From IMG/VR virus record IMGVR_UViG_3300021431_000111, positions 13,555-77,554 of that record: a DNA stretch of 64,000 bases; one strand, written 5' to 3'. The DNA is from a virus (lineage: Duplodnaviria > Caudoviricetes). Below, in pieces: positions 1 to 64,000 of this stretch. Below the pieces are notes generated by a model. It was given only the letters and a program-made list of their open reading frames with translations, had not been told where the DNA came from and searched no databases. A program made the translations under genes and the position numbers. Position 1 is the first letter of the stretch, and the number at the start of each line of letters is the position of its first letter.

Positions 1-1389
1 ACAAAGATAACAAGTAATGATGCTCGCATTGTTTTCCATAACAATAGCGTCATAAAGGTTGTTACAGCATCAGACAGCTCAAGAGGTAACCGTTGTAACG
101 TACTACTTCTAGACGAGTATCGTTTATTGGACAAGAATACTATAGATACAGTCTTAAGAAAGTTCTTGACCCTTAGACGTATGCCTAGATACGAAATGCT
201 ATCAGATAAAGAACGAAACGAAGAATATAGCAAAGAGAAGAACTTAACGCTATATCTTTCTAGTGCATACTTTCAAAATCATTGGTCATTCGATAAATGC
301 GTGGATGCATTTAAGGCAATGATTGATGACAGAAGAAGACAGTTCGTTTGTGGTCTTCCATATCAGTTAATGATCAAAGAAGGCTTACTTGATCCAGAAT
401 TGGTAGAGGATGAGCTCGCAGATAGTGCGTTTAGCGAGATAAAGTGGGCCATGGAAATGGGTGCGGTATTTTGGGGTGCGTCAGATGGCGCATTCTTTGA
501 TTTTGATTCTGTATCCAGAAACAGAAAGATAAAGTATCCATGGCTTCCAGACAAACTCTCATCAAAGGTAAAAGACAATTCGTTCAAGATACCTCCAAAA
601 CAATCTGGAGAGAAAAGAATTCTTTCTGCCGACATCGCTTTAATGTCCAGTAGAAAGAATGACAACGACGCAACTGCGATGTTTATAAATCAATTAATGC
701 CGACTAAAGCAGGAAGGTATATGAGCAATATTGTGTACGCAGATACTTCAGAGGGATTAAGAACGGAAGTCCAGGCACTCCAAATCAGGAAACTGTTTGA
801 TGAGTATGCATGTGATTATTTAGTAATTGACTCCGCCGGATTAGGTCTCGGTGTTGTAGACGCATTAATGAGGGACATCGTAGATCCGGATACGGGAGAA
901 ATATATCCGGCTATTTCGTGTTGCAACAATGCGGAGATGGCGTCAAGGTGCACAGACCCCCGTGCACCGAAAGTGATATGGGCTATAAAAGCGTCAGCTA
1001 ATTTTAATAGCGAGGCAGCTTTTATGTTGCGAGAAGGATTTAGAAGCGGTCGAATTCGATTATTGCAGGATGAGTTTGAGGCAGAAGAGTTTTTAAAAGA
1101 CGTTACGGGTTACGCAAAGCTGAGTCCGTTTGAACAGTCGAAGATTATTTTGCCATACATACAAACTACTCTGCTCATAAACGAACTCGTTAATCTGCAA
1201 CACGAAATAAGCGGAGACAAAATTAAAATATACGAGAAGCACGGAATGCGAAAGGATAGGTACTCTTCTCTTGAGTACAACTATTATGTAGCATTACAGC
1301 TTGAACAACAGTTAAATAAACAGATGGCTAGATCAACAGGCACATCAAATATGTTTGTTGTGAGGCCGCCAAAATATAAAGCGAGATAA
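1..1389 (+). CDS. terL: Terminase large subunit (5'-truncated by window edge)
   Basis: Frame open from base 1 (…SRGNRCNVLLLDEYRLLD, Walker B-like); C-terminal nuclease motifs ILSADIA, LVIDSAG, KDRYSS; first gene of the head module. Confidence 0.9.
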   Translation, partial: TKITSNDARIVFHNNSVIKVVTASDSSRGNRCNVLLLDEYRLLDKNTIDTVLRKFLTLRRMPRYEMLSDKERNEEYSKEKNLTLYLSSAYFQNHWSFDKCVDAFKAMIDDRRRQFVCGLPYQLMIKEGLLDPELVEDELADSAFSEIKWAMEMGAVFWGASDGAFFDFDSVSRNRKIKYPWLPDKLSSKVKDNSFKIPPKQSGEKRILSADIALMSSRKNDNDATAMFINQLMPTKAGRYMSNIVYADTSEGLRTEVQALQIRKLFDEYACDYLVIDSAGLGLGVVDALMRDIVDPDTGEIYPAISCCNNAEMASRCTDPRAPKVIWAIKASANFNSEAAFMLREGFRSGRIRLLQDEFEAEEFLKDVTGYAKLSPFEQSKIILPYIQTTLLINELVNLQHEISGDKIKIYEKHGMRKDRYSSLEYNYYVALQLEQQLNKQMARSTGTSNMFVVRPPKYKAR

Positions 1390-1398
1390 TGAAAGGCG

Positions 1399-2943
1399 GT
1401 GAGGATCACGAGCAAAAAAGATTCAATAACTGTCGGTAACATTCCAGATGTAATGGAAGAGGGAGAAAAGAGAGGATTTAAATCTTGGTTTAATATAACG
1501 CCGAGGTTTGCTCTGTTAAATAGATTAATCAGAAATGATTTGAACAATGCTTCAAGTGCGAACACTCCTAGGTTCTCTCTATACAGCAGAGACGATATTG
1601 TAAAATTTGTTTCAAATCCATATCAGTACCGACAGCAAATTAGAAATGCCATTACGTATATTTACGGCGCAAGTTCTCACTTCGCTCGTATTATCCAGTA
1701 TTTTACAAGTCTGACATATTTGAGATATGTAGTATCTCCATACAAAGTAGACTTGCAGAAAGTTAACAAAAAGACTTTAAGGAATAATTACCACAGAGTA
1801 TTAAACCTTTTGTCTTCAGGAAACTTAGAAACAGAGCTTCGGAAAATAATCAAGCATTGCTTTAAGTACGATACGTTCTACGGAACAATCTGGCAGACGG
1901 CTGATAATTTATCTATCCAGCAATTGCCTGATGATTATTGCGCTATCACAGAAGTCGAAGGAAATGTTTTTAATGTAACTTTTAACTTTAGTTATTTTGA
2001 TACATACCCTGCTAGACTTGATTATTATCCAGAAGAATTCAAATTAAAGTACAGACAGTATAAAGACCAGAAGGGAACGAAACAGAAATGGATTGTGTTA
2101 GATTCACCTTGGTCTTTTGCAGTAAAGTTTAATGATGATATTACAGACTACTCTCTTCCGCCGTTTGCCGGATTACTAAGAGAGATTTACGATTTGGAAG
2201 ATTTCAAGAATCTTAAATTAACCAAGGCTGAGTTAGAAAACTATGCTCTCCTGGTAATGAAGCTTTTAATCGACAGCGAAGGAAATTGGCTAATCGACGA
2301 AAAGAAAGCCTATGAAATCTTTACAAATCTGTCTGCAGTGTTACCAGAAGAAGTCGGTGCGGTAATGACGCCAATGCCAATCGACAAGATCGACTTTCAT
2401 CGCTCTGAAGCAGACGATGCGGATAAGGTATCACAGGCAGAAGAAAATATTTTTACGGCTGCCGGCGTGTCATCGTTAATCTTTAATAACAGTAAAGCCT
2501 CAGCAAACGCCTTGTTGATATCTATTAAGGCGGATCAGGCTCTAACCTTCTCTATTGTTAAAAGTATCGAGAATGTCCTCAATAGATATATTCAGTCTTT
2601 ATCTTATGGAAAGAATTTCAAAATCGAGTTTCTTGATATTTCAATGTACAACGAAAAAGAGATGGCAGATCAATTCTTAAAGGCATGTCAATACGGCGCG
2701 CCATTTATTAGTAGATATTGCGCATCGCTCGGCGTCGGTCAGGATAAACTTGAAAACATGAATTTCTTAGAGACAGAATTATTAGAGTTGCCTACTAAGT
2801 TTATTCCATTAACTAACTCCGCACAAATGAGTTCTTCAGATGTAGAAGAGAAAGAAGCAGGTCGCCCAAGATTAGACGATACAGAGTTGACAGACTCTGG
2901 AGCTCAATCACGTCAAGACGGAGTTGAGGATGGAGATTGGTAA
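1399..2943 (+). CDS. Portal protein
   Basis: 514 aa directly after terminase; C-terminal GRP motif; position and size typical of portals. Confidence 0.8.
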   Translation: MRITSKKDSITVGNIPDVMEEGEKRGFKSWFNITPRFALLNRLIRNDLNNASSANTPRFSLYSRDDIVKFVSNPYQYRQQIRNAITYIYGASSHFARIIQYFTSLTYLRYVVSPYKVDLQKVNKKTLRNNYHRVLNLLSSGNLETELRKIIKHCFKYDTFYGTIWQTADNLSIQQLPDDYCAITEVEGNVFNVTFNFSYFDTYPARLDYYPEEFKLKYRQYKDQKGTKQKWIVLDSPWSFAVKFNDDITDYSLPPFAGLLREIYDLEDFKNLKLTKAELENYALLVMKLLIDSEGNWLIDEKKAYEIFTNLSAVLPEEVGAVMTPMPIDKIDFHRSEADDADKVSQAEENIFTAAGVSSLIFNNSKASANALLISIKADQALTFSIVKSIENVLNRYIQSLSYGKNFKIEFLDISMYNEKEMADQFLKACQYGAPFISRYCASLGVGQDKLENMNFLETELLELPTKFIPLTNSAQMSSSDVEEKEAGRPRLDDTELTDSGAQSRQDGVEDGDW

Positions 2944-2957
2944 AAGGAGATAAAGGA

Positions 2958-3146
2958 ATGTTTGTTTATGTATTTTCAGAACAAGATAAGACAAAGCTTT
3001 TATCTAACGGGTATGCATTATTAAAAGAAGATCCAAAAAATAATTTATATGTGTTTGCACTAGAATTAGAAACTGATGCCTTGGAAGAATTCAGCACTCA
3101 GTTTGATCTCGGAAAATATTGCTTCACAAATGTTCTGACATTTTAA
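2958..3146 (+). CDS. Small hypothetical protein, head module
   Basis: ATG at 2958 after an AAGGA SD; lies between portal and protease genes. Confidence 0.65.
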   Translation: MFVYVFSEQDKTKLLSNGYALLKEDPKNNLYVFALELETDALEEFSTQFDLGKYCFTNVLTF

Positions 3147-3164
3147 TAATTACTGGAGGATCGC

Positions 3165-4739
3165 ATGGGCAAGAAAGTATACTTGACATTCGAAACTTCT
3201 TTAACTGATATATGCGAGATAAATTCATCCTTTGATAAAGGAACATTAAGGGTCTGCTATGCGGGAGAGAATCGAAACAAATCTTTTATTGATAAAGAGG
3301 ATTTGATTCGCTGCGCTAAGACCCTTCCTTATGTTCCTGTCGTCGGAAATTATATCCGTGAGGAGGATGACTTTGGAGGTCATGATATTGAAATCGTGAC
3401 TGACGGAGACGGGCAGCTTCGAATGGTCAATAAGACCCAGCCTGTTGGAGTTGTTCCTGCAGACGCAGAAATCTTTATCGATACGTTTACTGACGACAAT
3501 GGTGAAGAACACGAGTATCTTTATACGACTGTACTGCTCTGGAAGAGACAGGAAGCATATAAAAAAATTAAAGAAGACGGAATCGTATCCCACAGCATGG
3601 AGATCACTGTAAAGAGTGGTGAAATGGTTGATGGATTATATCATATCTATGATTTTGAATTCACAGCGCTTTGCTTACTCGGAGAAAATGTTGAACCATG
3701 TTTTGAGGATAGCGCACTAGAAGTATTTACTACTAGTGATTTTAAAGCTCAGTTTGAACTCATGATGAATGATTTCAAAGAGAGTTTCAATTTAGCCACA
3801 ACCTCAATCGAGGATAATTATTCACAAGATAAAAACCTTGAGAAAGGAGGAGAAGAGGATTTGGAAATGAACAAAGACGTTTTCACCGAAGAGGAAGTAG
3901 TCGAGACTGAATCTACAGACGAAGAGTTTGCGGAAGAGGTTGTTGATGAAGTAATCGAGGAAGTAGTCGAAGAAGCTCCGGAAGAATTCGAAGAAGCAAA
4001 AGAAGATGCTGAAGAAGAACCGGAAGAAGAGGAAGAAGCAACTTCTGAAGAATTCGCTCTGTCAAGACAAATCAACGATGCGTTATGGGAGATCTTATTT
4101 AATACTGATCTCATTCAAGAAGGCGATTATGATTACGCAAGATACTTCTTTGTTGATTCAGACATTGAAAAGGGAATCGTTTATTTCGAGGACAGCGCTG
4201 ATGATTGGAAGCTTTTCGGATGCAACTTCTCGATGGACGGCGATAATGTTGTAGTCGATTTCGAAAGCAAACGCAGAATGAAAATTGTGTTTGAGGAATT
4301 CGATGAAGGTTCTCAGGCTGAAGAGCCGATGAGTATTTTCGCGATTATCCAGAAAGAGACTCAGGATCGTACGGCCGCTACTTATCAAGCTAAGATCGAT
4401 GATTATGAAAGCCAAATCACAGAGCTGCAGGAATTCAAACATACTGTTGAAACAGAAAGCGAAGTAAACGCTAGAAATGAAATCTTTGATAAGTTTGAAG
4501 ACCTGGCTGAGATTGAGGAGTTCAAGAATCTTCGTGACAATATGCTTGATTACGACGTAGCTTCTCTTGAAGAGAAATGCTATGCACTCAGAGGTAGAAA
4601 CATGATTAATCCTACTTCTACAAATTTCTCCATGAACACAAGCATGCCGAAATTCATCGTTGAGTCTAACGGTGTTAAACCACTTGAGGAATCAGATGAA
4701 CCATACGGCGGAATGGTGGAGAAATACTTAGGTAAATAA
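3165..4739 (+). CDS. Prohead protease-scaffold fusion
   Basis: N-terminal protease-like domain (SHSMEI, FTALCLLG…PCFE), very acidic E-rich linker, coiled-coil C-terminus; upstream of capsid genes. Confidence 0.75.
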   Translation: MGKKVYLTFETSLTDICEINSSFDKGTLRVCYAGENRNKSFIDKEDLIRCAKTLPYVPVVGNYIREEDDFGGHDIEIVTDGDGQLRMVNKTQPVGVVPADAEIFIDTFTDDNGEEHEYLYTTVLLWKRQEAYKKIKEDGIVSHSMEITVKSGEMVDGLYHIYDFEFTALCLLGENVEPCFEDSALEVFTTSDFKAQFELMMNDFKESFNLATTSIEDNYSQDKNLEKGGEEDLEMNKDVFTEEEVVETESTDEEFAEEVVDEVIEEVVEEAPEEFEEAKEDAEEEPEEEEEATSEEFALSRQINDALWEILFNTDLIQEGDYDYARYFFVDSDIEKGIVYFEDSADDWKLFGCNFSMDGDNVVVDFESKRRMKIVFEEFDEGSQAEEPMSIFAIIQKETQDRTAATYQAKIDDYESQITELQEFKHTVETESEVNARNEIFDKFEDLAEIEEFKNLRDNMLDYDVASLEEKCYALRGRNMINPTSTNFSMNTSMPKFIVESNGVKPLEESDEPYGGMVEKYLGK

Positions 4740-4793
4740 TTTTTTAATTATTCCATATGATTCATAAAACAATTTAATTTATGAACTATTATC

Positions 4794-4815
4794 GAGAGCT
4801 TATGCTCTCTTTTTT
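4794..4815 (+). terminator. Rho-independent terminator candidate
   Basis: GAGAGC-ttat-GCTCTC followed by a T run. Confidence 0.6.
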
Positions 4816-4850
4816 GATGGAAAATCAATTTTCATAGGAGGAAAACAAAT

Positions 4851-5363
4851 ATGGCTCACGCAGTTGTTCGCACAGATAAAATGTACGGAACTGATGTTAG
4901 AACTGGCATGGTATCTGTGGCAATTACAGAAGATAACGGCATTGACAATGGTTGCGTAGCAATCCTTGGCGATCTCGCAGATAAAGGAACTTATGACAAA
5001 GAGCGCGAAATCTACAGCATCTACAAACCGGCTGCTAATAGCGATTTCGGTAAAGTAGTTCTTATTGCATCTCCTGAAGTTAATGCTAACCCGTTAGAGT
5101 ATGCACTTGATGCATTCTACAACAAAAAAGATTCTATCGCACGCGGATATCGTCTGCATCATGGAGATATCTTCTCCGTTACAGCAGAAGCTCTGGCTGG
5201 TGTTAATGACGATACAGCAGCAGGCGATATTGTTGAATTAAAGGCTGATTACAAACTCAACGTTGTTATGGAAGCAACAAGTGGTTCTACTGTAATCGGC
5301 GTAATCATTGATGTTGAAACCGTTGGCTCTTACAAATACTTCGTTATCGAAGTAACAGCTTAA
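4851..5363 (+). CDS. Head decoration/cement protein
   Basis: 170 aa between scaffold and MCP; strong SD (GGAGG); paralogue at 39079. Confidence 0.7.
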   Translation: MAHAVVRTDKMYGTDVRTGMVSVAITEDNGIDNGCVAILGDLADKGTYDKEREIYSIYKPAANSDFGKVVLIASPEVNANPLEYALDAFYNKKDSIARGYRLHHGDIFSVTAEALAGVNDDTAAGDIVELKADYKLNVVMEATSGSTVIGVIIDVETVGSYKYFVIEVTA

Positions 5364-5381
5364 TTTTGAGAAAGGTGGTAA

Positions 5382-6392
5382 GTGAATATGAACGAATTAG
5401 TAAGACTCGCTCTCGATGCTCATAACGGCACAGTTCAGAAATACTCCGTTAATGAGGCACAGGAAACTCTCCGCCAGGCTCTTATTGAGGCTAACGGCGG
5501 AAGCACAAAACTCGACTACAGAGCATTACGCGATGGCAAATGTACAGGCGTATTCTCTCTCGTTGAGGAAATCCTTAGAAATACTATCCCGCAGGGATTA
5601 GAGCAGAACGAACTGTTCAATGCTCTTGTAGAATATCACAACATCGCTGAAGGCGATGACATGGTATTCCATGTAGATAGCTCCGATCTGTTCTTCGTTG
5701 ATCCGATCGCAAAAGGAACTCAGGGTATCAGACGTCAGAGAATCGCTGACGTTAAAGACGTACCGGTTCCGATGACGGTTCACGGAGTTCGTATTTATGA
5801 AGAGCTCTCCAGAATCCTTGCAGGCCGTGTTGACTTTAACGATCTTATCAACAAAGTTGACCAGTCTGTTCAGAATCAGATTCTGAACGAAGTATATGCT
5901 GCATGGATGGCAGCAACTACAGAACTTGGTGATACTGCATACTACACTGCAACAGCAGGTTCTTACAGCGACGCTGACCTTCTGGCTATGATTCAGCACG
6001 TAGAGGCAGCTGCTGGCGGAAAACAGGCAACTCTTATCGGAACTAAATCAGCTCTTATGCCGCTTGCTACTTCTGGCCTGGCATTCGAGCCGGTACAGAA
6101 TGATCTGTACAATGAGGGATTCATTGGAAGATTCTACGGTGCTCCGACTATCGCTATCCCGCAGCGTCATAAGATTGGCTCTACTGAGTTCGCTTATGAT
6201 AACAAGACGATCACAATCGTTGCAGGCGATGCTAAACCGATTAAATTCGTACAGAAGGGCGATCCGTTGATCATTCCTGTTGATCCGTCCAGCAATATGG
6301 ATCTGACTCAGGAATACTTCCTTGCTGAAGAGTGGGGAACAGCTATCGCTATGGCTGGCAACTCTGGTATCGGTAGATACGAATTTTCATAA
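5382..6392 (+). CDS. Major capsid protein
   Basis: 336 aa, canonical position, size typical of HK97-fold MCP. Confidence 0.85.
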   Translation: MNMNELVRLALDAHNGTVQKYSVNEAQETLRQALIEANGGSTKLDYRALRDGKCTGVFSLVEEILRNTIPQGLEQNELFNALVEYHNIAEGDDMVFHVDSSDLFFVDPIAKGTQGIRRQRIADVKDVPVPMTVHGVRIYEELSRILAGRVDFNDLINKVDQSVQNQILNEVYAAWMAATTELGDTAYYTATAGSYSDADLLAMIQHVEAAAGGKQATLIGTKSALMPLATSGLAFEPVQNDLYNEGFIGRFYGAPTIAIPQRHKIGSTEFAYDNKTITIVAGDAKPIKFVQKGDPLIIPVDPSSNMDLTQEYFLAEEWGTAIAMAGNSGIGRYEFS

Positions 6393-6405
6393 TTAATAAC
6401 TATTC

Positions 6406-6430
6406 AGGGCGGGGCTATATGCCCTGCCCT
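6406..6430 (+). terminator. GC-rich hairpin after MCP
   Basis: AGGGCGGGGC-tatat-GCCCTGCCCT; weak T tail. Confidence 0.45.
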
Positions 6431-6435
6431 CTCGA

Positions 6436-6954
6436 GTGAAAGGAGAAACTATGGCAACTACAAAGGCTAAAGGAAGCACCAAGAAGAAGTACGCAGATAT
6501 TCCAGAAGAGGTCAGCCCGAATGACATTGTAATGGTCAGAAACGGATTCAACGGTAGGCTCGTTTACGTTAGTACAAAGACGGGTGAGAAATATGTATGG
6601 GATTCATTTGGCGATGAAGCAGAAATGGAAGTCAAAGAATTACGTACAGCTAAGAATTCTCAGAAAAACTTTTTTGTTAATAACTGGTTTATGTTCGATG
6701 ATGAATACTCATGGATCATTCCATATCTTGGAGTATCTAAATTATACGATAATGCGATGACGATTGAAAATCTGCAAGGTGTTTTAAAGAAGACGCCTTC
6801 TGAAATCAAGAAAGTTTGCTCGAGTCTTAACGACGCACAGAAAAGGACATTAACCTATATGGTTAAAGAATTATATGCAAACGGAGAGATCGATTCTTTA
6901 AAAACGGTATCAGCATTAGAGTCTGGACTTGGTATTTCTTTATCTGAACGTTAA
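6436..6954 (+). CDS. Hypothetical protein, head module
   Basis: 172-aa ORF after MCP; likely start at the ATG following AAGGAG. Confidence 0.7.
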   Translation: MKGETMATTKAKGSTKKKYADIPEEVSPNDIVMVRNGFNGRLVYVSTKTGEKYVWDSFGDEAEMEVKELRTAKNSQKNFFVNNWFMFDDEYSWIIPYLGVSKLYDNAMTIENLQGVLKKTPSEIKKVCSSLNDAQKRTLTYMVKELYANGEIDSLKTVSALESGLGISLSER

Positions 6955-6968
6955 CAGGAGGCAAGTGA

Positions 6969-7418
6969 ATGAGTGTTCCTTATGATCTGTTTACGGAGGC
7001 CTTCCTATCAAAAATCACCGAATTCGACATATTGCAGTTGGATACTGAAGACCAAACTGCCATCGTTGACGGTTATATGAAAAGAGCATTCAGCAACTTT
7101 ATGCATATTTGTAAATACGACTTCTCGACCACGGGAGACGATGAACTACGAAGTTTCGATATAGAGGTTGATGGCGATGACTTATACGAAATTGTGGATA
7201 TTATCTCGGAGGGCATGGTCGTCCAGTGGCTTAAGCCGTACTTATATAAGCAGACTTTGTTGCGTAATGTTTTAAATACTCGCGATTTTACCGTGTACTC
7301 ACCAGCGGAGTTATTAAAACAGGTAAGGGCTACATATGAGAAATCTCAAAAGGATTATACTCAGATGATGCGCGAGTATAGTTTCAATCACGGCAAGCTT
7401 GGGAGTTATCATATCTAA
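6969..7418 (+). CDS. Putative head-tail adaptor
   Basis: 149 aa, helical, neck-module position. Confidence 0.55.
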   Translation: MSVPYDLFTEAFLSKITEFDILQLDTEDQTAIVDGYMKRAFSNFMHICKYDFSTTGDDELRSFDIEVDGDDLYEIVDIISEGMVVQWLKPYLYKQTLLRNVLNTRDFTVYSPAELLKQVRATYEKSQKDYTQMMREYSFNHGKLGSYHI

Positions 7419-7771
7419 TGATTGCTAGTACGATTGGCGTTTCTTTTGATGAGACTTTGGTCGCTAGGTATTTTAATACGCTGGTTAATAAAATATTTAA
7501 AATACTTCCGATCATCGAAAATCGTGAAGATTCCATCTCAATTTATATGGAAAGTCTCGGCGTTGAACTTATTGGATTTCAAAGCCTACTTCCATCCGTC
7601 GGCGAAGATCCTTCATATCTGTCATTATTATCTATCTATAAATGGTTAGCAGAGAACATTGATGAGTCTGATGAAAAATACAAGGTGATTAGACGCGAAG
7701 TATTCCATGCAATTTCTCTTTGCAAAAAGATGCATAAACAACTTTTGCATTCAGAAGGCGAGGTGGTCTAA
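7418..7771 (+). CDS. Hypothetical neck-module protein
   Basis: TAATG stop/start coupling on both sides. Confidence 0.65.
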   Translation: MIASTIGVSFDETLVARYFNTLVNKIFKILPIIENREDSISIYMESLGVELIGFQSLLPSVGEDPSYLSLLSIYKWLAENIDESDEKYKVIRREVFHAISLCKKMHKQLLHSEGEVV

Positions 7772-8583
7772 TGGCAGGTATTTGGGACACATATAAAGCT
7801 CGAGTAACTGTTAGAGGCGCGTCCGTTAGAGAGGATACACTCGAAAGAGAAAAACTTCGGTTAACATATATGTTGGACGATAGTCTCTCTTATCATAATG
7901 TTTCTGTTTATGAAGACAGTATTATTACGCCGACAGTCGACGAATTTGGAAACGAAACAGACAATGCGGTAAAACAAAACATTGCTATTATTAATTCTGA
8001 TAACTTAAATGAAAAGTACTTCTACTCTCTTCCAAATGAAGACATTGTATTAGGCTCACTTATATTTTGGGCAGACAATTACTGGCTCGTTGTTGAGCGA
8101 GATGCGAATGCTGAAGTATATACGAGAGCAAAAGCAATACAATGTAACTATCTGTTGAGGTGGGTACACCCGTCAGAAAATGGGCCGGAGATAAGAGAAC
8201 AATGGTGCCAGATTGAAGACGGAACGAAGTACATGACTGGTGAGCTTGAGGATAGGCATTTTATTGTAACTCGAGGAGATGCGAGAATTGCTATGACGAT
8301 TGCTCGTAATCAATATACAGTCAAGTTCAATCGTAAAAGTAGATTTCTGGTTGATGATGCAGATGCGGATTATTATCTGTCATTTGATTTATCTAAACCT
8401 CTTAAGGTAGGTCATACGTATAATGGAAAAGGCGTATTTAAGTATGTATTATCAGAATCCAATTCGTCCACATACGACAATATGGATCTAGGCATTGCTG
8501 ATTACTACATGTATTTTCCAGATGAAGCTCAGGGCGACGACAATACCGATGAGCACAATGATGGAAAGAGGGTGTGGTTCTAA
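7771..8583 (+). CDS. Putative head closure protein
   Basis: 270 aa, beta-rich, neck-module position. Confidence 0.5.
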   Translation: MAGIWDTYKARVTVRGASVREDTLEREKLRLTYMLDDSLSYHNVSVYEDSIITPTVDEFGNETDNAVKQNIAIINSDNLNEKYFYSLPNEDIVLGSLIFWADNYWLVVERDANAEVYTRAKAIQCNYLLRWVHPSENGPEIREQWCQIEDGTKYMTGELEDRHFIVTRGDARIAMTIARNQYTVKFNRKSRFLVDDADADYYLSFDLSKPLKVGHTYNGKGVFKYVLSESNSSTYDNMDLGIADYYMYFPDEAQGDDNTDEHNDGKRVWF

Positions 8584-9075
8584 ATGCATTTAGATGAAAT
8601 GTTTCAATATAAAAATCAATTGCTTGAGGAATTATTAACAGACAAAGAGATTGTTCGTTTAATCAATGACAAAGTACAGTTTGAAGACGCACAATCAATG
8701 GTCTGGGATCAAGTAATGCCTGTTGAATTCTATCCAGACACGATGGAATTCGGCAGGGTGTATGTATGTTGCGATGTAGATATTAAAAAAGTTTACAACA
8801 AAACATTCTATGCACCAACATTATACGTTTGGGTCTTTGTACATAAAGACTTGCTTCGTCTTGAAGAAGGTGGTGTCAGGACGGACAAGCTATGTCACTT
8901 AATAGATAAGAAGTTAAACGGTAGTTTTCAATTTGGACTAGGCAAGTTAGAACTTCAATCTGTTAATAGATTCGGCGTTGTGTCTGACTACACGGGAAAA
9001 GTCTTAGCATACGAGGCAACTGATTTTAATAAAGTATTCGATCCTAAGAAGGAAATCCCGTCAAAAAGAAAGTAG
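8584..9075 (+). CDS. Putative tail completion/terminator protein
   Basis: 163 aa upstream of the major tail gene. Confidence 0.5.
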   Translation: MHLDEMFQYKNQLLEELLTDKEIVRLINDKVQFEDAQSMVWDQVMPVEFYPDTMEFGRVYVCCDVDIKKVYNKTFYAPTLYVWVFVHKDLLRLEEGGVRTDKLCHLIDKKLNGSFQFGLGKLELQSVNRFGVVSDYTGKVLAYEATDFNKVFDPKKEIPSKRK

Positions 9076-9082
9076 TCTTTAA

Positions 9083-9793
9083 ATGGAAAGTCTCTTATTT
9101 AAAGACTCCATTCATATCAATGATTTTATTGAAGTAAGAATCCCGACAGTAGAACAAATATTACAGAACGAAGACCAGTATTACGGTATTGTCTCTTCGT
9201 TAGTAGCGACGCCATTCGACATGATGGTTCAGCTAGATGATATAGGAATTGATTTTACAAAGATCGATGACTACGAATTGTTTTTGATTACATTTCAAAC
9301 AATCAGAAGTCAGGACGTTAGTTTAATATTTGGAGATCTCGATCTGTCTGGTTTCGAGCTTGCGATTAATGAAGAAAATCAAACCGTCGTTTTATTAAAT
9401 AAAAATACTGGCGTAATTATTGACAAATCAATTGCGTTTCAGATTGCGCAAGCGCTTCGTAAAATTCACCACCTGGAAAGGAATAGAAAGAAGGCCGCTA
9501 ACGACGAGGCTAGGAAGTTCCTGATTGAACGAGCAAGAGCTAAACTTAAGCGACAACAGCGAAAAGGACATAGCTCACAACTCGAACCACTAATAATCGC
9601 TATGGTTAATACGGAGCAATATAAATATAACTACGAGGAAACCAAGGCGTTATCTATATTTCAGTTTAATGAAAGTGTCGTTCAAATCGTCAAGAAAATC
9701 GATTACATGAATAAGATGCACGGTGTCTACTCCGGCACCGTAAGTGTAAAAGATTTAAAACAAGAGGATTTGAATTGGTTAACACATAAATAA
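9083..9793 (+). CDS. Hypothetical tail-module protein
   Basis: 236-aa ORF in the tail operon. Confidence 0.65.
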   Translation: MESLLFKDSIHINDFIEVRIPTVEQILQNEDQYYGIVSSLVATPFDMMVQLDDIGIDFTKIDDYELFLITFQTIRSQDVSLIFGDLDLSGFELAINEENQTVVLLNKNTGVIIDKSIAFQIAQALRKIHHLERNRKKAANDEARKFLIERARAKLKRQQRKGHSSQLEPLIIAMVNTEQYKYNYEETKALSIFQFNESVVQIVKKIDYMNKMHGVYSGTVSVKDLKQEDLNWLTHK

Positions 9794-9812
9794 AAACAGG
9801 AGGAAAACAAAC

Positions 9813-10610
9813 ATGGTCAATTTAGCTGATCTTACAATCACGAGTTTAGAGACGATCACAGCTTTTGATATTACCACAGGCGCATTCAAATTCATCCTTG
9901 ATGAATTACAGTCCGCTACAATTGCTCAGTCTCAGGACGAGACAGAGATCACTGGTAAACAGGGCCGTAGACTGGCAACGTTGAAGAGAAACAAATCCAT
10001 CACCATCTCTGGTACTAACGGTCTTGTTTCCGCTGGTTTACTTGAGCTTCAGACCGGATCTGAATTCGAGAATAAAGCTACCAACGTTATGTGGAATGAT
10101 TATCTTCCAGTAAACAGCAACGAGGCTACAACTTCTTGGAAGGCTGTAGGTACTGCTGGTTCTGAAATCGTAGAGCTGTTTGTAAAGAACACAGACGGAA
10201 CTCTTGGAACAGAATTTAAGCAGGGTGCGACCGCTGGAGAAGGAACATTCGCATATGATCCGGCAACAAAGAAAATCACATTTGCTGCAGGAGCAGTTGC
10301 TGATGGTTCCGAAATCTATGTTGCTTACAAGAGAAAGATTACTGCTGAAGTTATGAACAACGTCAGCGATAAATACTCTTCCAAGTGCCAGCTGTACATT
10401 GACGCAATCGCAGAAGATAGATGCGCTAATGTATACAGAGTACAGATTTATGTACCGAAGGCTGACTTTAACGGAGAGTTCTCTCTTGAGATGGGTGACA
10501 ACCAGACAGTTCATGAGTTCGAGGCTGTATCCCTGGCAGGCGCTTGCGGTGGAGCTGCAACTCTGTTTACGTATACAATCTTCGGTGCAAACGAAGAAGA
10601 CGCTGCGTAA
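9813..10610 (+). CDS. Major tail (tube) protein
   Basis: 265 aa, strong SD, Thr/Gly-rich beta protein, followed by a hairpin. Confidence 0.75.
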   Translation: MVNLADLTITSLETITAFDITTGAFKFILDELQSATIAQSQDETEITGKQGRRLATLKRNKSITISGTNGLVSAGLLELQTGSEFENKATNVMWNDYLPVNSNEATTSWKAVGTAGSEIVELFVKNTDGTLGTEFKQGATAGEGTFAYDPATKKITFAAGAVADGSEIYVAYKRKITAEVMNNVSDKYSSKCQLYIDAIAEDRCANVYRVQIYVPKADFNGEFSLEMGDNQTVHEFEAVSLAGACGGAATLFTYTIFGANEEDAA

Positions 10611-10626
10611 TTATACTAAAACACAT

Positions 10627-10654
10627 CGAGGTGTCCTCATTCTGGGGACACCTC
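10627..10654 (+). terminator. Hairpin after major tail gene
   Basis: GAGGTGTCC…GGACACCTC inverted repeat. Confidence 0.5.
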
Positions 10655-10679
10655 AATTATATTAAAGGAGGCGAGCTTA

Positions 10680-10943
10680 ATGGCAAAAGGAACTCGCATT
10701 TGTAAAATTTGCGGCAAGGAGTATCCGTACTGCACAACGATGACTGTGTTCGACGGAAACCGTTGGCAGGATGTTGCTTGCTGTATTGAGCACGCTACCG
10801 AGTATTTCAGACAGGTGGCTATTTCTAGAGGCGAACTTAAAGAAGAGCCAAAGAAAGAAGCTCCGAAAAACAAAGTGACTAAAAAAAATGTTGAGATTAA
10901 GGAATACAAGAAGTATTTAGAAGACTCGACAGATACAGAATAG
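10680..10943 (+). CDS. Small Cys-rich (putative Zn-binding) protein
   Basis: CKICGKEYPYC…ACC motif; AAGGAGG SD. Confidence 0.7.
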   Translation: MAKGTRICKICGKEYPYCTTMTVFDGNRWQDVACCIEHATEYFRQVAISRGELKEEPKKEAPKNKVTKKNVEIKEYKKYLEDSTDTE

Positions 10944-10956
10944 TCATACACAAGAT

Positions 10957-10987
10957 AGCTGTGCCAATGTAGGCACAGCTTTTTTTT
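10957..10987 (+). terminator. Rho-independent terminator
   Basis: AGCTGTGCC-aatgta-GGCACAGCT followed by T7. Confidence 0.85.
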
Positions 10988-10997
10988 AGGATGGGTT

Positions 10998-11573
10998 ATG
11001 AAAGATTTATATTTAACATCTGTAATCCCTCCGTCTGTTAATCATTATCTATCATACAGAGCAATTATACGAGGCGGTAAACCTCTCGCTGTTTCTTACA
11101 AACCAAAAGAAGTTGTTGAGTATCGTAAAGCTTTTAGCAACTACGTCACAGAAGAAGTGTCAAAACAAGGGTTTGATTATGTGCATGATGGCTCACATCA
11201 CTTTTATGTTGATGCCGTTTTTTATATGCCACGTGTCGATATGGATGCGAACAATTATTGGAAAGTTTTATTAGATGCAATAACTGATACTCAGCTCGTA
11301 TGGAAAGATGACAACGTGGTGTGCGAAAGAGTTAATGCAATATATTATGACTCCGAGAACCCACGGGTAGAATTGCATATCTACCCCACCGATTATATTG
11401 GAATATTTGAATCAGAAGGTGCATATAAAGAGTTTACGAACAAATGCAAACAGTGCACGAGATATAAGCGGAATTGTAGTGTATTAAAAAAGGCGGAACT
11501 TGGGAAAATACAGAAAGATATACAAGATATGAAGTGTAATAAATTTAAAGAGAAAAAGGACAAGGAGGATTAG
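10998..11573 (+). CDS. rusA: RusA-family Holliday junction resolvase
   Basis: PPSVNHY start, DMDANNYWKVLLDA and DDNVV acidic motifs; Cys-rich C-terminus. Confidence 0.75.
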   Translation: MKDLYLTSVIPPSVNHYLSYRAIIRGGKPLAVSYKPKEVVEYRKAFSNYVTEEVSKQGFDYVHDGSHHFYVDAVFYMPRVDMDANNYWKVLLDAITDTQLVWKDDNVVCERVNAIYYDSENPRVELHIYPTDYIGIFESEGAYKEFTNKCKQCTRYKRNCSVLKKAELGKIQKDIQDMKCNKFKEKKDKED

Positions 11574-11574
11574 C

Positions 11575-12258
11575 ATGGACGAAAACAAAATTTCTTTTGT
11601 CGATTTTATTGATGATGTAGAAGCGGGATACGAATTAACAGAGACTATTCATTGGCATGGCAAGGATGTGCAAATAAAGAAGGTATTAGATTTATCTGAG
11701 ACTATTGCATTTGTGTCTGATGTTATAGACGCATGTTTTACATCGAATGCTAGCGAAGAAATACCTCTTGAAGAAACAAATATAGTATATACGCCTGAAT
11801 TAAAAAAATTTGCAATTGATTATATGACTATTGCTCATTATACAAATATTGATTTAACAGCAGATGATGGCGAAGATGAAATGCATAGTGCTTATAATTT
11901 CATTGCCCATTCTGATATTGTAGATCAAGTATTGAAAGTTATTGATCTCGTATATTATGGAAAAATACTTGAGTCGATTGATGAAAAGATTAAATTTATT
12001 AATGATTCAAATATTTTAGAAATGACGAAAGAGTTTGCTGAGTTCAACGATGCTATTGCAGAATTCGGGCCGGCAATGAGTGGGGTCGCCCAAACATTTG
12101 GTTCTGAAGAGTTTCAGAATATGTTTGAAAAATTATCAAAAACTCAAGAAAATAATACGCTTATGGAATTAGCAAAACAAACTGCGAAGTCGAATAATGA
12201 CTCAGTTATCCAGTTTGCTAAGTCTGTCACTGGAGACGATAATGGACGGGAAAGTTAA
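11575..12258 (+). CDS. Putative tail assembly chaperone
   Basis: Acidic helical 227-aa protein two genes upstream of TMP. Confidence 0.45.
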   Translation: MDENKISFVDFIDDVEAGYELTETIHWHGKDVQIKKVLDLSETIAFVSDVIDACFTSNASEEIPLEETNIVYTPELKKFAIDYMTIAHYTNIDLTADDGEDEMHSAYNFIAHSDIVDQVLKVIDLVYYGKILESIDEKIKFINDSNILEMTKEFAEFNDAIAEFGPAMSGVAQTFGSEEFQNMFEKLSKTQENNTLMELAKQTAKSNNDSVIQFAKSVTGDDNGRES

Positions 12259-12793
12259 TTGGGCAAGTATAACTTCGAAATTAAATCGTGCTGTCGCTGC
12301 AAAAATAGAAGAAAAGGTGACACAGGATTTAGAAACAATTGCCCACGAATTCGAAACAACTATGGACTTCGAAATCGCTGATAGTCCAGGGTTAACTCCT
12401 GCAGAATCTGAACGGGTATCAATGGTTCCGTTTCAGTATACCGGGAAAAGCGGAGGCGTTACGCAGAACTTCTCCGGCAGAGTTAAAGGAACATACAAAT
12501 TGTATTTTGATTTTCTTGGAGATAAAACAATGGTTTCTTTATCTCCAAATAAATCGGTGCACGATTTAATCGCTCTATTCAATAATGGTTACGCATCAAA
12601 CAATGTGCGTCCAGACGCTCCTATAAGGGGAATATGGCATGGAAGAGAAATTGTGATAAAACCAAGATCACGGCAGGGCGCTCATTTTATCGGACGAGCG
12701 ATAGAACAATTTCAACAATGGTGCGCTGCATACTATCCGAAATACAATATACGATTCAAAGTAAATCCAAACTACAACTCCGGAGCGAGTTAA
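12242..12793 (+). CDS. Hypothetical tail-associated protein
   Basis: Likely start at ATG 12242, overlapping the previous gene's end; directly before TMP. Confidence 0.6.
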   Translation: MDGKVNWASITSKLNRAVAAKIEEKVTQDLETIAHEFETTMDFEIADSPGLTPAESERVSMVPFQYTGKSGGVTQNFSGRVKGTYKLYFDFLGDKTMVSLSPNKSVHDLIALFNNGYASNNVRPDAPIRGIWHGREIVIKPRSRQGAHFIGRAIEQFQQWCAAYYPKYNIRFKVNPNYNSGAS

Positions 12794-12842
12794 GATAAAG
12801 ACGGGTCTCCGTCTTTCTTCATAAAAGGACGGTGATTTCTAT

Positions 12843-15800
12843 ATGGCTGATATAGAGCTTAGTGTTGGTCTACAAGCGAATTCGTTAACAGAACAAATTC
12901 AAAGAGAAGTCAACAAAGCATCTAATAAAAAAGTAAAAGTTCAGATTGACGTTGAGGCCAATAAGAATTCTTTTAAAGATAGTCTCGGCAAGATTAAGTC
13001 TGTAAAGATTGATGTAGGAGTAAATAAGACAACATTTAATCAGAGCATCCGTGAAGCCATCAATGGCGCAAGCGAACATGTCAAGACAAAACTCAAGATT
13101 GATGTTGATGAAGCATATCTTCGCAGACAATTAAACGCTGCATTAAAAGGCAAGGGCACGGCAAACTTAAATAAAGATGCTCTCGGAAAAACGTCAGAGT
13201 CATCAGACAATACAGACGCTCAACGGCTTAAGGAGATCGAACAGCAGGCGCGTTTAACAACAAGAGCATATAACGAGCTTAATAAGGCAAGAAACGCTGT
13301 TAGAAGTGCGCCAAGAGGATCTAATGAGGTAGCTGGATTAGAAAAGAATGCTGATACGTTATCGCGGTATTTAGAAGGTTTTAAAAACGGTACTGTTAGC
13401 GCAGAAAAATTTCGCGAAGAACTAGCTAAAATTGGAGGATCAAATGCGGAATACATCAATTCTCTAAAAGAGTCCGATCAATATGCGAATAGTTTCAGTG
13501 ATAAGATGCAAAGATTCAAAATGCATCTTACCACGCTAACATCGATTGTCCGTGGTTTCCAGATGATACGGATGGTTGTTCAACCACTCGTTAATGCTGT
13601 TACAGAAGTTGATACAGCAATGACTCAGTTGCGTATTGTTACCAATGCAAGCAATGCAGATATGGAACAATATGCCAATAGCATAATGAATGTCGCCGAC
13701 AAAACAGCGGGATCAGTAAAAGATTTAATAAACTCTACAACGACGTTTGCTAGACTGGGCTATACACTTGATCAGTCTGCAGATCTAGCTAAATACACAC
13801 AGATGTTGGAAAACGTTGGAGATATCGATGAGTCTGCAGCTACATCTGCAATTACTGCAATTGTTAAGGCATATAACGTGAGCGCAGACGACCTAGAGTC
13901 TGTAATGGATAAACTGGTCGAAACTGGTAACCACTTCCCTATTAGTGTCGCCGAACTTGCAGAAGGTATGAACAACGCCGGCTCAATGTTGGCGATGGCT
14001 ACAGGTGGAGACTTGGAAGAGTCATTGGCGTTATTAACAGCAGCAAATACAACAACTCAGAATATTTCAAAATCGTCTACTGGTTTAAGAACAATTGCAG
14101 CTCGTATTAGAAACGTCGGAACAGAACTCGACGATCTCGGCGAAACAATGACTGATGTCGAATACGACGCAGTTGTTAAAGCACTAACAGATAACAGCGT
14201 TGCTTTAACCGATGAGTATGGCCAGTTAAGAGATGTATATGATATTTTAAGCGACTTGTCCAAGGTCTGGGTTACGATGTCGGACAACGAACAAGCAGCT
14301 TTAGCTAAAACTTTATCAGGTACACGACAACAGAATGTTTTTGCTTCCCTTATGGAGAACTTCTCTGAAGCAGAGGGAGCAATGCAACGAATGGGAACGA
14401 GCGAGGGCGCTCTTTCACAAGCAAACGAAGTATATCTTAATAGTGTACAAGCACACGTGCAGCAGCTCAAAAATGCTTTTACAGAGTTTTCACAATCAAC
14501 TATATCTGCTGAGTTCATAAGTCAATTTGTGAATTTCGTAAAAGTATTGTTGCAAGCAACTTCTGGTGTATTAAAATTTATAAATGCACTTGGCGGATTG
14601 CGAACAATTATTCCTTTAGCCGTTTCATTATTTGCAATTTTTAAAGGTGATACTATTATTTCTAGTGTCACCAAAATAGTAAACGGGTTTAAGAATTTTG
14701 GCAGGGTAGCAAAATCAAGTTTGTCGTCCTTAGTCGCTGGGCAAACAGCGGCGGCCGGTTCAACCAGTGCTTTAACCGCAGCAGAAGAAGGAAATGTTAT
14801 TACAACCGGTACTATGGCTATTGCGGAAGAAGAGGCAGGAAACGCAGCCTTGTCAATGGGTTCCAAGATGCAGATGGCTCTTGGAATAATAGGACTTATT
14901 GCAATGGCAGTATCCGCTGCAATATCATTAATATCCAATGTTGTCAAACAGGCTCATGAATGGGCTGAGGCATCGGCCGAAATAGGCGTCAAGGCAGGAG
15001 AAAACGCTGCCGATCTCATTAGCAATTATCAAAGTTATGTTTCAATGGTTGACGCCGGAGAAACAAGCACGGAAGAATTTGCAAGCACACAAGATGCACT
15101 TAGACAATCACTTGGATTAACGGCATCAGAATTTAATCGATTAGCGGGTTCGACTGACGGCTATTCTGAGGCTCTTAGACAAGCAGCCGTACAACAATTA
15201 GAATTAGACATTTCTTCTCAAAGGTATGGATTAGAAGCGCAGAAATCATTAACACAAGAAGAAATCAATAAGTCTCTCGGAAGCTTGTTGACGAGTATGC
15301 CAAATATAAATGACACTCTCGGGCTGATAGTGGATGACCCCACAATGGCTCTCAATGTAGATTATTTTGTAGAACATATTGATTCAATTAAATCAAAACT
15401 TGCGGAATTAAAAAAAGAAACTAAAGACGGAGATCAGACATATGAGTCTTTATTAAGCTACTTTGATCGAATGTCCACAGCAACTGCTGAGTATTCCAAA
15501 CAAGTCAATTCATTAAATCATAACATTGTTCAGAAATCAATATTAGAACTTGGAAAGGCTTCTGTCGAAACAGCTGATGATTTTGAGGAGTATAGAAATA
15601 AAGTTATTGAAGCTGTCGCAGCGAATAATGATTTTCACGGAAGTGAACAACAAGTAATCGATACAGTCGATGCGCTCTTATCGGCATCTGGAGAATTTGC
15701 TGAATTTTATACTGAAGCAGAAAAGGCCGCTCTAGGAACAACCGCTGTTGCAAGAGGATTACAAGGTATTCAGGATGTCGCAAATGGAACAGCCGCTTCC

Positions 15801-18800
15801 GTAGCCGCGCTCGATGAAGCTCTAAAAGGCGATGATTACGATACTGGAATGGAGAAGCGTGTCGGTTATTACCAGAAGCTTCTCGAAGAGGTTCAGGGAG
15901 AAAACTGGGGCGGTAAACACTATGCTGCTCTCGCAGACTATTTTGGCGTAGACATTAACCAGTCCGTTGATGCGCAGATCGCGGCAATTGAAACTTTAAG
16001 TAGATATTTTAGCGACGCGGATCAAGGAATGTATAATTTCTTGATGGACATCAATGAAAAGGTTCCGGCGGCTATCGCTAGCTTTAACTCCGAAACTGGT
16101 ACATTAAAGTGGGACTCTGCCGAACTCGATCAGTTTGCAACATCAATGGGTCTTACACGCGATGCTTTAATAGATTTACTTGATGCATATATTCAGCACG
16201 TACCACCATCAGAATGGTTAAAGCTTCCTGCAGATGAAGCTGCTAGCTGGTTAGAGCAAGACAGAGTATTACAAGACCTTGGCGATACAATGATATTGAA
16301 TCGTCAAAAATTTGATGAACTGGCAGCATCTGCCGGAGTTGATGCAGATGAATTGCTTGCGTCAATTAGAGAGCTATCTGATTATGCGGGCGATAATTTA
16401 ATCGAAATAAATCTTGACCTTCAGGGAGCGGAGTCCGCAGAAGCAGCTGCAAATAATATCAAAGCATTTCTTGCAGATACAGCTTCTTATGGCTTGACAG
16501 CCGAACAGCAGATTCAGGCAATTGCTAGTTCCTTAAGCGTACTAGACGAGCAGTCAATTATAGATATTCTAGTAAATCTAGATCTTCCAACAAATACAAT
16601 TGATCAAATTAAATCGACATTATCAGAGCAATATGGCATTAATGTTGACACTGCAGAGGCTGATCAAAATTTGGAAGATGTGGCTGCAGATATGACATCT
16701 ATTAAAACAGAAGCAAGTATTATGGATGGCATGTCAATTTCAATGTCCCTCCAAATATCTGGATTGTCTACAGCCGAAGCGAGACTCGAGCATATTCAAT
16801 CGTTGATGAACTCGATGGGTTCAGTATCTGGAGGCGGAGGCGGCGGAGGTAAATTCTCCGGACGTGGCGGAGGACATCAGACAAGAGCATTAGGAACAAG
16901 ACACGCCGGATCAGGACTTGCGTTACTGGGTGACGAATACTCCGCATCTGGAAGTCCGAAACCGGAGCTCGTTGTTTCTAAAGGAAATGCTTACCTCGCG
17001 GGTATTAACGGCCCTGTAATGAGAAAGCTGAACGCCGGAGATATTGTCTATACATACAAACAGACGAAACAGATATTAGGTAACAACCTAAGCAATATCA
17101 ACTCGATCCCGGCGTTTGCGTCAGGTACCGCATCAAGATACTGGAATAAGATATCTGGAAGTGCAGGATCCTTCTCTAGCTCTACGGCGTATAGTAGCTA
17201 TTACGGAACGCGAGCAGGAAGTGGCTCTTCAGGAAGTTCAGCATCATCATCTGGCTCTGGTGATAACTGGTTCGAACAACAGTACGAACTCCACAACCAT
17301 TATCGCAAGCTGGATCAAGAAACAGACGCTGCTTACTTGACATGGCTTACAGGCGCATGGAAGCAGGCATATGCTCAAGGAGTTATCGAGCTCAAAGACG
17401 CTCATAAGTATGAAGAAGAAGCTTATGAGTTAATGAAGAAGATCGCGGCCGATCGCTTCAATGAGGAATACAAAACTCATCAGCACAATGTCGCGATGGG
17501 TAAAGAGACAGATCAGGAATACTACTCTTGGCTTGAGTGGAGACATCAAGTTGCGTATGCAAATAATGAGATAACTTTAGAGGAATACTGGAAGTATCAA
17601 GAAGAAGTTTATAAAAAGGCAAAAGAGTTAGTCAACGACTACTTCAACGATATCGACAAGAAGATCGATATGTTGGAGAATGCTGGCAAGTCGGATCAGG
17701 AGATCATCAAATGGGATGAGACCGGTATGGCTTTTGTCGAGGAGCAAATTGCTAAACTTAAAAAGGAAGGCAAAGATAATAACGACTCGACCGTACAAGA
17801 CTTGCAGAAAACTTGGTGGGGTTATTACAACGACCGCAAAAAGCGCGAAGAAGATATAACCAAGAACGCTAAGTCTGCAGCAAAAGAACTTGTTGATTAT
17901 CGCATGAAGATGCTTAAGAAGGATCTTGATACGGAAAAAGATAATCTCAATACGAGACTCAAAAATCTCCAAGACTTCTACTCCAAGCAGAAAGATATGC
18001 TTCAAGATTCTTATGATGAAGATAAGTATCTTGATGAGCAAGCTAAGAAGCGTAAAGCAGTTACTGATTTAGAGATTCAGTTGGCACAGATTGAATATGA
18101 TAATTCTGCGTGGGCTCAAAAGAGACGACTTGAATTATCACAGCAATTGCTTGATGCTCAAAAAGAATTGGCCGATTTTGAAAAAGACCACGCTCTTGAA
18201 GTTGCAAAAGAAAAACTAGACGCAATTCAGCAACTTCAAGAAGACGAACTTCAGAATCAAATTGATGCTATTGAGAAGACTTCGCAGTCTGAAGCTGAAA
18301 TTTATCAGCGAGCGTTAAAGGACGTACAGCATGGAGGCCAGGATCTCTATGAGGCAATGGTCGAATACAACAACTGGGAAGGTACAGGCAATCCAGAGGA
18401 TATCTCGGAGATGTGGGATGAGGCGTACACATCTCTGAAGAAGTATCGTGAACAGTTTGGCGAGTATTATAAAGATATTCAGCTAACCTACGGAACCGAT
18501 ACTACCCCGGCCGTTGTCGACACATCAAAAATTGATGCTGGATTAAACCCTGTTAAACCAGTATTGGAGACAAAACAGCCAGCACCGGCACCGGCACCTA
18601 AACCGGCACCTAAACCGGCACCTAAACCGGCAGCAAAGGCAGACCCGGTACAAGGTTCTGCGGTACAGTTGAAGTCTGGCGCAAAGTTGGCAACAAACTC
18701 TTATGCTACTCCTAGCTTAAACGCGGCGTCATGGACTATAGGCAGAACTCTGTACGTACAGGCATACTATCCGGGACGAGCAGCACCATACCATATTGGT

Positions 18801-19244
18801 ACCACTAAAAATATCAATGATGGCGCATCAACATGGGTAGGCTGGGTTAACAAGTCGCAGCTTGTTGGTTATGCATCTGGTACTCGCAATGCTCTTGCGG
18901 GTATTCACGAAATTAATGAGCGCGGAGATGAAGCTCTGTTTAAAACTTCAGACGGAAGTAGTTACAGGCTCTTCTCTGGAGGAGAAAAAGTATTTAATAG
19001 CAAGGCAACAGACTTCTTGTATGACTTCGCAAATAATCCGGAAGCAGTTCTTGCTAGCGTTCTTGGGGCTGTTGGTAGTGGAATCGGTTCTGAGATCAAA
19101 AATAATACGGTATCTCAAAATATTTCTCTGGGAGACATTATCATTCAAGGTAATGCAACTGAGAAAACTATTAGCGAGATTCGTAGAGAAAAACGTTCAG
19201 AGATGGATTATATGCTCAGAGAACTTAATCGTCTCAATAAATAA
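12843..19244 (+). CDS. Tape measure protein (TP901-like core)
   Basis: 2133 aa; Ala-rich helical repeats (AVTEVDTAMTQLRIVT…), hydrophobic segments, YASGT motifs near the C-terminus. Confidence 0.93.
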   Translation: MADIELSVGLQANSLTEQIQREVNKASNKKVKVQIDVEANKNSFKDSLGKIKSVKIDVGVNKTTFNQSIREAINGASEHVKTKLKIDVDEAYLRRQLNAALKGKGTANLNKDALGKTSESSDNTDAQRLKEIEQQARLTTRAYNELNKARNAVRSAPRGSNEVAGLEKNADTLSRYLEGFKNGTVSAEKFREELAKIGGSNAEYINSLKESDQYANSFSDKMQRFKMHLTTLTSIVRGFQMIRMVVQPLVNAVTEVDTAMTQLRIVTNASNADMEQYANSIMNVADKTAGSVKDLINSTTTFARLGYTLDQSADLAKYTQMLENVGDIDESAATSAITAIVKAYNVSADDLESVMDKLVETGNHFPISVAELAEGMNNAGSMLAMATGGDLEESLALLTAANTTTQNISKSSTGLRTIAARIRNVGTELDDLGETMTDVEYDAVVKALTDNSVALTDEYGQLRDVYDILSDLSKVWVTMSDNEQAALAKTLSGTRQQNVFASLMENFSEAEGAMQRMGTSEGALSQANEVYLNSVQAHVQQLKNAFTEFSQSTISAEFISQFVNFVKVLLQATSGVLKFINALGGLRTIIPLAVSLFAIFKGDTIISSVTKIVNGFKNFGRVAKSSLSSLVAGQTAAAGSTSALTAAEEGNVITTGTMAIAEEEAGNAALSMGSKMQMALGIIGLIAMAVSAAISLISNVVKQAHEWAEASAEIGVKAGENAADLISNYQSYVSMVDAGETSTEEFASTQDALRQSLGLTASEFNRLAGSTDGYSEALRQAAVQQLELDISSQRYGLEAQKSLTQEEINKSLGSLLTSMPNINDTLGLIVDDPTMALNVDYFVEHIDSIKSKLAELKKETKDGDQTYESLLSYFDRMSTATAEYSKQVNSLNHNIVQKSILELGKASVETADDFEEYRNKVIEAVAANNDFHGSEQQVIDTVDALLSASGEFAEFYTEAEKAALGTTAVARGLQGIQDVANGTAASVAALDEALKGDDYDTGMEKRVGYYQKLLEEVQGENWGGKHYAALADYFGVDINQSVDAQIAAIETLSRYFSDADQGMYNFLMDINEKVPAAIASFNSETGTLKWDSAELDQFATSMGLTRDALIDLLDAYIQHVPPSEWLKLPADEAASWLEQDRVLQDLGDTMILNRQKFDELAASAGVDADELLASIRELSDYAGDNLIEINLDLQGAESAEAAANNIKAFLADTASYGLTAEQQIQAIASSLSVLDEQSIIDILVNLDLPTNTIDQIKSTLSEQYGINVDTAEADQNLEDVAADMTSIKTEASIMDGMSISMSLQISGLSTAEARLEHIQSLMNSMGSVSGGGGGGGKFSGRGGGHQTRALGTRHAGSGLALLGDEYSASGSPKPELVVSKGNAYLAGINGPVMRKLNAGDIVYTYKQTKQILGNNLSNINSIPAFASGTASRYWNKISGSAGSFSSSTAYSSYYGTRAGSGSSGSSASSSGSGDNWFEQQYELHNHYRKLDQETDAAYLTWLTGAWKQAYAQGVIELKDAHKYEEEAYELMKKIAADRFNEEYKTHQHNVAMGKETDQEYYSWLEWRHQVAYANNEITLEEYWKYQEEVYKKAKELVNDYFNDIDKKIDMLENAGKSDQEIIKWDETGMAFVEEQIAKLKKEGKDNNDSTVQDLQKTWWGYYNDRKKREEDITKNAKSAAKELVDYRMKMLKKDLDTEKDNLNTRLKNLQDFYSKQKDMLQDSYDEDKYLDEQAKKRKAVTDLEIQLAQIEYDNSAWAQKRRLELSQQLLDAQKELADFEKDHALEVAKEKLDAIQQLQEDELQNQIDAIEKTSQSEAEIYQRALKDVQHGGQDLYEAMVEYNNWEGTGNPEDISEMWDEAYTSLKKYREQFGEYYKDIQLTYGTDTTPAVVDTSKIDAGLNPVKPVLETKQPAPAPAPKPAPKPAPKPAAKADPVQGSAVQLKSGAKLATNSYATPSLNAASWTIGRTLYVQAYYPGRAAPYHIGTTKNINDGASTWVGWVNKSQLVGYASGTRNALAGIHEINERGDEALFKTSDGSSYRLFSGGEKVFNSKATDFLYDFANNPEAVLASVLGAVGSGIGSEIKNNTVSQNISLGDIIIQGNATEKTISEIRREKRSEMDYMLRELNRLNK
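18591..18632 (+). repeat. 12-bp tandem repeat encoding a PAPK linker in TMP
   Basis: CCGGCACCTAAA x3 plus a partial copy. Confidence 0.9.
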
Positions 19245-19358
19245 AATACTGATTTCATAAAAGGAGATCTCCTGCCTAAGTGGAGGGTTTAACAATTTAA
19301 GGGGAGGGCTCTGCTCTCCCCTATTATAATAATTGACTATTCGAAAGGAGGTCGTTCT

Positions 19359-20150
19359 ATGATTGATTTATATGGATGTTATTTTAAATACGGAGATTTT
19401 GATTCTATTGTTTACAATATTGGAATTACGAACGTCGAGACAGATCGAATGAAAGTATTGCAGTCTGTGCAAAATGTGAACGTCGTTCGAAACAAACGTA
19501 ATCATAGATTTTTAACCACAAAGGTCGCATATGATGAAGCTCCTATTTCGTTCGAGATGGAGATCACAACATTAGATGGCTCCGTTATCAATCCTATAGA
19601 CATGCCAATGATTGAACGATCGCTGTTTAATAAAAGAACTTTTTTACCACTCTACCCATATTTAGGAACTATCAGTAATGAGTCACTTCTTCACATTAAT
19701 TGTATTTTCACAGAAGGAGAACGCATTGATACCGATGGAGGCGTTGTTGGATATAAGATGACTGTCACGGCTGATAGTGTTATGGCATGGAGTGAAGAGA
19801 TTAAAAAAGATATCACAATCGACAGTCAAAGCGGAAGCTTTATAATTAATGTTGATTCTGATTTAAATGATTATATATATCCAGAAGTTACATTCATGAC
19901 AGGAAGTACTGGAGGGAACGTAACGATATATAACAATACAGATAGCGCGGAGAGATTTACCAGTTTTGCAAGTCTTCCCGCAGATACAACATTTGTAATG
20001 AGGGGAGATATAAATCACATTTCTAATAATATGTATCAGTTCTTTTCAGACAGAAATTTTATACGATTATTAGATGGGGAAAACAACTTCTTTTTTACTG
20101 GTGATTTGCAATCTATCTCGTTTAAATTTATTAATCGTAAATTCTTATAG
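19359..20150 (+). CDS. Distal tail protein (Dit)
   Basis: 263 aa directly after TMP; C-terminal FIRLLDGENNFFF resembles Dit ends. Confidence 0.75.
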   Translation: MIDLYGCYFKYGDFDSIVYNIGITNVETDRMKVLQSVQNVNVVRNKRNHRFLTTKVAYDEAPISFEMEITTLDGSVINPIDMPMIERSLFNKRTFLPLYPYLGTISNESLLHINCIFTEGERIDTDGGVVGYKMTVTADSVMAWSEEIKKDITIDSQSGSFIINVDSDLNDYIYPEVTFMTGSTGGNVTIYNNTDSAERFTSFASLPADTTFVMRGDINHISNNMYQFFSDRNFIRLLDGENNFFFTGDLQSISFKFINRKFL

Positions 20151-20164
20151 ATGGGGGTGTACTC

Positions 20165-23077
20165 ATGCTAGTAAAATATGACGCATTTAATCGCTTCGAA
20201 CACCCGAAGCTTACTTTATGTACGCCTGCGTCTAGATATATCGACGGAAGAATAACAGATGTCATTGGCGGAATCCCTATGACATCTGACGAAGAAATAG
20301 TTGCAAACTTCAATGAAGTTTCAAGTCTTAACTTTGCATGTTATAAAGTGGATGAAAGCGAAGACCCAGATAACATATATGAGATTATTTCTGAAAAACA
20401 AAATGTATTTGTAGACGACGTTGGCTTCTTTACTATTACTGATGTCACGGAGCATATAACAGATGAGTTAACATATAAGGATATTAGCGCCGAGTCGTGT
20501 GAGACGGAATTGAAAAATAAAACAATGCCGGCGGCGTTTTATAGCCAGGAATCTAATCTAGATTATGCATATAATACAACGTATAGATTCGATACATTAA
20601 TAGAGATGCTCGTGAGGTCTATTCCTAGGTGGAGTCTGTCTTATGTAGATGAATCATTATCAAATAAGTACAGAACATTTGAGGACATCTCAGAAGATAC
20701 AAACATCTTATCCTTTATGTTAACGGAAATGCAGGACGCATATGAGTGCATTTTCGTATTTGATATCTTAAACAGATATATTTATATCTACTCACAGGAC
20801 AATTATGTTCGAATGACAGATATTCATATTTCTAACGAAGATATTGTTAATTCAATTACAGTATCGAGAACAAGCGATGATATATATACGGCAATTAGTG
20901 TGTTGGGAGATAGCGATATCAATATAGCTGGAGTCAACCCGATAGGAACTAACGTCTTATATAGATATGACAATTATTTTAATTCAATGGCAAAAGAACT
21001 TGCCGACAAAATAAAGGCTTGGCAAGATTTAGTAGAGTCGTATGAAGATGATTATTATTCATACAATTCAATTTATTATGAAAAGCTTGGCGAGAGATCG
21101 AATGTTCAATTAGAGTTAGGAAGAATATCTACTCAGATGAACATGTATCAAAAATGTAAAGATAACGTCGTAGCGACATCTGGACTTACGGACTCGAACG
21201 CTCTTTGTTTTACTGTTAGCGGAGATAAAGCTGTACAAGTAGCAAATATTGTATCTGAGTATAACGACAGCGGTACGAACATTCCTTTGAGCCAAACTTT
21301 TTCTGAAGAATTAACAATTAATGGGAATAAAGCAACAACGTCAAATGTTGCTGTGGGCGCTGTGGGAAGCGAAATATCTTCGCTATATATTAAAAATAAT
21401 GAAGGTGTATATACGAAGCAATTAACGCAATCTTCTACAGTATCGCCTGATCATTTTACTTATGATTCTGCAACGAAAGTACTAACCTTTTATACTGGCC
21501 AGTTCCCTGACGGTACAAAGATTGGAGTATTTTATCACACAAACAACTCTAGTGCAGAAGATACAATTATTGTAACAAATCTTATCAAAGAACTTAATGA
21601 TGAGATCGCCTCTTTGGTATTTCAGCAAGAGACGCAGCTAAGTGCATTAGATACAATTAATGAAGAATTATCTGCAGCAAGAGAAAACATAGAGGCAATA
21701 CATTCTGCTGTAGATATGAATACGTATTTCTCGAACGAAGAATTAGAGGCAATTTCGTTATATACATTTGAGGGCGAATATAAGGACGAGTTCATTACAA
21801 TTACTGAATCAATGACTTATCCACAGCAGCTTGATCAAATGAAAATATTATATGATCGTGCAAAGATTCAACTTCAAAAGATTTCAACTCCGACAGAACA
21901 ATTTAGCGTAGATGTTGAGAATTTTATTTTTCAACAAATGTTTCAAGATTGGACTGAGCAACTTGAAACCGGTTGTTTAATTAATGTTGAACTAAAACCA
22001 GGAGATATCGCATCTCTGTTTTTATCTAACTTTACTGTAAATTATGAAGACGAGTCATTATCGATGACGTTCGGAAATAGATACAACAAATTTGATCCAA
22101 AAACGCTATTCGACAATGTGCTTGGTAATATTAGCAGAACATCTAATAGTATTAACTTTATTAAGGATACAATATACCCTATTACATCTGGAGAGTTTAA
22201 TGAGATTAAAAATGCTCTATCTCAAATGAGATTACTCTCCGCAGGTCAGGCAATTACATCACAATATCAGGATTTTATTATTGATAGTACCGGAATTACC
22301 GGAAAGCAAAGATCTGGAGAGTCCGAGTTCTATCCAGAGCAAATTAAGATTGTGAATAATATGATTGCTTTGACGGACGACGGATGGGAAACGTGTAAGC
22401 TCGCAATCGGAAAGATATTAATGGCCGATGGCACTTATAAATATGGCGTTAATGCAGAAGTATTGATGGGTGACATTATCCTTGGTAACGAGCTTCATAT
22501 CTTAGGACAAAATGATAACGGAGATTATGTTGATATATTCTCTGTAATGCAAGAACGTATTGAGGCGCACGTTCCAGAGATACATGCTATTACGACAAAT
22601 ACTGGATATACATTTAACGATAACGGGTTGATGATTGAAAGATTTGATTCTGAAATCGTTAACGTCCTCAACAACGAGGGTATGGAAGTATCGCTTGTAA
22701 ACAACTCTGCTCCGGAAGAATATACGGAGAGAATACAGGTGCTAGATAACAAACTCACGCTTACATATCCAGCTATTGATTTGTCCGATGAAACATTTGA
22801 TATTAATGTTGTAATTAATGACACGCCTGTTACCAATTTGGAATATGACGAGAATCTTCATACCGTAACAATACTTTCTCCGAAATTTGCGGACGGTGCA
22901 TGGGCAACAGTTACTTACAACAAAGGAGAACGGACATCAATTTTGACGGCTAAGAATGATGGCGTTCAAACAAAAAACCTTGTTGCGCATGAGTATCTTC
23001 AGGCTGGTCTACATTCAAGATTTGAGAACTATTCAAATGATACAGATTCAAATAGAACAGCATGTTTCTATATTTAA
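20165..23077 (+). CDS. Tail-associated hub/Tal (prophage tail endopeptidase-like) protein
   Basis: 970 aa after Dit, coiled-coil middle region, GIT…TDDGWETCKLAIG motif. Confidence 0.7.
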   Translation: MLVKYDAFNRFEHPKLTLCTPASRYIDGRITDVIGGIPMTSDEEIVANFNEVSSLNFACYKVDESEDPDNIYEIISEKQNVFVDDVGFFTITDVTEHITDELTYKDISAESCETELKNKTMPAAFYSQESNLDYAYNTTYRFDTLIEMLVRSIPRWSLSYVDESLSNKYRTFEDISEDTNILSFMLTEMQDAYECIFVFDILNRYIYIYSQDNYVRMTDIHISNEDIVNSITVSRTSDDIYTAISVLGDSDINIAGVNPIGTNVLYRYDNYFNSMAKELADKIKAWQDLVESYEDDYYSYNSIYYEKLGERSNVQLELGRISTQMNMYQKCKDNVVATSGLTDSNALCFTVSGDKAVQVANIVSEYNDSGTNIPLSQTFSEELTINGNKATTSNVAVGAVGSEISSLYIKNNEGVYTKQLTQSSTVSPDHFTYDSATKVLTFYTGQFPDGTKIGVFYHTNNSSAEDTIIVTNLIKELNDEIASLVFQQETQLSALDTINEELSAARENIEAIHSAVDMNTYFSNEELEAISLYTFEGEYKDEFITITESMTYPQQLDQMKILYDRAKIQLQKISTPTEQFSVDVENFIFQQMFQDWTEQLETGCLINVELKPGDIASLFLSNFTVNYEDESLSMTFGNRYNKFDPKTLFDNVLGNISRTSNSINFIKDTIYPITSGEFNEIKNALSQMRLLSAGQAITSQYQDFIIDSTGITGKQRSGESEFYPEQIKIVNNMIALTDDGWETCKLAIGKILMADGTYKYGVNAEVLMGDIILGNELHILGQNDNGDYVDIFSVMQERIEAHVPEIHAITTNTGYTFNDNGLMIERFDSEIVNVLNNEGMEVSLVNNSAPEEYTERIQVLDNKLTLTYPAIDLSDETFDINVVINDTPVTNLEYDENLHTVTILSPKFADGAWATVTYNKGERTSILTAKNDGVQTKNLVAHEYLQAGLHSRFENYSNDTDSNRTACFYI

Positions 23078-23143
23078 ATACAATAACATAAATTACTTTT
23101 TAGACGGTTGTGGCCGTCTTTTGTTTAAGGACGGTGAAATAAA

Positions 23144-26017
23144 ATGGCAAGTGGAACAATCACAGGATCAACCGCGAGTTCGGAATGGACATATAAAATA
23201 GTATGGTCTGAAAGCGGAGGCAGTGACACAAATAATACGTCAACTGTCACAGCTAAAGCATACATTGGAAGATCAAGGTCGAAGTCGTATCTTGGCGGAA
23301 ACTGGTCTATGACTATTACGATCAATGGATCAAAAGGCTCATATTCGGGAAATATTTCATACCCAACGTATATCGACGCCGGTGGATGGTTATACTTAAC
23401 TGAAAGATCCGTTTCTGTAGCACATAACGCGGATGGTTCTAAGACGATTGGCATCTCTGGAAGCATGTCTTCTTCAGACTTTACTCCAAGTTGGTGCTCG
23501 GCTAACTCGAGCAACGTCGTGTTGTCAAAATTAGATAGATCTGCGCCTTCAGTTAAATTAAACAGCGCTGTTGCTAGTTCAACCACATCGTTGACGCTAA
23601 CTGGCTCTTCCGGAAGTGTTACGTGTGATAGATGGGACTACTCTATTGATGGCGGCGCATGGACTAATTACTCAACGGCAGCGACAACAAGTACTTCAAA
23701 AACAATTACTGGATTATCAAGTAGTACACATACTGTAAAAATTGAGGCAAGAAAGAAATCAAATCAGGTCTACGGAGCTTCTTCAGTGGTGACTGTCGAC
23801 CTTATTGCCCCAGTTGTTTCTTTCGATATATCAAATATCGCCGTTGATGGAGCAAAAATAACAGCTTCGTCAGACGTCCCGTGTAATATATGGGAGTATT
23901 CTCTTGACGGCGGTGCAAACTGGATATCATTTTCTACAACACAAGGAACAACTGCAGACGTTACATTGACTGGATTAACAGTTAATACAATGTATACTGT
24001 AAGTTTGCGTGCAAGAAAAGCATCCAATAATTTGTATGGGGCTGCTAACAATGTTTCGTTTACAACTCTTGGAAACACAAAGATAAACTCTGTCACAACG
24101 TTTTATCCAGACAATGTTAACGCCACCACGATAACGTTTAGCAGGACTAATTATGTGGCAACATATAGACATCGTCTTGAAATGAAAAATGGCGACGATG
24201 TTATCATGTATTTAGATAACATCTCGTATACAACAGGCACGGCTAATGAAACCATTAATGTATCATCAGAATTAAGAACAACATTACTGAATTTAATACC
24301 TTCAGATAGCAAGACGAAAGCAATCACGCTTTCTATGACAACATATGATTCTTATGAAGACGGTGTTTACGGCACACAAATCGGCCCTGTCAGTGACGCA
24401 ACGTTAACACTTGGTACAACACAGGAAAACTCCGGGCCGATATTAGAATGCAGCGTTATTGATTCAAACTCAGTAACAATTGCGTTGACAGGAGATAATA
24501 CAAAACTGATTCGTAATGCATCGACTGCATTGTGTACGCTTACAGCTTCTGCAAGAAATAATGCTACGATCAAAGTTAATATGATTAACAATCTTATTAC
24601 AACTTCGTATACATATGATAAAGTAGCTATTTCTTCATTTGTGTTCTTTATAAGAGATTCAAGAGGATATGATGTTACTCAAACAATCAATCCTACAATG
24701 ATTGAGTATACTGTACCAACATGTGTATCATCAGCAGAAAGGGTGTCTCCTGTATCATCGAATCAGATATACCTTTCATTTAGCGGAAGATATTATAACG
24801 GTTATTTCGGAAATACTACAAATTATAACTCGCTAACAGTTGGGTATCGGTTTAAGAGTCTAGACGAAGAAGAATATAGTTCGCTGTCTACTATTAGTAA
24901 CAGCAATATATCGACAACATCGACTTCGTATGCCAGCGTGCCATCGTTAATCCCTTCAGATACGTTTGACTATACTAAGGCTTATAACCTTAGAATAATA
25001 GTATCGGATCGAATCAATACTGTAATATCGGATATTATTATTACAAAAGGCGTCCCTGTTTTTGATTGGGGAGAAAATGATTTTGAGTTTCATGTACCAG
25101 TAGCAGCCATTGATTTGACGTTGTCAAAGAGCCTTATGGTTGCAGGAATCGATCATACAATTACCGATGATGATTATTATGAACTCGCATCATTATTGGC
25201 CGAACCGTTTAGTCAGTATTCAACTTATGAGGCCGGAGATTTTGTATCAAACAATGATAACATTTATGAGGCTCTTCACGATATAACAACTGCTGGAGCA
25301 TGGAATCGTGATGATTGGAGTTTAATTCCAGCTCCTGTTACTCCGTCTATTCAAACACTTGTAAATACAAGATGGGTAATGAACGAGGTATTAGATAACG
25401 AAGCTATTACTCCTGGCACTTTTAATCTTTATGGCAAAACTGGTAATTTCGAATTTTCTAGCAGCGTAGAGTTTATATACTATAACGCTTATTATGAAAT
25501 TTATTTAGATGACGAAGATGTCCCTTGGTATCAAGCAAAAGATGGAGACACAAGTGGTTGGGGAGGGAATGATCATCTGAGAGACGTCACCATTTATGGC
25601 GGCGCAGATGCTACCAACCCGACAATAATAGCATGGTTCGAAAGCAATGCAACGCAGATCCCTGATACACAAGCTGTAATATCTTTACACGACACACAAT
25701 GGACGATGAACGAAACAATACCGGATTCTCCGAAAACTACAGAGCCAACTGAAAACTATTACCTCAATGGCAGCTTCGGAAGCTTAGCATTTAAGAATGA
25801 GATATTTATAGATGCGGTTAATGGCAAAATAGAGATATCTGGTGACGATGGAGAAGATTTCGTATATGTAAATGGTGCATGGGCGCAAGATGAATATAGA
25901 ACTGTAAGTATTACAGGACTTTCTTCTCAAACGTCTCTAAGGAATACTAGTAAATTACATATAAGGGATGCAGATTTAATCGATTGGTTCAATAGAAACG
26001 GAACATTGAATACATGA
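23144..26017 (+). CDS. Minor tail/baseplate protein (DUF859-like N-terminus, FN3-like repeats, CBM-like module, duplicated C-terminal domain)
   Basis: Ser/Thr-rich; two YS(I/L)DGG.W repeats; FSQYSTYEAGDFVSNNDNIYEA module; two TRWVMNE/TQWTMNE-type repeats. Confidence 0.7.
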   Translation: MASGTITGSTASSEWTYKIVWSESGGSDTNNTSTVTAKAYIGRSRSKSYLGGNWSMTITINGSKGSYSGNISYPTYIDAGGWLYLTERSVSVAHNADGSKTIGISGSMSSSDFTPSWCSANSSNVVLSKLDRSAPSVKLNSAVASSTTSLTLTGSSGSVTCDRWDYSIDGGAWTNYSTAATTSTSKTITGLSSSTHTVKIEARKKSNQVYGASSVVTVDLIAPVVSFDISNIAVDGAKITASSDVPCNIWEYSLDGGANWISFSTTQGTTADVTLTGLTVNTMYTVSLRARKASNNLYGAANNVSFTTLGNTKINSVTTFYPDNVNATTITFSRTNYVATYRHRLEMKNGDDVIMYLDNISYTTGTANETINVSSELRTTLLNLIPSDSKTKAITLSMTTYDSYEDGVYGTQIGPVSDATLTLGTTQENSGPILECSVIDSNSVTIALTGDNTKLIRNASTALCTLTASARNNATIKVNMINNLITTSYTYDKVAISSFVFFIRDSRGYDVTQTINPTMIEYTVPTCVSSAERVSPVSSNQIYLSFSGRYYNGYFGNTTNYNSLTVGYRFKSLDEEEYSSLSTISNSNISTTSTSYASVPSLIPSDTFDYTKAYNLRIIVSDRINTVISDIIITKGVPVFDWGENDFEFHVPVAAIDLTLSKSLMVAGIDHTITDDDYYELASLLAEPFSQYSTYEAGDFVSNNDNIYEALHDITTAGAWNRDDWSLIPAPVTPSIQTLVNTRWVMNEVLDNEAITPGTFNLYGKTGNFEFSSSVEFIYYNAYYEIYLDDEDVPWYQAKDGDTSGWGGNDHLRDVTIYGGADATNPTIIAWFESNATQIPDTQAVISLHDTQWTMNETIPDSPKTTEPTENYYLNGSFGSLAFKNEIFIDAVNGKIEISGDDGEDFVYVNGAWAQDEYRTVSITGLSSQTSLRNTSKLHIRDADLIDWFNRNGTLNT

Positions 26018-26023
26018 TAATGG

Positions 26024-26521
26024 GTGAAAGGGCTTATGAGAATTTATACAATATTTAAAAATATTATTAAAAAAATACAAGCTAGTGTTAATGTTGAGAG
26101 AATAACGGAATCCGAAATTGATACTATATTTGGAAGCTCATCTGGCACAAGTACGAATGCTCAAGATTACGTAGTAGAACACGGCACGTCTGGAATTTGG
26201 ACTTACAGAAAGTGGGCATCTGGTATCGCTGAATGCTGGGGTACACAAAGACATACAATTACATCGTGGAGTGGATGGGGAAACCTGTTTGAAGGAAAAC
26301 CAATTTTTACAACCAATTATCCATCTGGTCTATTCCTATCCCCACCCACAATCAATATGGTTGCGGATGGGACGCCGTCCAACTCAGGTACTTGTGGTCT
26401 GGAGATTTGGCAATATGGTTCAGCATCTGTCACACCACAAATGCTTGTGTTACGACCAAATTCAACAAGCACAAACATTGCTTTTAATATTCACATGGAA
26501 GCAAGAGGATTTTGGAAATAG
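26024..26521 (+). CDS. Tail fibre/receptor-binding domain protein
   Basis: Shares GTSGIWTYRKWASGI.E.WG with the next gene. Confidence 0.6.
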   Translation: MKGLMRIYTIFKNIIKKIQASVNVERITESEIDTIFGSSSGTSTNAQDYVVEHGTSGIWTYRKWASGIAECWGTQRHTITSWSGWGNLFEGKPIFTTNYPSGLFLSPPTINMVADGTPSNSGTCGLEIWQYGSASVTPQMLVLRPNSTSTNIAFNIHMEARGFWK

Positions 26522-26530
26522 AGGTGTTAA

Positions 26531-27229
26531 ATGAAATCATTAGACATTTTAGGCTTAGATCATGTGGCTCAGAAAATATATGACTTAATCGGTAGTGGTG
26601 GTTCTGCGAATTATATTATAGAGGAAGGAACTTCAGGTATATGGACGTATCGCAAGTGGGCTAGCGGTATAATGGAGGCATGGGGAAATACAAGCGCAAG
26701 TGTCGCAATGACAAATCCAATTCAAAACACCTATTACGGCAATACCTCGATAAGTATTTCTGGACTAGGATTTACCACATTGCAATCTGTTCATGTAACT
26801 GGGCAAGCATCAGGCTCTTATTTCGGAACGAAACTTGAATCTTATAACACTTCACAGATTACGGTTTCTTCTCGCTCATCTGCTTCGTATACAAACACCA
26901 TAAATTTTTCTTTTGAAATAAAAGGGTTATGGAGGGCGTTCACTCCAAGTGTGTCTCGTGCCGTATATAATCTCGGAGATTTAAAAGTTGGAAGTCTTGA
27001 AGTACCGGCTACTATAAGTGCAAATGCTACGACGTGGGTGACTGCGACTATTCCAGATGGACGAACGCTGGTCTGCCCCGCTGGTTATTATTATTATGGT
27101 GATAATAATGTTAATTGTACCGTGTACGCATTCAGACAAATTAACGACACGCAGATACAATTTGCGATAAGGAATTGGGCATCGGCCAAAGCTCCATTAA
27201 CATTGGCAGTTTCATACATTTATGTTTGA
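26531..27229 (+). CDS. Tail fibre/receptor-binding domain protein (paralogue with extra C-terminal domain)
   Basis: Same GTSGIWTYRKWASGI motif as 26024-26521. Confidence 0.6.
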   Translation: MKSLDILGLDHVAQKIYDLIGSGGSANYIIEEGTSGIWTYRKWASGIMEAWGNTSASVAMTNPIQNTYYGNTSISISGLGFTTLQSVHVTGQASGSYFGTKLESYNTSQITVSSRSSASYTNTINFSFEIKGLWRAFTPSVSRAVYNLGDLKVGSLEVPATISANATTWVTATIPDGRTLVCPAGYYYYGDNNVNCTVYAFRQINDTQIQFAIRNWASAKAPLTLAVSYIYV

Positions 27230-27325
27230 GTGATTGCATAAAAGGATAATTTTATTTACTGAACAGGACGGCCAGCACCTCTCAACGATATGTCCCAGGG
27301 CCGACATTTTATTTAAGGAGATATT

Positions 27326-27739
27326 ATGGAATACGAAAGAACAAATTGGGAGACAGGGGATGTTATTTCAGCAGACAAACTTAATAATATTGAGGACGGG
27401 ATTGAGCGCGCATGGACTCCAAGTCCTAATTATCGAGCAGTAGCCATGTTTAAAACTAAAGTGGTCGGAGATGATGAAATCTTATGCAATGCTCTAAATC
27501 AAAATATAACAAGTGATAATATAATGAATTATGTATCTCCACCAGATTATGATGGGGTCATGTTTCTTCCTGCATTATTTATCACGCAACAGGAGTCCTC
27601 GGAATCAGGAACAATCCGTTTCGGATTACTTTTCGAGTTCGTTATCGAGGGAGGAATTGTAACCACTATTGATTTTACAAACGGTACTTTTCTATATAAT
27701 GATACTGATAATTGTTACTACCTTGATACCTCAAGATAA
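27326..27739 (+). CDS. WxTGD/KLN N-terminal module protein 1 (putative virion appendage)
   Basis: Begins MEYERTNWETGDVISADKLNNIEDGI; three more copies in the window. Confidence 0.7.
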   Translation: MEYERTNWETGDVISADKLNNIEDGIERAWTPSPNYRAVAMFKTKVVGDDEILCNALNQNITSDNIMNYVSPPDYDGVMFLPALFITQQESSESGTIRFGLLFEFVIEGGIVTTIDFTNGTFLYNDTDNCYYLDTSR

Positions 27740-27765
27740 AAGGCACATTTTATTTACACAATTAG

Positions 27766-27794
27766 ACCACCCTACTCTTTTGAGTATGGGTGGT
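27766..27794 (+). terminator. Hairpin after 27326-27739
   Basis: ACCACCC-TACTC-tttt-GAGTA-t-GGGTGGT. Confidence 0.5.
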
Positions 27795-27814
27795 CATTTA
27801 CTATATAAAGGAGC

Positions 27815-28162
27815 GTGAGGTGGATTATGTATAAGATTACAACCCCTACAGTAACATTTACATTTCCTGCTGGTGTCGACATGACGCAGGCGGAAAATGT
27901 ATTTGTAACTTTTTCAGATTTGAAATCGTCAAAGATAATTGAGAAAACTGGAGAATCCCTTACGATTACTTCGAATGCGGTAGAGGTTCTTTTAACACAG
28001 GAAGACACTCAACGCTTTCCTGTAGGTACAGTAAAAGTACAAATCAACTGGACATACCTCGACGAGGGGATTACAAAAAGAGCCTGCACAGATGTGATGG
28101 CATTTATTGTTAGAGACAACTTACATCCAGAAATTATATCTGGATCGCAAGGCGGTGAATAA
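27815..28162 (+). CDS. BppU N-terminal-like adaptor, copy 1
   Basis: TTPT.TF…LTQE(D/E)…FP.G…VQ.NW…RAC shared with 33734-34057. Confidence 0.6.
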   Translation: MRWIMYKITTPTVTFTFPAGVDMTQAENVFVTFSDLKSSKIIEKTGESLTITSNAVEVLLTQEDTQRFPVGTVKVQINWTYLDEGITKRACTDVMAFIVRDNLHPEIISGSQGGE

Positions 28163-28164
28163 GT

Positions 28165-31134
28165 ATGGATATTAATGGAGTTCAAATAATTGACATTGAT
28201 GAACCTGTAACAATTGGGATGAATGCTCCAATCGAAATAGGTGAACATTTACCAACAGGCACCGTATCTATTACCGAAAACGGAACACATAATGTTGGAG
28301 GGTATGCAAAAGCTGATGTGAATGTGGAACTTGATCCGCCGCCATTACAACCTAAAGCGGCTATGGCAAATAGATACAACGCCAAGTATGTAGAGCCCGA
28401 TGAAGGCTATTACGGACTTTCCGTAGTTTCAATACCGCCGATAAATCTAGAACATAAAGAAAACGTGTATCCAACCCAAAATGCGCAATACATATATCCT
28501 TCCGAACCGGAGCCAAAAGCGGATTTAGTTATGGGTAGCTGGGAGGATTTACCTTACACAACAGACATGGATTTGAGTTCATTGGAAAACGGTTCTAGTT
28601 ATGTGCTAAGTGTTTATATTATTGGGCGTCGAACAACAATCCGTGAAGTATTTCGATGGAATTCTTTAACCGGAGCGGGTGTAAAAATAGCAGATAATAG
28701 TTATATATATACGTTTATTTTAGCAAAAAATAACAAAATAACTATAGAATCATCTAATGAAACTGATAATGAACGTTTTTTTATAGATATTTATAAGTTT
28801 AATGAATATTATGTTGGCTTGGAAGGTGTTGAAGTTGAACCGATAAAATTGACGAACATTGATGTTTATCCTGCAACATCTTCTCAGATATATGGGTCTC
28901 CCGTCATAAATCCAATTCAATATATTATTTCGGAAGATACCACCATATCAGAACCATATAGTGTTACTATCGATGCGTCGCTTATGCCAATCGGAATGGA
29001 TTGCGAAATTTACGGATCTGGAGACCCTCCATCTGGTGGCGAGCTTGGGCGAGGTCTTGAAGCAAGATTCACAGTTCCGGAAACATACGGCGAATTAATA
29101 AAAACATTCACATTCGATCAGGATCAGCAAACAGTCACAATCGCTTTTTGGACGGATTCTTCGCATCACACGGTTACCGTTTCGCCTGGTGAATCAGCAA
29201 TATACGAACTTTTTATTTCCGAGTATGTAGCGGATGGATATCGTCGTGTATCTGTTGGAGCGATCAAAACCACTGACCTAATTGTTACTCCAACAAAGCA
29301 AAGCCAGACTTTTATTCCAGACGGCAGCGTTATTAGTAACATTATTACTGAGACAACCGTTATTTCTACGCCGTATACTGTTCAGATAGATGCTACTTTA
29401 ATGCCGGCTAATATGGACTGTTATATCTATGGCTCGTCCGCATCTGGTGGAGAAATAGATGACACCATCGCAAATAAAAACCGACGATTCAAAGTTCCTA
29501 GATCGACAGCCTCTGCGCAAGATAAAACAAAAACGTTTAGATTTCTCCAAACAGGTCGTATTGTGACGATCAATTTCTGGACTGATAGTACGCATCATAC
29601 AATAACAGTCGATGCTTCAGAGTATGAAATTTTTAAATTATATATACGAGAATACGGAAACGATGGCTATGACTACGTAACTGTCGATCCTATTCCAGAT
29701 GATTATATTGTTCCGTCGGGAACAAAATCTATTACAGCTAATGGAACCGGAATTGACGTTAGCAGTTATGCAAGTGTAGATGTTGCAGTACCATCTTCCG
29801 CTACCCTGACAACAAAAACAATCACGGTGAACGGAACCTACAATGCATCTTCCGATAATGCGGATGGTTACTCCGCCGTAATGGTTAACGTCTCCGGTGG
29901 AGGGGGCGGTACAGTAGATTCCGGTGTTATATTTATCGATTACGACGGAACAATTGTCGATTCTTATTCCGCATCAGAAGTTGCGAGTCTAACAGCACTT
30001 CCCGCAAATCCAACGCATAACGGGTTAACATCTCAGGGATGGAACTGGTCGTTGGCGGATATTAAAACATATTTTACGAATCATCCAAATGAAAAGTTAA
30101 CAGTCGGACAAATGTATGTAACGTCTGATGGGAAGACCAGAATTGAGATTGAGCTTACGGAAGGACGACTTTCTCCGTACCTATCCTTGGCAGTTGACGG
30201 GAATGTTTCAATTGATTGGGGCGACGGTTCAACTGATGTTATGACCGGGTCAAGTCTTACGGTACGGCTAAGTCAGCAACATGTTTATCAGTCGGCTGGC
30301 CAATATGTTATTACGATTGAAGTTACAAATGGCACGGCTGCTTTTTATAGTACATCGACCTATCCACTTTTAAATAAAAACAGTGGCGTAGCAAATGAAA
30401 ACAGAGTATATACTAATGCGGTTAAAAAAGCATATGTTGGAAGTAATATAAATATTGGAACTTATGCTTTTATGTATTGCTACTCTCTCACATCAATCAC
30501 AATACCTGACGGTATAACGAGTATTGGGAATAGTGCGTTTACTTCTTGCTACTCTCTTGCGTCAATTACAATACCTGACGGTGTAACGAGTATTGGGAGT
30601 AGCACATTTAGTAATTGCTACTCTCTTGCGTCAATTGCAATACCTGACCTTGTAACGAGTATTGGGAGTGGCGCATTTAATAATTGCTACCCTCTTGCGT
30701 CAATCACAATACCTGACGGTATAACGAGTATTGGGAGTAGCATGTTTGCTTCTTGCTATTGTCTCACATCAATTACAATACCTGACGGTGTAACGAGTAT
30801 CGGAAATAGCGCATTTGCTTCTTGCTATTGTCTCACATCAATTACAATACCTGACGGTGTAACGAGTATTGGAGCTTATCTGTTTACTGCTTGCTACTCT
30901 CTCACATCAATCACAATACCTGACGGTGTAACGAGTATTGGAAATAACGCATTTAGTACTTGCATAGGTGTTGCCGAATACCATTTTCAATCGGAAACAC
31001 CACCTACGCTCGGAACAACTGCATTTGCAAGTATTCCAAGCGATTGCATCATCTACGTTCCAAGCGCAAGTGTAGAAGCATACAAAGCAGCAGAAAACTG
31101 GAGCACTTACGCATCCCAGATACAAGGTGAATAA
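28165..31134 (+). CDS. Modular fibre/adhesin with C-terminal BspA-type (LRR_5) leucine-rich repeats
   Basis: Seven LxSITIPDGVTSIGxxAFxxC repeats, C-cap PPTLGTTAF…IYVP, shaft repeats and duplicated inserted domains. Confidence 0.85.
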   Translation: MDINGVQIIDIDEPVTIGMNAPIEIGEHLPTGTVSITENGTHNVGGYAKADVNVELDPPPLQPKAAMANRYNAKYVEPDEGYYGLSVVSIPPINLEHKENVYPTQNAQYIYPSEPEPKADLVMGSWEDLPYTTDMDLSSLENGSSYVLSVYIIGRRTTIREVFRWNSLTGAGVKIADNSYIYTFILAKNNKITIESSNETDNERFFIDIYKFNEYYVGLEGVEVEPIKLTNIDVYPATSSQIYGSPVINPIQYIISEDTTISEPYSVTIDASLMPIGMDCEIYGSGDPPSGGELGRGLEARFTVPETYGELIKTFTFDQDQQTVTIAFWTDSSHHTVTVSPGESAIYELFISEYVADGYRRVSVGAIKTTDLIVTPTKQSQTFIPDGSVISNIITETTVISTPYTVQIDATLMPANMDCYIYGSSASGGEIDDTIANKNRRFKVPRSTASAQDKTKTFRFLQTGRIVTINFWTDSTHHTITVDASEYEIFKLYIREYGNDGYDYVTVDPIPDDYIVPSGTKSITANGTGIDVSSYASVDVAVPSSATLTTKTITVNGTYNASSDNADGYSAVMVNVSGGGGGTVDSGVIFIDYDGTIVDSYSASEVASLTALPANPTHNGLTSQGWNWSLADIKTYFTNHPNEKLTVGQMYVTSDGKTRIEIELTEGRLSPYLSLAVDGNVSIDWGDGSTDVMTGSSLTVRLSQQHVYQSAGQYVITIEVTNGTAAFYSTSTYPLLNKNSGVANENRVYTNAVKKAYVGSNINIGTYAFMYCYSLTSITIPDGITSIGNSAFTSCYSLASITIPDGVTSIGSSTFSNCYSLASIAIPDLVTSIGSGAFNNCYPLASITIPDGITSIGSSMFASCYCLTSITIPDGVTSIGNSAFASCYCLTSITIPDGVTSIGAYLFTACYSLTSITIPDGVTSIGNNAFSTCIGVAEYHFQSETPPTLGTTAFASIPSDCIIYVPSASVEAYKAAENWSTYASQIQGE
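30481..30963 (+). repeat. Seven tandem 69-bp repeats encoding 23-aa LRR units
   Basis: Core ATACCTGAC(GG/CT)T(G/A)TAACGAGTAT in every unit, exact 69-nt period. Confidence 0.95.
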
Positions 31135-31178
31135 TCGTCTGGGCAACCAAATATAATAAAATGAATAAAAGGAGACAA

Positions 31179-32159
31179 ATGAAATTACAAATTTTAATAC
31201 CTCAGTACAAAGAGGCTGACGACGTGGTGAAGCCACTACTAGATAGTATTGAAATCCAACAGAATGTTAACATGAATGAAATCGGAGTTGTTATCGTAAA
31301 CGACGGTTCCGATATTCGTTTATCCGAAAAATTATTAAACAATTACTCGTACAAGATTGATTATATTTTAAACGAGCATAAAGGCGTCAGCGCTACAAGA
31401 AACGCTTGTCTCGATCATGCAACCGCAGACTACGTTATGTTCTGTGATGCTGACGACATGTTCTATAGTGTATGTGCCTTCTGGATTATTTTTAGAGAGA
31501 TTGATAGCAATCCATTTGATAGTATGACAACCCTATTCATTGAAGAAACGAGGAATCCTCAGACGAAAGAGCCGTTCTATATTAATCATGAGATGGACTC
31601 CACTTTTGTCCACGGTAAGGTTCATCGCAGGCAATATCTTATTGATAATAATATTAGATGGAATCCGAAACTTACGATTCATGAAGACAGTTTCTTCAAT
31701 ATTTTATGTGCAAACCTATCAACGAATGTAAAGTATTGTCAGACCCCATTATATTTATGGAAATGGCGAGACGAGAGCGTTTGCAGACATGATCCGAAGT
31801 ATATCCTTAAGACATATAAAAACATGATTGATAGTAACGATGCTTTAATTCAAGAATTCTTTAAGCGTAATGTCAATGACAAGGCATTGTTCTACATCGC
31901 TTTTATGATTTTTGACGCGTATTACACAATGAACAAACCTGATTGGATTAATCAGACTAATAAGAAGTATAGAAATTCAACTGAAAAGAGATTCGCTAAA
32001 TACTATAAGAAATATAAAAAGTATTGGGGTGCAATTCCAGATATGGACAAGATGCAGATTTCTCAAGGTATTAGAGGAAGAAGTGTCATGGAAGGAATGC
32101 AAATGGAAGCCATGACAGTTAATGAATGGTTATCACATATTGAAACATTAATAAAATAA
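31179..32159 (+). CDS. Glycosyltransferase family 2
   Basis: ILIPQY…IVNDGS…GVSATRN…YVMFCDADD (DxD), IHED; ATG 31179 follows AAGGAG. Confidence 0.9.
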   Translation: MKLQILIPQYKEADDVVKPLLDSIEIQQNVNMNEIGVVIVNDGSDIRLSEKLLNNYSYKIDYILNEHKGVSATRNACLDHATADYVMFCDADDMFYSVCAFWIIFREIDSNPFDSMTTLFIEETRNPQTKEPFYINHEMDSTFVHGKVHRRQYLIDNNIRWNPKLTIHEDSFFNILCANLSTNVKYCQTPLYLWKWRDESVCRHDPKYILKTYKNMIDSNDALIQEFFKRNVNDKALFYIAFMIFDAYYTMNKPDWINQTNKKYRNSTEKRFAKYYKKYKKYWGAIPDMDKMQISQGIRGRSVMEGMQMEAMTVNEWLSHIETLIK

Positions 32160-32172
32160 TAATTTTAACAAC

Positions 32173-33678
32173 ATGAAAGGAGTGCTGCTCGATATGAATA
32201 TTAATAATCCGATCAGCGTAAGCGTAGATATTGACAATGTGGTAAGCGCAACTATTACTACACCAATTACAGTCGGGCAGCATGCTCCATCCGGCACGAT
32301 CAATATTACAGAAAACGGGTTGCATCCCGTTGCTGGATATGCAAAAGCGGATGTAAATATTTCCATACCGTCTGAATACATTCAATTAATGGATTATTTT
32401 CAAGGGCAGAGATCGTCATATTTAAGTAATAGTATCTTGCAATCAATCGGAGACGATGCGTTTATTTTTGATGAGGTGCTTCAAAGCGTATATCTCCCAA
32501 ACGTTACTAACATTGGCGTTTGCGCATTTTCGGGATGCACTTCTCTAGCAAGCATTAACATCCCCAAGGTCAGCCATTTGGGTCATGGCGCTTTTATGGA
32601 CACAGCACTTTCCAATTTAAATATATCAAATGATATAACTATTGACAATTTTTGTTTTCAGTACTCTAATCTTGAAAGCGCAGCATTTCCTAATGCAACA
32701 TATATTGGAGATTCGGCGTTTGGGTATTGTTATAATTTAAAAAGTATTTATATTCCAAAAATAAGTAGCATAGAATCGTGGGTTTTTAGCAATTGCGGAT
32801 TTATATCGGTAGATTTTTCGAATATCAACTATGTCGGATACGGCGCCTTTTCTAATTGCGCAAATTTGACTGACGTAAATCTTCCTAACGCCACAACTAT
32901 TTATTCATGCGCTTTTGAAAATGATAGGAGTCTGGAAAACGTCAACATACCTAAAGCGACAAGCATAGGTAACGCGGCTTTTTCTTACTGCACATCGCTA
33001 TCCAACATTAATGCCATAAACGTAGCTTATATTGGTAATTCCGCATTTAATTCATGTGCTATCGAAAGCATTAATATGCCAAGCGCAACCTACATAGGAG
33101 ACAACGCATTTGGCTTTTGTCAAAAATTAACGAGCATCAATTTTCCAATTGCGAGTTATGCAGGTCAATATGCGTTCTACAATTGTAATACTTTAACATT
33201 TGCAAATCTCCCGATTGTTGAAAAAGTTACGTATTATATGTTTAATCGTTGCTTTCACCTGACGTCTGTTAATTTACCAGAAGCAAGTCTTGTTGGTCAA
33301 TACGCGTTTGCATCTTGTTCTTCATTAGCGTCGATTAATCTTCCGGCGACTACGTCAATATCGTCTTACGCATTTACTTATTGTATAGAATTAACGACTG
33401 CAAGTTTTCCAGCTGTAAGTTATATAGGGAATTACGCGTTTTCTCACTGTTACGTACTTAAAAGCTTATATTTATTAGGAAGCATTGTAGCTAGCCTAGG
33501 TGGCAGTAACGTATTCTCTTCAACTCCTTACGTATCACCAAAGAGTGGAACTTACGGCAGTATATTTGTTCCGCAAAGTTTATATGATGCATATATATCG
33601 GCAAAATATTGGAGTGCGTTTTCATCCCGGTTTGTAAGCTTAACTGACGCGGAAATAGAATTAATCAGGAATGAATAG
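32173..33678 (+). CDS. Second BspA-type LRR fibre/adhesin
   Basis: Many LxxxxxPxxxxIGxxAFxxC repeats; N-terminus homologous to that of 28165. Confidence 0.85.
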   Translation: MKGVLLDMNINNPISVSVDIDNVVSATITTPITVGQHAPSGTINITENGLHPVAGYAKADVNISIPSEYIQLMDYFQGQRSSYLSNSILQSIGDDAFIFDEVLQSVYLPNVTNIGVCAFSGCTSLASINIPKVSHLGHGAFMDTALSNLNISNDITIDNFCFQYSNLESAAFPNATYIGDSAFGYCYNLKSIYIPKISSIESWVFSNCGFISVDFSNINYVGYGAFSNCANLTDVNLPNATTIYSCAFENDRSLENVNIPKATSIGNAAFSYCTSLSNINAINVAYIGNSAFNSCAIESINMPSATYIGDNAFGFCQKLTSINFPIASYAGQYAFYNCNTLTFANLPIVEKVTYYMFNRCFHLTSVNLPEASLVGQYAFASCSSLASINLPATTSISSYAFTYCIELTTASFPAVSYIGNYAFSHCYVLKSLYLLGSIVASLGGSNVFSSTPYVSPKSGTYGSIFVPQSLYDAYISAKYWSAFSSRFVSLTDAEIELIRNE

Positions 33679-33733
33679 AAATAAATATTTTTTATATTAC
33701 TAAATAACAAAACACGTCAAAGGAGGGGGACGA

Positions 33734-34057
33734 ATGTATAGAGGAACTACTCCCACGTATACATTTAAAACGCCAGAAGATCTCGATTTGTCACAAATGG
33801 AAAAAGTATACATAACATTTTCTAAAAAAAGTGGCAGAGAAATAATAACTAAAACTAATGACGACCTTGTTTTCGAAGATGGCGTTGTAAAAGTAAGATT
33901 AACACAAGAAGAGTCCTTAAGTTTTCCAGAAGGAATTGCCTTAGTACAGCTTAACTGGCTTTTTCGGAACGAAAACGACGAGCTTGATAGGGCATGCTCG
34001 AATATATTAAATATTAAAACTTATAATAATTTAAAGGACGAAATCTTGGAGTTATGA
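33734..34057 (+). CDS. BppU N-terminal-like adaptor, copy 2
   Basis: MYRGTTPTYTF…; paralogue of 27815-28162. Confidence 0.65.
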   Translation: MYRGTTPTYTFKTPEDLDLSQMEKVYITFSKKSGREIITKTNDDLVFEDGVVKVRLTQEESLSFPEGIALVQLNWLFRNENDELDRACSNILNIKTYNNLKDEILEL

Positions 34058-34058
34058 A

Positions 34059-34508
34059 ATGTATAATCATTACAAAAAATATCTAGATATGAAAAGCTGC
34101 CCTATCAAATGCGGGTCGTTATGCGATTTAACTAAAGACATTAGCGTAGAAAACGAAGTTGCTAATATTTCTATAGCAAGCGATAACTTTGTCGAAGACG
34201 TAGCTATCGCTGAGTCCGTTATACAAAATGTAGTACCTGACGGAACTGAGAATGACAATATTGTTGATGTTGCAATGACGGACGATACGACCGTTGACGT
34301 CATTATAGACGAATCAATTTTAATTAATGTTATTCATGATGCAGACGAGTATGATGGCCCTTATGTAGTCGATCCGCATACCAAGAATGATGTAGTTCTT
34401 AATACAAATAATAAAGTAATGAAGCGCGACGTCACTGTAAAAAAGATAGCATACTTCGAAACTCACAATGATTTTGGTGAAACAATTTATATAGGATCGG
34501 AGATTTAA
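34059..34508 (+). CDS. Tail fibre shaft-like protein
   Basis: YDGPYVVDP…DVTVKKIAY shaft-type motif. Confidence 0.55.
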   Translation: MYNHYKKYLDMKSCPIKCGSLCDLTKDISVENEVANISIASDNFVEDVAIAESVIQNVVPDGTENDNIVDVAMTDDTTVDVIIDESILINVIHDADEYDGPYVVDPHTKNDVVLNTNNKVMKRDVTVKKIAYFETHNDFGETIYIGSEI

Positions 34509-34509
34509 A

Positions 34510-35079
34510 ATGGCAAAGAATAAAATTATTTACGGCGGCAATGTATTGATTGACTTAACAGATGCTACAGCTGTTGCCGCTGACGTAGCATCTGGCAAGT
34601 ATTTTTACGGCAAAGACGGTGTTAAGACCGAAGGAACGAACACATACGATGCAGATACTTCCGACGCAAATGCTGTCGCAGCAGAGATTCTCTCCGGCAG
34701 AACTGCATATGCAAATGGTTCTAAAGTTACTGGTGATATGACCAATAACGGAGCTGTATCAGGGACAATTTCAACGAAAGATGGAGTATACACCGTACCA
34801 AACGGCTATCATGATGGGTCTGGTACTGTACAAATCTCTTCAACGGAACAGGCAAAAATAATTGCTGCAAATATTAAGAGTGGCGTTGAGATACTTGGTG
34901 TAGAGGGAACGTATACTGGTGAAGCAATCACAGCTCAGGCTAAGAGTGCTACTCCAATGACATTTCAGCAGACGGTTTTACCTGACGACGGATATGATTA
35001 CCTTTCTCAGGTTACAATAGCTGCAATTCCATATACTGAAACAGCTAACGCATATGGCACCACGGTTACAATAGGGTAG
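34510..35079 (+). CDS. Tail fibre shaft-like protein
   Basis: IDLTDATA.AADV…, YTVPNGYHDGSG, NIKSGVEILGVEG, PDDGYDYLSQVT motifs. Confidence 0.65.
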   Translation: MAKNKIIYGGNVLIDLTDATAVAADVASGKYFYGKDGVKTEGTNTYDADTSDANAVAAEILSGRTAYANGSKVTGDMTNNGAVSGTISTKDGVYTVPNGYHDGSGTVQISSTEQAKIIAANIKSGVEILGVEGTYTGEAITAQAKSATPMTFQQTVLPDDGYDYLSQVTIAAIPYTETANAYGTTVTIG

Positions 35080-35089
35080 GTGATTATGG

Positions 35090-35302
35090 TTGGCAGAGAA
35101 TAAAGTTATATTTGGGAATAATGTTATTATCGATTTAACTGATACCACTGCTCTAGCGTCCGACGTTAGCAGTGGTAGTTATTTTTACGGAAGAGATGGT
35201 GTAAGAACTCAGGGAACCTTAGAGTTCATTACATATTACACAGGAACGTCTGAACCAAGCACTTCTCTTGGTAAAGACGGAGATATCTACTTACAGAGTT
35301 AA
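35090..35302 (+). CDS. Short paralogue of the 34510 N-terminus with a G.DGDIY fibre motif
   Basis: TTG start 6 nt after GGTGA; NKVIFGNNVIIDLTDTTA vs NKIIYGGNVLIDLTDATA. Confidence 0.6.
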   Translation: MAENKVIFGNNVIIDLTDTTALASDVSSGSYFYGRDGVRTQGTLEFITYYTGTSEPSTSLGKDGDIYLQS

Positions 35303-35313
35303 AAGGAGTACAT

Positions 35314-37698
35314 ATGTCAAGACAAATTGATGTGCAAGATAGTGTAACAATCTACCCATCTGACTACGATAGCTCTAATTCAAGTTATTCGAGCGTAAGT
35401 AGTAGTTATCCAATTAGTAATGGTTATGATAGCTCAAGCTCTACCGATTATGCTTATATTACTTGCAGAACGGGCTCTGGAGCGGCATCTTATATTTCGT
35501 ACACATTTAACGTTTCTGGCGTGCCAGAAGAAGCAACGATTGATTCTGTTTCTTGCACAGTCAAATCAAGAGTAAGTTCGACCTCATATCTGACATCATC
35601 TACGATCCAGTTATATTCTGGATCGACCGCGAAAGGCAGATCAACTTCTGCTGCTTCCACTTCTGCCACTGCTCGATCAATCAGCAACACAGGAAGTTGG
35701 ACGAGATCAGAGCTTGACAATATTCAGGTAAGACTTACCGGAACGAGAGGTACGAGCAACACTAATAGAGCTGCATACTTATATTTTTATGGTGCTGATC
35801 TAACGATTAACTATTCCATTAGCGGAATTGCTTACACAGTAACAGCAACATCGACAGTGAGTAGCGCTACCGCATCTCCTTCAACTCAGGAACTAATGGC
35901 GGGAGAAACAGCCATTGTAAGAATCGATGCAAAAGATTTAACAGGCTTGTTAGTTACTGATAACGACACGGATATTACGGAACAATTAGAGCAACATCTA
36001 TTGCCGACTGGTGGAGAACTAGAAAAATATCCTGAGTCTTACACAACTTCTGGCATACAGAGCGGTGAACAATATGCCGCATATTGCATTGGACATAGCG
36101 CGGAAGATCCATATAGTTCGTCTAGTAATATGTACGCTTCCAGAAATGAAAATGGATATACAGAGTATTCGTTCGACTTTAGTGATATCCCTGAAAATGC
36201 GACAATAACAAATGTCAGTATTACGGTAAACGGTCATCGAGAAAGTTCGACTGTGAGTAGTACTTATGTATCACGAGTACAAGCTTATTCTGGATCGTCT
36301 GCAAAGGGTGAGTACTACGAATTTTCCAGCACTTCAAATGAAACGCATACCTTAGAGAATACAGGAAGCTGGACTAGATCAGAACTTCAAAATGCGAAGT
36401 TAAGACACACCGTTGGATATTATGGAGGACTCGTCTGCGGTGTTACTTGGTCAGTAACATATGATGTTCCGTCAACCGGAAACTTATATTATTGGACTTA
36501 CACGATAACAAACATTGGCGTCGATCACACGATTCTTATTGATGAATCCGGGCCATTTATACCGCCAGATGAAGATCCTGATTACACTTATTATCCTATC
36601 ACAATCTCAAGTATTAACGCCAAAACAACTCCTGGTACAGGAACAGAGAGAGTTCAGGAGGGGACAGATCATGTAGTGACAATCGAACCGCTCGATCCTA
36701 AGTTGACATTAGCTCTTGACAATGGCGTTGATATTTCAGATCAGCTGGTTCATTTACCTCCGTCTAATACATACACGATTACGCCCAAGGTATCTGGTGC
36801 TGACTATGGTTTTAATCTTAATAGCTCTAGTGGATATTATGTATCCACAAACAATGGTGTAAGTAAATCTGCATCAGTTGCTAGATTAAATATGGACTTT
36901 GAAAGTGATTGTTTAGTTACTATCACCTATATTAATTATGCGGAAGCCAATTATGATTATGGTCTGTTTGGAAAATTAGATACTACAGTATCTACAGATG
37001 GACTGACTGCATCTAGCGGAGGTTCTGTCCCTTCTGATAGTACGTCTAATTATCAACTTGCGATGTGTTCGAACAGCGCAAGTCAACAAACAATTACATA
37101 CGAAGTCCCGGCCGGACAACACTATATCGATATAAAATATGGCAAGGACGACGCGTCTGATGATGGAAATGACAGTCTCCAGTGGAAAGTAACAAGTGTT
37201 GAGGCCTCTTCGGCCGGAGGATCCTATACATATACTTTAAATAATATTGCACAAAAACATAGCCTCGTATTTATTTTTGGTGACGTTGAATACTATTTCG
37301 TAACGTCTAGCGGATCAAACATAAAACTTTACCCAGACGGTCAAAGCGTGTTGTTGGCTGGTTACGATTATCGTTTGTTGATTGTTCCTGATGATGCGAA
37401 TGCAAAAGTAACATTAACTGATAACAATGTTGATAAAACCAACCTTCTTCAGTACGAAGAAGCTACAGACAAATCTGGTAAGAAGATTGTTAATTATGTA
37501 TATGAGTTAACAAATGTTACTGCGCAGCACACAATCGTAGTTAAGTGTGGAATCTCACAACATTTGTTTTTTAAAGTTAGCGGATCATGGAGAGAAGCTA
37601 ACAAAGTTTATAAAAAGGTAAATGGAAGTTGGGTCATACAAACAGATCTTGCATCTGTGTTTAATAATTCAACAAATTATAAAGCAGTAATTGAATAG
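35314..37698 (+). CDS. Ser/Thr-rich multidomain virion adhesin
   Basis: Duplicated YSGS.AKG…NTGSWTRSEL domain, three Ig-like linker repeats, C-terminal KV.GSW repeats. Confidence 0.7.
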   Translation: MSRQIDVQDSVTIYPSDYDSSNSSYSSVSSSYPISNGYDSSSSTDYAYITCRTGSGAASYISYTFNVSGVPEEATIDSVSCTVKSRVSSTSYLTSSTIQLYSGSTAKGRSTSAASTSATARSISNTGSWTRSELDNIQVRLTGTRGTSNTNRAAYLYFYGADLTINYSISGIAYTVTATSTVSSATASPSTQELMAGETAIVRIDAKDLTGLLVTDNDTDITEQLEQHLLPTGGELEKYPESYTTSGIQSGEQYAAYCIGHSAEDPYSSSSNMYASRNENGYTEYSFDFSDIPENATITNVSITVNGHRESSTVSSTYVSRVQAYSGSSAKGEYYEFSSTSNETHTLENTGSWTRSELQNAKLRHTVGYYGGLVCGVTWSVTYDVPSTGNLYYWTYTITNIGVDHTILIDESGPFIPPDEDPDYTYYPITISSINAKTTPGTGTERVQEGTDHVVTIEPLDPKLTLALDNGVDISDQLVHLPPSNTYTITPKVSGADYGFNLNSSSGYYVSTNNGVSKSASVARLNMDFESDCLVTITYINYAEANYDYGLFGKLDTTVSTDGLTASSGGSVPSDSTSNYQLAMCSNSASQQTITYEVPAGQHYIDIKYGKDDASDDGNDSLQWKVTSVEASSAGGSYTYTLNNIAQKHSLVFIFGDVEYYFVTSSGSNIKLYPDGQSVLLAGYDYRLLIVPDDANAKVTLTDNNVDKTNLLQYEEATDKSGKKIVNYVYELTNVTAQHTIVVKCGISQHLFFKVSGSWREANKVYKKVNGSWVIQTDLASVFNNSTNYKAVIE

Positions 37699-37754
37699 TT
37701 TAAATAAATGCAATATATATAACAGGTTTTTATAAAGGAAGGATAAATTTAGTA

Positions 37755-38012
37755 ATGATTAATTTAAAGTTAAGACTTAAAAATAAAACAACTTTAGTTA
37801 CGATGGTTCTAGCAGTTATATCTTTTGTTTATATGGTATTAGATACGATCGGTATTGTTCCAAAATTTGACCAGGATATGATTATTAAAATTGCGCTTGG
37901 ATTAATCGACCTGCTCGCTATCCTTGGAATTATTGTTGACCCAACGACAGATGGAATTACTGATAGCGCAAGAGCCATGACATACGAAGTGCCATATAAC
38001 GACAATATATAA
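37755..38012 (+). CDS. Holin (phiLC3-like)
   Basis: MINLKLRLKNK start, two TM helices, LGIIVDPTT.GI.DS.RA..Y..P motif. Confidence 0.88.
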   Translation: MINLKLRLKNKTTLVTMVLAVISFVYMVLDTIGIVPKFDQDMIIKIALGLIDLLAILGIIVDPTTDGITDSARAMTYEVPYNDNI

Positions 38013-38045
38013 AAGCATAGTTTTATTTATATTGGAGTAGGACAT

Positions 38046-38453
38046 ATGGCTTACATAAAAACAAATTGGAAAACTGGCGATACGATAACAGCAGATAAAT
38101 TAAATAATATTGAAAATGGAATAGCAAGTTCCGGAGGTGACGGTGGCGCTTTAATCACTGAGCCAACTTGTACCGAAAATCCAGATGGATATACTATTGA
38201 CTTCAACATTACTTTTAATGAGATTAAAAACGCATATTTAAGTTCTAAAAATATTATTGCTTCGTATCCTTCTGAAACAGAAAACCTATATGGTAATTTT
38301 CAAGTATTAACCATATGGGAAGCAACTGAAGATGGTACAACAAGTTATGGTTTAAAATATAATGTTGAGGATATAGGTAGCACAATTACAGGTGAGGAAT
38401 TCATTACAACAGATCCAGATTCCAACATTATTTATGTTAATTCTGGTCATTAA
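38046..38453 (+). CDS. WxTGD/KLN N-terminal module protein 2
   Basis: MAYIKTNWKTGDTITADKLNNIENGI. Confidence 0.7.
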   Translation: MAYIKTNWKTGDTITADKLNNIENGIASSGGDGGALITEPTCTENPDGYTIDFNITFNEIKNAYLSSKNIIASYPSETENLYGNFQVLTIWEATEDGTTSYGLKYNVEDIGSTITGEEFITTDPDSNIIYVNSGH

Positions 38454-38556
38454 TACTACATTAAATTGGTGAAGACGATGTATATTCCTATGAATTACGA
38501 CAAATTAAACACTGTTGATTCATCTTATATCCCCATTTTGTGTTTATAATTTCACC

Positions 38557-38657
38557 AATAACGTGCGCAAGGCATGTTATTAGGCGGAGAGGCGTATACT
38601 GCTTTCCGCAATAGATGTACGCGGGAGTCTCGAAGTTTATGTCGAGGCTTTCGCGTA
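38557..38657 (+). ncRNA. Candidate structured small RNA or 5' leader (three hairpins)
   Basis: 10-, 8- and 16-bp stems with five G·U pairs, starting 6 nt after TATAAT (38545-38550). Confidence 0.55.
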
Positions 38658-38758
38658 ATGAGTTAAAGGACGATGAAATATTGAGGATGTAGGGCTAAAC
38701 GAAATAAAAGGCCGAAGTATTATAAGAAAAGATTATACAAGCATAGAGGTGAGAAAAG

Positions 38759-39061
38759 ATGCCCACATTTACATTAATTGTTACGTTATGTAACGGAGTT
38801 ATGGCAATACTTGCATTAATTATTGCCATTGCAAAACCAATTCGAAAATCAATCGAATATAACAAATCTGATAACGAGGCTATTAAATGCCTTTTACGCA
38901 CACATATACTTAACACTTATTTAAAGTATAAGGAAGGACGAAAGATTCCAAGATTTGAACGTCAAAATATGGACTATCTGTACGAGGCTTATGTATGGCG
39001 TAAAGGCAACAGTTTCGTGGAGGATATTTACGAAGAAATCAGAGATTGGGAAATCGTATAA
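38759..39061 (+). CDS. Small single-TM protein (lysis-module associated)
   Basis: N-terminal hydrophobic helix, then CLLR..I…Y…GNS.V motif. Confidence 0.7.
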   Translation: MPTFTLIVTLCNGVMAILALIIAIAKPIRKSIEYNKSDNEAIKCLLRTHILNTYLKYKEGRKIPRFERQNMDYLYEAYVWRKGNSFVEDIYEEIRDWEIV

Positions 39062-39078
39062 GGTACGAGGTGATATAT

Positions 39079-39666
39079 ATGAAACACGCAATTTTAAGAA
39101 CAGACAAGATGAAGTCAGTAGATACAAGAACTAATATTGTATCTGTAAAACTTCCAGACACACTTGAACTCGATAACGGTAGTATAGTTAGGCTTGGAGA
39201 ATTAATTGAATATGAAACACAAATTGGTAGAGGCAAAAAATACAGAGAAATATATTCCATTAAACCTGCACTACCAGGCACTCCTTTAAATAAACTTGTT
39301 GTAATTGGCTCGCCAGAAATGAATGATTTCTTAGTCGGTGATAGTATTGGATCACATTATAATAAACCAGGATCTATTGTGAGAGGATACGCTATCTCCA
39401 AAGGAGACATTTTCTCTGTAACAGATGAACTAATTACATCTGGAGAACCAGATGTAGGTAAATTAGTTATAACCAACGGTACTGGTTTAGAAATTTTGGA
39501 GGAAGATCCATACGATCCTCTTGGCAAAATTATTGACAAAGAGTTCTATGATAACAGATGGTATTATGTAATTGAAGTTGACGATGAAGCAACTGAAAGT
39601 CAGTCTGGCGGAGATGGAGACAGTCTAGTAGGAAGTGCGGTTGTCGGAACTGCAATTGCTGGATAG
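39079..39666 (+). CDS. Second head decoration/cement paralogue with C-terminal extension
   Basis: Aligns along its length with 4851-5363 (HA..RTDKM, DNG, REIYSI.P, SPE, RGY…GDIFSVT, Y.VIEV); extra tail …GDSLVGSAVVGTAIAG. Confidence 0.8.
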   Translation: MKHAILRTDKMKSVDTRTNIVSVKLPDTLELDNGSIVRLGELIEYETQIGRGKKYREIYSIKPALPGTPLNKLVVIGSPEMNDFLVGDSIGSHYNKPGSIVRGYAISKGDIFSVTDELITSGEPDVGKLVITNGTGLEILEEDPYDPLGKIIDKEFYDNRWYYVIEVDDEATESQSGGDGDSLVGSAVVGTAIAG

Positions 39667-39675
39667 GAGGCAGGT

Positions 39676-40047
39676 ATGAGTTATATAAAAACACAATGGA
39701 AAACTGGTGATGTCATTACTTCTGAAAAGCTAAACAATATTGAGGACGGTATCAGCCGAACAAATGCAATAGAATTGGATCTAGGCACAACATCTGATAA
39801 CATCGGTAAATCATTCAACGAAATAGAAGATGGTCTTCTTAGCGGTTGTTTATTTTACTATAAAAAATACGATAATACTGGGTATGAACTCCGAAAGATA
39901 GACGTTGTTGCCCTAGGTTATGATCCTACTATTACAGATGCGTATGCGTGCTCGCTTAATATGTGGAGTGTAGAGTCAGACACCCCTCTTCATATACTCT
40001 GTATATCTAACGACCCTGACGCCCCTATGGGATTGGATAATAAATAA
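39676..40047 (+). CDS. WxTGD/KLN N-terminal module protein 3
   Basis: MSYIKTQWKTGDVITSEKLNNIEDGI. Confidence 0.7.
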   Translation: MSYIKTQWKTGDVITSEKLNNIEDGISRTNAIELDLGTTSDNIGKSFNEIEDGLLSGCLFYYKKYDNTGYELRKIDVVALGYDPTITDAYACSLNMWSVESDTPLHILCISNDPDAPMGLDNK

Positions 40048-40122
40048 TGCATATGATCAAGAGGCTCAGGACGAGGAGATGGAGATAGTCTGACGGATGA
40101 TATTTAAATATTGCATGTTTTT

Positions 40123-40147
40123 ATAGAGCTGTTTGGCTCTATTTTTT
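40123..40147 (+). terminator. Rho-independent terminator
   Basis: ATAGAGC-tgtttg-GCTCTAT plus T run. Confidence 0.7.
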
Positions 40148-40285
40148 ATTGCCTAAAACACGGAGGTAAAGGTATGAGCGAAGTAAATCTTACATCTTGG
40201 CTCGAGACACTTGATAAAGATTTTATGAATCGTCCCGAGTCTGATAACGAAAACAACGGTGATAGTTCGCATGAGGAGGAAAAGA

Positions 40286-41197
40286 ATGAGTAGAATTGTA
40301 TTTAACAGCCAGAATGATTGGGTAAACGCTATGAAGAAAGCGGCAAGTTTCAGCACCGCATATAGCAACCACTACCCTTACAATCTTTTATATTGGGACG
40401 GAAGAACCCTATATGCTGATTGCAGTAACTTCCAGAAGGCTTTATTTAATGGAGGCAATCCATTTAATCTTAACCGTGGTATGAACGCTGGAAGGTATTG
40501 GCCGAACAACACAGGAGATTGTACAGAATATGGATTAATCTCTCAGTGCAGTGGAGTTAATGGAAACTTCGCAGCTCTGCGACTTGGCTATCCTGAACTG
40601 CTTTATATGCCGGGACATATCGGAGCTTTTATCGGACAGGAAGTCTGGATTAATGGTAGATGCTACAATACGATTGAGGCCACAGCATGGACTGGGGATT
40701 TTGGTCATACTGGAATCATCTATTCTTATGTTGATGCTAACGGACGTAGACTGAACCATAAAGGTGGATATCAGTGTATGACATGGACTCTGCACGGCAA
40801 ACCGACGAAGTGGGTTAAGTACACCACTCCTGCTCCATCACCGTCCCCTGCTCCAACCGGAAAGCTTGCAGTGGATGGGGAATGGGGAATCCTCACAACA
40901 AGAGCAACTCAGAGGTTTTTCAAAACAACTGTTGACGGCATTGTGTCCCATCAGCCGACCGGTCTCAGAAAATATTGTATGAATTGCCTTGAGTCTTCTT
41001 GGCAATGGAGAGACGACGGTGGATATTCTCCAATGATTCAGGCAATGCAGAAATGGCTTGGAGTATCTGCCGACGGACACTTCGGCCCGAACACAATCAA
41101 GGCACTTCAGAGGAAGCTAGGCGTTGGCCAGGACGGCTATTGCGGCCCAACAACGGTTAGCGCATGGCAGAAGTTCTTGAATGCGAATTTGAAATAA
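40286..41197 (+). CDS. Endolysin (Cys/His peptidase-like catalytic domain plus peptidoglycan-binding repeats)
   Basis: YADCSN and GHIGAFIG catalytic-like motifs, Pro-rich linker, DG..G..T repeats (VDGEWGILT, ADGHFGPNT, QDGYCGPTT). Confidence 0.85.
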   Translation: MSRIVFNSQNDWVNAMKKAASFSTAYSNHYPYNLLYWDGRTLYADCSNFQKALFNGGNPFNLNRGMNAGRYWPNNTGDCTEYGLISQCSGVNGNFAALRLGYPELLYMPGHIGAFIGQEVWINGRCYNTIEATAWTGDFGHTGIIYSYVDANGRRLNHKGGYQCMTWTLHGKPTKWVKYTTPAPSPSPAPTGKLAVDGEWGILTTRATQRFFKTTVDGIVSHQPTGLRKYCMNCLESSWQWRDDGGYSPMIQAMQKWLGVSADGHFGPNTIKALQRKLGVGQDGYCGPTTVSAWQKFLNANLK

Positions 41198-41264
41198 CAC
41201 TATATTATTTACTGGCGGGCTCGTTTATATAGCGAGCCCAATAATAAAAGGTGGTTAATTATCT

Positions 41265-42089
41265 ATGGAATATACAAAACAAACCTGGAAAACAGGAGAT
41301 ATAATTACGGAAGAAAAATTAAATCATATAGAAGACGGAATTGCAAATAGCGGATATACGATAACAAAAGGCGAAGATGTGGTAATATTTAGTGGGGATG
41401 TCACGACTGAAGGAGATCAAGATGACATAAGTAGTTGTGAGTTAGAAATTGAACCGATCGGGGACGCGGTTCCACCTAAAGAATTATCTATTAGATATGA
41501 CGATGTTGCATATGTAACAGAAAGGCAGAATATCGCTTCTGGCTTCTATAGCTATGGCGCACATATGGACGAAGAGTCTAAACTTCCTGACTTTAGCGAA
41601 TATCCGTTTTGTGTAATATTGCGATCAGACGGCGGCTTTTTAGCCACTCCAATACCTGGACATCATGATATTTTTATACAATATACTGAAAAAAACATTA
41701 CTCCAACAGAAGAGTTTATCGAAGCAACACAACAAGCAATAGATGTTAAGTATGATATTAAAGTGGCACTCGGAGACGGTGGCATAATTTTTAATGTAAA
41801 TAACACCCCACAAGATATATATGAATTGCTTTCAGTAGGAGCGGATGGAAGAGCTAAAATTATTGATGTTGGAAAATACACAATGTGTTATCTTGACGGA
41901 ACAATATCATCATCTGATATTGAATATGTAAGCAACGCGCAGGGGTTTAGATTTTATTCTACTCCAATAATTGACAACGGAACATTAACGTATAAATATA
42001 TCCTTGATGTTGTACGGGAAATGACAAAAGCCGGATATGAATACTCCTTTGTTCTAAACAAAGATTATTCGAATAGACATAAAGGGTAA
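41265..42089 (+). CDS. WxTGD/KLN N-terminal module protein 4
   Basis: MEYTKQTWKTGDIITEEKLNHIEDGI. Confidence 0.7.
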   Translation: MEYTKQTWKTGDIITEEKLNHIEDGIANSGYTITKGEDVVIFSGDVTTEGDQDDISSCELEIEPIGDAVPPKELSIRYDDVAYVTERQNIASGFYSYGAHMDEESKLPDFSEYPFCVILRSDGGFLATPIPGHHDIFIQYTEKNITPTEEFIEATQQAIDVKYDIKVALGDGGIIFNVNNTPQDIYELLSVGADGRAKIIDVGKYTMCYLDGTISSSDIEYVSNAQGFRFYSTPIIDNGTLTYKYILDVVREMTKAGYEYSFVLNKDYSNRHKG

Positions 42090-42117
42090 AGAGAAAGGTA
42101 AACGTTTTTTTTCAATT

Positions 42118-42149
42118 ATAACAGCCTCTATTATGAGGCTGTTATTTTT
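42118..42149 (+). terminator. Rho-independent terminator ending the late operon
   Basis: ATAACAGCCTC-tattat-GAGGCTGTTAT plus T run. Confidence 0.8.
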
Positions 42150-42185
42150 ACGAATTAAAAGGAGTGAATTAGTATAATAAACAAC

Positions 42186-43511
42186 ATGACCGATGCCATC
42201 TCTTCATTGATAGGGATTGGTTTTACTCAAAACGAGGCATTGACGAAATTAGACCATCTAATTAAAATGTATGGTGCTGATCGCGCCTTTGCTTCGGTAG
42301 AGGAAATGGAAAATGATTTTTATTTAAATGATGTTCAAGAATCTATTTTCTTAGGCAACGATAAAAGATACCATTGTTTTCTTAATACATCTAATGGTAA
42401 ACGGAAACACCTCGTCGCGAAGGAAAGGAAGAACCTTGAAAACAAAATAGTTAAGCTGATAAAAGACAAGTCTAATATCTCTCAAACTTTGACATGTTGT
42501 ATGAGTGATATTGTTTCTAAATTCTTGGATTATAAGGAAAAGGAAACGTGCGCAGGAACGGCACATAAACTTAAATGGGCTTACAATAGATATATTAAAG
42601 ATTCCAATTTGGAAACATTGGATATATCTGAAATCTCTGTAATGCAGTTAAAGGAATTCTGTCTAGAACAAATAGATAAATTTAATCTCACATCAAAAGG
42701 TTATAAAGAATTAAAGAGTTTGTTGAACGGATTGTTTGATTACGCTGTAGACACCGGATTGCTTAAGAATAATACTGCAAAGCAAATGTCCAGGATCAAT
42801 ACAAAGAAACTGAATAGGACAGTTTCTACTCCAGATACTCAAGTGTTTACTGCACAAGAAGAATCAAGTTTGTTCATTCGAGCTATGGAGATGTTTGTAA
42901 AGACGGGCAATACTTCATATCTAGCAATTATATTATCTGGCTGTCTAGGTTTAAGAGCTGGAGAATTAATAGCGTTGAAGCAATCTGATTTTGATTTTGT
43001 TAATAATGAAGTTAATATCCAAAGGCAGGAGGTTGTTAACTGGGTCAAAAACGAAAACAACGATTTGGTCAGAGAAGGTTATCAAGTTGTTGATTATTTA
43101 AAAACAACCGAGTCCAGGCGCAGCTTGCCCATCACGGACTCTGTAGCGCGCGTATACGACCTTATTGTATCTCGGAATAATTTTGATGGGATAGATTCAG
43201 ATTACTTGTTTGTGTACAAGGATGGCTCCAGAAAACACGCGTCTACTGTGGCAACAGCCTTGAGAAGAATTAATAAACAGCTCGGATTTACGCAAAGGTC
43301 TAATCATAAATTAAGGAAGACCTTATTGTCTGAGCTAGAAAACACAATTGGCTTAACGAAAACAAGGGCGTTTGCTGGTCATTCAAGAAACAGCACCACC
43401 CTTGAAAAAAATTATCTTTATATTACGAGCCCTCTTACTAGCGATATGGAGGCAATTAATAGCGTCGTAACAGAAAGAGTGCCCACTCTGCTCAAAAGTG
43501 AGCAAAAGTGA
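42186..43511 (+). CDS. int: Tyrosine integrase
   Basis: GLRAGE (Arg), LKTTESRR (Lys), HKLR (HxxR), AGH, terminal KNY (Tyr). Confidence 0.92.
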   Translation: MTDAISSLIGIGFTQNEALTKLDHLIKMYGADRAFASVEEMENDFYLNDVQESIFLGNDKRYHCFLNTSNGKRKHLVAKERKNLENKIVKLIKDKSNISQTLTCCMSDIVSKFLDYKEKETCAGTAHKLKWAYNRYIKDSNLETLDISEISVMQLKEFCLEQIDKFNLTSKGYKELKSLLNGLFDYAVDTGLLKNNTAKQMSRINTKKLNRTVSTPDTQVFTAQEESSLFIRAMEMFVKTGNTSYLAIILSGCLGLRAGELIALKQSDFDFVNNEVNIQRQEVVNWVKNENNDLVREGYQVVDYLKTTESRRSLPITDSVARVYDLIVSRNNFDGIDSDYLFVYKDGSRKHASTVATALRRINKQLGFTQRSNHKLRKTLLSELENTIGLTKTRAFAGHSRNSTTLEKNYLYITSPLTSDMEAINSVVTERVPTLLKSEQK

Positions 43512-43666
43512 GCAACTCTAAAGGCCTTAAGTTTTGAAAACCGCTTGTTTTATAGGGTTTTCGTAACGGAGAGGGTGGGATTCGAACCCACGTCATTGTC
43601 TGCAAACCCTTGATTTTAATAGGGTTTACGGGCTCCGTTAATAAAAAGTGAGCAAAAAGTGAGCAA
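43494..43666. other. attP: tRNA-Ser 3' core with flanking arm-type repeats
   Basis: Core 43567-43592 reads CGTGGGTTCGAATCCCACCCTCTCCG on the - strand; AAAAGTGAGC doublets at 43494-43515 and 43643-43666. Confidence 0.8.
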
Positions 43667-43708
43667 CAATATTTGAAGAAAGGATTGCATCGGCGTGATC
43701 AGCACTCA

Positions 43709-44080
43709 CTAGCTCCATATCTTTGTTAAGTGGTTTGCTTTTATGTAGTCCGAAAGAATGCCGTGTACATTAATAATACTCTTCGCCCATAAAATATTAT
43801 CTATGTACTCATCTTTTCTTATCACATCGAAGAAATAACATTCTATATCCCAATACAGATCCACTATCTCCTTATCAGTAAGGCCACAAATGTGTTTATC
43901 ATCATTAAGCTTTCCATATATAGATATTACTGAAGTGATGCACTCTTCAAATTCATCTAGCCCAAGTTCTTCAATAAAATCTTTTTCGCAATAAAGTGTC
44001 ACAAGGCACCATAAAAATTCAATGATTGCCCTCTCTTCATCTTCTTCAATTTTTTGCATTGCGACTTTTGTTTCTTCCAT
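43709..44080 (-). CDS. Hypothetical protein
   Basis: 123-aa acidic ORF, co-oriented with the right arm. Confidence 0.65.
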   Translation of the reverse strand: MEETKVAMQKIEEDEERAIIEFLWCLVTLYCEKDFIEELGLDEFEECITSVISIYGKLNDDKHICGLTDKEIVDLYWDIECYFFDVIRKDEYIDNILWAKSIINVHGILSDYIKANHLTKIWS

Positions 44081-44195
44081 TTTTCTTTTCTCCGTTTTTT
44101 GAAGCTTTATATATCTGTTCCTTCTTTTTCTTTTCGTTCTCCATCCTTGCCATAAATCTTTGGAAGTTGGAGTAGTCTGTGGAATTTTTTCTCAT
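44046..44195 (-). CDS. Small basic hypothetical protein (49 aa, absent from ORF track)
   Basis: MRKNSTDYSNFQRFMARMENEKKKK…; preceded by AGGAGGG. Confidence 0.55.
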   Translation of the reverse strand: MRKNSTDYSNFQRFMARMENEKKKKEQIYKASKNGEKKNGRNKSRNAKN

Positions 44196-44215
44196 TAGCC
44201 CTCCTAACACTTTTT

Positions 44216-44770
44216 CTATAACATTTCTTTACATTCAATACACTTTTTCTCCATTTCAACAATCACGTCATCTAGAAGAACCGGTGTGCAATTGTGAGAA
44301 TCAACACCGACATGATACATAAAAGGAATGTCATTAAAGAAGTTTGTTGTTTGGTGTGTATGTCCATATAAGCAGCACGTCATTTGTTTCAACTTTTCTT
44401 TATTCAGATTGCCCGTATATGTTGGATAATGGCTCATATAAAAATGGTAGCCGTTATATTTAATTTTCGTTGCATATACGACTTCTTCTACATTCCAACA
44501 GTCTTTATATAATGCTATACGACTATCTGTATCGTGATTGCCAATAATAATATGGATCTTGCCTTTGAGAGATTTGAGGATGTTTATGCCGGCCTCATTA
44601 TTATTTAACATTACATCTCCCAATAGATACACATCGTCTTCTGCGCCGACCACGCGGTTCCAATTATTACATATCGCCTCGTTCATATCGTGGATATTAT
44701 CGAATCCTCTAGGCTTATAAACAAACTCTCTGGCGTGATATAAATGGAGATCAGATGTAACAAAAATCAA
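44216..44770 (-). CDS. Calcineurin-like metallophosphoesterase 1
   Basis: SDLHLYH, LGDV, GNHD, SHYP, GHTH motifs. Confidence 0.9.
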   Translation of the reverse strand: MIFVTSDLHLYHAREFVYKPRGFDNIHDMNEAICNNWNRVVGAEDDVYLLGDVMLNNNEAGINILKSLKGKIHIIIGNHDTDSRIALYKDCWNVEEVVYATKIKYNGYHFYMSHYPTYTGNLNKEKLKQMTCCLYGHTHQTTNFFNDIPFMYHVGVDSHNCTPVLLDDVIVEMEKKCIECKEML

Positions 44771-44780
44771 TACGTCCTCC

Positions 44781-45176
44781 TTAATAGCTGTCGTAAAAAT
44801 ATGCGATTGATTTTGGATGCTTTCTAAGGTGATCGATTAGCCATGTGATATTTACAATATCTTTGCCAAAATGATTTATCATCTCATCAAAGCTCCATAT
44901 AGGACTCCACCAGTCTGTAGGATGTTTTAGTTGCTCATAAATCACATCCCTAATTTTTTTGAGCGTCGCTATATTTAATTCATATTCTGAGGCAAAGTCT
45001 TCGTCCGTCGGCGGTATTACGGAAAGTATATTGGCCCGTAACCCTGGGCATTTTCTCCAATAACACACCTCGTATTCAACGTCATCTTCGCCGTCCTTAT
45101 ACAGTTCAATTTGTACATAGCTTGGTGGATCGGTCTTTTTTTGTTGTTTTAAAATTATTCCATTATCTAACCCCAT
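44781..45176 (-). CDS. Hypothetical protein
   Basis: MGLD start, YWRK motif, C-terminal YFYDSY. Confidence 0.7.
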   Translation of the reverse strand: MGLDNGIILKQQKKTDPPSYVQIELYKDGEDDVEYEVCYWRKCPGLRANILSVIPPTDEDFASEYELNIATLKKIRDVIYEQLKHPTDWWSPIWSFDEMINHFGKDIVNITWLIDHLRKHPKSIAYFYDSY

Positions 45177-45436
45177 ACAAACTCTCCTTCGTATATAACG
45201 CTTAATAAAAACTCATTAGTGTCAGTTTTAAATATTGAATACGCTATTAATTCATCTTCTAAGCTGTAGCTATCTCCGTCTAAAGACACCAGCTTATTAC
45301 CGTTATACTCGCAGTAACCGGCCAACGTATCTTCCGTCACTCCATCAACTTCGACGGTTACTCGATACATGATCGTTAATGGGTAATGTATTTGTGGATA
45401 GCTAATGCTTATCATATGTAATATGTCTTTCAGCAT
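45167..45436 (-). CDS. Hypothetical protein
   Basis: Co-oriented ORF; LDGDSYS motif. Confidence 0.6.
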   Translation of the reverse strand: MLKDILHMISISYPQIHYPLTIMYRVTVEVDGVTEDTLAGYCEYNGNKLVSLDGDSYSLEDELIAYSIFKTDTNEFLLSVIYEGEFVWG

Positions 45437-45461
45437 AGTTCCTTCTGGAACATATGTCTTA

Positions 45462-45665
45462 TCAATAAATGTCTTTAAATACAGAAACCTCGCCTCCTTC
45501 GTACGCTATCTCTCCGTGAACAAACATCTCAACCAACTTCTCCATAGCATCACCATCTATATGGATAACGTCTCCATTGGTAAGAGATACGTAGTTTTTG
45601 TCAGAATTAATTAGAGCGACTGCGTCCAGATTAATGAGTCCTCCCTTTACTTTCACGAAGTACAT
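45462..45665 (-). CDS. Hypothetical protein
   Basis: Likely start MYFVKV after AGGTGG. Confidence 0.5.
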   Translation of the reverse strand: MYFVKVKGGLINLDAVALINSDKNYVSLTNGDVIHIDGDAMEKLVEMFVHGEIAYEGGEVSVFKDIY

Positions 45666-45915
45666 TTGTAGCCACCTTTCTTGCATATTTGTCCATCACT
45701 TCGTCATAGAATGGCTTGTTATTATTTTTCAGGTACTCCATATCTTCTTCGTTATATTGCAGAAGTTCTCCGCAATTAATGCATACAGGAGTCCTATAAA
45801 AAGACTCCTGCTTGCAATATGGACAATATGGATACCAACCATCGCAGTTAATCTCCCACTTCTTCATTGGATGTTCATTCCTCCTTGCTGTAGTCTTCAA
45901 ACAATGTATTAACAT
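45631..45915 (-). CDS. Zn-ribbon hypothetical protein
   Basis: DGWYPYCPYC…CINCG. Confidence 0.6.
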   Translation of the reverse strand: MLIHCLKTTARRNEHPMKKWEINCDGWYPYCPYCKQESFYRTPVCINCGELLQYNEEDMEYLKNNNKPFYDEVMDKYARKVATNVLRESKGRTH

Positions 45916-46126
45916 TTGAAATATTCAAACAATCAATACGAACATTCATATCGTCAACCGATGCCGTTAGGTCGTTCAATCTAATAGAGAGAGATTGGAT
46001 TATGTTTTTTATATTTTGTATTTCTGAACGTACTTGATCAATCTTGTGTTCAGAATTAAGAACTTGTGCTTTTAAAATACTAATCTCTACAGTATTCATA
46101 TAGTTAATCAGGGTACCTCCTAGCAT
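45875..46126 (-). CDS. Coiled-coil hypothetical protein
   Basis: Heptad pattern; likely start MNTVEI. Confidence 0.5.
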   Translation of the reverse strand: MLGGTLINYMNTVEISILKAQVLNSEHKIDQVRSEIQNIKNIIQSLSIRLNDLTASVDDMNVRIDCLNISNVNTLFEDYSKEE

Positions 46127-46362
46127 TCATCTTGAACAAACAATTCATTGATGTCTGGCAATTTGTAATTTGGTCTTTTCTCGACATCGTCTGGACTAAT
46201 ATGCTTTAATCCGTCCTTATTTAATCCGTACGCTCTCCAGGATGTTGCTGCGCGCGCAGTACCATCTATTGTCGTGTAATACATCGGTTCAACAGTCCAC
46301 GTAGTCGTATTGACACCAGTAGTCCACGAAGTACCGATGCCACTAGTAATGGTAAAGTCCAT
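46120..46362 (-). CDS. Hypothetical protein
   Basis: Thr-rich ORF with SD. Confidence 0.5.
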   Translation of the reverse strand: MDFTITSGIGTSWTTGVNTTTWTVEPMYYTTIDGTARAATSWRAYGLNKDGLKHISPDDVEKRPNYKLPDINELFVQDEC

Positions 46363-46918
46363 GTCCCTTCACACCTCTTTTCCTGTTCGCATTATTGATG
46401 GACTGTGCGTGAAGCGACAATATGTGCTTCATGTGTCCTTCTTTAATAATTCGTGACAGACTTAATAATTGATATCCAACAAAATCTGCTGCACAATTAT
46501 AGTGATAAATATCTATATCTTTTTCTGCACAATGTACATGGCCGTGAACGTTCAAAGCCCATGTAATGTCTGGAATTGGTTCGTGTGATAATATTATCTT
46601 TTCAGCAATCATTAACGGCCCGGTATATATCTCATCAAAATATGGTTCATAATACGACGCACCGTAGTCGTGATTGCCTAGAATCAATACCTTGTGTCCT
46701 TTTATCAAGTTCATCCATTTAGGATCTCCTACATCTCCAAGGTGTATTATCGTGTCATTCTTCCCAGTCCTTATGAGCCCATCAATATACACTTTTGGGT
46801 ATGGCCATTCTTCGTCCATTTGTTTGCAGTCTGGATCTTCAAAGTGCGTGTCACTCATGACATACACTCCACCTTTTTCACTCCATCTCTGAAACGTCGG
46901 GTACAGGGTTTTTATCAT
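46343..46918 (-). CDS. Calcineurin-like metallophosphoesterase 2
   Basis: SDTHF, HLGDV, GNHD, SHEP, HGHVH. Confidence 0.9.
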   Translation of the reverse strand: MIKTLYPTFQRWSEKGGVYVMSDTHFEDPDCKQMDEEWPYPKVYIDGLIRTGKNDTIIHLGDVGDPKWMNLIKGHKVLILGNHDYGASYYEPYFDEIYTGPLMIAEKIILSHEPIPDITWALNVHGHVHCAEKDIDIYHYNCAADFVGYQLLSLSRIIKEGHMKHILSLHAQSINNANRKRGVKGHGLYHY

Positions 46919-47228
46919 ATCTAGTACCTTTCTGAACATCCGTGTCGAGGTGATAATTACCTACACAGCGGAATTCAAAATTGACATGAAACCGTTTCTC
47001 AATGTAGAACATCAATTCACTCTCATCGATTTCGGCATACATATCTTCGCCATCATACTCATCGTTATATTTATGTAATCTAGTAGCGATATCTGTAATG
47101 GTTAGATTCTTCTCTAAAAGCGGAAGAATGTCGAGTGAGTCAAGGAATTTAAACTCCTTTGTTCTTTCTTCCTCAATAGCTGCAAGGAACTTTTCAACAT
47201 CGCCGTCAAACATATCAATCGTTATCAT
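46878..47228 (-). CDS. Hypothetical protein
   Basis: AAGGAGG SD. Confidence 0.6.
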   Translation of the reverse strand: MITIDMFDGDVEKFLAAIEEERTKEFKFLDSLDILPLLEKNLTITDIATRLHKYNDEYDGEDMYAEIDESELMFYIEKRFHVNFEFRCVGNYHLDTDVQKGTRYDKNPVPDVSEME

Positions 47229-47360
47229 TTGATTCCTCCTTTATTATGTAAGTTTATGCCTTTCTCATTCTTTCTAAAGCGAGCTTTCACCGTCTTGTAC
47301 TTCGGAGGGCGCTATTCAGTTGTTAGTTGTCAGATGATTTTAGTAAATAAAATCGGTGTT

Positions 47361-47534
47361 TTATTTTTCACTATCCTCATCCTCTTCGAGCGGTATCATA
47401 TATGTAATTCTTGCTCCGCAATTTGTACAATGGAGTTCCTGCACGATACCTTCTTCTTCGTATCCATAATCGTCAAACGAGAAGTCGCAGTCCCATATTA
47501 CAGAACGTGTACCGCAATGAAAACATTCGTACAT
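47361..47534 (-). CDS. Small Zn-ribbon protein (57 aa, absent from ORF track)
   Basis: MYECFHCG…LHCTNCGA; GAGGTG SD. Confidence 0.65.
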   Translation of the reverse strand: MYECFHCGTRSVIWDCDFSFDDYGYEEEGIVQELHCTNCGARITYMIPLEEDEDSEK

Positions 47535-47741
47535 TTACACCTCATTTACATTCTCTTTGAACCATGCCTTCATTCGTTCCATCAGTTCGTCGTCCTCAAC
47601 GAAGAATGGGTCTCTTCCAGTTTCTGACATATACATTCTCATAATATTTGAGACGAGCTGTCCGAAACGCCAGTCTGGAACTTTGCTCCACAGCCCAGCT
47701 AAATCTTTGCAAAACAATGTTATTCTTTTTGGATCACGCAT
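47535..47741 (-). CDS. Hypothetical protein
   Basis: MRDPKRI…PDWRFGQL…FFVED; coupled to the nrdD stop. Confidence 0.7.
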   Translation of the reverse strand: MRDPKRITLFCKDLAGLWSKVPDWRFGQLVSNIMRMYMSETGRDPFFVEDDELMERMKAWFKENVNEV

Positions 47742-49942
47742 TATAAATGAAGCACCCTTTCTCTAATCTCCTGCGTCCTTCCTTGGTTCCAAAATTGCGA
47801 ACCAATATATCCGCATGTTCTTCTTGCAACATTCATCTTGTCTTGGTCTCTATTACCGCAATTTGGGCACTCCCAAATCAATCGTCCTGTTTCTTCTTCA
47901 TCAACGATTTGAATTTCACCATCGTATCCGCATACCTGACAGTAATCGCTTTTCGTGTTAAGCTCTGCATACATTATGTTTTCGTATATGTATTTCATTA
48001 CTTCCAGAACGGCTTCAATATTATTTTGCATGTCCGGAACTTCAACATACGAAATCGCACCACCAGGACTTAACTCTTGGAATTCTGCCTCAAGTTTTAG
48101 TTTTTCAAAAGCATTGATTGGTTGTGTAACGTGAACATGGTAGCTATTCGTTATGTAGTTTTTGTCAGTTACGCCTTCAATAATTCCAAATTTTTTCTGC
48201 AAGCATTTCGCAAACTTGTATGTCGTGGACTCAAGAGGGGTGCCATATAATGAATAGTCAATATTCTCTTCGGCTTTCCACTTAGCTGTAAAATCGTTTA
48301 GCTTCTTCATTATCCTTAAGCCAAGCTCTTTGCCCTTTTCTTCTGTAAGCTTTTTGCCAGATAATTTGTATACGCACTCCCATAATCCTGCATATCCAAG
48401 TGATATTGTTGAGTATCCGTTATACAGAAGTTTATCGATCACCTCTCCCTTCTCTAACCTAGCTAACGCGCCGTACTGCCAGTGTATTGGGGAAATGTCT
48501 GATGGAGTACCTAATAGTCTCTTGTGTCTTATTTGAAGCGCTCTATGGCATAACTCGCACCTCTCCTCTAATAACTTCCAAAAGTCCGACAAGTTGTTAA
48601 CTGAACAAGCAACGTCGACAAGGTTGATTGTGACGACACCTTGATTAAATCTTCCGTAATATCTGTGTACTCCGTCTGTATAGTTTTTTGCATTTGCGAT
48701 GTTGCCTATCCCAGCGTCGGTAAAACGATCTGGTGTTAAAAATGATCGACATCCCATGCAAGGGTATACATCTCCTTTGAGCTCCAACATTACTTTTTCT
48801 GATATGTAATCAGGAACCAATCTCTTGGCCGTACATTTTGCAGCTAACTGAGTTAAATACCAGTACGGAGAATCTTCAGTAATATTGTCTTTCTCGAGAA
48901 CGTATATCAGTTTTGGAAACGCCGGGGTAATCCATACTCCCTTTTCATTCTTCACTCCCTCGATTCTTTGTTTCAATACTTCTTGAATCACCAAAGCAAA
49001 GTCTTGTTTCGTTTTACTGTTTCCTACCTCTCCAAGATACATATAAACTGTCGTGAATGGGGTTTGGCCGTTAGACGTATTCAATGTATTGATTTGGTAT
49101 TGCAGTACTTGAATGCCGTCCTTAATCTCGTCCCTTACCCTGCTCTCAACAATTTTTGAAAGCTGGGCTTCCGTTACACTCAACACGCCTGCGTCTCTAA
49201 ACTCTTCTTTAACCTTCTCTCTTATACGCTGTCGAGAAATATCTACAAACGGAGCTAAGTGAGCAAGGCTAATACTCGATCCTCCATATTGTCCAGATGC
49301 AACAACTGCGATAATCTGTGTCGCAATTGTACATGCGGTTCTGAAAGAATGCGGTTTTTCAATCAGCGTCTTATTGATTACGGTTCCGTTTTGCAACATA
49401 TCGTCAAGGTTAATAAGACAACAGTTAAATATTCGTTCGATAAAGTAATCAGCATCATGGAAATGAATCTCGCCATTTTTATGTGCTTCTACAATATCTT
49501 TTGGAAGGAGAATGCGATTTGTAATATCTTTGCTTACCTCTCCAGCGATATAGTCTCTTTGCGTTGATGCAACTATCGCGTTCTTATTTGAGTTCTCGTC
49601 TTTAACCTCTTGGTTTTGCATGTCTACAAGAGACAAGATGCTATCATATGTTTTGCCAGTCTCTCTGGCGATTTGTCGCAGTTGTCTGAACTCGATGTAT
49701 TCTTTTGCAACATCTTTGTGACTAGATGCCATAAGTTTTCTTTCGATAATATCGTGAATTTCTTCAACACTCATCACATCGACATTCATTGCTTCAATAT
49801 CAGAAGCGATTTTTGAAGCAAATTCTTCTGCAGAAGCATCGACCTCTCGCAAATCCTTCCATGCTTTTAGAATGGCAGTTGTTATTTTTTGTTTATTAAA
49901 TTTGACGCTTTTGCCATTTCTTTTAATTACTTGTGTTACCAA
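47741..49942 (-). CDS. nrdD: Anaerobic (class III) ribonucleoside-triphosphate reductase with ATP cone
   Basis: VIKRNG ATP cone, HFHD, MGCRSFL, CQVC…CPNC Zn site, RRTCGYIG glycyl-radical motif. Confidence 0.97.
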   Translation of the reverse strand: MVTQVIKRNGKSVKFNKQKITTAILKAWKDLREVDASAEEFASKIASDIEAMNVDVMSVEEIHDIIERKLMASSHKDVAKEYIEFRQLRQIARETGKTYDSILSLVDMQNQEVKDENSNKNAIVASTQRDYIAGEVSKDITNRILLPKDIVEAHKNGEIHFHDADYFIERIFNCCLINLDDMLQNGTVINKTLIEKPHSFRTACTIATQIIAVVASGQYGGSSISLAHLAPFVDISRQRIREKVKEEFRDAGVLSVTEAQLSKIVESRVRDEIKDGIQVLQYQINTLNTSNGQTPFTTVYMYLGEVGNSKTKQDFALVIQEVLKQRIEGVKNEKGVWITPAFPKLIYVLEKDNITEDSPYWYLTQLAAKCTAKRLVPDYISEKVMLELKGDVYPCMGCRSFLTPDRFTDAGIGNIANAKNYTDGVHRYYGRFNQGVVTINLVDVACSVNNLSDFWKLLEERCELCHRALQIRHKRLLGTPSDISPIHWQYGALARLEKGEVIDKLLYNGYSTISLGYAGLWECVYKLSGKKLTEEKGKELGLRIMKKLNDFTAKWKAEENIDYSLYGTPLESTTYKFAKCLQKKFGIIEGVTDKNYITNSYHVHVTQPINAFEKLKLEAEFQELSPGGAISYVEVPDMQNNIEAVLEVMKYIYENIMYAELNTKSDYCQVCGYDGEIQIVDEEETGRLIWECPNCGNRDQDKMNVARRTCGYIGSQFWNQGRTQEIRERVLHL

Positions 49943-49956
49943 TTAATCTCTCCTCT

Positions 49957-50364
49957 CTACATCTGATATCTTTTATACGAGAAGTTTTTGTCGTAGTACG
50001 GATAAAACGGTTCTGCTTCTCTCGGGTTGTGTTTTACATCCCTGTAATCAACTGCAAGTGCTAAAGCCCGCCTTACATCAATCTTGAGGTCATTTATAAT
50101 AAAATCATTTACCTCTCGATGAAGATTTCTTACTACCTCGTAGTAATCACCAAGAATTGACTTATATGTATTTGTCACCTTGTCGTACACTCGAATGACC
50201 CCAACCCATAAAGCTCCTGACCCATCTGAATATGGGATAATACCGGAACTATATTGGCGTAAATATATTCGTCCAAGAAAAGCATCGTCTTGTTCCAATT
50301 CGTTATTAAGTTGTTTTACATATTGATTAATTTTCTTTTGTTGTTTTTTAAATAACTTCTTCAA
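49957..50364 (-). CDS. Hypothetical protein
   Basis: 135-aa co-oriented ORF. Confidence 0.65.
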   Translation of the reverse strand: MKKLFKKQQKKINQYVKQLNNELEQDDAFLGRIYLRQYSSGIIPYSDGSGALWVGVIRVYDKVTNTYKSILGDYYEVVRNLHREVNDFIINDLKIDVRRALALAVDYRDVKHNPREAEPFYPYYDKNFSYKRYQM

Positions 50365-50989
50365 GCGTCACATCCTCTCCAATGATTTCATCAATAACGC
50401 CAAGCTTTTTAGCCTCTTCTGCAAAGAAGTACCATTCTTCTCTGGACTTCTTTGTGTATGTTGAAGAAGCAATTAAAGAATGATCTAAAACGATTTTCTT
50501 CATACGCTTCTGTAATTGGGTGTCGAACTTCAAGAAGTCATGAACTTTGTTTGACGAATCCCCAATTACTGTTGTTCCGTCATGAATCAAAAAAGAAGCA
50601 TTGCTCGTTGCATACCTCTTATCTCCGACCATTCCTATAATTGTTGCCATACTGTACCAATGAGAGATATTGAACGTATGAACCGGGGTCGCACTATTCT
50701 TGATAACATCAATAATCGAAAATCCGCTAAACACGTCTCCGCCATCAGATGAGATGATTAGTTTAATCGGCTCTCTATCTTCAACGCGGATACCAACATC
50801 ATCTAAATTTATTCGCAAGATTGAATGAACAACTGCGTTAGCAACTTCGTCATCAATCACTGCATTTATCGTAATGATGCGGTTTTGCATTTGTTGAAGA
50901 AAGAAATACTCATCCAAGTCTACATTCACGGAAAGTGTGTTAGGTTCGAAATTGACTGGTTTAAAAAGTTCCAATGTGTCTGTCTGCAT
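50348..50989 (-). CDS. clpP: ClpP-like (peptidase S14) protein
   Basis: ISSDGGDV, YSMA (Ser), FLIHD (His), EEWYFFAEEAKKLGVIDEI. Confidence 0.85.
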   Translation of the reverse strand: MQTDTLELFKPVNFEPNTLSVNVDLDEYFFLQQMQNRIITINAVIDDEVANAVVHSILRINLDDVGIRVEDREPIKLIISSDGGDVFSGFSIIDVIKNSATPVHTFNISHWYSMATIIGMVGDKRYATSNASFLIHDGTTVIGDSSNKVHDFLKFDTQLQKRMKKIVLDHSLIASSTYTKKSREEWYFFAEEAKKLGVIDEIIGEDVTLEEVI

Positions 50990-51101
50990 AATTTCTCCTT
51001 CTTTTTAATTTGGTTTGTGATAATCTTTTTCATCGCCTCCTTGCAATTATGTATTCATATCAATGCGATCATCTGCTGCAGCATATTAGAGTCTCGCAGG
51101 A

Positions 51102-51173
51102 CTACCCCAGTTGGACTCGAACCAACGAATGACGGCGTCAAAGGCCGTTGCCTTACCGCTTGGCTATGGGGCA
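51102..51173 (-). tRNA. tRNA-Gln (UUG), CCA not encoded
   Basis: Cloverleaf: anticodon arm ACGGC-CTTTGAC-GCCGT, T arm GTTGG-TTCGAGT-CCAAC. Confidence 0.93.
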
Positions 51174-51177
51174 AGAG

Positions 51178-51330
51178 TGACAAATAAAGTTTACTCGGCT
51201 TTCGCTTTGCTCTTTCCGATAGGAGCGACCTATCACTATAGAGAAAATTCCAACGCATTTATATAGTCGACTTCAAAACTGCGTTCACTATCGAAGATTC
51301 CTTTTCGTAAGGAATGAGCCTTATTTGTCA
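51178..51330 (-). ncRNA. Candidate structured RNA between tRNA-Asn and tRNA-Gln
   Basis: Perfect 10-bp closing inverted repeat plus three internal stems. Confidence 0.45.
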
Positions 51331-51333
51331 AAG

Positions 51334-51405
51334 CGGTTCTTGTAGGACTCGAACCTACAACCTATCGGTTAACAGCCGATTGCTCTACCATTGAGCTAAA
51401 GAACC
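51334..51405 (-). tRNA. tRNA-Asn (GUU), CCA not encoded
   Basis: GGTTCTT/AAGAACC acceptor stem, ATCGG-CTGTTAA-CCGAT anticodon arm. Confidence 0.95.
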
Positions 51406-51408
51406 CTA

Positions 51409-51482
51409 TGGATCTCCCAGGACTCGAACCTGGAACCTCTCGGTTATGAGCCGAATGCTCTCACCAATTGAGCTAAAGATCC
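51409..51482 (-). tRNA. tRNA with CAU anticodon, probably Ile2 (lysidine) rather than Met
   Basis: GGATCTTTAGCTCAATTGG…CGGCTCATAACCG; resembles the Firmicute Ile2 pattern as I recall it. Confidence 0.88.
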
Positions 51483-51631
51483 GAACTGTGATTGTAGGAA
51501 TGCCATTATCATTCCCGCGTCTTTTGTGGCAATCACAGAAACCACGCAGCGCCACCGGTGGGTCGCCCCCTCATGTCGACTAGACATCACCCTTTCATGC
51601 TTTGCCATTCCATGGATGTCGACTTGGACTT

Positions 51632-51694
51632 TGCTGAATGGTAGGAATCGAACCTACGAAACCGCTGTGCGGATACCAACTTTCTCATTCAGCA
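51632..51694 (-). ncRNA. tRNA-like element lacking a canonical anticodon arm
   Basis: 9-bp terminal stem TGCTGAATG/CATTCAGCA, perfect T arm GTAGG-TTCGATT-CCTAC, only a CCGC-ACA-GCGG mini-hairpin internally. Confidence 0.6.
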
Positions 51695-51813
51695 CACATT
51701 AAAGTCGAAAAACAATTGATTGATGCTCCACAGCCCGCCTATGAAGCATCTCGTTTTGGTTTAACGTCTAGAGCGGGACTGGACGGCATTCTCCAAAACC
51801 AGGAAAGGAGATA

Positions 51814-52650
51814 TCATAGTTTTGTAAACATCTTTAAAACCACGTTAATAAGTAAATTAAGTATGTTGATAAATTTGCTATTTGGCGGTACGTAAATATT
51901 TTTAATGTTATCTGTTACGCCATATGCTTCAAAAAAAATATTGTCAAAAGACTTTTTTATCGGGATTCGGAACAGCCCGTTATCTCCCCAAAATCTTCCC
52001 CACGAATTTTGTACTATCCAGTTTTCTTTATCCCACCCTATTATTACTACCGCATGTGGTTTATAAGTATCATCTTTTTTGTACGTATATATATTTTTAA
52101 CAAGCTTGTAATTATCAAACCAATACATGCCTGCAATCACAGGGCCGTCGTTAAGGATTGAATACTTTAGTTCGTTTTCATCTTTAATCTTATAATAACT
52201 ACTTATCCTATTTTCATATGCCTGAGACAGTACTTCGCTACTAGCACTCAGCACAAGCTTTTTAGACTCATCATAATCATGATTGCCCGGCATTATATGG
52301 TGAGCGACATCTCCATAATTACTTGCGACCTTAAGGGCATCCCTAATTTTCATACCCTCTCCAATATAATTTTTATCATCAGATACTTGGTCTCTAAATC
52401 CATATAAAAATGTTGTACTCATTTTTTTATAAATGCCAGTATCGTTTTGATAATGATACTCAATGAGGGTAGCTAGAGACTGTACGGTACAAGTACCGGT
52501 GTTTCCCTGATCCTTTACGTGCTTAATATCTATCTGGTAAGTCTCTGGAAGGACAATATCAATGGAGTTGACAGTTTTTGATAACCTATAATCCCTCAGA
52601 TCATATGACGATGGTATGGCTCCGAATCCGTAATTATTAAGTTCTTCCAT
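51814..52650 (-). CDS. Papain-like (C1) cysteine peptidase
   Basis: QGNTGTC (oxyanion Gln, catalytic Cys), HAVVIIGW (His), QNSWG (Asn). Confidence 0.92.
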   Translation of the reverse strand: MEELNNYGFGAIPSSYDLRDYRLSKTVNSIDIVLPETYQIDIKHVKDQGNTGTCTVQSLATLIEYHYQNDTGIYKKMSTTFLYGFRDQVSDDKNYIGEGMKIRDALKVASNYGDVAHHIMPGNHDYDESKKLVLSASSEVLSQAYENRISSYYKIKDENELKYSILNDGPVIAGMYWFDNYKLVKNIYTYKKDDTYKPHAVVIIGWDKENWIVQNSWGRFWGDNGLFRIPIKKSFDNIFFEAYGVTDNIKNIYVPPNSKFINILNLLINVVLKMFTKL

Positions 52651-52678
52651 AGATTCTCCTTATTGTTTTCTTGTATTC

Positions 52679-52708
52679 ATATTAACATAAAAAACAACAT
52701 TGTGTCAA
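52679..52708 (-). promoter_or_regulatory. SigA/sigma70-type promoter for the C1 peptidase gene
   Basis: TTGACA-18 nt-TAATAT with extended TG, 28 nt upstream of the ATG. Confidence 0.65.
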
Positions 52709-52726
52709 CACATATTTGCAATGTTT

Positions 52727-53038
52727 TTATTCTTTTCTTCCGTCTCTTTCGCGATTCTGTATCGAACTGCAATATATTTTGTCATCTGCTTCTCCTTTCC
52801 ACGTCTCTGGAAGTGGTTGCCATGCAAGTACATCCTCATAAGTTTGAAAATCAGATTTTCCAACATTGCCATCCCACCATATCTTTTCTTTTTTAAGTCC
52901 CATCAAGTCCGAGTAATTGACGATATAAACCCTGTTCCACAAACTACCGCAAGCGTTTAATCCTCTTGTTACAAGATACCGCCCGTTTTCTTGTGGCAAC
53001 CTCTCGCTGCACAGGATCCATTGGTTTGCGGATGGCAA
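52727..53038 (-). CDS. DUF551-like protein (possibly frameshifted at the 5' end)
   Basis: WILCSERLPQ…VLAWQPLPE signature. Confidence 0.7.
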   Translation of the reverse strand: MPSANQWILCSERLPQENGRYLVTRGLNACGSLWNRVYIVNYSDLMGLKKEKIWWDGNVGKSDFQTYEDVLAWQPLPETWKGEADDKIYCSSIQNRERDGRKE

Positions 53039-53092
53039 ATTGCCGACAAATGATAGTTTCCTGCTGTGTCATAGTATCGGTCGTATACTTGC

Positions 53093-53416
53093 TCAATCAT
53101 TTCCGTCACACATCCTCGCACCGCAGTTGGGACAGTAGTTTGTTTCAAGGTTCGGTTCAAAACATTCGGAGCAAACAACCTTTCCATCTTGGATTATCCA
53201 CCCCCCATGCTTGCGCTCAAGGATTTTTCTGTACTCACTTTCAGCATCCGTCCAACCGTGTTCGTATGCCATTTCATATTGCTCAAGTGATTCGATTGCG
53301 ATATCGAATGCTTTGCTTACATCATCTATATCCCATATAGGATTGCCGCTTGTGAGGTAATTTCGAAACCCGACTAATAGTTGGATCGCTCTTTCTTTAT
53401 CAATATTTTTGTCCAT
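53093..53416 (-). CDS. Hypothetical protein with C-terminal Zn ribbon
   Basis: HGGWI…CSEC…YCPNCGARM. Confidence 0.7.
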   Translation of the reverse strand: MDKNIDKERAIQLLVGFRNYLTSGNPIWDIDDVSKAFDIAIESLEQYEMAYEHGWTDAESEYRKILERKHGGWIIQDGKVVCSECFEPNLETNYCPNCGARMCDGND

Positions 53417-53425
53417 AATTACTCC

Positions 53426-56400
53426 TTAAGTAATCTTGCTGTATTCTTTCATTGTAAAAAACGCACCTTCTCTTGAAAACGATTTGCAGTATACAATGTC
53501 GCCTTTACTCACCGGAATCAAATTATACATACTATTGAATACGGTAAACCTACTTTCAACTCCGCTACCTATCGATTTTGTGTAAAACGAATAGCCAAAT
53601 TGCTTGCCGTCCTTTTTTCTTTTTAACGGTTTTAAATCTGTAATAAACAATTTTCGTCGATCCTCTTCTTTGCCTGTGGTATATCCGACATATCCAGCAA
53701 CCTCTTCAAAGTTTTTTACTTTTTCAGTTAGAGAGAGGTCTTCCATATTTGCCTTTTTGACACATGCTTCCATCTCTTTGAGAATCATATCCATATCAAT
53801 TATTTTGTATGAGGCAGACGGCGACCCATCCTTGTTTCTGTCAGAAGAATACTTCTGAATAATTTCTGCTATTGGACTCTCGTCAGCTTTGTCCCGTTTA
53901 ATTTGTTTTGCCTCGCCTTTCTTCAGAAGATTGAAAAACAAATCAACAATATATAATAGCTCTCTCTGGTTACCAAACTCGCTAAAGAAATCTATCTTGA
54001 TGAGAATGTCTAACTGTCTAGTGTCAATTACCGCCTCTGATGTCAGCATCTTAATAACATCGACAAAATTTTTAAACTTATATTTATTAGCAATGTCATA
54101 AAGCGCATTCGTTGTTTTCTTGCTCATATACTTTATCGACGATAATCCTTTTGCTATCACGTTTGTCTCTTTGTCGTAATAATATTCACTCTTTGAATAA
54201 CCCCATTTCGGCATCGTGATCCTTATATTGGCTAGTTTTGCATACTCTGTTCCGGCTCTAATGTCATCGTCGTTCGCTGCATTATTCAAATAAGACGTAA
54301 TGAACTCTAGCGGATAATAATATCTGTAATATCCACATAGATAACTAATCAAACAATATGCTATAGAATGATTGTAGCCAAACTGATAACTAGCGCTGTC
54401 TTCGATAACTTGCAAGAACTCTTTCGCCTCTTGTTCGGATTCCTCCCTTGGTTTATCTGACTTGCTACAATAACCATTCAATATATCTGGCAACGCTGCT
54501 TCTAGTCTGTCTAGCTGTTTTCTACCAATTGCGCGCCTTACATTATCAGCCTCACTTCCAGTAAGCCCACATATTTGTTGAAGGAATGCAATTGTTTGCT
54601 CTTGATACACCAAGAACCCAAGTGAGTCGCTAAGTAATTCATCAATCATTGATGACGGATTCTTGTGAGTCTTTCTGGCTAATAATTCATCTCTATACGA
54701 AGCTCCTGTAGGACGAATGCTTGCTGTGACAAGAGACAAATCAAATATATTCTTCGGCCTAAAACGTCTCAGGCTATCAAATGCGAACGAGCTTTCAAAC
54801 TGAAATATTGCTGCAGGACTCTTTGTCAGATTCTCCCATACGTCCTGATCATTCCAGTCTATCTCGTGTGTATTCGGGTAACTCGTGCCGAGATATTTGC
54901 ACGTATCTCTTAATACTTGTAGAGTTTTGAGAATCAAGAAATCATATTTAACCAATCCTATTTCGTGAACCTCTTCCATATCAAGCATTAAACATTGCTC
55001 TCCCTCTTTATTGAATTGACCATAATTGTCATTCAAAGTAATAGGGCTAATAATAATTCCAGCTGGGTGGATTGACTGCGAAATAACAGTTCCAAGCAAG
55101 CCGTCAAAGAAATAAAACAGTGTCTTGTTAGCTAAACGTGTAGACTCCGGATTCTCTTCGTAGTCCTTCTTAATCTTGGCAATATTATTTAGCGAAAAAG
55201 GATTATCAATTCCTGGATTCTGCTCTTTATATTTATCGTCCCATTCGAGAGCGAGCGCTCTGCCGATTTCATCTATAGTCGCTTTCTCTTGAAGTGTTCC
55301 AAACGCTGCGACTCTTGCCGTTTTATTAGTCCCGAATCTTTCAACTATGTATTTAAAAATGGCAGGCCTGTCCGATTCAATGCAGTCAATATCAATATCT
55401 CCGAGCTCTTCCCTGTCCTCATTACAGAATCTAGAAAAGACTGTGTGCCACGTCTCTGGGTTTAAGTCAATGATGTCTGAAACATACGCAACTCTGGAAC
55501 CGCCAACAGAACCTCTAGCCGTACCGATAGTCATACCGTTCTCTTTGCACCAGCATATGATTTCTGACTGCGCTAACATAAATCCATCCATATTCAATTT
55601 ATGAAATACACGCATCTCGTCATCAATTGCATCTCTGAACGCATCAATTTGCTCTGGCGGAATTACCCCCTTGTCGCATTTTTCTTTAAACTTTCTCTCG
55701 ACAGTCTCATTGAATATCCGAGTGTCCTCTTCTTGTGATCCGTATAAAATTGGATATTTGAACGATAAATCCAACTCTAAATCTTCAGTCATATCGTACA
55801 AGAGGTTTGTATTGTCGAGCGCCTTGACGCATTTATCCAATGGAATTGCGTCTTGCACCTTAAACATTTCGACGAGTTCATCATATGTTTTGAACGAAAG
55901 GTCAAATGCGTCCTCATCGCCATATGATTTGTGCTTCGCCTTTAGTAATACCGCTCTGCATTCTGCTTTGTATTTTGACGAGCTATGGGTATCTGTCCCT
56001 ACAATCAACGGCTTATTGTATTGTTTTGATAAATCGAACAGGCGCTTGTTAAAAACAATCTGGTCTGGATGATTGTGTGGTTGAATCTCTAAAAATGTAT
56101 ATTTCTGTACAAGCTTCTCGTAATAAGGGTTCTCTAACGAGATTTTATTTAACGGAGAAGCAAGGCAAGCGCTCGTTGAAATTATATTATCCGATATATT
56201 CAGGAACTCATCAAAACTTAATCTGTTAGTGTAATAAAAATGTTCCTCGTCGCACGACATTGATACAAGTGAATTGAGTTCTTTTACACCGTCCATATTC
56301 TTTGCTATCAGTACGGTATGATAATTATCTCTTACCTTTGGCTCAAGCTGTTCTGTAAGATATATTTCTACTGAGTACATATAACGAATTCCGGCCTCTT

Positions 56401-56566
56401 TGCATTGCTTCCATTTCTCAGTCCAATTCAGGGGTTTTCCGTGATTGGATATTGAAAGAGCCTTCATGTTGTTCTGCACTGCTAACTCAACATACTCTTT
56501 TGATTTCGTACAGCTATCTAGTAATGAATATTCATCATGTGCGTGATACATAATATATCCACTCAT
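53426..56566 (-). CDS. dnaE: DNA polymerase III alpha subunit (family C)
   Basis: PHP HAHDEYSLLDS, GTDTH, ARGSVGGS, DIDID, SIHPAG, KYDFL, YQEQ, FGYNHS. Confidence 0.96.
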   Translation of the reverse strand: MSGYIMYHAHDEYSLLDSCTKSKEYVELAVQNNMKALSISNHGKPLNWTEKWKQCKEAGIRYMYSVEIYLTEQLEPKVRDNYHTVLIAKNMDGVKELNSLVSMSCDEEHFYYTNRLSFDEFLNISDNIISTSACLASPLNKISLENPYYEKLVQKYTFLEIQPHNHPDQIVFNKRLFDLSKQYNKPLIVGTDTHSSSKYKAECRAVLLKAKHKSYGDEDAFDLSFKTYDELVEMFKVQDAIPLDKCVKALDNTNLLYDMTEDLELDLSFKYPILYGSQEEDTRIFNETVERKFKEKCDKGVIPPEQIDAFRDAIDDEMRVFHKLNMDGFMLAQSEIICWCKENGMTIGTARGSVGGSRVAYVSDIIDLNPETWHTVFSRFCNEDREELGDIDIDCIESDRPAIFKYIVERFGTNKTARVAAFGTLQEKATIDEIGRALALEWDDKYKEQNPGIDNPFSLNNIAKIKKDYEENPESTRLANKTLFYFFDGLLGTVISQSIHPAGIIISPITLNDNYGQFNKEGEQCLMLDMEEVHEIGLVKYDFLILKTLQVLRDTCKYLGTSYPNTHEIDWNDQDVWENLTKSPAAIFQFESSFAFDSLRRFRPKNIFDLSLVTASIRPTGASYRDELLARKTHKNPSSMIDELLSDSLGFLVYQEQTIAFLQQICGLTGSEADNVRRAIGRKQLDRLEAALPDILNGYCSKSDKPREESEQEAKEFLQVIEDSASYQFGYNHSIAYCLISYLCGYYRYYYPLEFITSYLNNAANDDDIRAGTEYAKLANIRITMPKWGYSKSEYYYDKETNVIAKGLSSIKYMSKKTTNALYDIANKYKFKNFVDVIKMLTSEAVIDTRQLDILIKIDFFSEFGNQRELLYIVDLFFNLLKKGEAKQIKRDKADESPIAEIIQKYSSDRNKDGSPSASYKIIDMDMILKEMEACVKKANMEDLSLTEKVKNFEEVAGYVGYTTGKEEDRRKLFITDLKPLKRKKDGKQFGYSFYTKSIGSGVESRFTVFNSMYNLIPVSKGDIVYCKSFSREGAFFTMKEYSKIT

Positions 56567-56805
56567 TCTTGATTGCCTCCTTCAAAGATACTAAATACTA
56601 ATTTTGTCAACTCATCCATATCTAGTCTGTATGCGTCTTCTGGTATTGGTTGATCTTCTTGGTACAGTAGTATTTCGTGGCCACACCAAATGATCTCTTC
56701 CACTGGCCCAGTTAATTGGTATGATCTCACGATTCTTCCGTCATACCAATGAGTAATTAATTTGATAAAATCTTCTAGCTCTTCACATGTGCCAATTACC
56801 TTCAT
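56563..56805 (-). CDS. Hypothetical protein
   Basis: Coupled to the dnaE start. Confidence 0.6.
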   Translation of the reverse strand: MKVIGTCEELEDFIKLITHWYDGRIVRSYQLTGPVEEIIWCGHEILLYQEDQPIPEDAYRLDMDELTKLVFSIFEGGNQE

Positions 56806-56816
56806 AACAAACCTCT

Positions 56817-57605
56817 TTATTCAATAATAACAGCGCATCTTCCGCATGCGTCATATACACTCCACAATTGATACAAATCAATCTCATTCATATCAGATTG
56901 CGGATTATTGATGTAAGCAATTGCGCGTTCCTTATCATATCCAGTCAATACTACGCAATGAGATCCCCATTGTGAGTGGTACTCCTGACCGTTGTAATAA
57001 TCAACGGTTCCATCGAAACTTATATTGGTTGTAAATGTTTCGTTCACCCATAAAATGACTGGGCAACCATTATTTATGTATTCCAACAACTCATCAAACG
57101 CTTTTCCACTTACATCTTTTGAATGAAATTCAGATTTCATTTGCTCTAAAAATAGATTTGCGGTATCTACAAGGGCCGGAGGCCACATTAAAGCACCGTC
57201 TTTACTATAAGGACTCCCTTTAAATCCGACTTGATAATCTGATCTCCAGTATTGTAAATACCCGTCTACAAGTTTGGTCTTGTCAATATCATACCCATAA
57301 TAGTTTAATACCATTGTTAGTGCTGTTGCTTCGCATCCGGTAGGCAATTCAGGGTTTTGTAAAACTAACGGAACATCTAAAACTTTTGTCGTCATATCTT
57401 CTCCCGTTGTAATTGATTCTTGCTCTTTTGTATAGTCAACTACTACAGAACTTCGAGAGTGTCCTAAATCTGTTTCTGAAATATTCACAAACGAAACTCT
57501 GTATATTGCATAAAAAATGCCGATTATAATAAGTATGCAAACGATAACCATGATATTAATGCGGAGCTCTTTTGAATCCTCTTCGTATTTATTCATCTTC
57601 TGCAA
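56817..57605 (-). CDS. Membrane-anchored C39-like cysteine peptidase
   Basis: N-terminal TM helix; LQNPELPTGCEATAL (Cys), HCVVLTGYD (His/Asp). Confidence 0.85.
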   Translation of the reverse strand: MQKMNKYEEDSKELRINIMVIVCILIIIGIFYAIYRVSFVNISETDLGHSRSSVVVDYTKEQESITTGEDMTTKVLDVPLVLQNPELPTGCEATALTMVLNYYGYDIDKTKLVDGYLQYWRSDYQVGFKGSPYSKDGALMWPPALVDTANLFLEQMKSEFHSKDVSGKAFDELLEYINNGCPVILWVNETFTTNISFDGTVDYYNGQEYHSQWGSHCVVLTGYDKERAIAYINNPQSDMNEIDLYQLWSVYDACGRCAVIIE

Positions 57606-57753
57606 ACCCCATTTCTTCTAATAATTCTTTTTCTAAAACATTTAGATCTGCTAATTGTTTATTAAGCTGCATGCTACTTATTAATTGATAAACAAAGAGT
57701 CCGATAACTATTAACAGAAAAACTATTACACCGATTATTTTATATATTTGCAT
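57589..57753 (-). CDS. Small single-TM protein
   Basis: MQIYKIIGVIVFLLIVIGLFVY…; GGAG SD. Confidence 0.55.
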   Translation of the reverse strand: MQIYKIIGVIVFLLIVIGLFVYQLISSMQLNKQLADLNVLEKELLEEMGFAEDE

Positions 57754-57766
57754 CTCATCACTCCTT

Positions 57767-58309
57767 TCATTCAGAATCGATTTTTGCGTAGATGTCGCAA
57801 TACGTACTGTCAAATCCGTCATCAACTTTTTCGAGAAACCACGGCTGATTTACAACCTCTTTGTAATAAGTAGGCCAGTTTCCACCACCAATCCTTGCGT
57901 GGATGTATAACACGTTGTCTTTTCCGGCATACTTATTCCATACTTCATATTGCTTTTTAAATTTATTCTTTTCGTTATGAATTGCTGTCTTTAATTCTCT
58001 TCGCTTCCACCCATGAATCAGCTTCCAACGGACGTATTCAGTGCCGTCCTTGTCTTTACTGATATATTGTTCCTCAAGCCAGTCTGTATAGCTATCGTAT
58101 TGAGAACAACTACTTCTGTAACTCCAGAACGGACATTTGTGAACAAGTCTTCGAACAATTTCGACGTCCATTCCTTCATATAATTCATTGATGTCAACTA
58201 CTTCTTCATCTTTCATTAATCGATATCCTCTTAATCGAGGCACATGAATGTTATTTTTCTTGGCTACCTCTTCGAGGATTTCAATATTGCTATATGCACC
58301 TAAATCCAT
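57767..58309 (-). CDS. Hypothetical protein
   Basis: MDLGAY…IHARIGGGNW…DSTYCDIYAKI; GGAGG SD. Confidence 0.7.
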   Translation of the reverse strand: MDLGAYSNIEILEEVAKKNNIHVPRLRGYRLMKDEEVVDINELYEGMDVEIVRRLVHKCPFWSYRSSCSQYDSYTDWLEEQYISKDKDGTEYVRWKLIHGWKRRELKTAIHNEKNKFKKQYEVWNKYAGKDNVLYIHARIGGGNWPTYYKEVVNQPWFLEKVDDGFDSTYCDIYAKIDSE

Positions 58310-58323
58310 AACGTCCTCCGTGT

Positions 58324-58476
58324 TTAATTAGACGGCTCATTCATATCCAAAACACAGACACAATCTCCACACGCGCCATCCTGAATATAAACCTTTCCGT
58401 TCTTTTCAAAGCACACGAGCTGTCCGTCTTTAATTGCCTGCTTTATTGCTACCGGGTCAATTGGTTTCTTTTTCAT
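58324..58476 (-). CDS. Small hypothetical protein (50 aa, absent from ORF track)
   Basis: MKKKPIDPVAIKQAIKDGQL…; GGAG SD. Confidence 0.55.
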   Translation of the reverse strand: MKKKPIDPVAIKQAIKDGQLVCFEKNGKVYIQDGACGDCVCVLDMNEPSN

Positions 58477-58870
58477 CTGTTGTTATCTCCATAATTCGAT
58501 TCATTTCTTGCTTCATTTGTTGCACTTCGCTCTTCCAATTTAATATTAAATAAAGCAAATCATCAGAATGATAATGTCCTACCATGCACCAATCTTGCGT
58601 ATCATAGTATTTATAATGGTGTGGATTGAAGCCACATTCCTCGTTATCCATAAACTCTACGCCTTCTTTGTCGAATATCACGTATCTTGGATCGAGTAAG
58701 TAAATGTCGATTCCTCCGGTATTACAAATCCACAGTTCGTATCTTGGCTGATTTGAGCCGTTAATATCATACAGATAGCTGCCTAATTCAATATTTAAAA
58801 GTCCTTCTATCTGAAAAAGAAGTTCGTCATGTACTGCTTTTCTTATTTTTTCTGTATTGTATTTCATCAT
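58457..58870 (-). CDS. Hypothetical protein
   Basis: True start likely ATG 58870 (ATGA overlap with the upstream small gene). Confidence 0.6.
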   Translation of the reverse strand: MMKYNTEKIRKAVHDELLFQIEGLLNIELGSYLYDINGSNQPRYELWICNTGGIDIYLLDPRYVIFDKEGVEFMDNEECGFNPHHYKYYDTQDWCMVGHYHSDDLLYLILNWKSEVQQMKQEMNRIMEITTDEKETN

Positions 58871-59040
58871 TTTTCTACTTTCTGCCATCTCGGACAAATA
58901 AAATGGAGCTGCTCGTCTCCACCTCGTTCTGCCCATTCGCACATTCGTAACGGACTTATTTTGTTTATGCAGTTTTTGCATCCTCTATATCCAAGTTTCC
59001 TTCTTAACTTTTGGATGTCCTTATCTGTGACATGTAGCAT
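58867..59040 (-). CDS. Small Cys-rich protein (57 aa, absent from ORF track)
   Basis: MLHVTDKDIQKLRRKLGYRGCKNC…C…CPRW; AAGGAG SD. Confidence 0.6.
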   Translation of the reverse strand: MLHVTDKDIQKLRRKLGYRGCKNCINKISPLRMCEWAERGGDEQLHFICPRWQKVEK

Positions 59041-59074
59041 TGTTGATACTCCTTTTATTTCGGCGTATTTGTTA

Positions 59075-59404
59075 TTATTTATCGCCGTTCAGAATCGCGT
59101 CTAGCGCATCGAAAAAGTCATCAATATAATTAATGTGCTCATATGTATATGTAATTTCGTCCGTGCTTACCTCCTCAATGCACCCGAGATCTGTGTATAC
59201 AAAAATCGAAGAATGTTCTCCGCCGTTGCATATTAATACAATTGCATTTGTGTCATCATCGAAAGTAACAATATCTCCTGGCTTGAATTTCGCCTTTGGA
59301 ACATATTTATCTACCGCATTATGTATACAATCACAGCACGGATAATCCTTTTCACCGCGTTTGTCGTATATACAATCAAAACAACTATTGAATTCTGCTG
59401 ACAT
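59075..59404 (-). CDS. Hypothetical protein with Cys cluster
   Basis: CFDCIY…PCCDC followed by FKPGDIV. Confidence 0.65.
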   Translation of the reverse strand: MSAEFNSCFDCIYDKRGEKDYPCCDCIHNAVDKYVPKAKFKPGDIVTFDDDTNAIVLICNGGEHSSIFVYTDLGCIEEVSTDEITYTYEHINYIDDFFDALDAILNGDK

Positions 59405-59713
59405 TTACACTACCTCTCTTTCTGCTAGCGTTAGAAATCCTTTACACACTGTTATCGAGCCGTTTTTATCAACTTCGTAATCCAAATGTTCCACAAGGTT
59501 GTCTAACATATTATTTACCAACACCTCTTTAATATGTTTATCGTTTATAAAGTCATAATCTTGAGTTGCGTACGATTTGACCGAACTAATTTGTTTTAAA
59601 CTAATATCGAGAATTAGCGGGTTGTCTAAAAACCTCAGCTCTCCATTTGGAAACATTTTTCTGGCCAGCCAAAATTTAAAATGCCTCCATTTTCTTCTTG
59701 CTTTATATCTCAT
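59405..59713 (-). CDS. Hypothetical protein
   Basis: GGAGGT SD. Confidence 0.6.
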   Translation of the reverse strand: MRYKARRKWRHFKFWLARKMFPNGELRFLDNPLILDISLKQISSVKSYATQDYDFINDKHIKEVLVNNMLDNLVEHLDYEVDKNGSITVCKGFLTLAEREVV

Positions 59714-59719
59714 ATGTAA

Positions 59720-60091
59720 TTACCTCCATGCTCGAACGCCATTTGGTATGTATGCTTCTTCGTCTGAAATCCTATACGGAGCGACTGTTTCTCCATGCAA
59801 GGGCTCGCCTGTCGCAGCACAGATAAGCTGAACACTTCCAACCGCTAACGCAGCTTTTGAAATCGCATACCGTACATACCTTGGTTTTGGATCTACTCCA
59901 TTAAAAGTATCTTTTAAAAATTCCATCTCGATTAGGATTGTATTCCCACAATCATCTAGGAACTTTATTGATTTTGGCTCTGCATATAACTTCAAGCCTC
60001 CTATGTATCGCAATTCCTCTCCTCTGAATCTCAACAAGTTTTCAAACTTGTTCATCATATGTGACTGAAAATGCTTTCTTGATGAGTACAT
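59720..60091 (-). CDS. Hypothetical protein
   Basis: Co-oriented ORF downstream of primase. Confidence 0.55.
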   Translation of the reverse strand: MYSSRKHFQSHMMNKFENLLRFRGEELRYIGGLKLYAEPKSIKFLDDCGNTILIEMEFLKDTFNGVDPKPRYVRYAISKAALAVGSVQLICAATGEPLHGETVAPYRISDEEAYIPNGVRAWR

Positions 60092-60111
60092 ATACTTGCG
60101 AACACCTCCGT

Positions 60112-61128
60112 TTATAATTTTATTCTTTGTTCAAATAACTTCCTGAACACTTCTTCTCCCATATCAACTGGAGACATTTTTGGATCTGGCAAAAGCCCTT
60201 CTTTATCAAATAAGTAGTAGACATTAATGTATTTTTTCAGCATCATTATGTGTTTATCTTGCATAACATCGATTTCTTTATCTAAAGCGAATGTAACCGC
60301 GATATTATGCTTCGAACATAGACTTAATAAAATTCCAGTTTGGTTCACTGATAAGTGGCTTGTGAGGATAGCTCCGCAATCCCTTATGCCCCAAGCGTTT
60401 GCGAGCATAACTGACTTCGCACCCTCGAAAATCGTCAAATTATGGGTAGATAAAATACCTGTTTTATTCAGTAACGATTCGTATAGGCCGTAAATTACGT
60501 TAATTGTTCCCCAACTTTGATAGTAGTTGTACTTTCTCAGTCCTTTTTGTTTCCAATCGGGGTCGAGTGTTCTTCCACCGATGTTTACAATCTTTCCGTC
60601 TAGGTTTCGGATAGGATATACAAGTCTATTGGCAAATGGATCATACTTAACCTGATGTTCCTCTAAAATTTCTAAAGGAATTCCTTCATTTACCCATACA
60701 TTTAAGTGGTCATCGGTTATATACTTGTCCATGCAAGTCTCCGGCAAGACTTTGGCGGTACTTTCTTTCTGATTTGATTTCTTTTTCTTGTATTTTTTGC
60801 AAATCTTTGTGGCCGGTAATCTTTTCCTCTGACAAATAGAGTTTCCATCGGCCCCGCAATACTCCAAGAGCTTGTCAAATGCCTCTTTAGTGGAAATGTT
60901 GTAATACATTTTCAAAAAATCGATTACATTTCCGCCTCTTCCAGTAGAGAAACAGTAAAAAACATGCTTTTCCGGGTCTACTGAAAAGGAAGGGGTGTTC
61001 TCCTCTTGAAAAGGAGTCAACCCCCACCACTCTCGATCTCTTTGCTCAAGCTCTGTGTATTGTCCAAAGAAATCTAATACGTCAACTGATTCCAATAGCT
61101 CTTGTACATCCATTCCTAGTCCTCTCAA
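60112..61128 (-). CDS. dnaG: DNA primase (DnaG-like)
   Basis: ZBD-like PF..E.TPSF…FYCF..G.GG; RLVYPI…GGR…KY; TOPRIM IFEG…ALD. Confidence 0.88.
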   Translation of the reverse strand: MRGLGMDVQELLESVDVLDFFGQYTELEQRDREWWGLTPFQEENTPSFSVDPEKHVFYCFSTGRGGNVIDFLKMYYNISTKEAFDKLLEYCGADGNSICQRKRLPATKICKKYKKKKSNQKESTAKVLPETCMDKYITDDHLNVWVNEGIPLEILEEHQVKYDPFANRLVYPIRNLDGKIVNIGGRTLDPDWKQKGLRKYNYYQSWGTINVIYGLYESLLNKTGILSTHNLTIFEGAKSVMLANAWGIRDCGAILTSHLSVNQTGILLSLCSKHNIAVTFALDKEIDVMQDKHIMMLKKYINVYYLFDKEGLLPDPKMSPVDMGEEVFRKLFEQRIKL

Positions 61129-62444
61129 TATGGCGATTTTGGTTCGTGTTGCTTTGCTTCTTCGAATAAAATTAAATTGCCGTTAAAATCCAAGTCTATG
61201 TATTCTCCTGGCGAATGTTGCATACCAGTTCTGTTTAACGAAACAATTAATTTTTTATTTCCGCATTCAACCCCGTCTTCCAAAATCTCTTCTGGCGTTT
61301 TATCTATCAGCATTAAGATGGTAGATGCGTTTCTGGCAATTTTTGCAGAGTCTGCAAGCCTCGTTCCTCCGTTTGCTGCTTGGGCAGCTGCAAGTCCCGC
61401 TATTGACATCGCTCCGCAAATCTCATTCTTTACCATATCGACAAGCCTTCCTAACTGTGCATAGTTTGTGTATGCCTCAAGAGAATCGCCAGACTTAAAG
61501 TAGTCTACAATCAACACATCAATAGGCATAACGTGGTTGATTTTCTTCACAGCCGTATAAATTCCTTCAATGTCGAAGAACGGCATATATAAATGAACTA
61601 ATTTTCTGCTCTTTAACCACTCCTTTGTTGTGTTGATTTTTTCCTTTTCCTCCGTGGTATAATTACCAGATTTGATTCGAGTAAATTCGATTCCGGTCAT
61701 ATGAGACATCAATCTCGTTAGCCACATCCTCGAATTCAACTCGCTATCAATATAAAAAACCGCCTTGTCTTCTCGAAGAAGCTGTGCTGCGCAATTCATT
61801 AGGAACATACTCTTGCCGGATTTCATTAATGCTCCAACAACAACTAGCTCTCCTTTTTCTATAGTGACGTATTCATTTAACGTTGGAAATTTGAATGCCA
61901 TTCCCGCGTTTTTGCCGTCTTGTCTGTCTTCAATCTCTTTCCAGAGGTCATCGACAACATCCTTGAACTGCGGAATGGTTCCGTTAACGGAATATCCAAG
62001 CATTACATCATCGATTACTCGGTAAATTTCCTGCTCGATATTCTCGCTTTCTCCTGTAAAACAGAGAGACTCGCACTCCTTGAGTCTCTCGTATATATCT
62101 CTTCTAAATGCGGCGTCAATTACCTTGGATACCATGAGTCTGTACTCTTCAAGGGAGTGCCTTGCAACCATACCGCTTACTTCGATTAATTCCTGCAATT
62201 CGTCGATAGTTATAGACGTGTCGTCTTTCAATACTTCTCTTATATTGAACTCGTCAATCTTCTTAATGTCTCTTCTAGCGAGTTCTGTAATTGCTTCATA
62301 CACTTCACGATTCGTTTTCTCTATAAAGTGTTCTGGCAGCAGATTCTCAGACTGAAATACGTAATCAGGGTGATGAATTAATGTAGCTATAATTCCAGAT
62401 TCGCTTTCAATCGCATTGATGTCTTTAACGTTCGATGTTACCAC
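61125..62444 (-). CDS. dnaB: Replicative DNA helicase (DnaB-like)
   Basis: N-terminal ESGIIATL, Walker A GALMKSGKS, LIVDY, AAQ, ADSAKIARNAS. Confidence 0.9.
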   Translation of the reverse strand: MVTSNVKDINAIESESGIIATLIHHPDYVFQSENLLPEHFIEKTNREVYEAITELARRDIKKIDEFNIREVLKDDTSITIDELQELIEVSGMVARHSLEEYRLMVSKVIDAAFRRDIYERLKECESLCFTGESENIEQEIYRVIDDVMLGYSVNGTIPQFKDVVDDLWKEIEDRQDGKNAGMAFKFPTLNEYVTIEKGELVVVGALMKSGKSMFLMNCAAQLLREDKAVFYIDSELNSRMWLTRLMSHMTGIEFTRIKSGNYTTEEKEKINTTKEWLKSRKLVHLYMPFFDIEGIYTAVKKINHVMPIDVLIVDYFKSGDSLEAYTNYAQLGRLVDMVKNEICGAMSIAGLAAAQAANGGTRLADSAKIARNASTILMLIDKTPEEILEDGVECGNKKLIVSLNRTGMQHSPGEYIDLDFNGNLILFEEAKQHEPKSPY

Positions 62445-63238
62445 TCCCTTTCATCCAAATAGATCTCGCACTTATTGTGCAACCCGCACAGATAATTGCA
62501 TTTGAAGTAATCGTAGTCTTCATCGTCCCAAATAAGATTCTCTTCAATCTCTTTTACAGACTCGGTTACCCATAACTTTGCTTCTTCATATCGTTTCGGA
62601 TCAAAAGGCTCGATAATAAATTGCCTATTCTTAAAGCAGTTGAAGCATAGTGCCTTAGGAAGTTTTCCGTATTCCTGTTCTACTGCAACTGCGTATATGT
62701 ATAACTGTCTAAGCATTTCATCGAGTTCTTTATCCTTTATTGTCGGCTTTGCGCGTTTACTTCTAGGTTTCAAGTCTCTCGATTTATTGTCGACAATATA
62801 AAAATCCCCGTCTTTCTCTCCTAGGTAGTCAATGATCCCGGTAAATGGAATGCCGTCGATGTTGAAATCAATTTTCTTTTCGACGGCAACCATATTAAAC
62901 GGGAAGGGCTGGAAACCTTTTAAGTATTCAACGCCCTTTTCTATATATGACGAACTTTTAATGTTCGCAGGCCTCGTACCCTTGACCTCATCGGAGTATC
63001 TCAGCAGGAATTCCGTCAGCATTTCATCTTTCGTTAATTCCCCGTTGTAAAACCCCTCAATAATCTTATGCATGAAGCTTCCGTATGATGAGTAGAACAT
63101 CTCTTCTTCGTTCCATTCCCTTATGTATCTTAAAAAGAATTTCCACTTGCATGATTTGAACGCTTCTATTCTTGAATAACTCCATACAAAATCTTGAATA
63201 AGAGGCTTATAGCTGATGATTTCCTCTGTCATTACCAC
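62438..63238 (-). CDS. PD-(D/E)XK nuclease (RecB/Cas4-like)
   Basis: WSYSR…C; GIIDY…IVDNKS; QLYIY; C-terminal C..LC…C. Confidence 0.85.
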   Translation of the reverse strand: MVMTEEIISYKPLIQDFVWSYSRIEAFKSCKWKFFLRYIREWNEEEMFYSSYGSFMHKIIEGFYNGELTKDEMLTEFLLRYSDEVKGTRPANIKSSSYIEKGVEYLKGFQPFPFNMVAVEKKIDFNIDGIPFTGIIDYLGEKDGDFYIVDNKSRDLKPRSKRAKPTIKDKELDEMLRQLYIYAVAVEQEYGKLPKALCFNCFKNRQFIIEPFDPKRYEEAKLWVTESVKEIEENLIWDDEDYDYFKCNYLCGLHNKCEIYLDEREW

Positions 63239-63612
63239 GGAAGTCCTTCTTCTTCATCAACCTCATCAACATTAGAAATTTCCGGATCGACATAATTCAT
63301 AACATCATCAGTCGTCTTCTGTTCTACCTTTTCAAATGAAAAGATGTTGAAATTAGTGTATGTCTTTTCCTTTTCTTTGACGTACGTTGTACAAACCTCG
63401 ACATCTCCAAGTTTGATTCTGTCCTTTACCTGAAGAGCTCTCGCTGCTTTCGCAGCAGTTTCCCCGATACAAGCACAAAAACCGCTGAAGTCCTGAATAT
63501 ATTCATCACTTCCTTTTGGTTTCTTGCTTGTACTGATACGTATCTGTGTCACCTTTTCACTCTTTGGAGACACGTCCCACACTGTTGCATAAGCACCACT
63601 TCGAAATCCCAT
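63232..63612 (-). CDS. ssb: Single-stranded DNA-binding protein
   Basis: OB-like beta pattern, acidic tail DEVDEEEGLPW. Confidence 0.75.
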   Translation of the reverse strand: MGFRSGAYATVWDVSPKSEKVTQIRISTSKKPKGSDEYIQDFSGFCACIGETAAKAARALQVKDRIKLGDVEVCTTYVKEKEKTYTNFNIFSFEKVEQKTTDDVMNYVDPEISNVDEVDEEEGLPW

Positions 63613-63616
63613 GCTG

Positions 63617-64000
63617 TTATTCCTCCTTATTTCCTGCTAATTTCTTAACATCGTCGAGCATTTTCTTTGCAAGTTTTGGTTCTTCAATCTTCAAGTAATT
63701 TCCGCTCTTGATGTATTTCTTACTAAGTTTCGTTAATTCCTCTTTTGCTTTTTCGAAATCCGCACTTTCCGTTACGTACTTCTTTGCAACTTCGTCAATC
63801 TGTGCTGTGATTTCTTTAGCAAGAAGAAGATCTTCCTCTTTTTCCGCAGATTTCTGTTTCGATCTCCAGTTATCTGGATCGTCCTCAACAGTTGCGATAT
63901 TGAAGAATTTCAACAAGAAGTATCTTGTACAGTATGTAAGGCCGGAGCCAAAAGCCTGAGACGCATCTGCTTGCTGGCCAGTGAAAAACCACGGAACCTC
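63617..64000 (-). CDS. erf: ERF-family single-strand annealing protein (5'-truncated)
   Basis: Frame open from 64000: …DASQAFGSGLTYCTRYFLLKFFNIAT.EDDPD. Confidence 0.85.
   Translation of the reverse strand, partial: EVPWFFTGQQADASQAFGSGLTYCTRYFLLKFFNIATVEDDPDNWRSKQKSAEKEEDLLLAKEITAQIDEVAKKYVTESADFEKAKEELTKLSKKYIKSGNYLKIEEPKLAKKMLDDVKKLAGNKEE

Follow-up and report, generated by a model that had tools for sequence, protein, structure and literature searches.

The window analysed here, 64,000 nucleotides of a Caudoviricetes record (IMGVR_UViG_3300021431_000111, positions 13,555 to 77,554) from an uncultured phage, carries four small late genes, MOD1 to MOD4, whose products open with the same 26-residue module (Table 1). 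A motif scan in six frames placed this module at the start of exactly four ORFs, those named in the earlier sequence-only reading of this DNA, and a profile search over all 77.5 kb of the record, which is about 66% complete, returned the same four matches only (E 1e-22 to 1e-23).

Table 1. Positions in the window of the module genes, the cement-like genes and the neighbouring hairpins
Feature	Position	Strand	Description
cementA	4851..5363	+	170 aa; immediately precedes the major capsid gene (5382-6392); without the tail; phrog_4147
MOD1	27326..27739	+	137 aa; module residues 1-26 (27326-27403); C-terminal ~105 aa orphan
Hairpin after MOD1	27765..27795	+	strong; -23.1 kcal/mol, z -4.98
MOD2	38046..38453	+	135 aa; module 38046-38123, SSGGDGG linker, famA alpha/beta domain
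cementB	39079..39666	+	195 aa; cement-like paralogue, 38% identical to the 4851-5363 protein
cementB C-terminal tail	39622-39663	+	LVGSAVVGTAIAG; after an added acidic/Gly linker
MOD3	39676..40047	+	123 aa; module 39676-39753; C-terminus orphan, weakly famA-like
Terminator-like hairpin and T run after MOD3	40123..40152	+	hairpin 40123-40142
Hairpin between endolysin and MOD4	41217..41239	+	z -3.46
MOD4	41265..42089	+	274 aa; module 41265-41342, domain A, then a poorly modelled C-terminal part
MOD4 domain A	41361-41705	+	residues ~33-147; beta-sandwich, distinct from famA
Intrinsic-terminator-like hairpin and T run after MOD4	42118..42150	+	z -4.52

The module and the four proteins that carry it

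The module begins at Met1 in all four proteins and follows the consensus M-x-Y-x-K-x-x-W-x-T-G-D-x-I-T-x-x-K-L-N-x-I-E-x-G-I, with 14 of the 26 positions invariant among them. Any two modules share 16-20 of 26 residues, 6-10 of these being encoded by different codons, and the nucleotide identity is 68-73%; the conservation is at the protein level, with diverged synonymous sites, as had been proposed. Scans of the four proteins against Pfam, NCBIfam and PHROGs left the module uncovered, and the sole match of these proteins in a curated library, to phrog_15651 'tail fiber', was weak (E 0.007). Neither a profile of 4 module sequences nor one of 40 found a meaningful match in the PDB, and a full-text literature search for the letters of the motif found nothing relevant.

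Past the module, ungapped comparison of residues 31-90 gives only 3-6 identities in 60 positions. The earlier statement that the C-termini lack visible similarity holds at this level, but it has to be tempered for one pair, since the C-terminus of MOD3 weakly matches famA (probability 20%, E 1e-3), the large family of small domains to which the C-terminus of MOD2 belongs (hhalign 94.7%). Word-based homologue searches returned only MOD1 itself for MOD1 residues 31-137, a segment that also had no profile match, only MOD3 itself for the C-terminus of MOD3, and one close relative for that of MOD4. A single C-terminal superfamily was considered when BLAST single-linkage joined many C-termini; this idea was dropped because the two big small-domain families reached a profile-profile probability of only 0.2.

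In the AlphaFold2 model of MOD2 (pLDDT 81.8) residues 1-15 are extended and residues 16-29 form a helix, followed by a linker and a domain at 34-135; for this fold, Foldseek searches of the PDB and BFVD and a wide VIA-align search did not exceed Z 4.6, which is at noise level. The model of MOD4 is confident over domain A, which begins at about residue 33 (pLDDT ~90), and poor over the remainder (<50). Foldseek with the MOD4 model gave noise only and the ESM Atlas search was uninformative. The five best structural matches of domain A are all phage receptor-binding tip domains (Z 5.0-6.8), with VIA-align scores against tips of the T7 gp17/phage K gp144 type of 6.8, 6.6 and 6.3, below the level of about 8 that the tool states for confidence; these three alignments cover 79-87 residues at an rmsd of 2.7-3.1. 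Domain A of MOD4, at least, may resemble the binding domains of fibre tips.

The four genes are scattered among tail and lysis genes, in keeping with the earlier description. MOD1 lies among fibre genes, one of which is its upstream neighbour, MOD2 follows the holin, MOD3 sits between the cement-like paralogue and the endolysin, and MOD4 between the endolysin and the integrase. None of them adjoins the capsid gene. Each is preceded by its own Shine-Dalgarno sequence, and the hairpins that had been said to bound several of them were found after MOD1, after MOD3 and on both sides of MOD4. Orthologues of MOD4 occupy the same place before the integrase in L024 and L017.

Upstream of MOD3 the phage encodes cementB, a paralogue of cementA. 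We consider cementA a probable capsid cement or decoration protein on the basis of its gene position and a language-model lead: the atlas clusters nearest to cementA and cementB carry PF22758 (Phage_cement) in 10-22% of their members at scores of 0.97-0.98, which we take as a lead only. Neither protein has a Pfam match at E<=0.01, and a sequence search of the PDB with cementA found no match. The C-terminal tail of cementB contains the only copy in the whole record of the motif described below. The gene ends 9 nt before MOD3, its TAG stop and the MOD3 ATG being in frame. A gene bearing the tail within about 30 nt upstream was found for MOD3 only, and none for MOD1, MOD2 or MOD4.

Spread of the module and a motif on the genes beside it

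A profile search, proposed in the sequence-only reading as a way to gauge C-terminal diversity, returned thousands of phage proteins: the module matches 8,064 protein clusters (50% identity), 1,233 of them at E<1e-10. Among the best 150 clusters it is N-terminal, in one to three copies, in 146, and a GGGS-type linker nearly always comes next. Family-wide, Y3, W8, N20 and E23 are invariant and T15, K18, L19 and G25 nearly so, a pattern that the four window proteins fit. A Pfam scan of ten further module proteins again left the module uncovered, a PDB sequence search with Dori gp18 found no match, and the Rosebush capsid region lacks the module. The module is very common in phages yet belongs to no curated family.

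The domains behind the module include leucine-rich repeats (BspA-LRR), DUF285, collagen, the phi29 head-fibre tip and a BppL-like head, partners that are typical of trimeric virion appendages. In Ruminococcus gnavus phages gp6 joins the module to collagen repeats and a phi29 head-fibre tip, and its gene stands right behind the capsid gene. The Clostridium perfringens phage CPD1 has a module protein with collagen, the 'baseplate protein' of Leuconostoc phage 1-A4 has the module with BppL_N further along the chain, and a mycobacteriophage minor tail protein combines it with a PTR repeat. The domains behind the module are shuffled.

Beside many of these genes we found a second motif, (A/S)VVG(T/S)A(I/V)VG, which follows a linker at the C-terminus of proteins whose genes end just upstream of a module gene. 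It is present in 15 of 52 genes whose end lies no more than 30 nt before a module gene, against 8 of 1,428 other genes (odds ratio 72, p = 7e-18). Conversely, a scan for the DNA pattern of the tail alone led to two more contigs, where a module gene follows the tail at a distance of 7 and 28 nt. The tail bearers are unrelated to one another and comprise major tail proteins (phrog_885 at 1e-54; phrog_117 at 1e-43), a Phi29-like capsid protein (PF25622), a tail fibre, a virion structural protein and the cement paralogue of the window. The peptide that the sequence-only reading had singled out at the end of the 39079 gene proves to be a recurrent motif, and this candidate partner of the module is what is new here. 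The gap between tail gene and module gene is typically 1-15 nt, which suggests coupled expression of the two. On the other hand, no tail can be recognised upstream of many module genes, among them those of CPD1, L055, Leuconostoc phage 1-A4 and R. gnavus phages such as the phiRM10 group, so the module cannot depend on it everywhere.

A possible two-part connector

Taking the two motifs together, we propose, with a probability of roughly one half, that a tail on proteins of the virion lattice and a module on small, probably trimeric payload proteins form a two-part connector. One half would be the module, in which an extended segment with Tyr and Trp leads through a G-D turn into an amphipathic KLNxIExGI helix; the other would be a short, beta-prone tail of xVGxAxVG pentads, which an acidic/Gly/Ser linker joins to the exposed C-terminus of repeating virion proteins. 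For the phage studied here, the tail of cementB is the candidate socket or handle. MOD3, whose translation is probably coupled to that of cementB, would clip onto this tail, and we infer that MOD1, MOD2 and MOD4 would do the same. The comparison establishes the motif, its spread, the domains that it heads and the adjacency of its genes to tail-bearing ones; that tail and module would bind physically, that the module-bearing proteins would probably be trimers and part of the virion, and that all four would share one socket is our inference. The result would be a particle on which four different small domains are shown via flexible linkers. The earlier idea of a docking anchor with interchangeable payloads gains from the variety of domains behind the module, from their shuffling and from the adjacency of tail genes, while the homology to SPP1 gp12 that came with it does not stand.

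The same evidence may also be read differently. The module could be a self-association element for trimerisation or registration of small fibre or knob proteins, with a role like that of the T4 foldon, another surface then attaching the protein to the virion and the upstream tail being a separate matter, for example an oligomerisation strand of its own. Strong conservation on unrelated structural proteins, from phages of Firmicutes to mycobacteriophages, would suit such an element, as would the position of the module directly before collagen repeats, which require a trimer nucleus, the tandem copies and occasional C-terminal modules, and the many module genes that lack a tail-bearing neighbour. 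However, self-association leaves unexplained why tails are so strongly enriched (odds ratio 72) on unrelated bodies upstream, and the flexible Gly/Ser linker after the module suits a tether more than a fibre shaft; we regard this explanation as rather unlikely.

The four genes might instead be diverged whole-gene paralogues, an accessory family of small proteins that acts inside the cell rather than in the virion, for instance to time lysis, exclude superinfecting phages or bring about lysogenic conversion, with constraint on the N-terminus alone. Three of them are found within or adjoining the lysis cassette or are neighbours of the integrase gene, several come with terminators of their own in a moron-like layout, MOD2 and MOD3 may possess a distant common C-terminal domain, and the position between lysin and integrase is retained in L024 and L017. 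Such a function is nevertheless hard to reconcile with the module heading LRR fibres, collagen head fibres and BppL-like proteins elsewhere, or with module genes placed behind capsid and tail-tube genes in other phages. Moreover, no signal peptide or membrane segment is visible in the sequences of the four proteins, and domain A of MOD4 may resemble fibre tips. Altogether, we find an intracellular role improbable.

That the tail ends and module starts are recombination linkers for swapping the flanking gene segments, or a stop-codon readthrough site that fuses both proteins, would fit the unrelated domains on either side of the junction and the in-frame TAG and ATG between cementB and MOD3, but we give it very little credence: conservation is at the protein level with diverged synonymous sites, gap lengths across loci take all three values modulo 3 with extra stop codons in several of the in-frame gaps, which rules out fusion by readthrough or frameshift as a general rule, and no natural tail-module fusion was found in the set of loci examined.

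Returning to the two-part connector, a wider version can be put forward only tentatively, and we would expect it to prove wrong rather than right: a general, portable plug-and-socket pair, used by many Firmicutes phages and in a variant form by actinobacteriophages, that fits heads and tail tubes with small, interchangeable binding domains. A single socket protein would then accept several plugs, four of them in this phage, in the manner of a natural tag/catcher system and possibly through a very tight joint formed by beta-augmentation; as a purely hypothetical refinement, the invariant K18, N20 and E23 would allow a covalent link.

If tail and module bind, thousands of small phage genes now called 'hypothetical' would be explained, and a simple rule would tell for which phages a decorated head or tail tube is to be expected, and what the decoration consists of. 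With a tail of about 13 residues and a tag of 26, the pair would then be worth trying as a minimal natural system for phage display or for attaching binding domains to particles. Likewise, several alternative surface domains per phage on one socket would matter for the adhesion of phages in gut and rumen to their hosts or surroundings.

Relation to known display systems

The proposed design can be classed as a variant of the known anchor-plus-variable-tip design. CBA120 with TSP1-4, G7C with gp63.1 and gp66, and Klebsiella phages with multiple depolymerases have branched, multivalent receptor-binding systems with a common N-terminal anchor. As here, there are several proteins per phage, with a conserved N-terminal attachment part, differing C-termini and adjacent partner genes. 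In contrast, the anchor of the present proteins is only about 26 residues long and the payloads 90-250 aa, whereas theirs are enzymatic beta-helices; furthermore, their docks are a T4 gp10-like or XD domain, whereas we propose as dock a short peptide at the C-terminus of capsid, tail-tube or cement proteins.

SPP1 gp12, a small trimeric accessory that binds the capsid reversibly, is similar in concept only: the gp12 sequence taken from the SPP1 record lacks the module, so homology fails. In addition, gp12 is collagen-like, whereas the four window proteins have no G-X-Y run and no Collagen match in Pfam, and their genes lie away from the capsid gene. The phi29 head fibre gp8.5 (PF11133) is exposed on the capsid as a trimeric fibre, and the likeness runs through R. 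gnavus gp6, in which the module is followed by collagen and a distal tip of the gp8.5 type and the gene comes after the capsid gene. PF11133 (Phage_head_fibr) matches only R. gnavus gp6, at residues 64-116, and none of the four window proteins at E<=0.1. The difference is that in R. gnavus gp6 the module replaces the capsid-binding base of gp8.5 without resembling it.

In the BppU-BppL pair of TP901-1 and Tuc2009, the receptor-binding protein is a trimer and inserts a short stretch of its N-terminus into the C-terminal region of a second virion protein, much as we propose here. Its motif is nonetheless unlike the module, and neither BppL_N (PF18338) nor BppU has a match in the window proteins. 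Finally, lambda gpV, SPP1 gp17.1* and the BIG2 domain of phi29 gp8 (C-terminal Ig-like/FN3 domains) also decorate tail tube or capsid via the exposed C-terminus of a lattice protein. There the decoration is a covalent part of the lattice protein, whereas here the C-terminus would contribute a tail peptide only and the decoration would be the product of a separate gene.

Four module genes and their C-terminal domains

A six-frame regular-expression scan of the window (bases 13555-77554 of an IMG/VR virus record) for W-x-x-G-D-x-(I/V)-(T/S)-x-x-x-L-N-x-I-E-x-G returned the motif exactly four times, always at the start of an ORF (MOD1 to MOD4; see table). A profile of the four N-termini scored E ~1e-22 at these genes and found no further places in the whole 77.5-kb source record, which is ~66% complete by CheckV estimate. 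Both searches thus confirm the common N-terminal module described in the sequence-only reading: all four sequences agree at 14 of the first 26 positions, and any two N-termini share 16-20 of 26 residues, with different codons at 6-10 of those. Past residue 30, ungapped identity is only 3-6 in 60.

The surroundings of the genes are also as that reading had them. Two fibre-like genes (phrog_2712) lie upstream of MOD1 and a holin gene (PF04531) upstream of MOD2; MOD3 is flanked by the cementB gene (195 aa; see table) and by that of an endolysin with peptidoglycan-binding repeats, and MOD4 stands between this endolysin gene and that of a tyrosine integrase. Strong hairpins follow MOD1 and MOD3 and stand on both sides of MOD4.

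Positions of the features discussed
Feature	Position	Length (aa)	Remark
cementA (cement-like)	4851-5363		adjoins capsid gene
Fibre-like proteins	26024-26521; 26531-27229	165; 232	common segment (phrog_2712)
MOD1	27326 (start)	137	motif scan
Paralogues	27815-28162; 33734-34057	115; 107	phrog_15594
BspA-LRR fibre-like pair, common N-terminus	28165-28330; 32173-32340	~55 (proteins 989; 501)	...ITENG.H.V.GYAKADVN...
GT2 glycosyltransferase gene	31161-32159		between fibre genes
p189; p70	34510-35079; 35090-35302		N-terminus in common
MOD2	38046 (start)	135	motif scan
cementB (cementA paralogue)	39079-39666		ends in VGSAVVGTAIAG
cementB stop to MOD3 start	39664-39678		TAG in frame with ATG, GAGGCAGGT between
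MOD3	39676 (start)	123	motif scan
MOD3 internal stretch	39805-39830		FNEIEDGL
MOD4	41265 (start)	274	motif scan

The C-termini are truly diverse and shuffled, since the family matches of the four proteins differ and a domain of MOD4 precedes different domain types elsewhere. The AlphaFold2 model of MOD2 (pLDDT 81.8) is extended over residues 1-15 and helical over 16-29, followed by a linker and an alpha/beta domain (34-135) for which structure searches gave no convincing relative. Profile comparison places MOD2 in famA, a large small-domain family (hhalign 94.7%), which the MOD3 C-terminus matches weakly (probability 20%, E 1e-3); that of MOD1 matched none of the small-domain family profiles. 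The architecture of MOD4 differs: a beta-sandwich, domain A (residues ~33-147, pLDDT about 90), precedes a poorly modelled remainder. The five best structural matches of domain A are receptor-binding tips (phage phi812 and phage K gp144, Z 6.8 and 6.6; T7 gp17 tip, 6.3; a Klebsiella phage fibre and an Acinetobacter phage tailspike, about 5), a predicted resemblance that we treat as a lead because these Z values fall below the tool's reliable level. In other phages, domain A stands ahead of domains of the famA type or of famB, a second big small-domain family found behind double modules, which the comparison of profiles shows to be unrelated to famA (hhalign probability 0.2). The earlier claim of unrelated C-termini therefore holds for MOD1 and MOD4 and needs softening for MOD2 and MOD3, which may be distantly linked through famA; simple whole-gene paralogues of one fold they are not. 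The internal FNEIEDGL stretch of MOD3 echoes the module helix LNNIEDGI and lines up with the helix conserved in famA domains as well.

Spread and architecture of the module

Sequence and profile searches gave no match to the module in Pfam, NCBIfam or PDB sequences. The four-sequence profile, however, matches 8,064 cluster representatives (50% identity clusters) at E<=0.001, 1,233 of them at E<=1e-10. Among the best 150 of the 8,064, two tandem N-terminal copies are found in 119 proteins, one in 24 and three in 3, while 4 carry three C-terminal copies; the last N-terminal copy is nearly always followed by a GGGS-type linker and a globular part. Three database proteins (P0027, P0034, P0036) have their three C-terminal copies behind a conserved "LPLPIPGNLGDLVGKN" region. 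Among the partner domains of the module are BspA-type LRR and DUF285 repeats, a domain of the tyrosine-phosphatase family and a large number of unnamed ones of ~100 aa. The phosphatase-family domain (PF13350), an enzyme-like payload, follows two module copies in a 714-aa Clostridiales MAG protein (P0103 / P0156).

Several named phages carry the module. In an R. gnavus phage, the "head fiber" gp6/gp7, encoded immediately 3' of the capsid gene, consists of module, collagen run and phi29 head fibre distal tip, the last match covering only positions 225-277 of the PF11133 profile. C. perfringens CPD1 has the module followed by collagen, and a Leuconostoc 1-A4 "baseplate protein", whose gene adjoins holin and lysin, additionally has a BppL_N motif. 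In mycobacteriophages the module takes a variant form, with four residues inserted; it is carried by Dori gp18 ("head fiber") and by "minor tail proteins" of the cluster-F type, Boomer gp24 among them. Collagen, head-fibre tips and BppL are parts of trimeric virion appendages, and by analogy with these partners we infer that module proteins are probably trimers.

We fetched 78 module-bearing viral contigs, many with two to six module genes each. The arrangement is similar in L024 and L017, two relatives from contigs of 84-85 kb: a module gene comes after the genes of an LRR fibre and a GT2 glycosyltransferase, and farther on three or four tandem module genes stand just ahead of the integrase, one encoding a 258-aa MOD4 homologue. 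Their GT2 gene (8870-9997 in both) lies directly upstream of the module gene; the window has a GT2 gene between its fibre genes.

A C-terminal tail beside module genes

CementB, encoded just upstream of MOD3, is a paralogue of cementA (38% identity, E 3e-29). The proteins adjoining module genes in L024 and L017 have only its tail in common with it: a Gly/Ser/Asp linker, then (A/S)VVG(T/S)A(I/V)VG or a looser xVGxAxVG form. Across all fetched loci the tail occurs in about 15 ORFs, most ending 1-60 nt ahead of a module gene. With duplicates removed, the loose motif lies in the last 30 residues encoded by 15 of the 52 genes that stop no more than 30 nt ahead of a module gene, versus 8 of 1,428 others (odds ratio 72, p 7e-18).

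A reciprocal scan, independent of the module, for IMG/VR DNA encoding AVVGTA(I/V)VG returned 41 stretches. Ten belong to contigs known already from the module search; in the new contigs L111 and L126 a module gene begins 7 and 28 nt past the tail gene, and in the new contig L122 one lies 3.5 kb off. Of the other stretches, most represent membrane segments or repeats of low complexity. Four giant-virus-labelled contigs (L104, L130, L108, L112) encode long low-complexity AVVGT/AVVST repeat proteins, unrelated in context to the phage tail motif.

The bodies of the tail bearers are mutually unrelated. They comprise two clear major tail proteins (phrog_885, 9.5e-55; phrog_117, 1.2e-43), a short L016 protein with a weaker match to such families, a Phi29-like major capsid protein (PF25622, with a score over the curated cutoff), a tail fibre of the collagen type and a virion structural protein (phrog_2729), as well as a helical family of 75 aa, a zinc-ribbon-like protein and cementB. 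In this record the tail is found only on cementB; only one of the four MOD genes adjoins a tail gene, and many module genes in the fetched loci of other phages have no recognisable tail partner. Since exact MOD1 and MOD4 sequences are also recorded in contigs of up to 98,282 bp, the full genome is probably near 100 kb, and there may be more module genes, or genes with the tail, beyond the record.

The simplest account, to which we give a probability of about 0.5 from these sequence patterns, is a plug and socket, with the tail on virion proteins and the module on small payload proteins. A repeating virion protein would have, at its exposed C-terminus, a flexibly linked tail that is short and sticky. 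This tail would be bound by the module of a small protein, probably a trimer, which would present its payload domain on a second flexible linker. CementB could be a minor cement variant that takes some positions of cementA and offers a handle occupied by MOD3 and perhaps by MOD1, MOD2 and MOD4. The cement role of both is putative, based on gene position and language-model neighbourhood; profile and sequence searches gave no Pfam or PDB match for either.

A module serving purely in self-association seems unlikely to us, and an accessory role of the MOD proteins outside the virion slightly more so. Recombination-linker and readthrough ideas are very improbable even together. The intergenic gaps between tail and module, mostly 1-15 nt, fall in all three phases and some contain extra stop codons, a pattern that points to two separate proteins with coupled expression and speaks against a readthrough fusion. 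Readthrough of the cementB stop would join cementB to MOD3; this in-frame spacing is probably chance, because it is not kept at other tail-module loci.

The proposed plug-and-socket arrangement follows the same well-known design principle as branched tailspike systems and TP901-1 BppU/BppL, in which a shared N-terminal anchor carries variable distal parts and partner genes are adjacent. Three aspects appear to be undescribed so far: the 26-residue module itself, how very widely it is distributed, and its pairing with a tail peptide at the C-terminus of capsid, tail-tube and cement-type proteins. The homology to SPP1 gp12 suggested earlier is rejected.

Other duplicated segments

Further duplications are found in the window. 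The two BspA-LRR fibre-like proteins with a common N-terminus form a second pair of shared head and different body in the same phage. The other duplicated pairs are the fibre-like proteins upstream of MOD1, the phrog_15594 paralogues, and p189 with p70. In contigs L030 and L033, a p189 homologue ends in ...GGTTVTIG, and a module gene begins 12 nt later.
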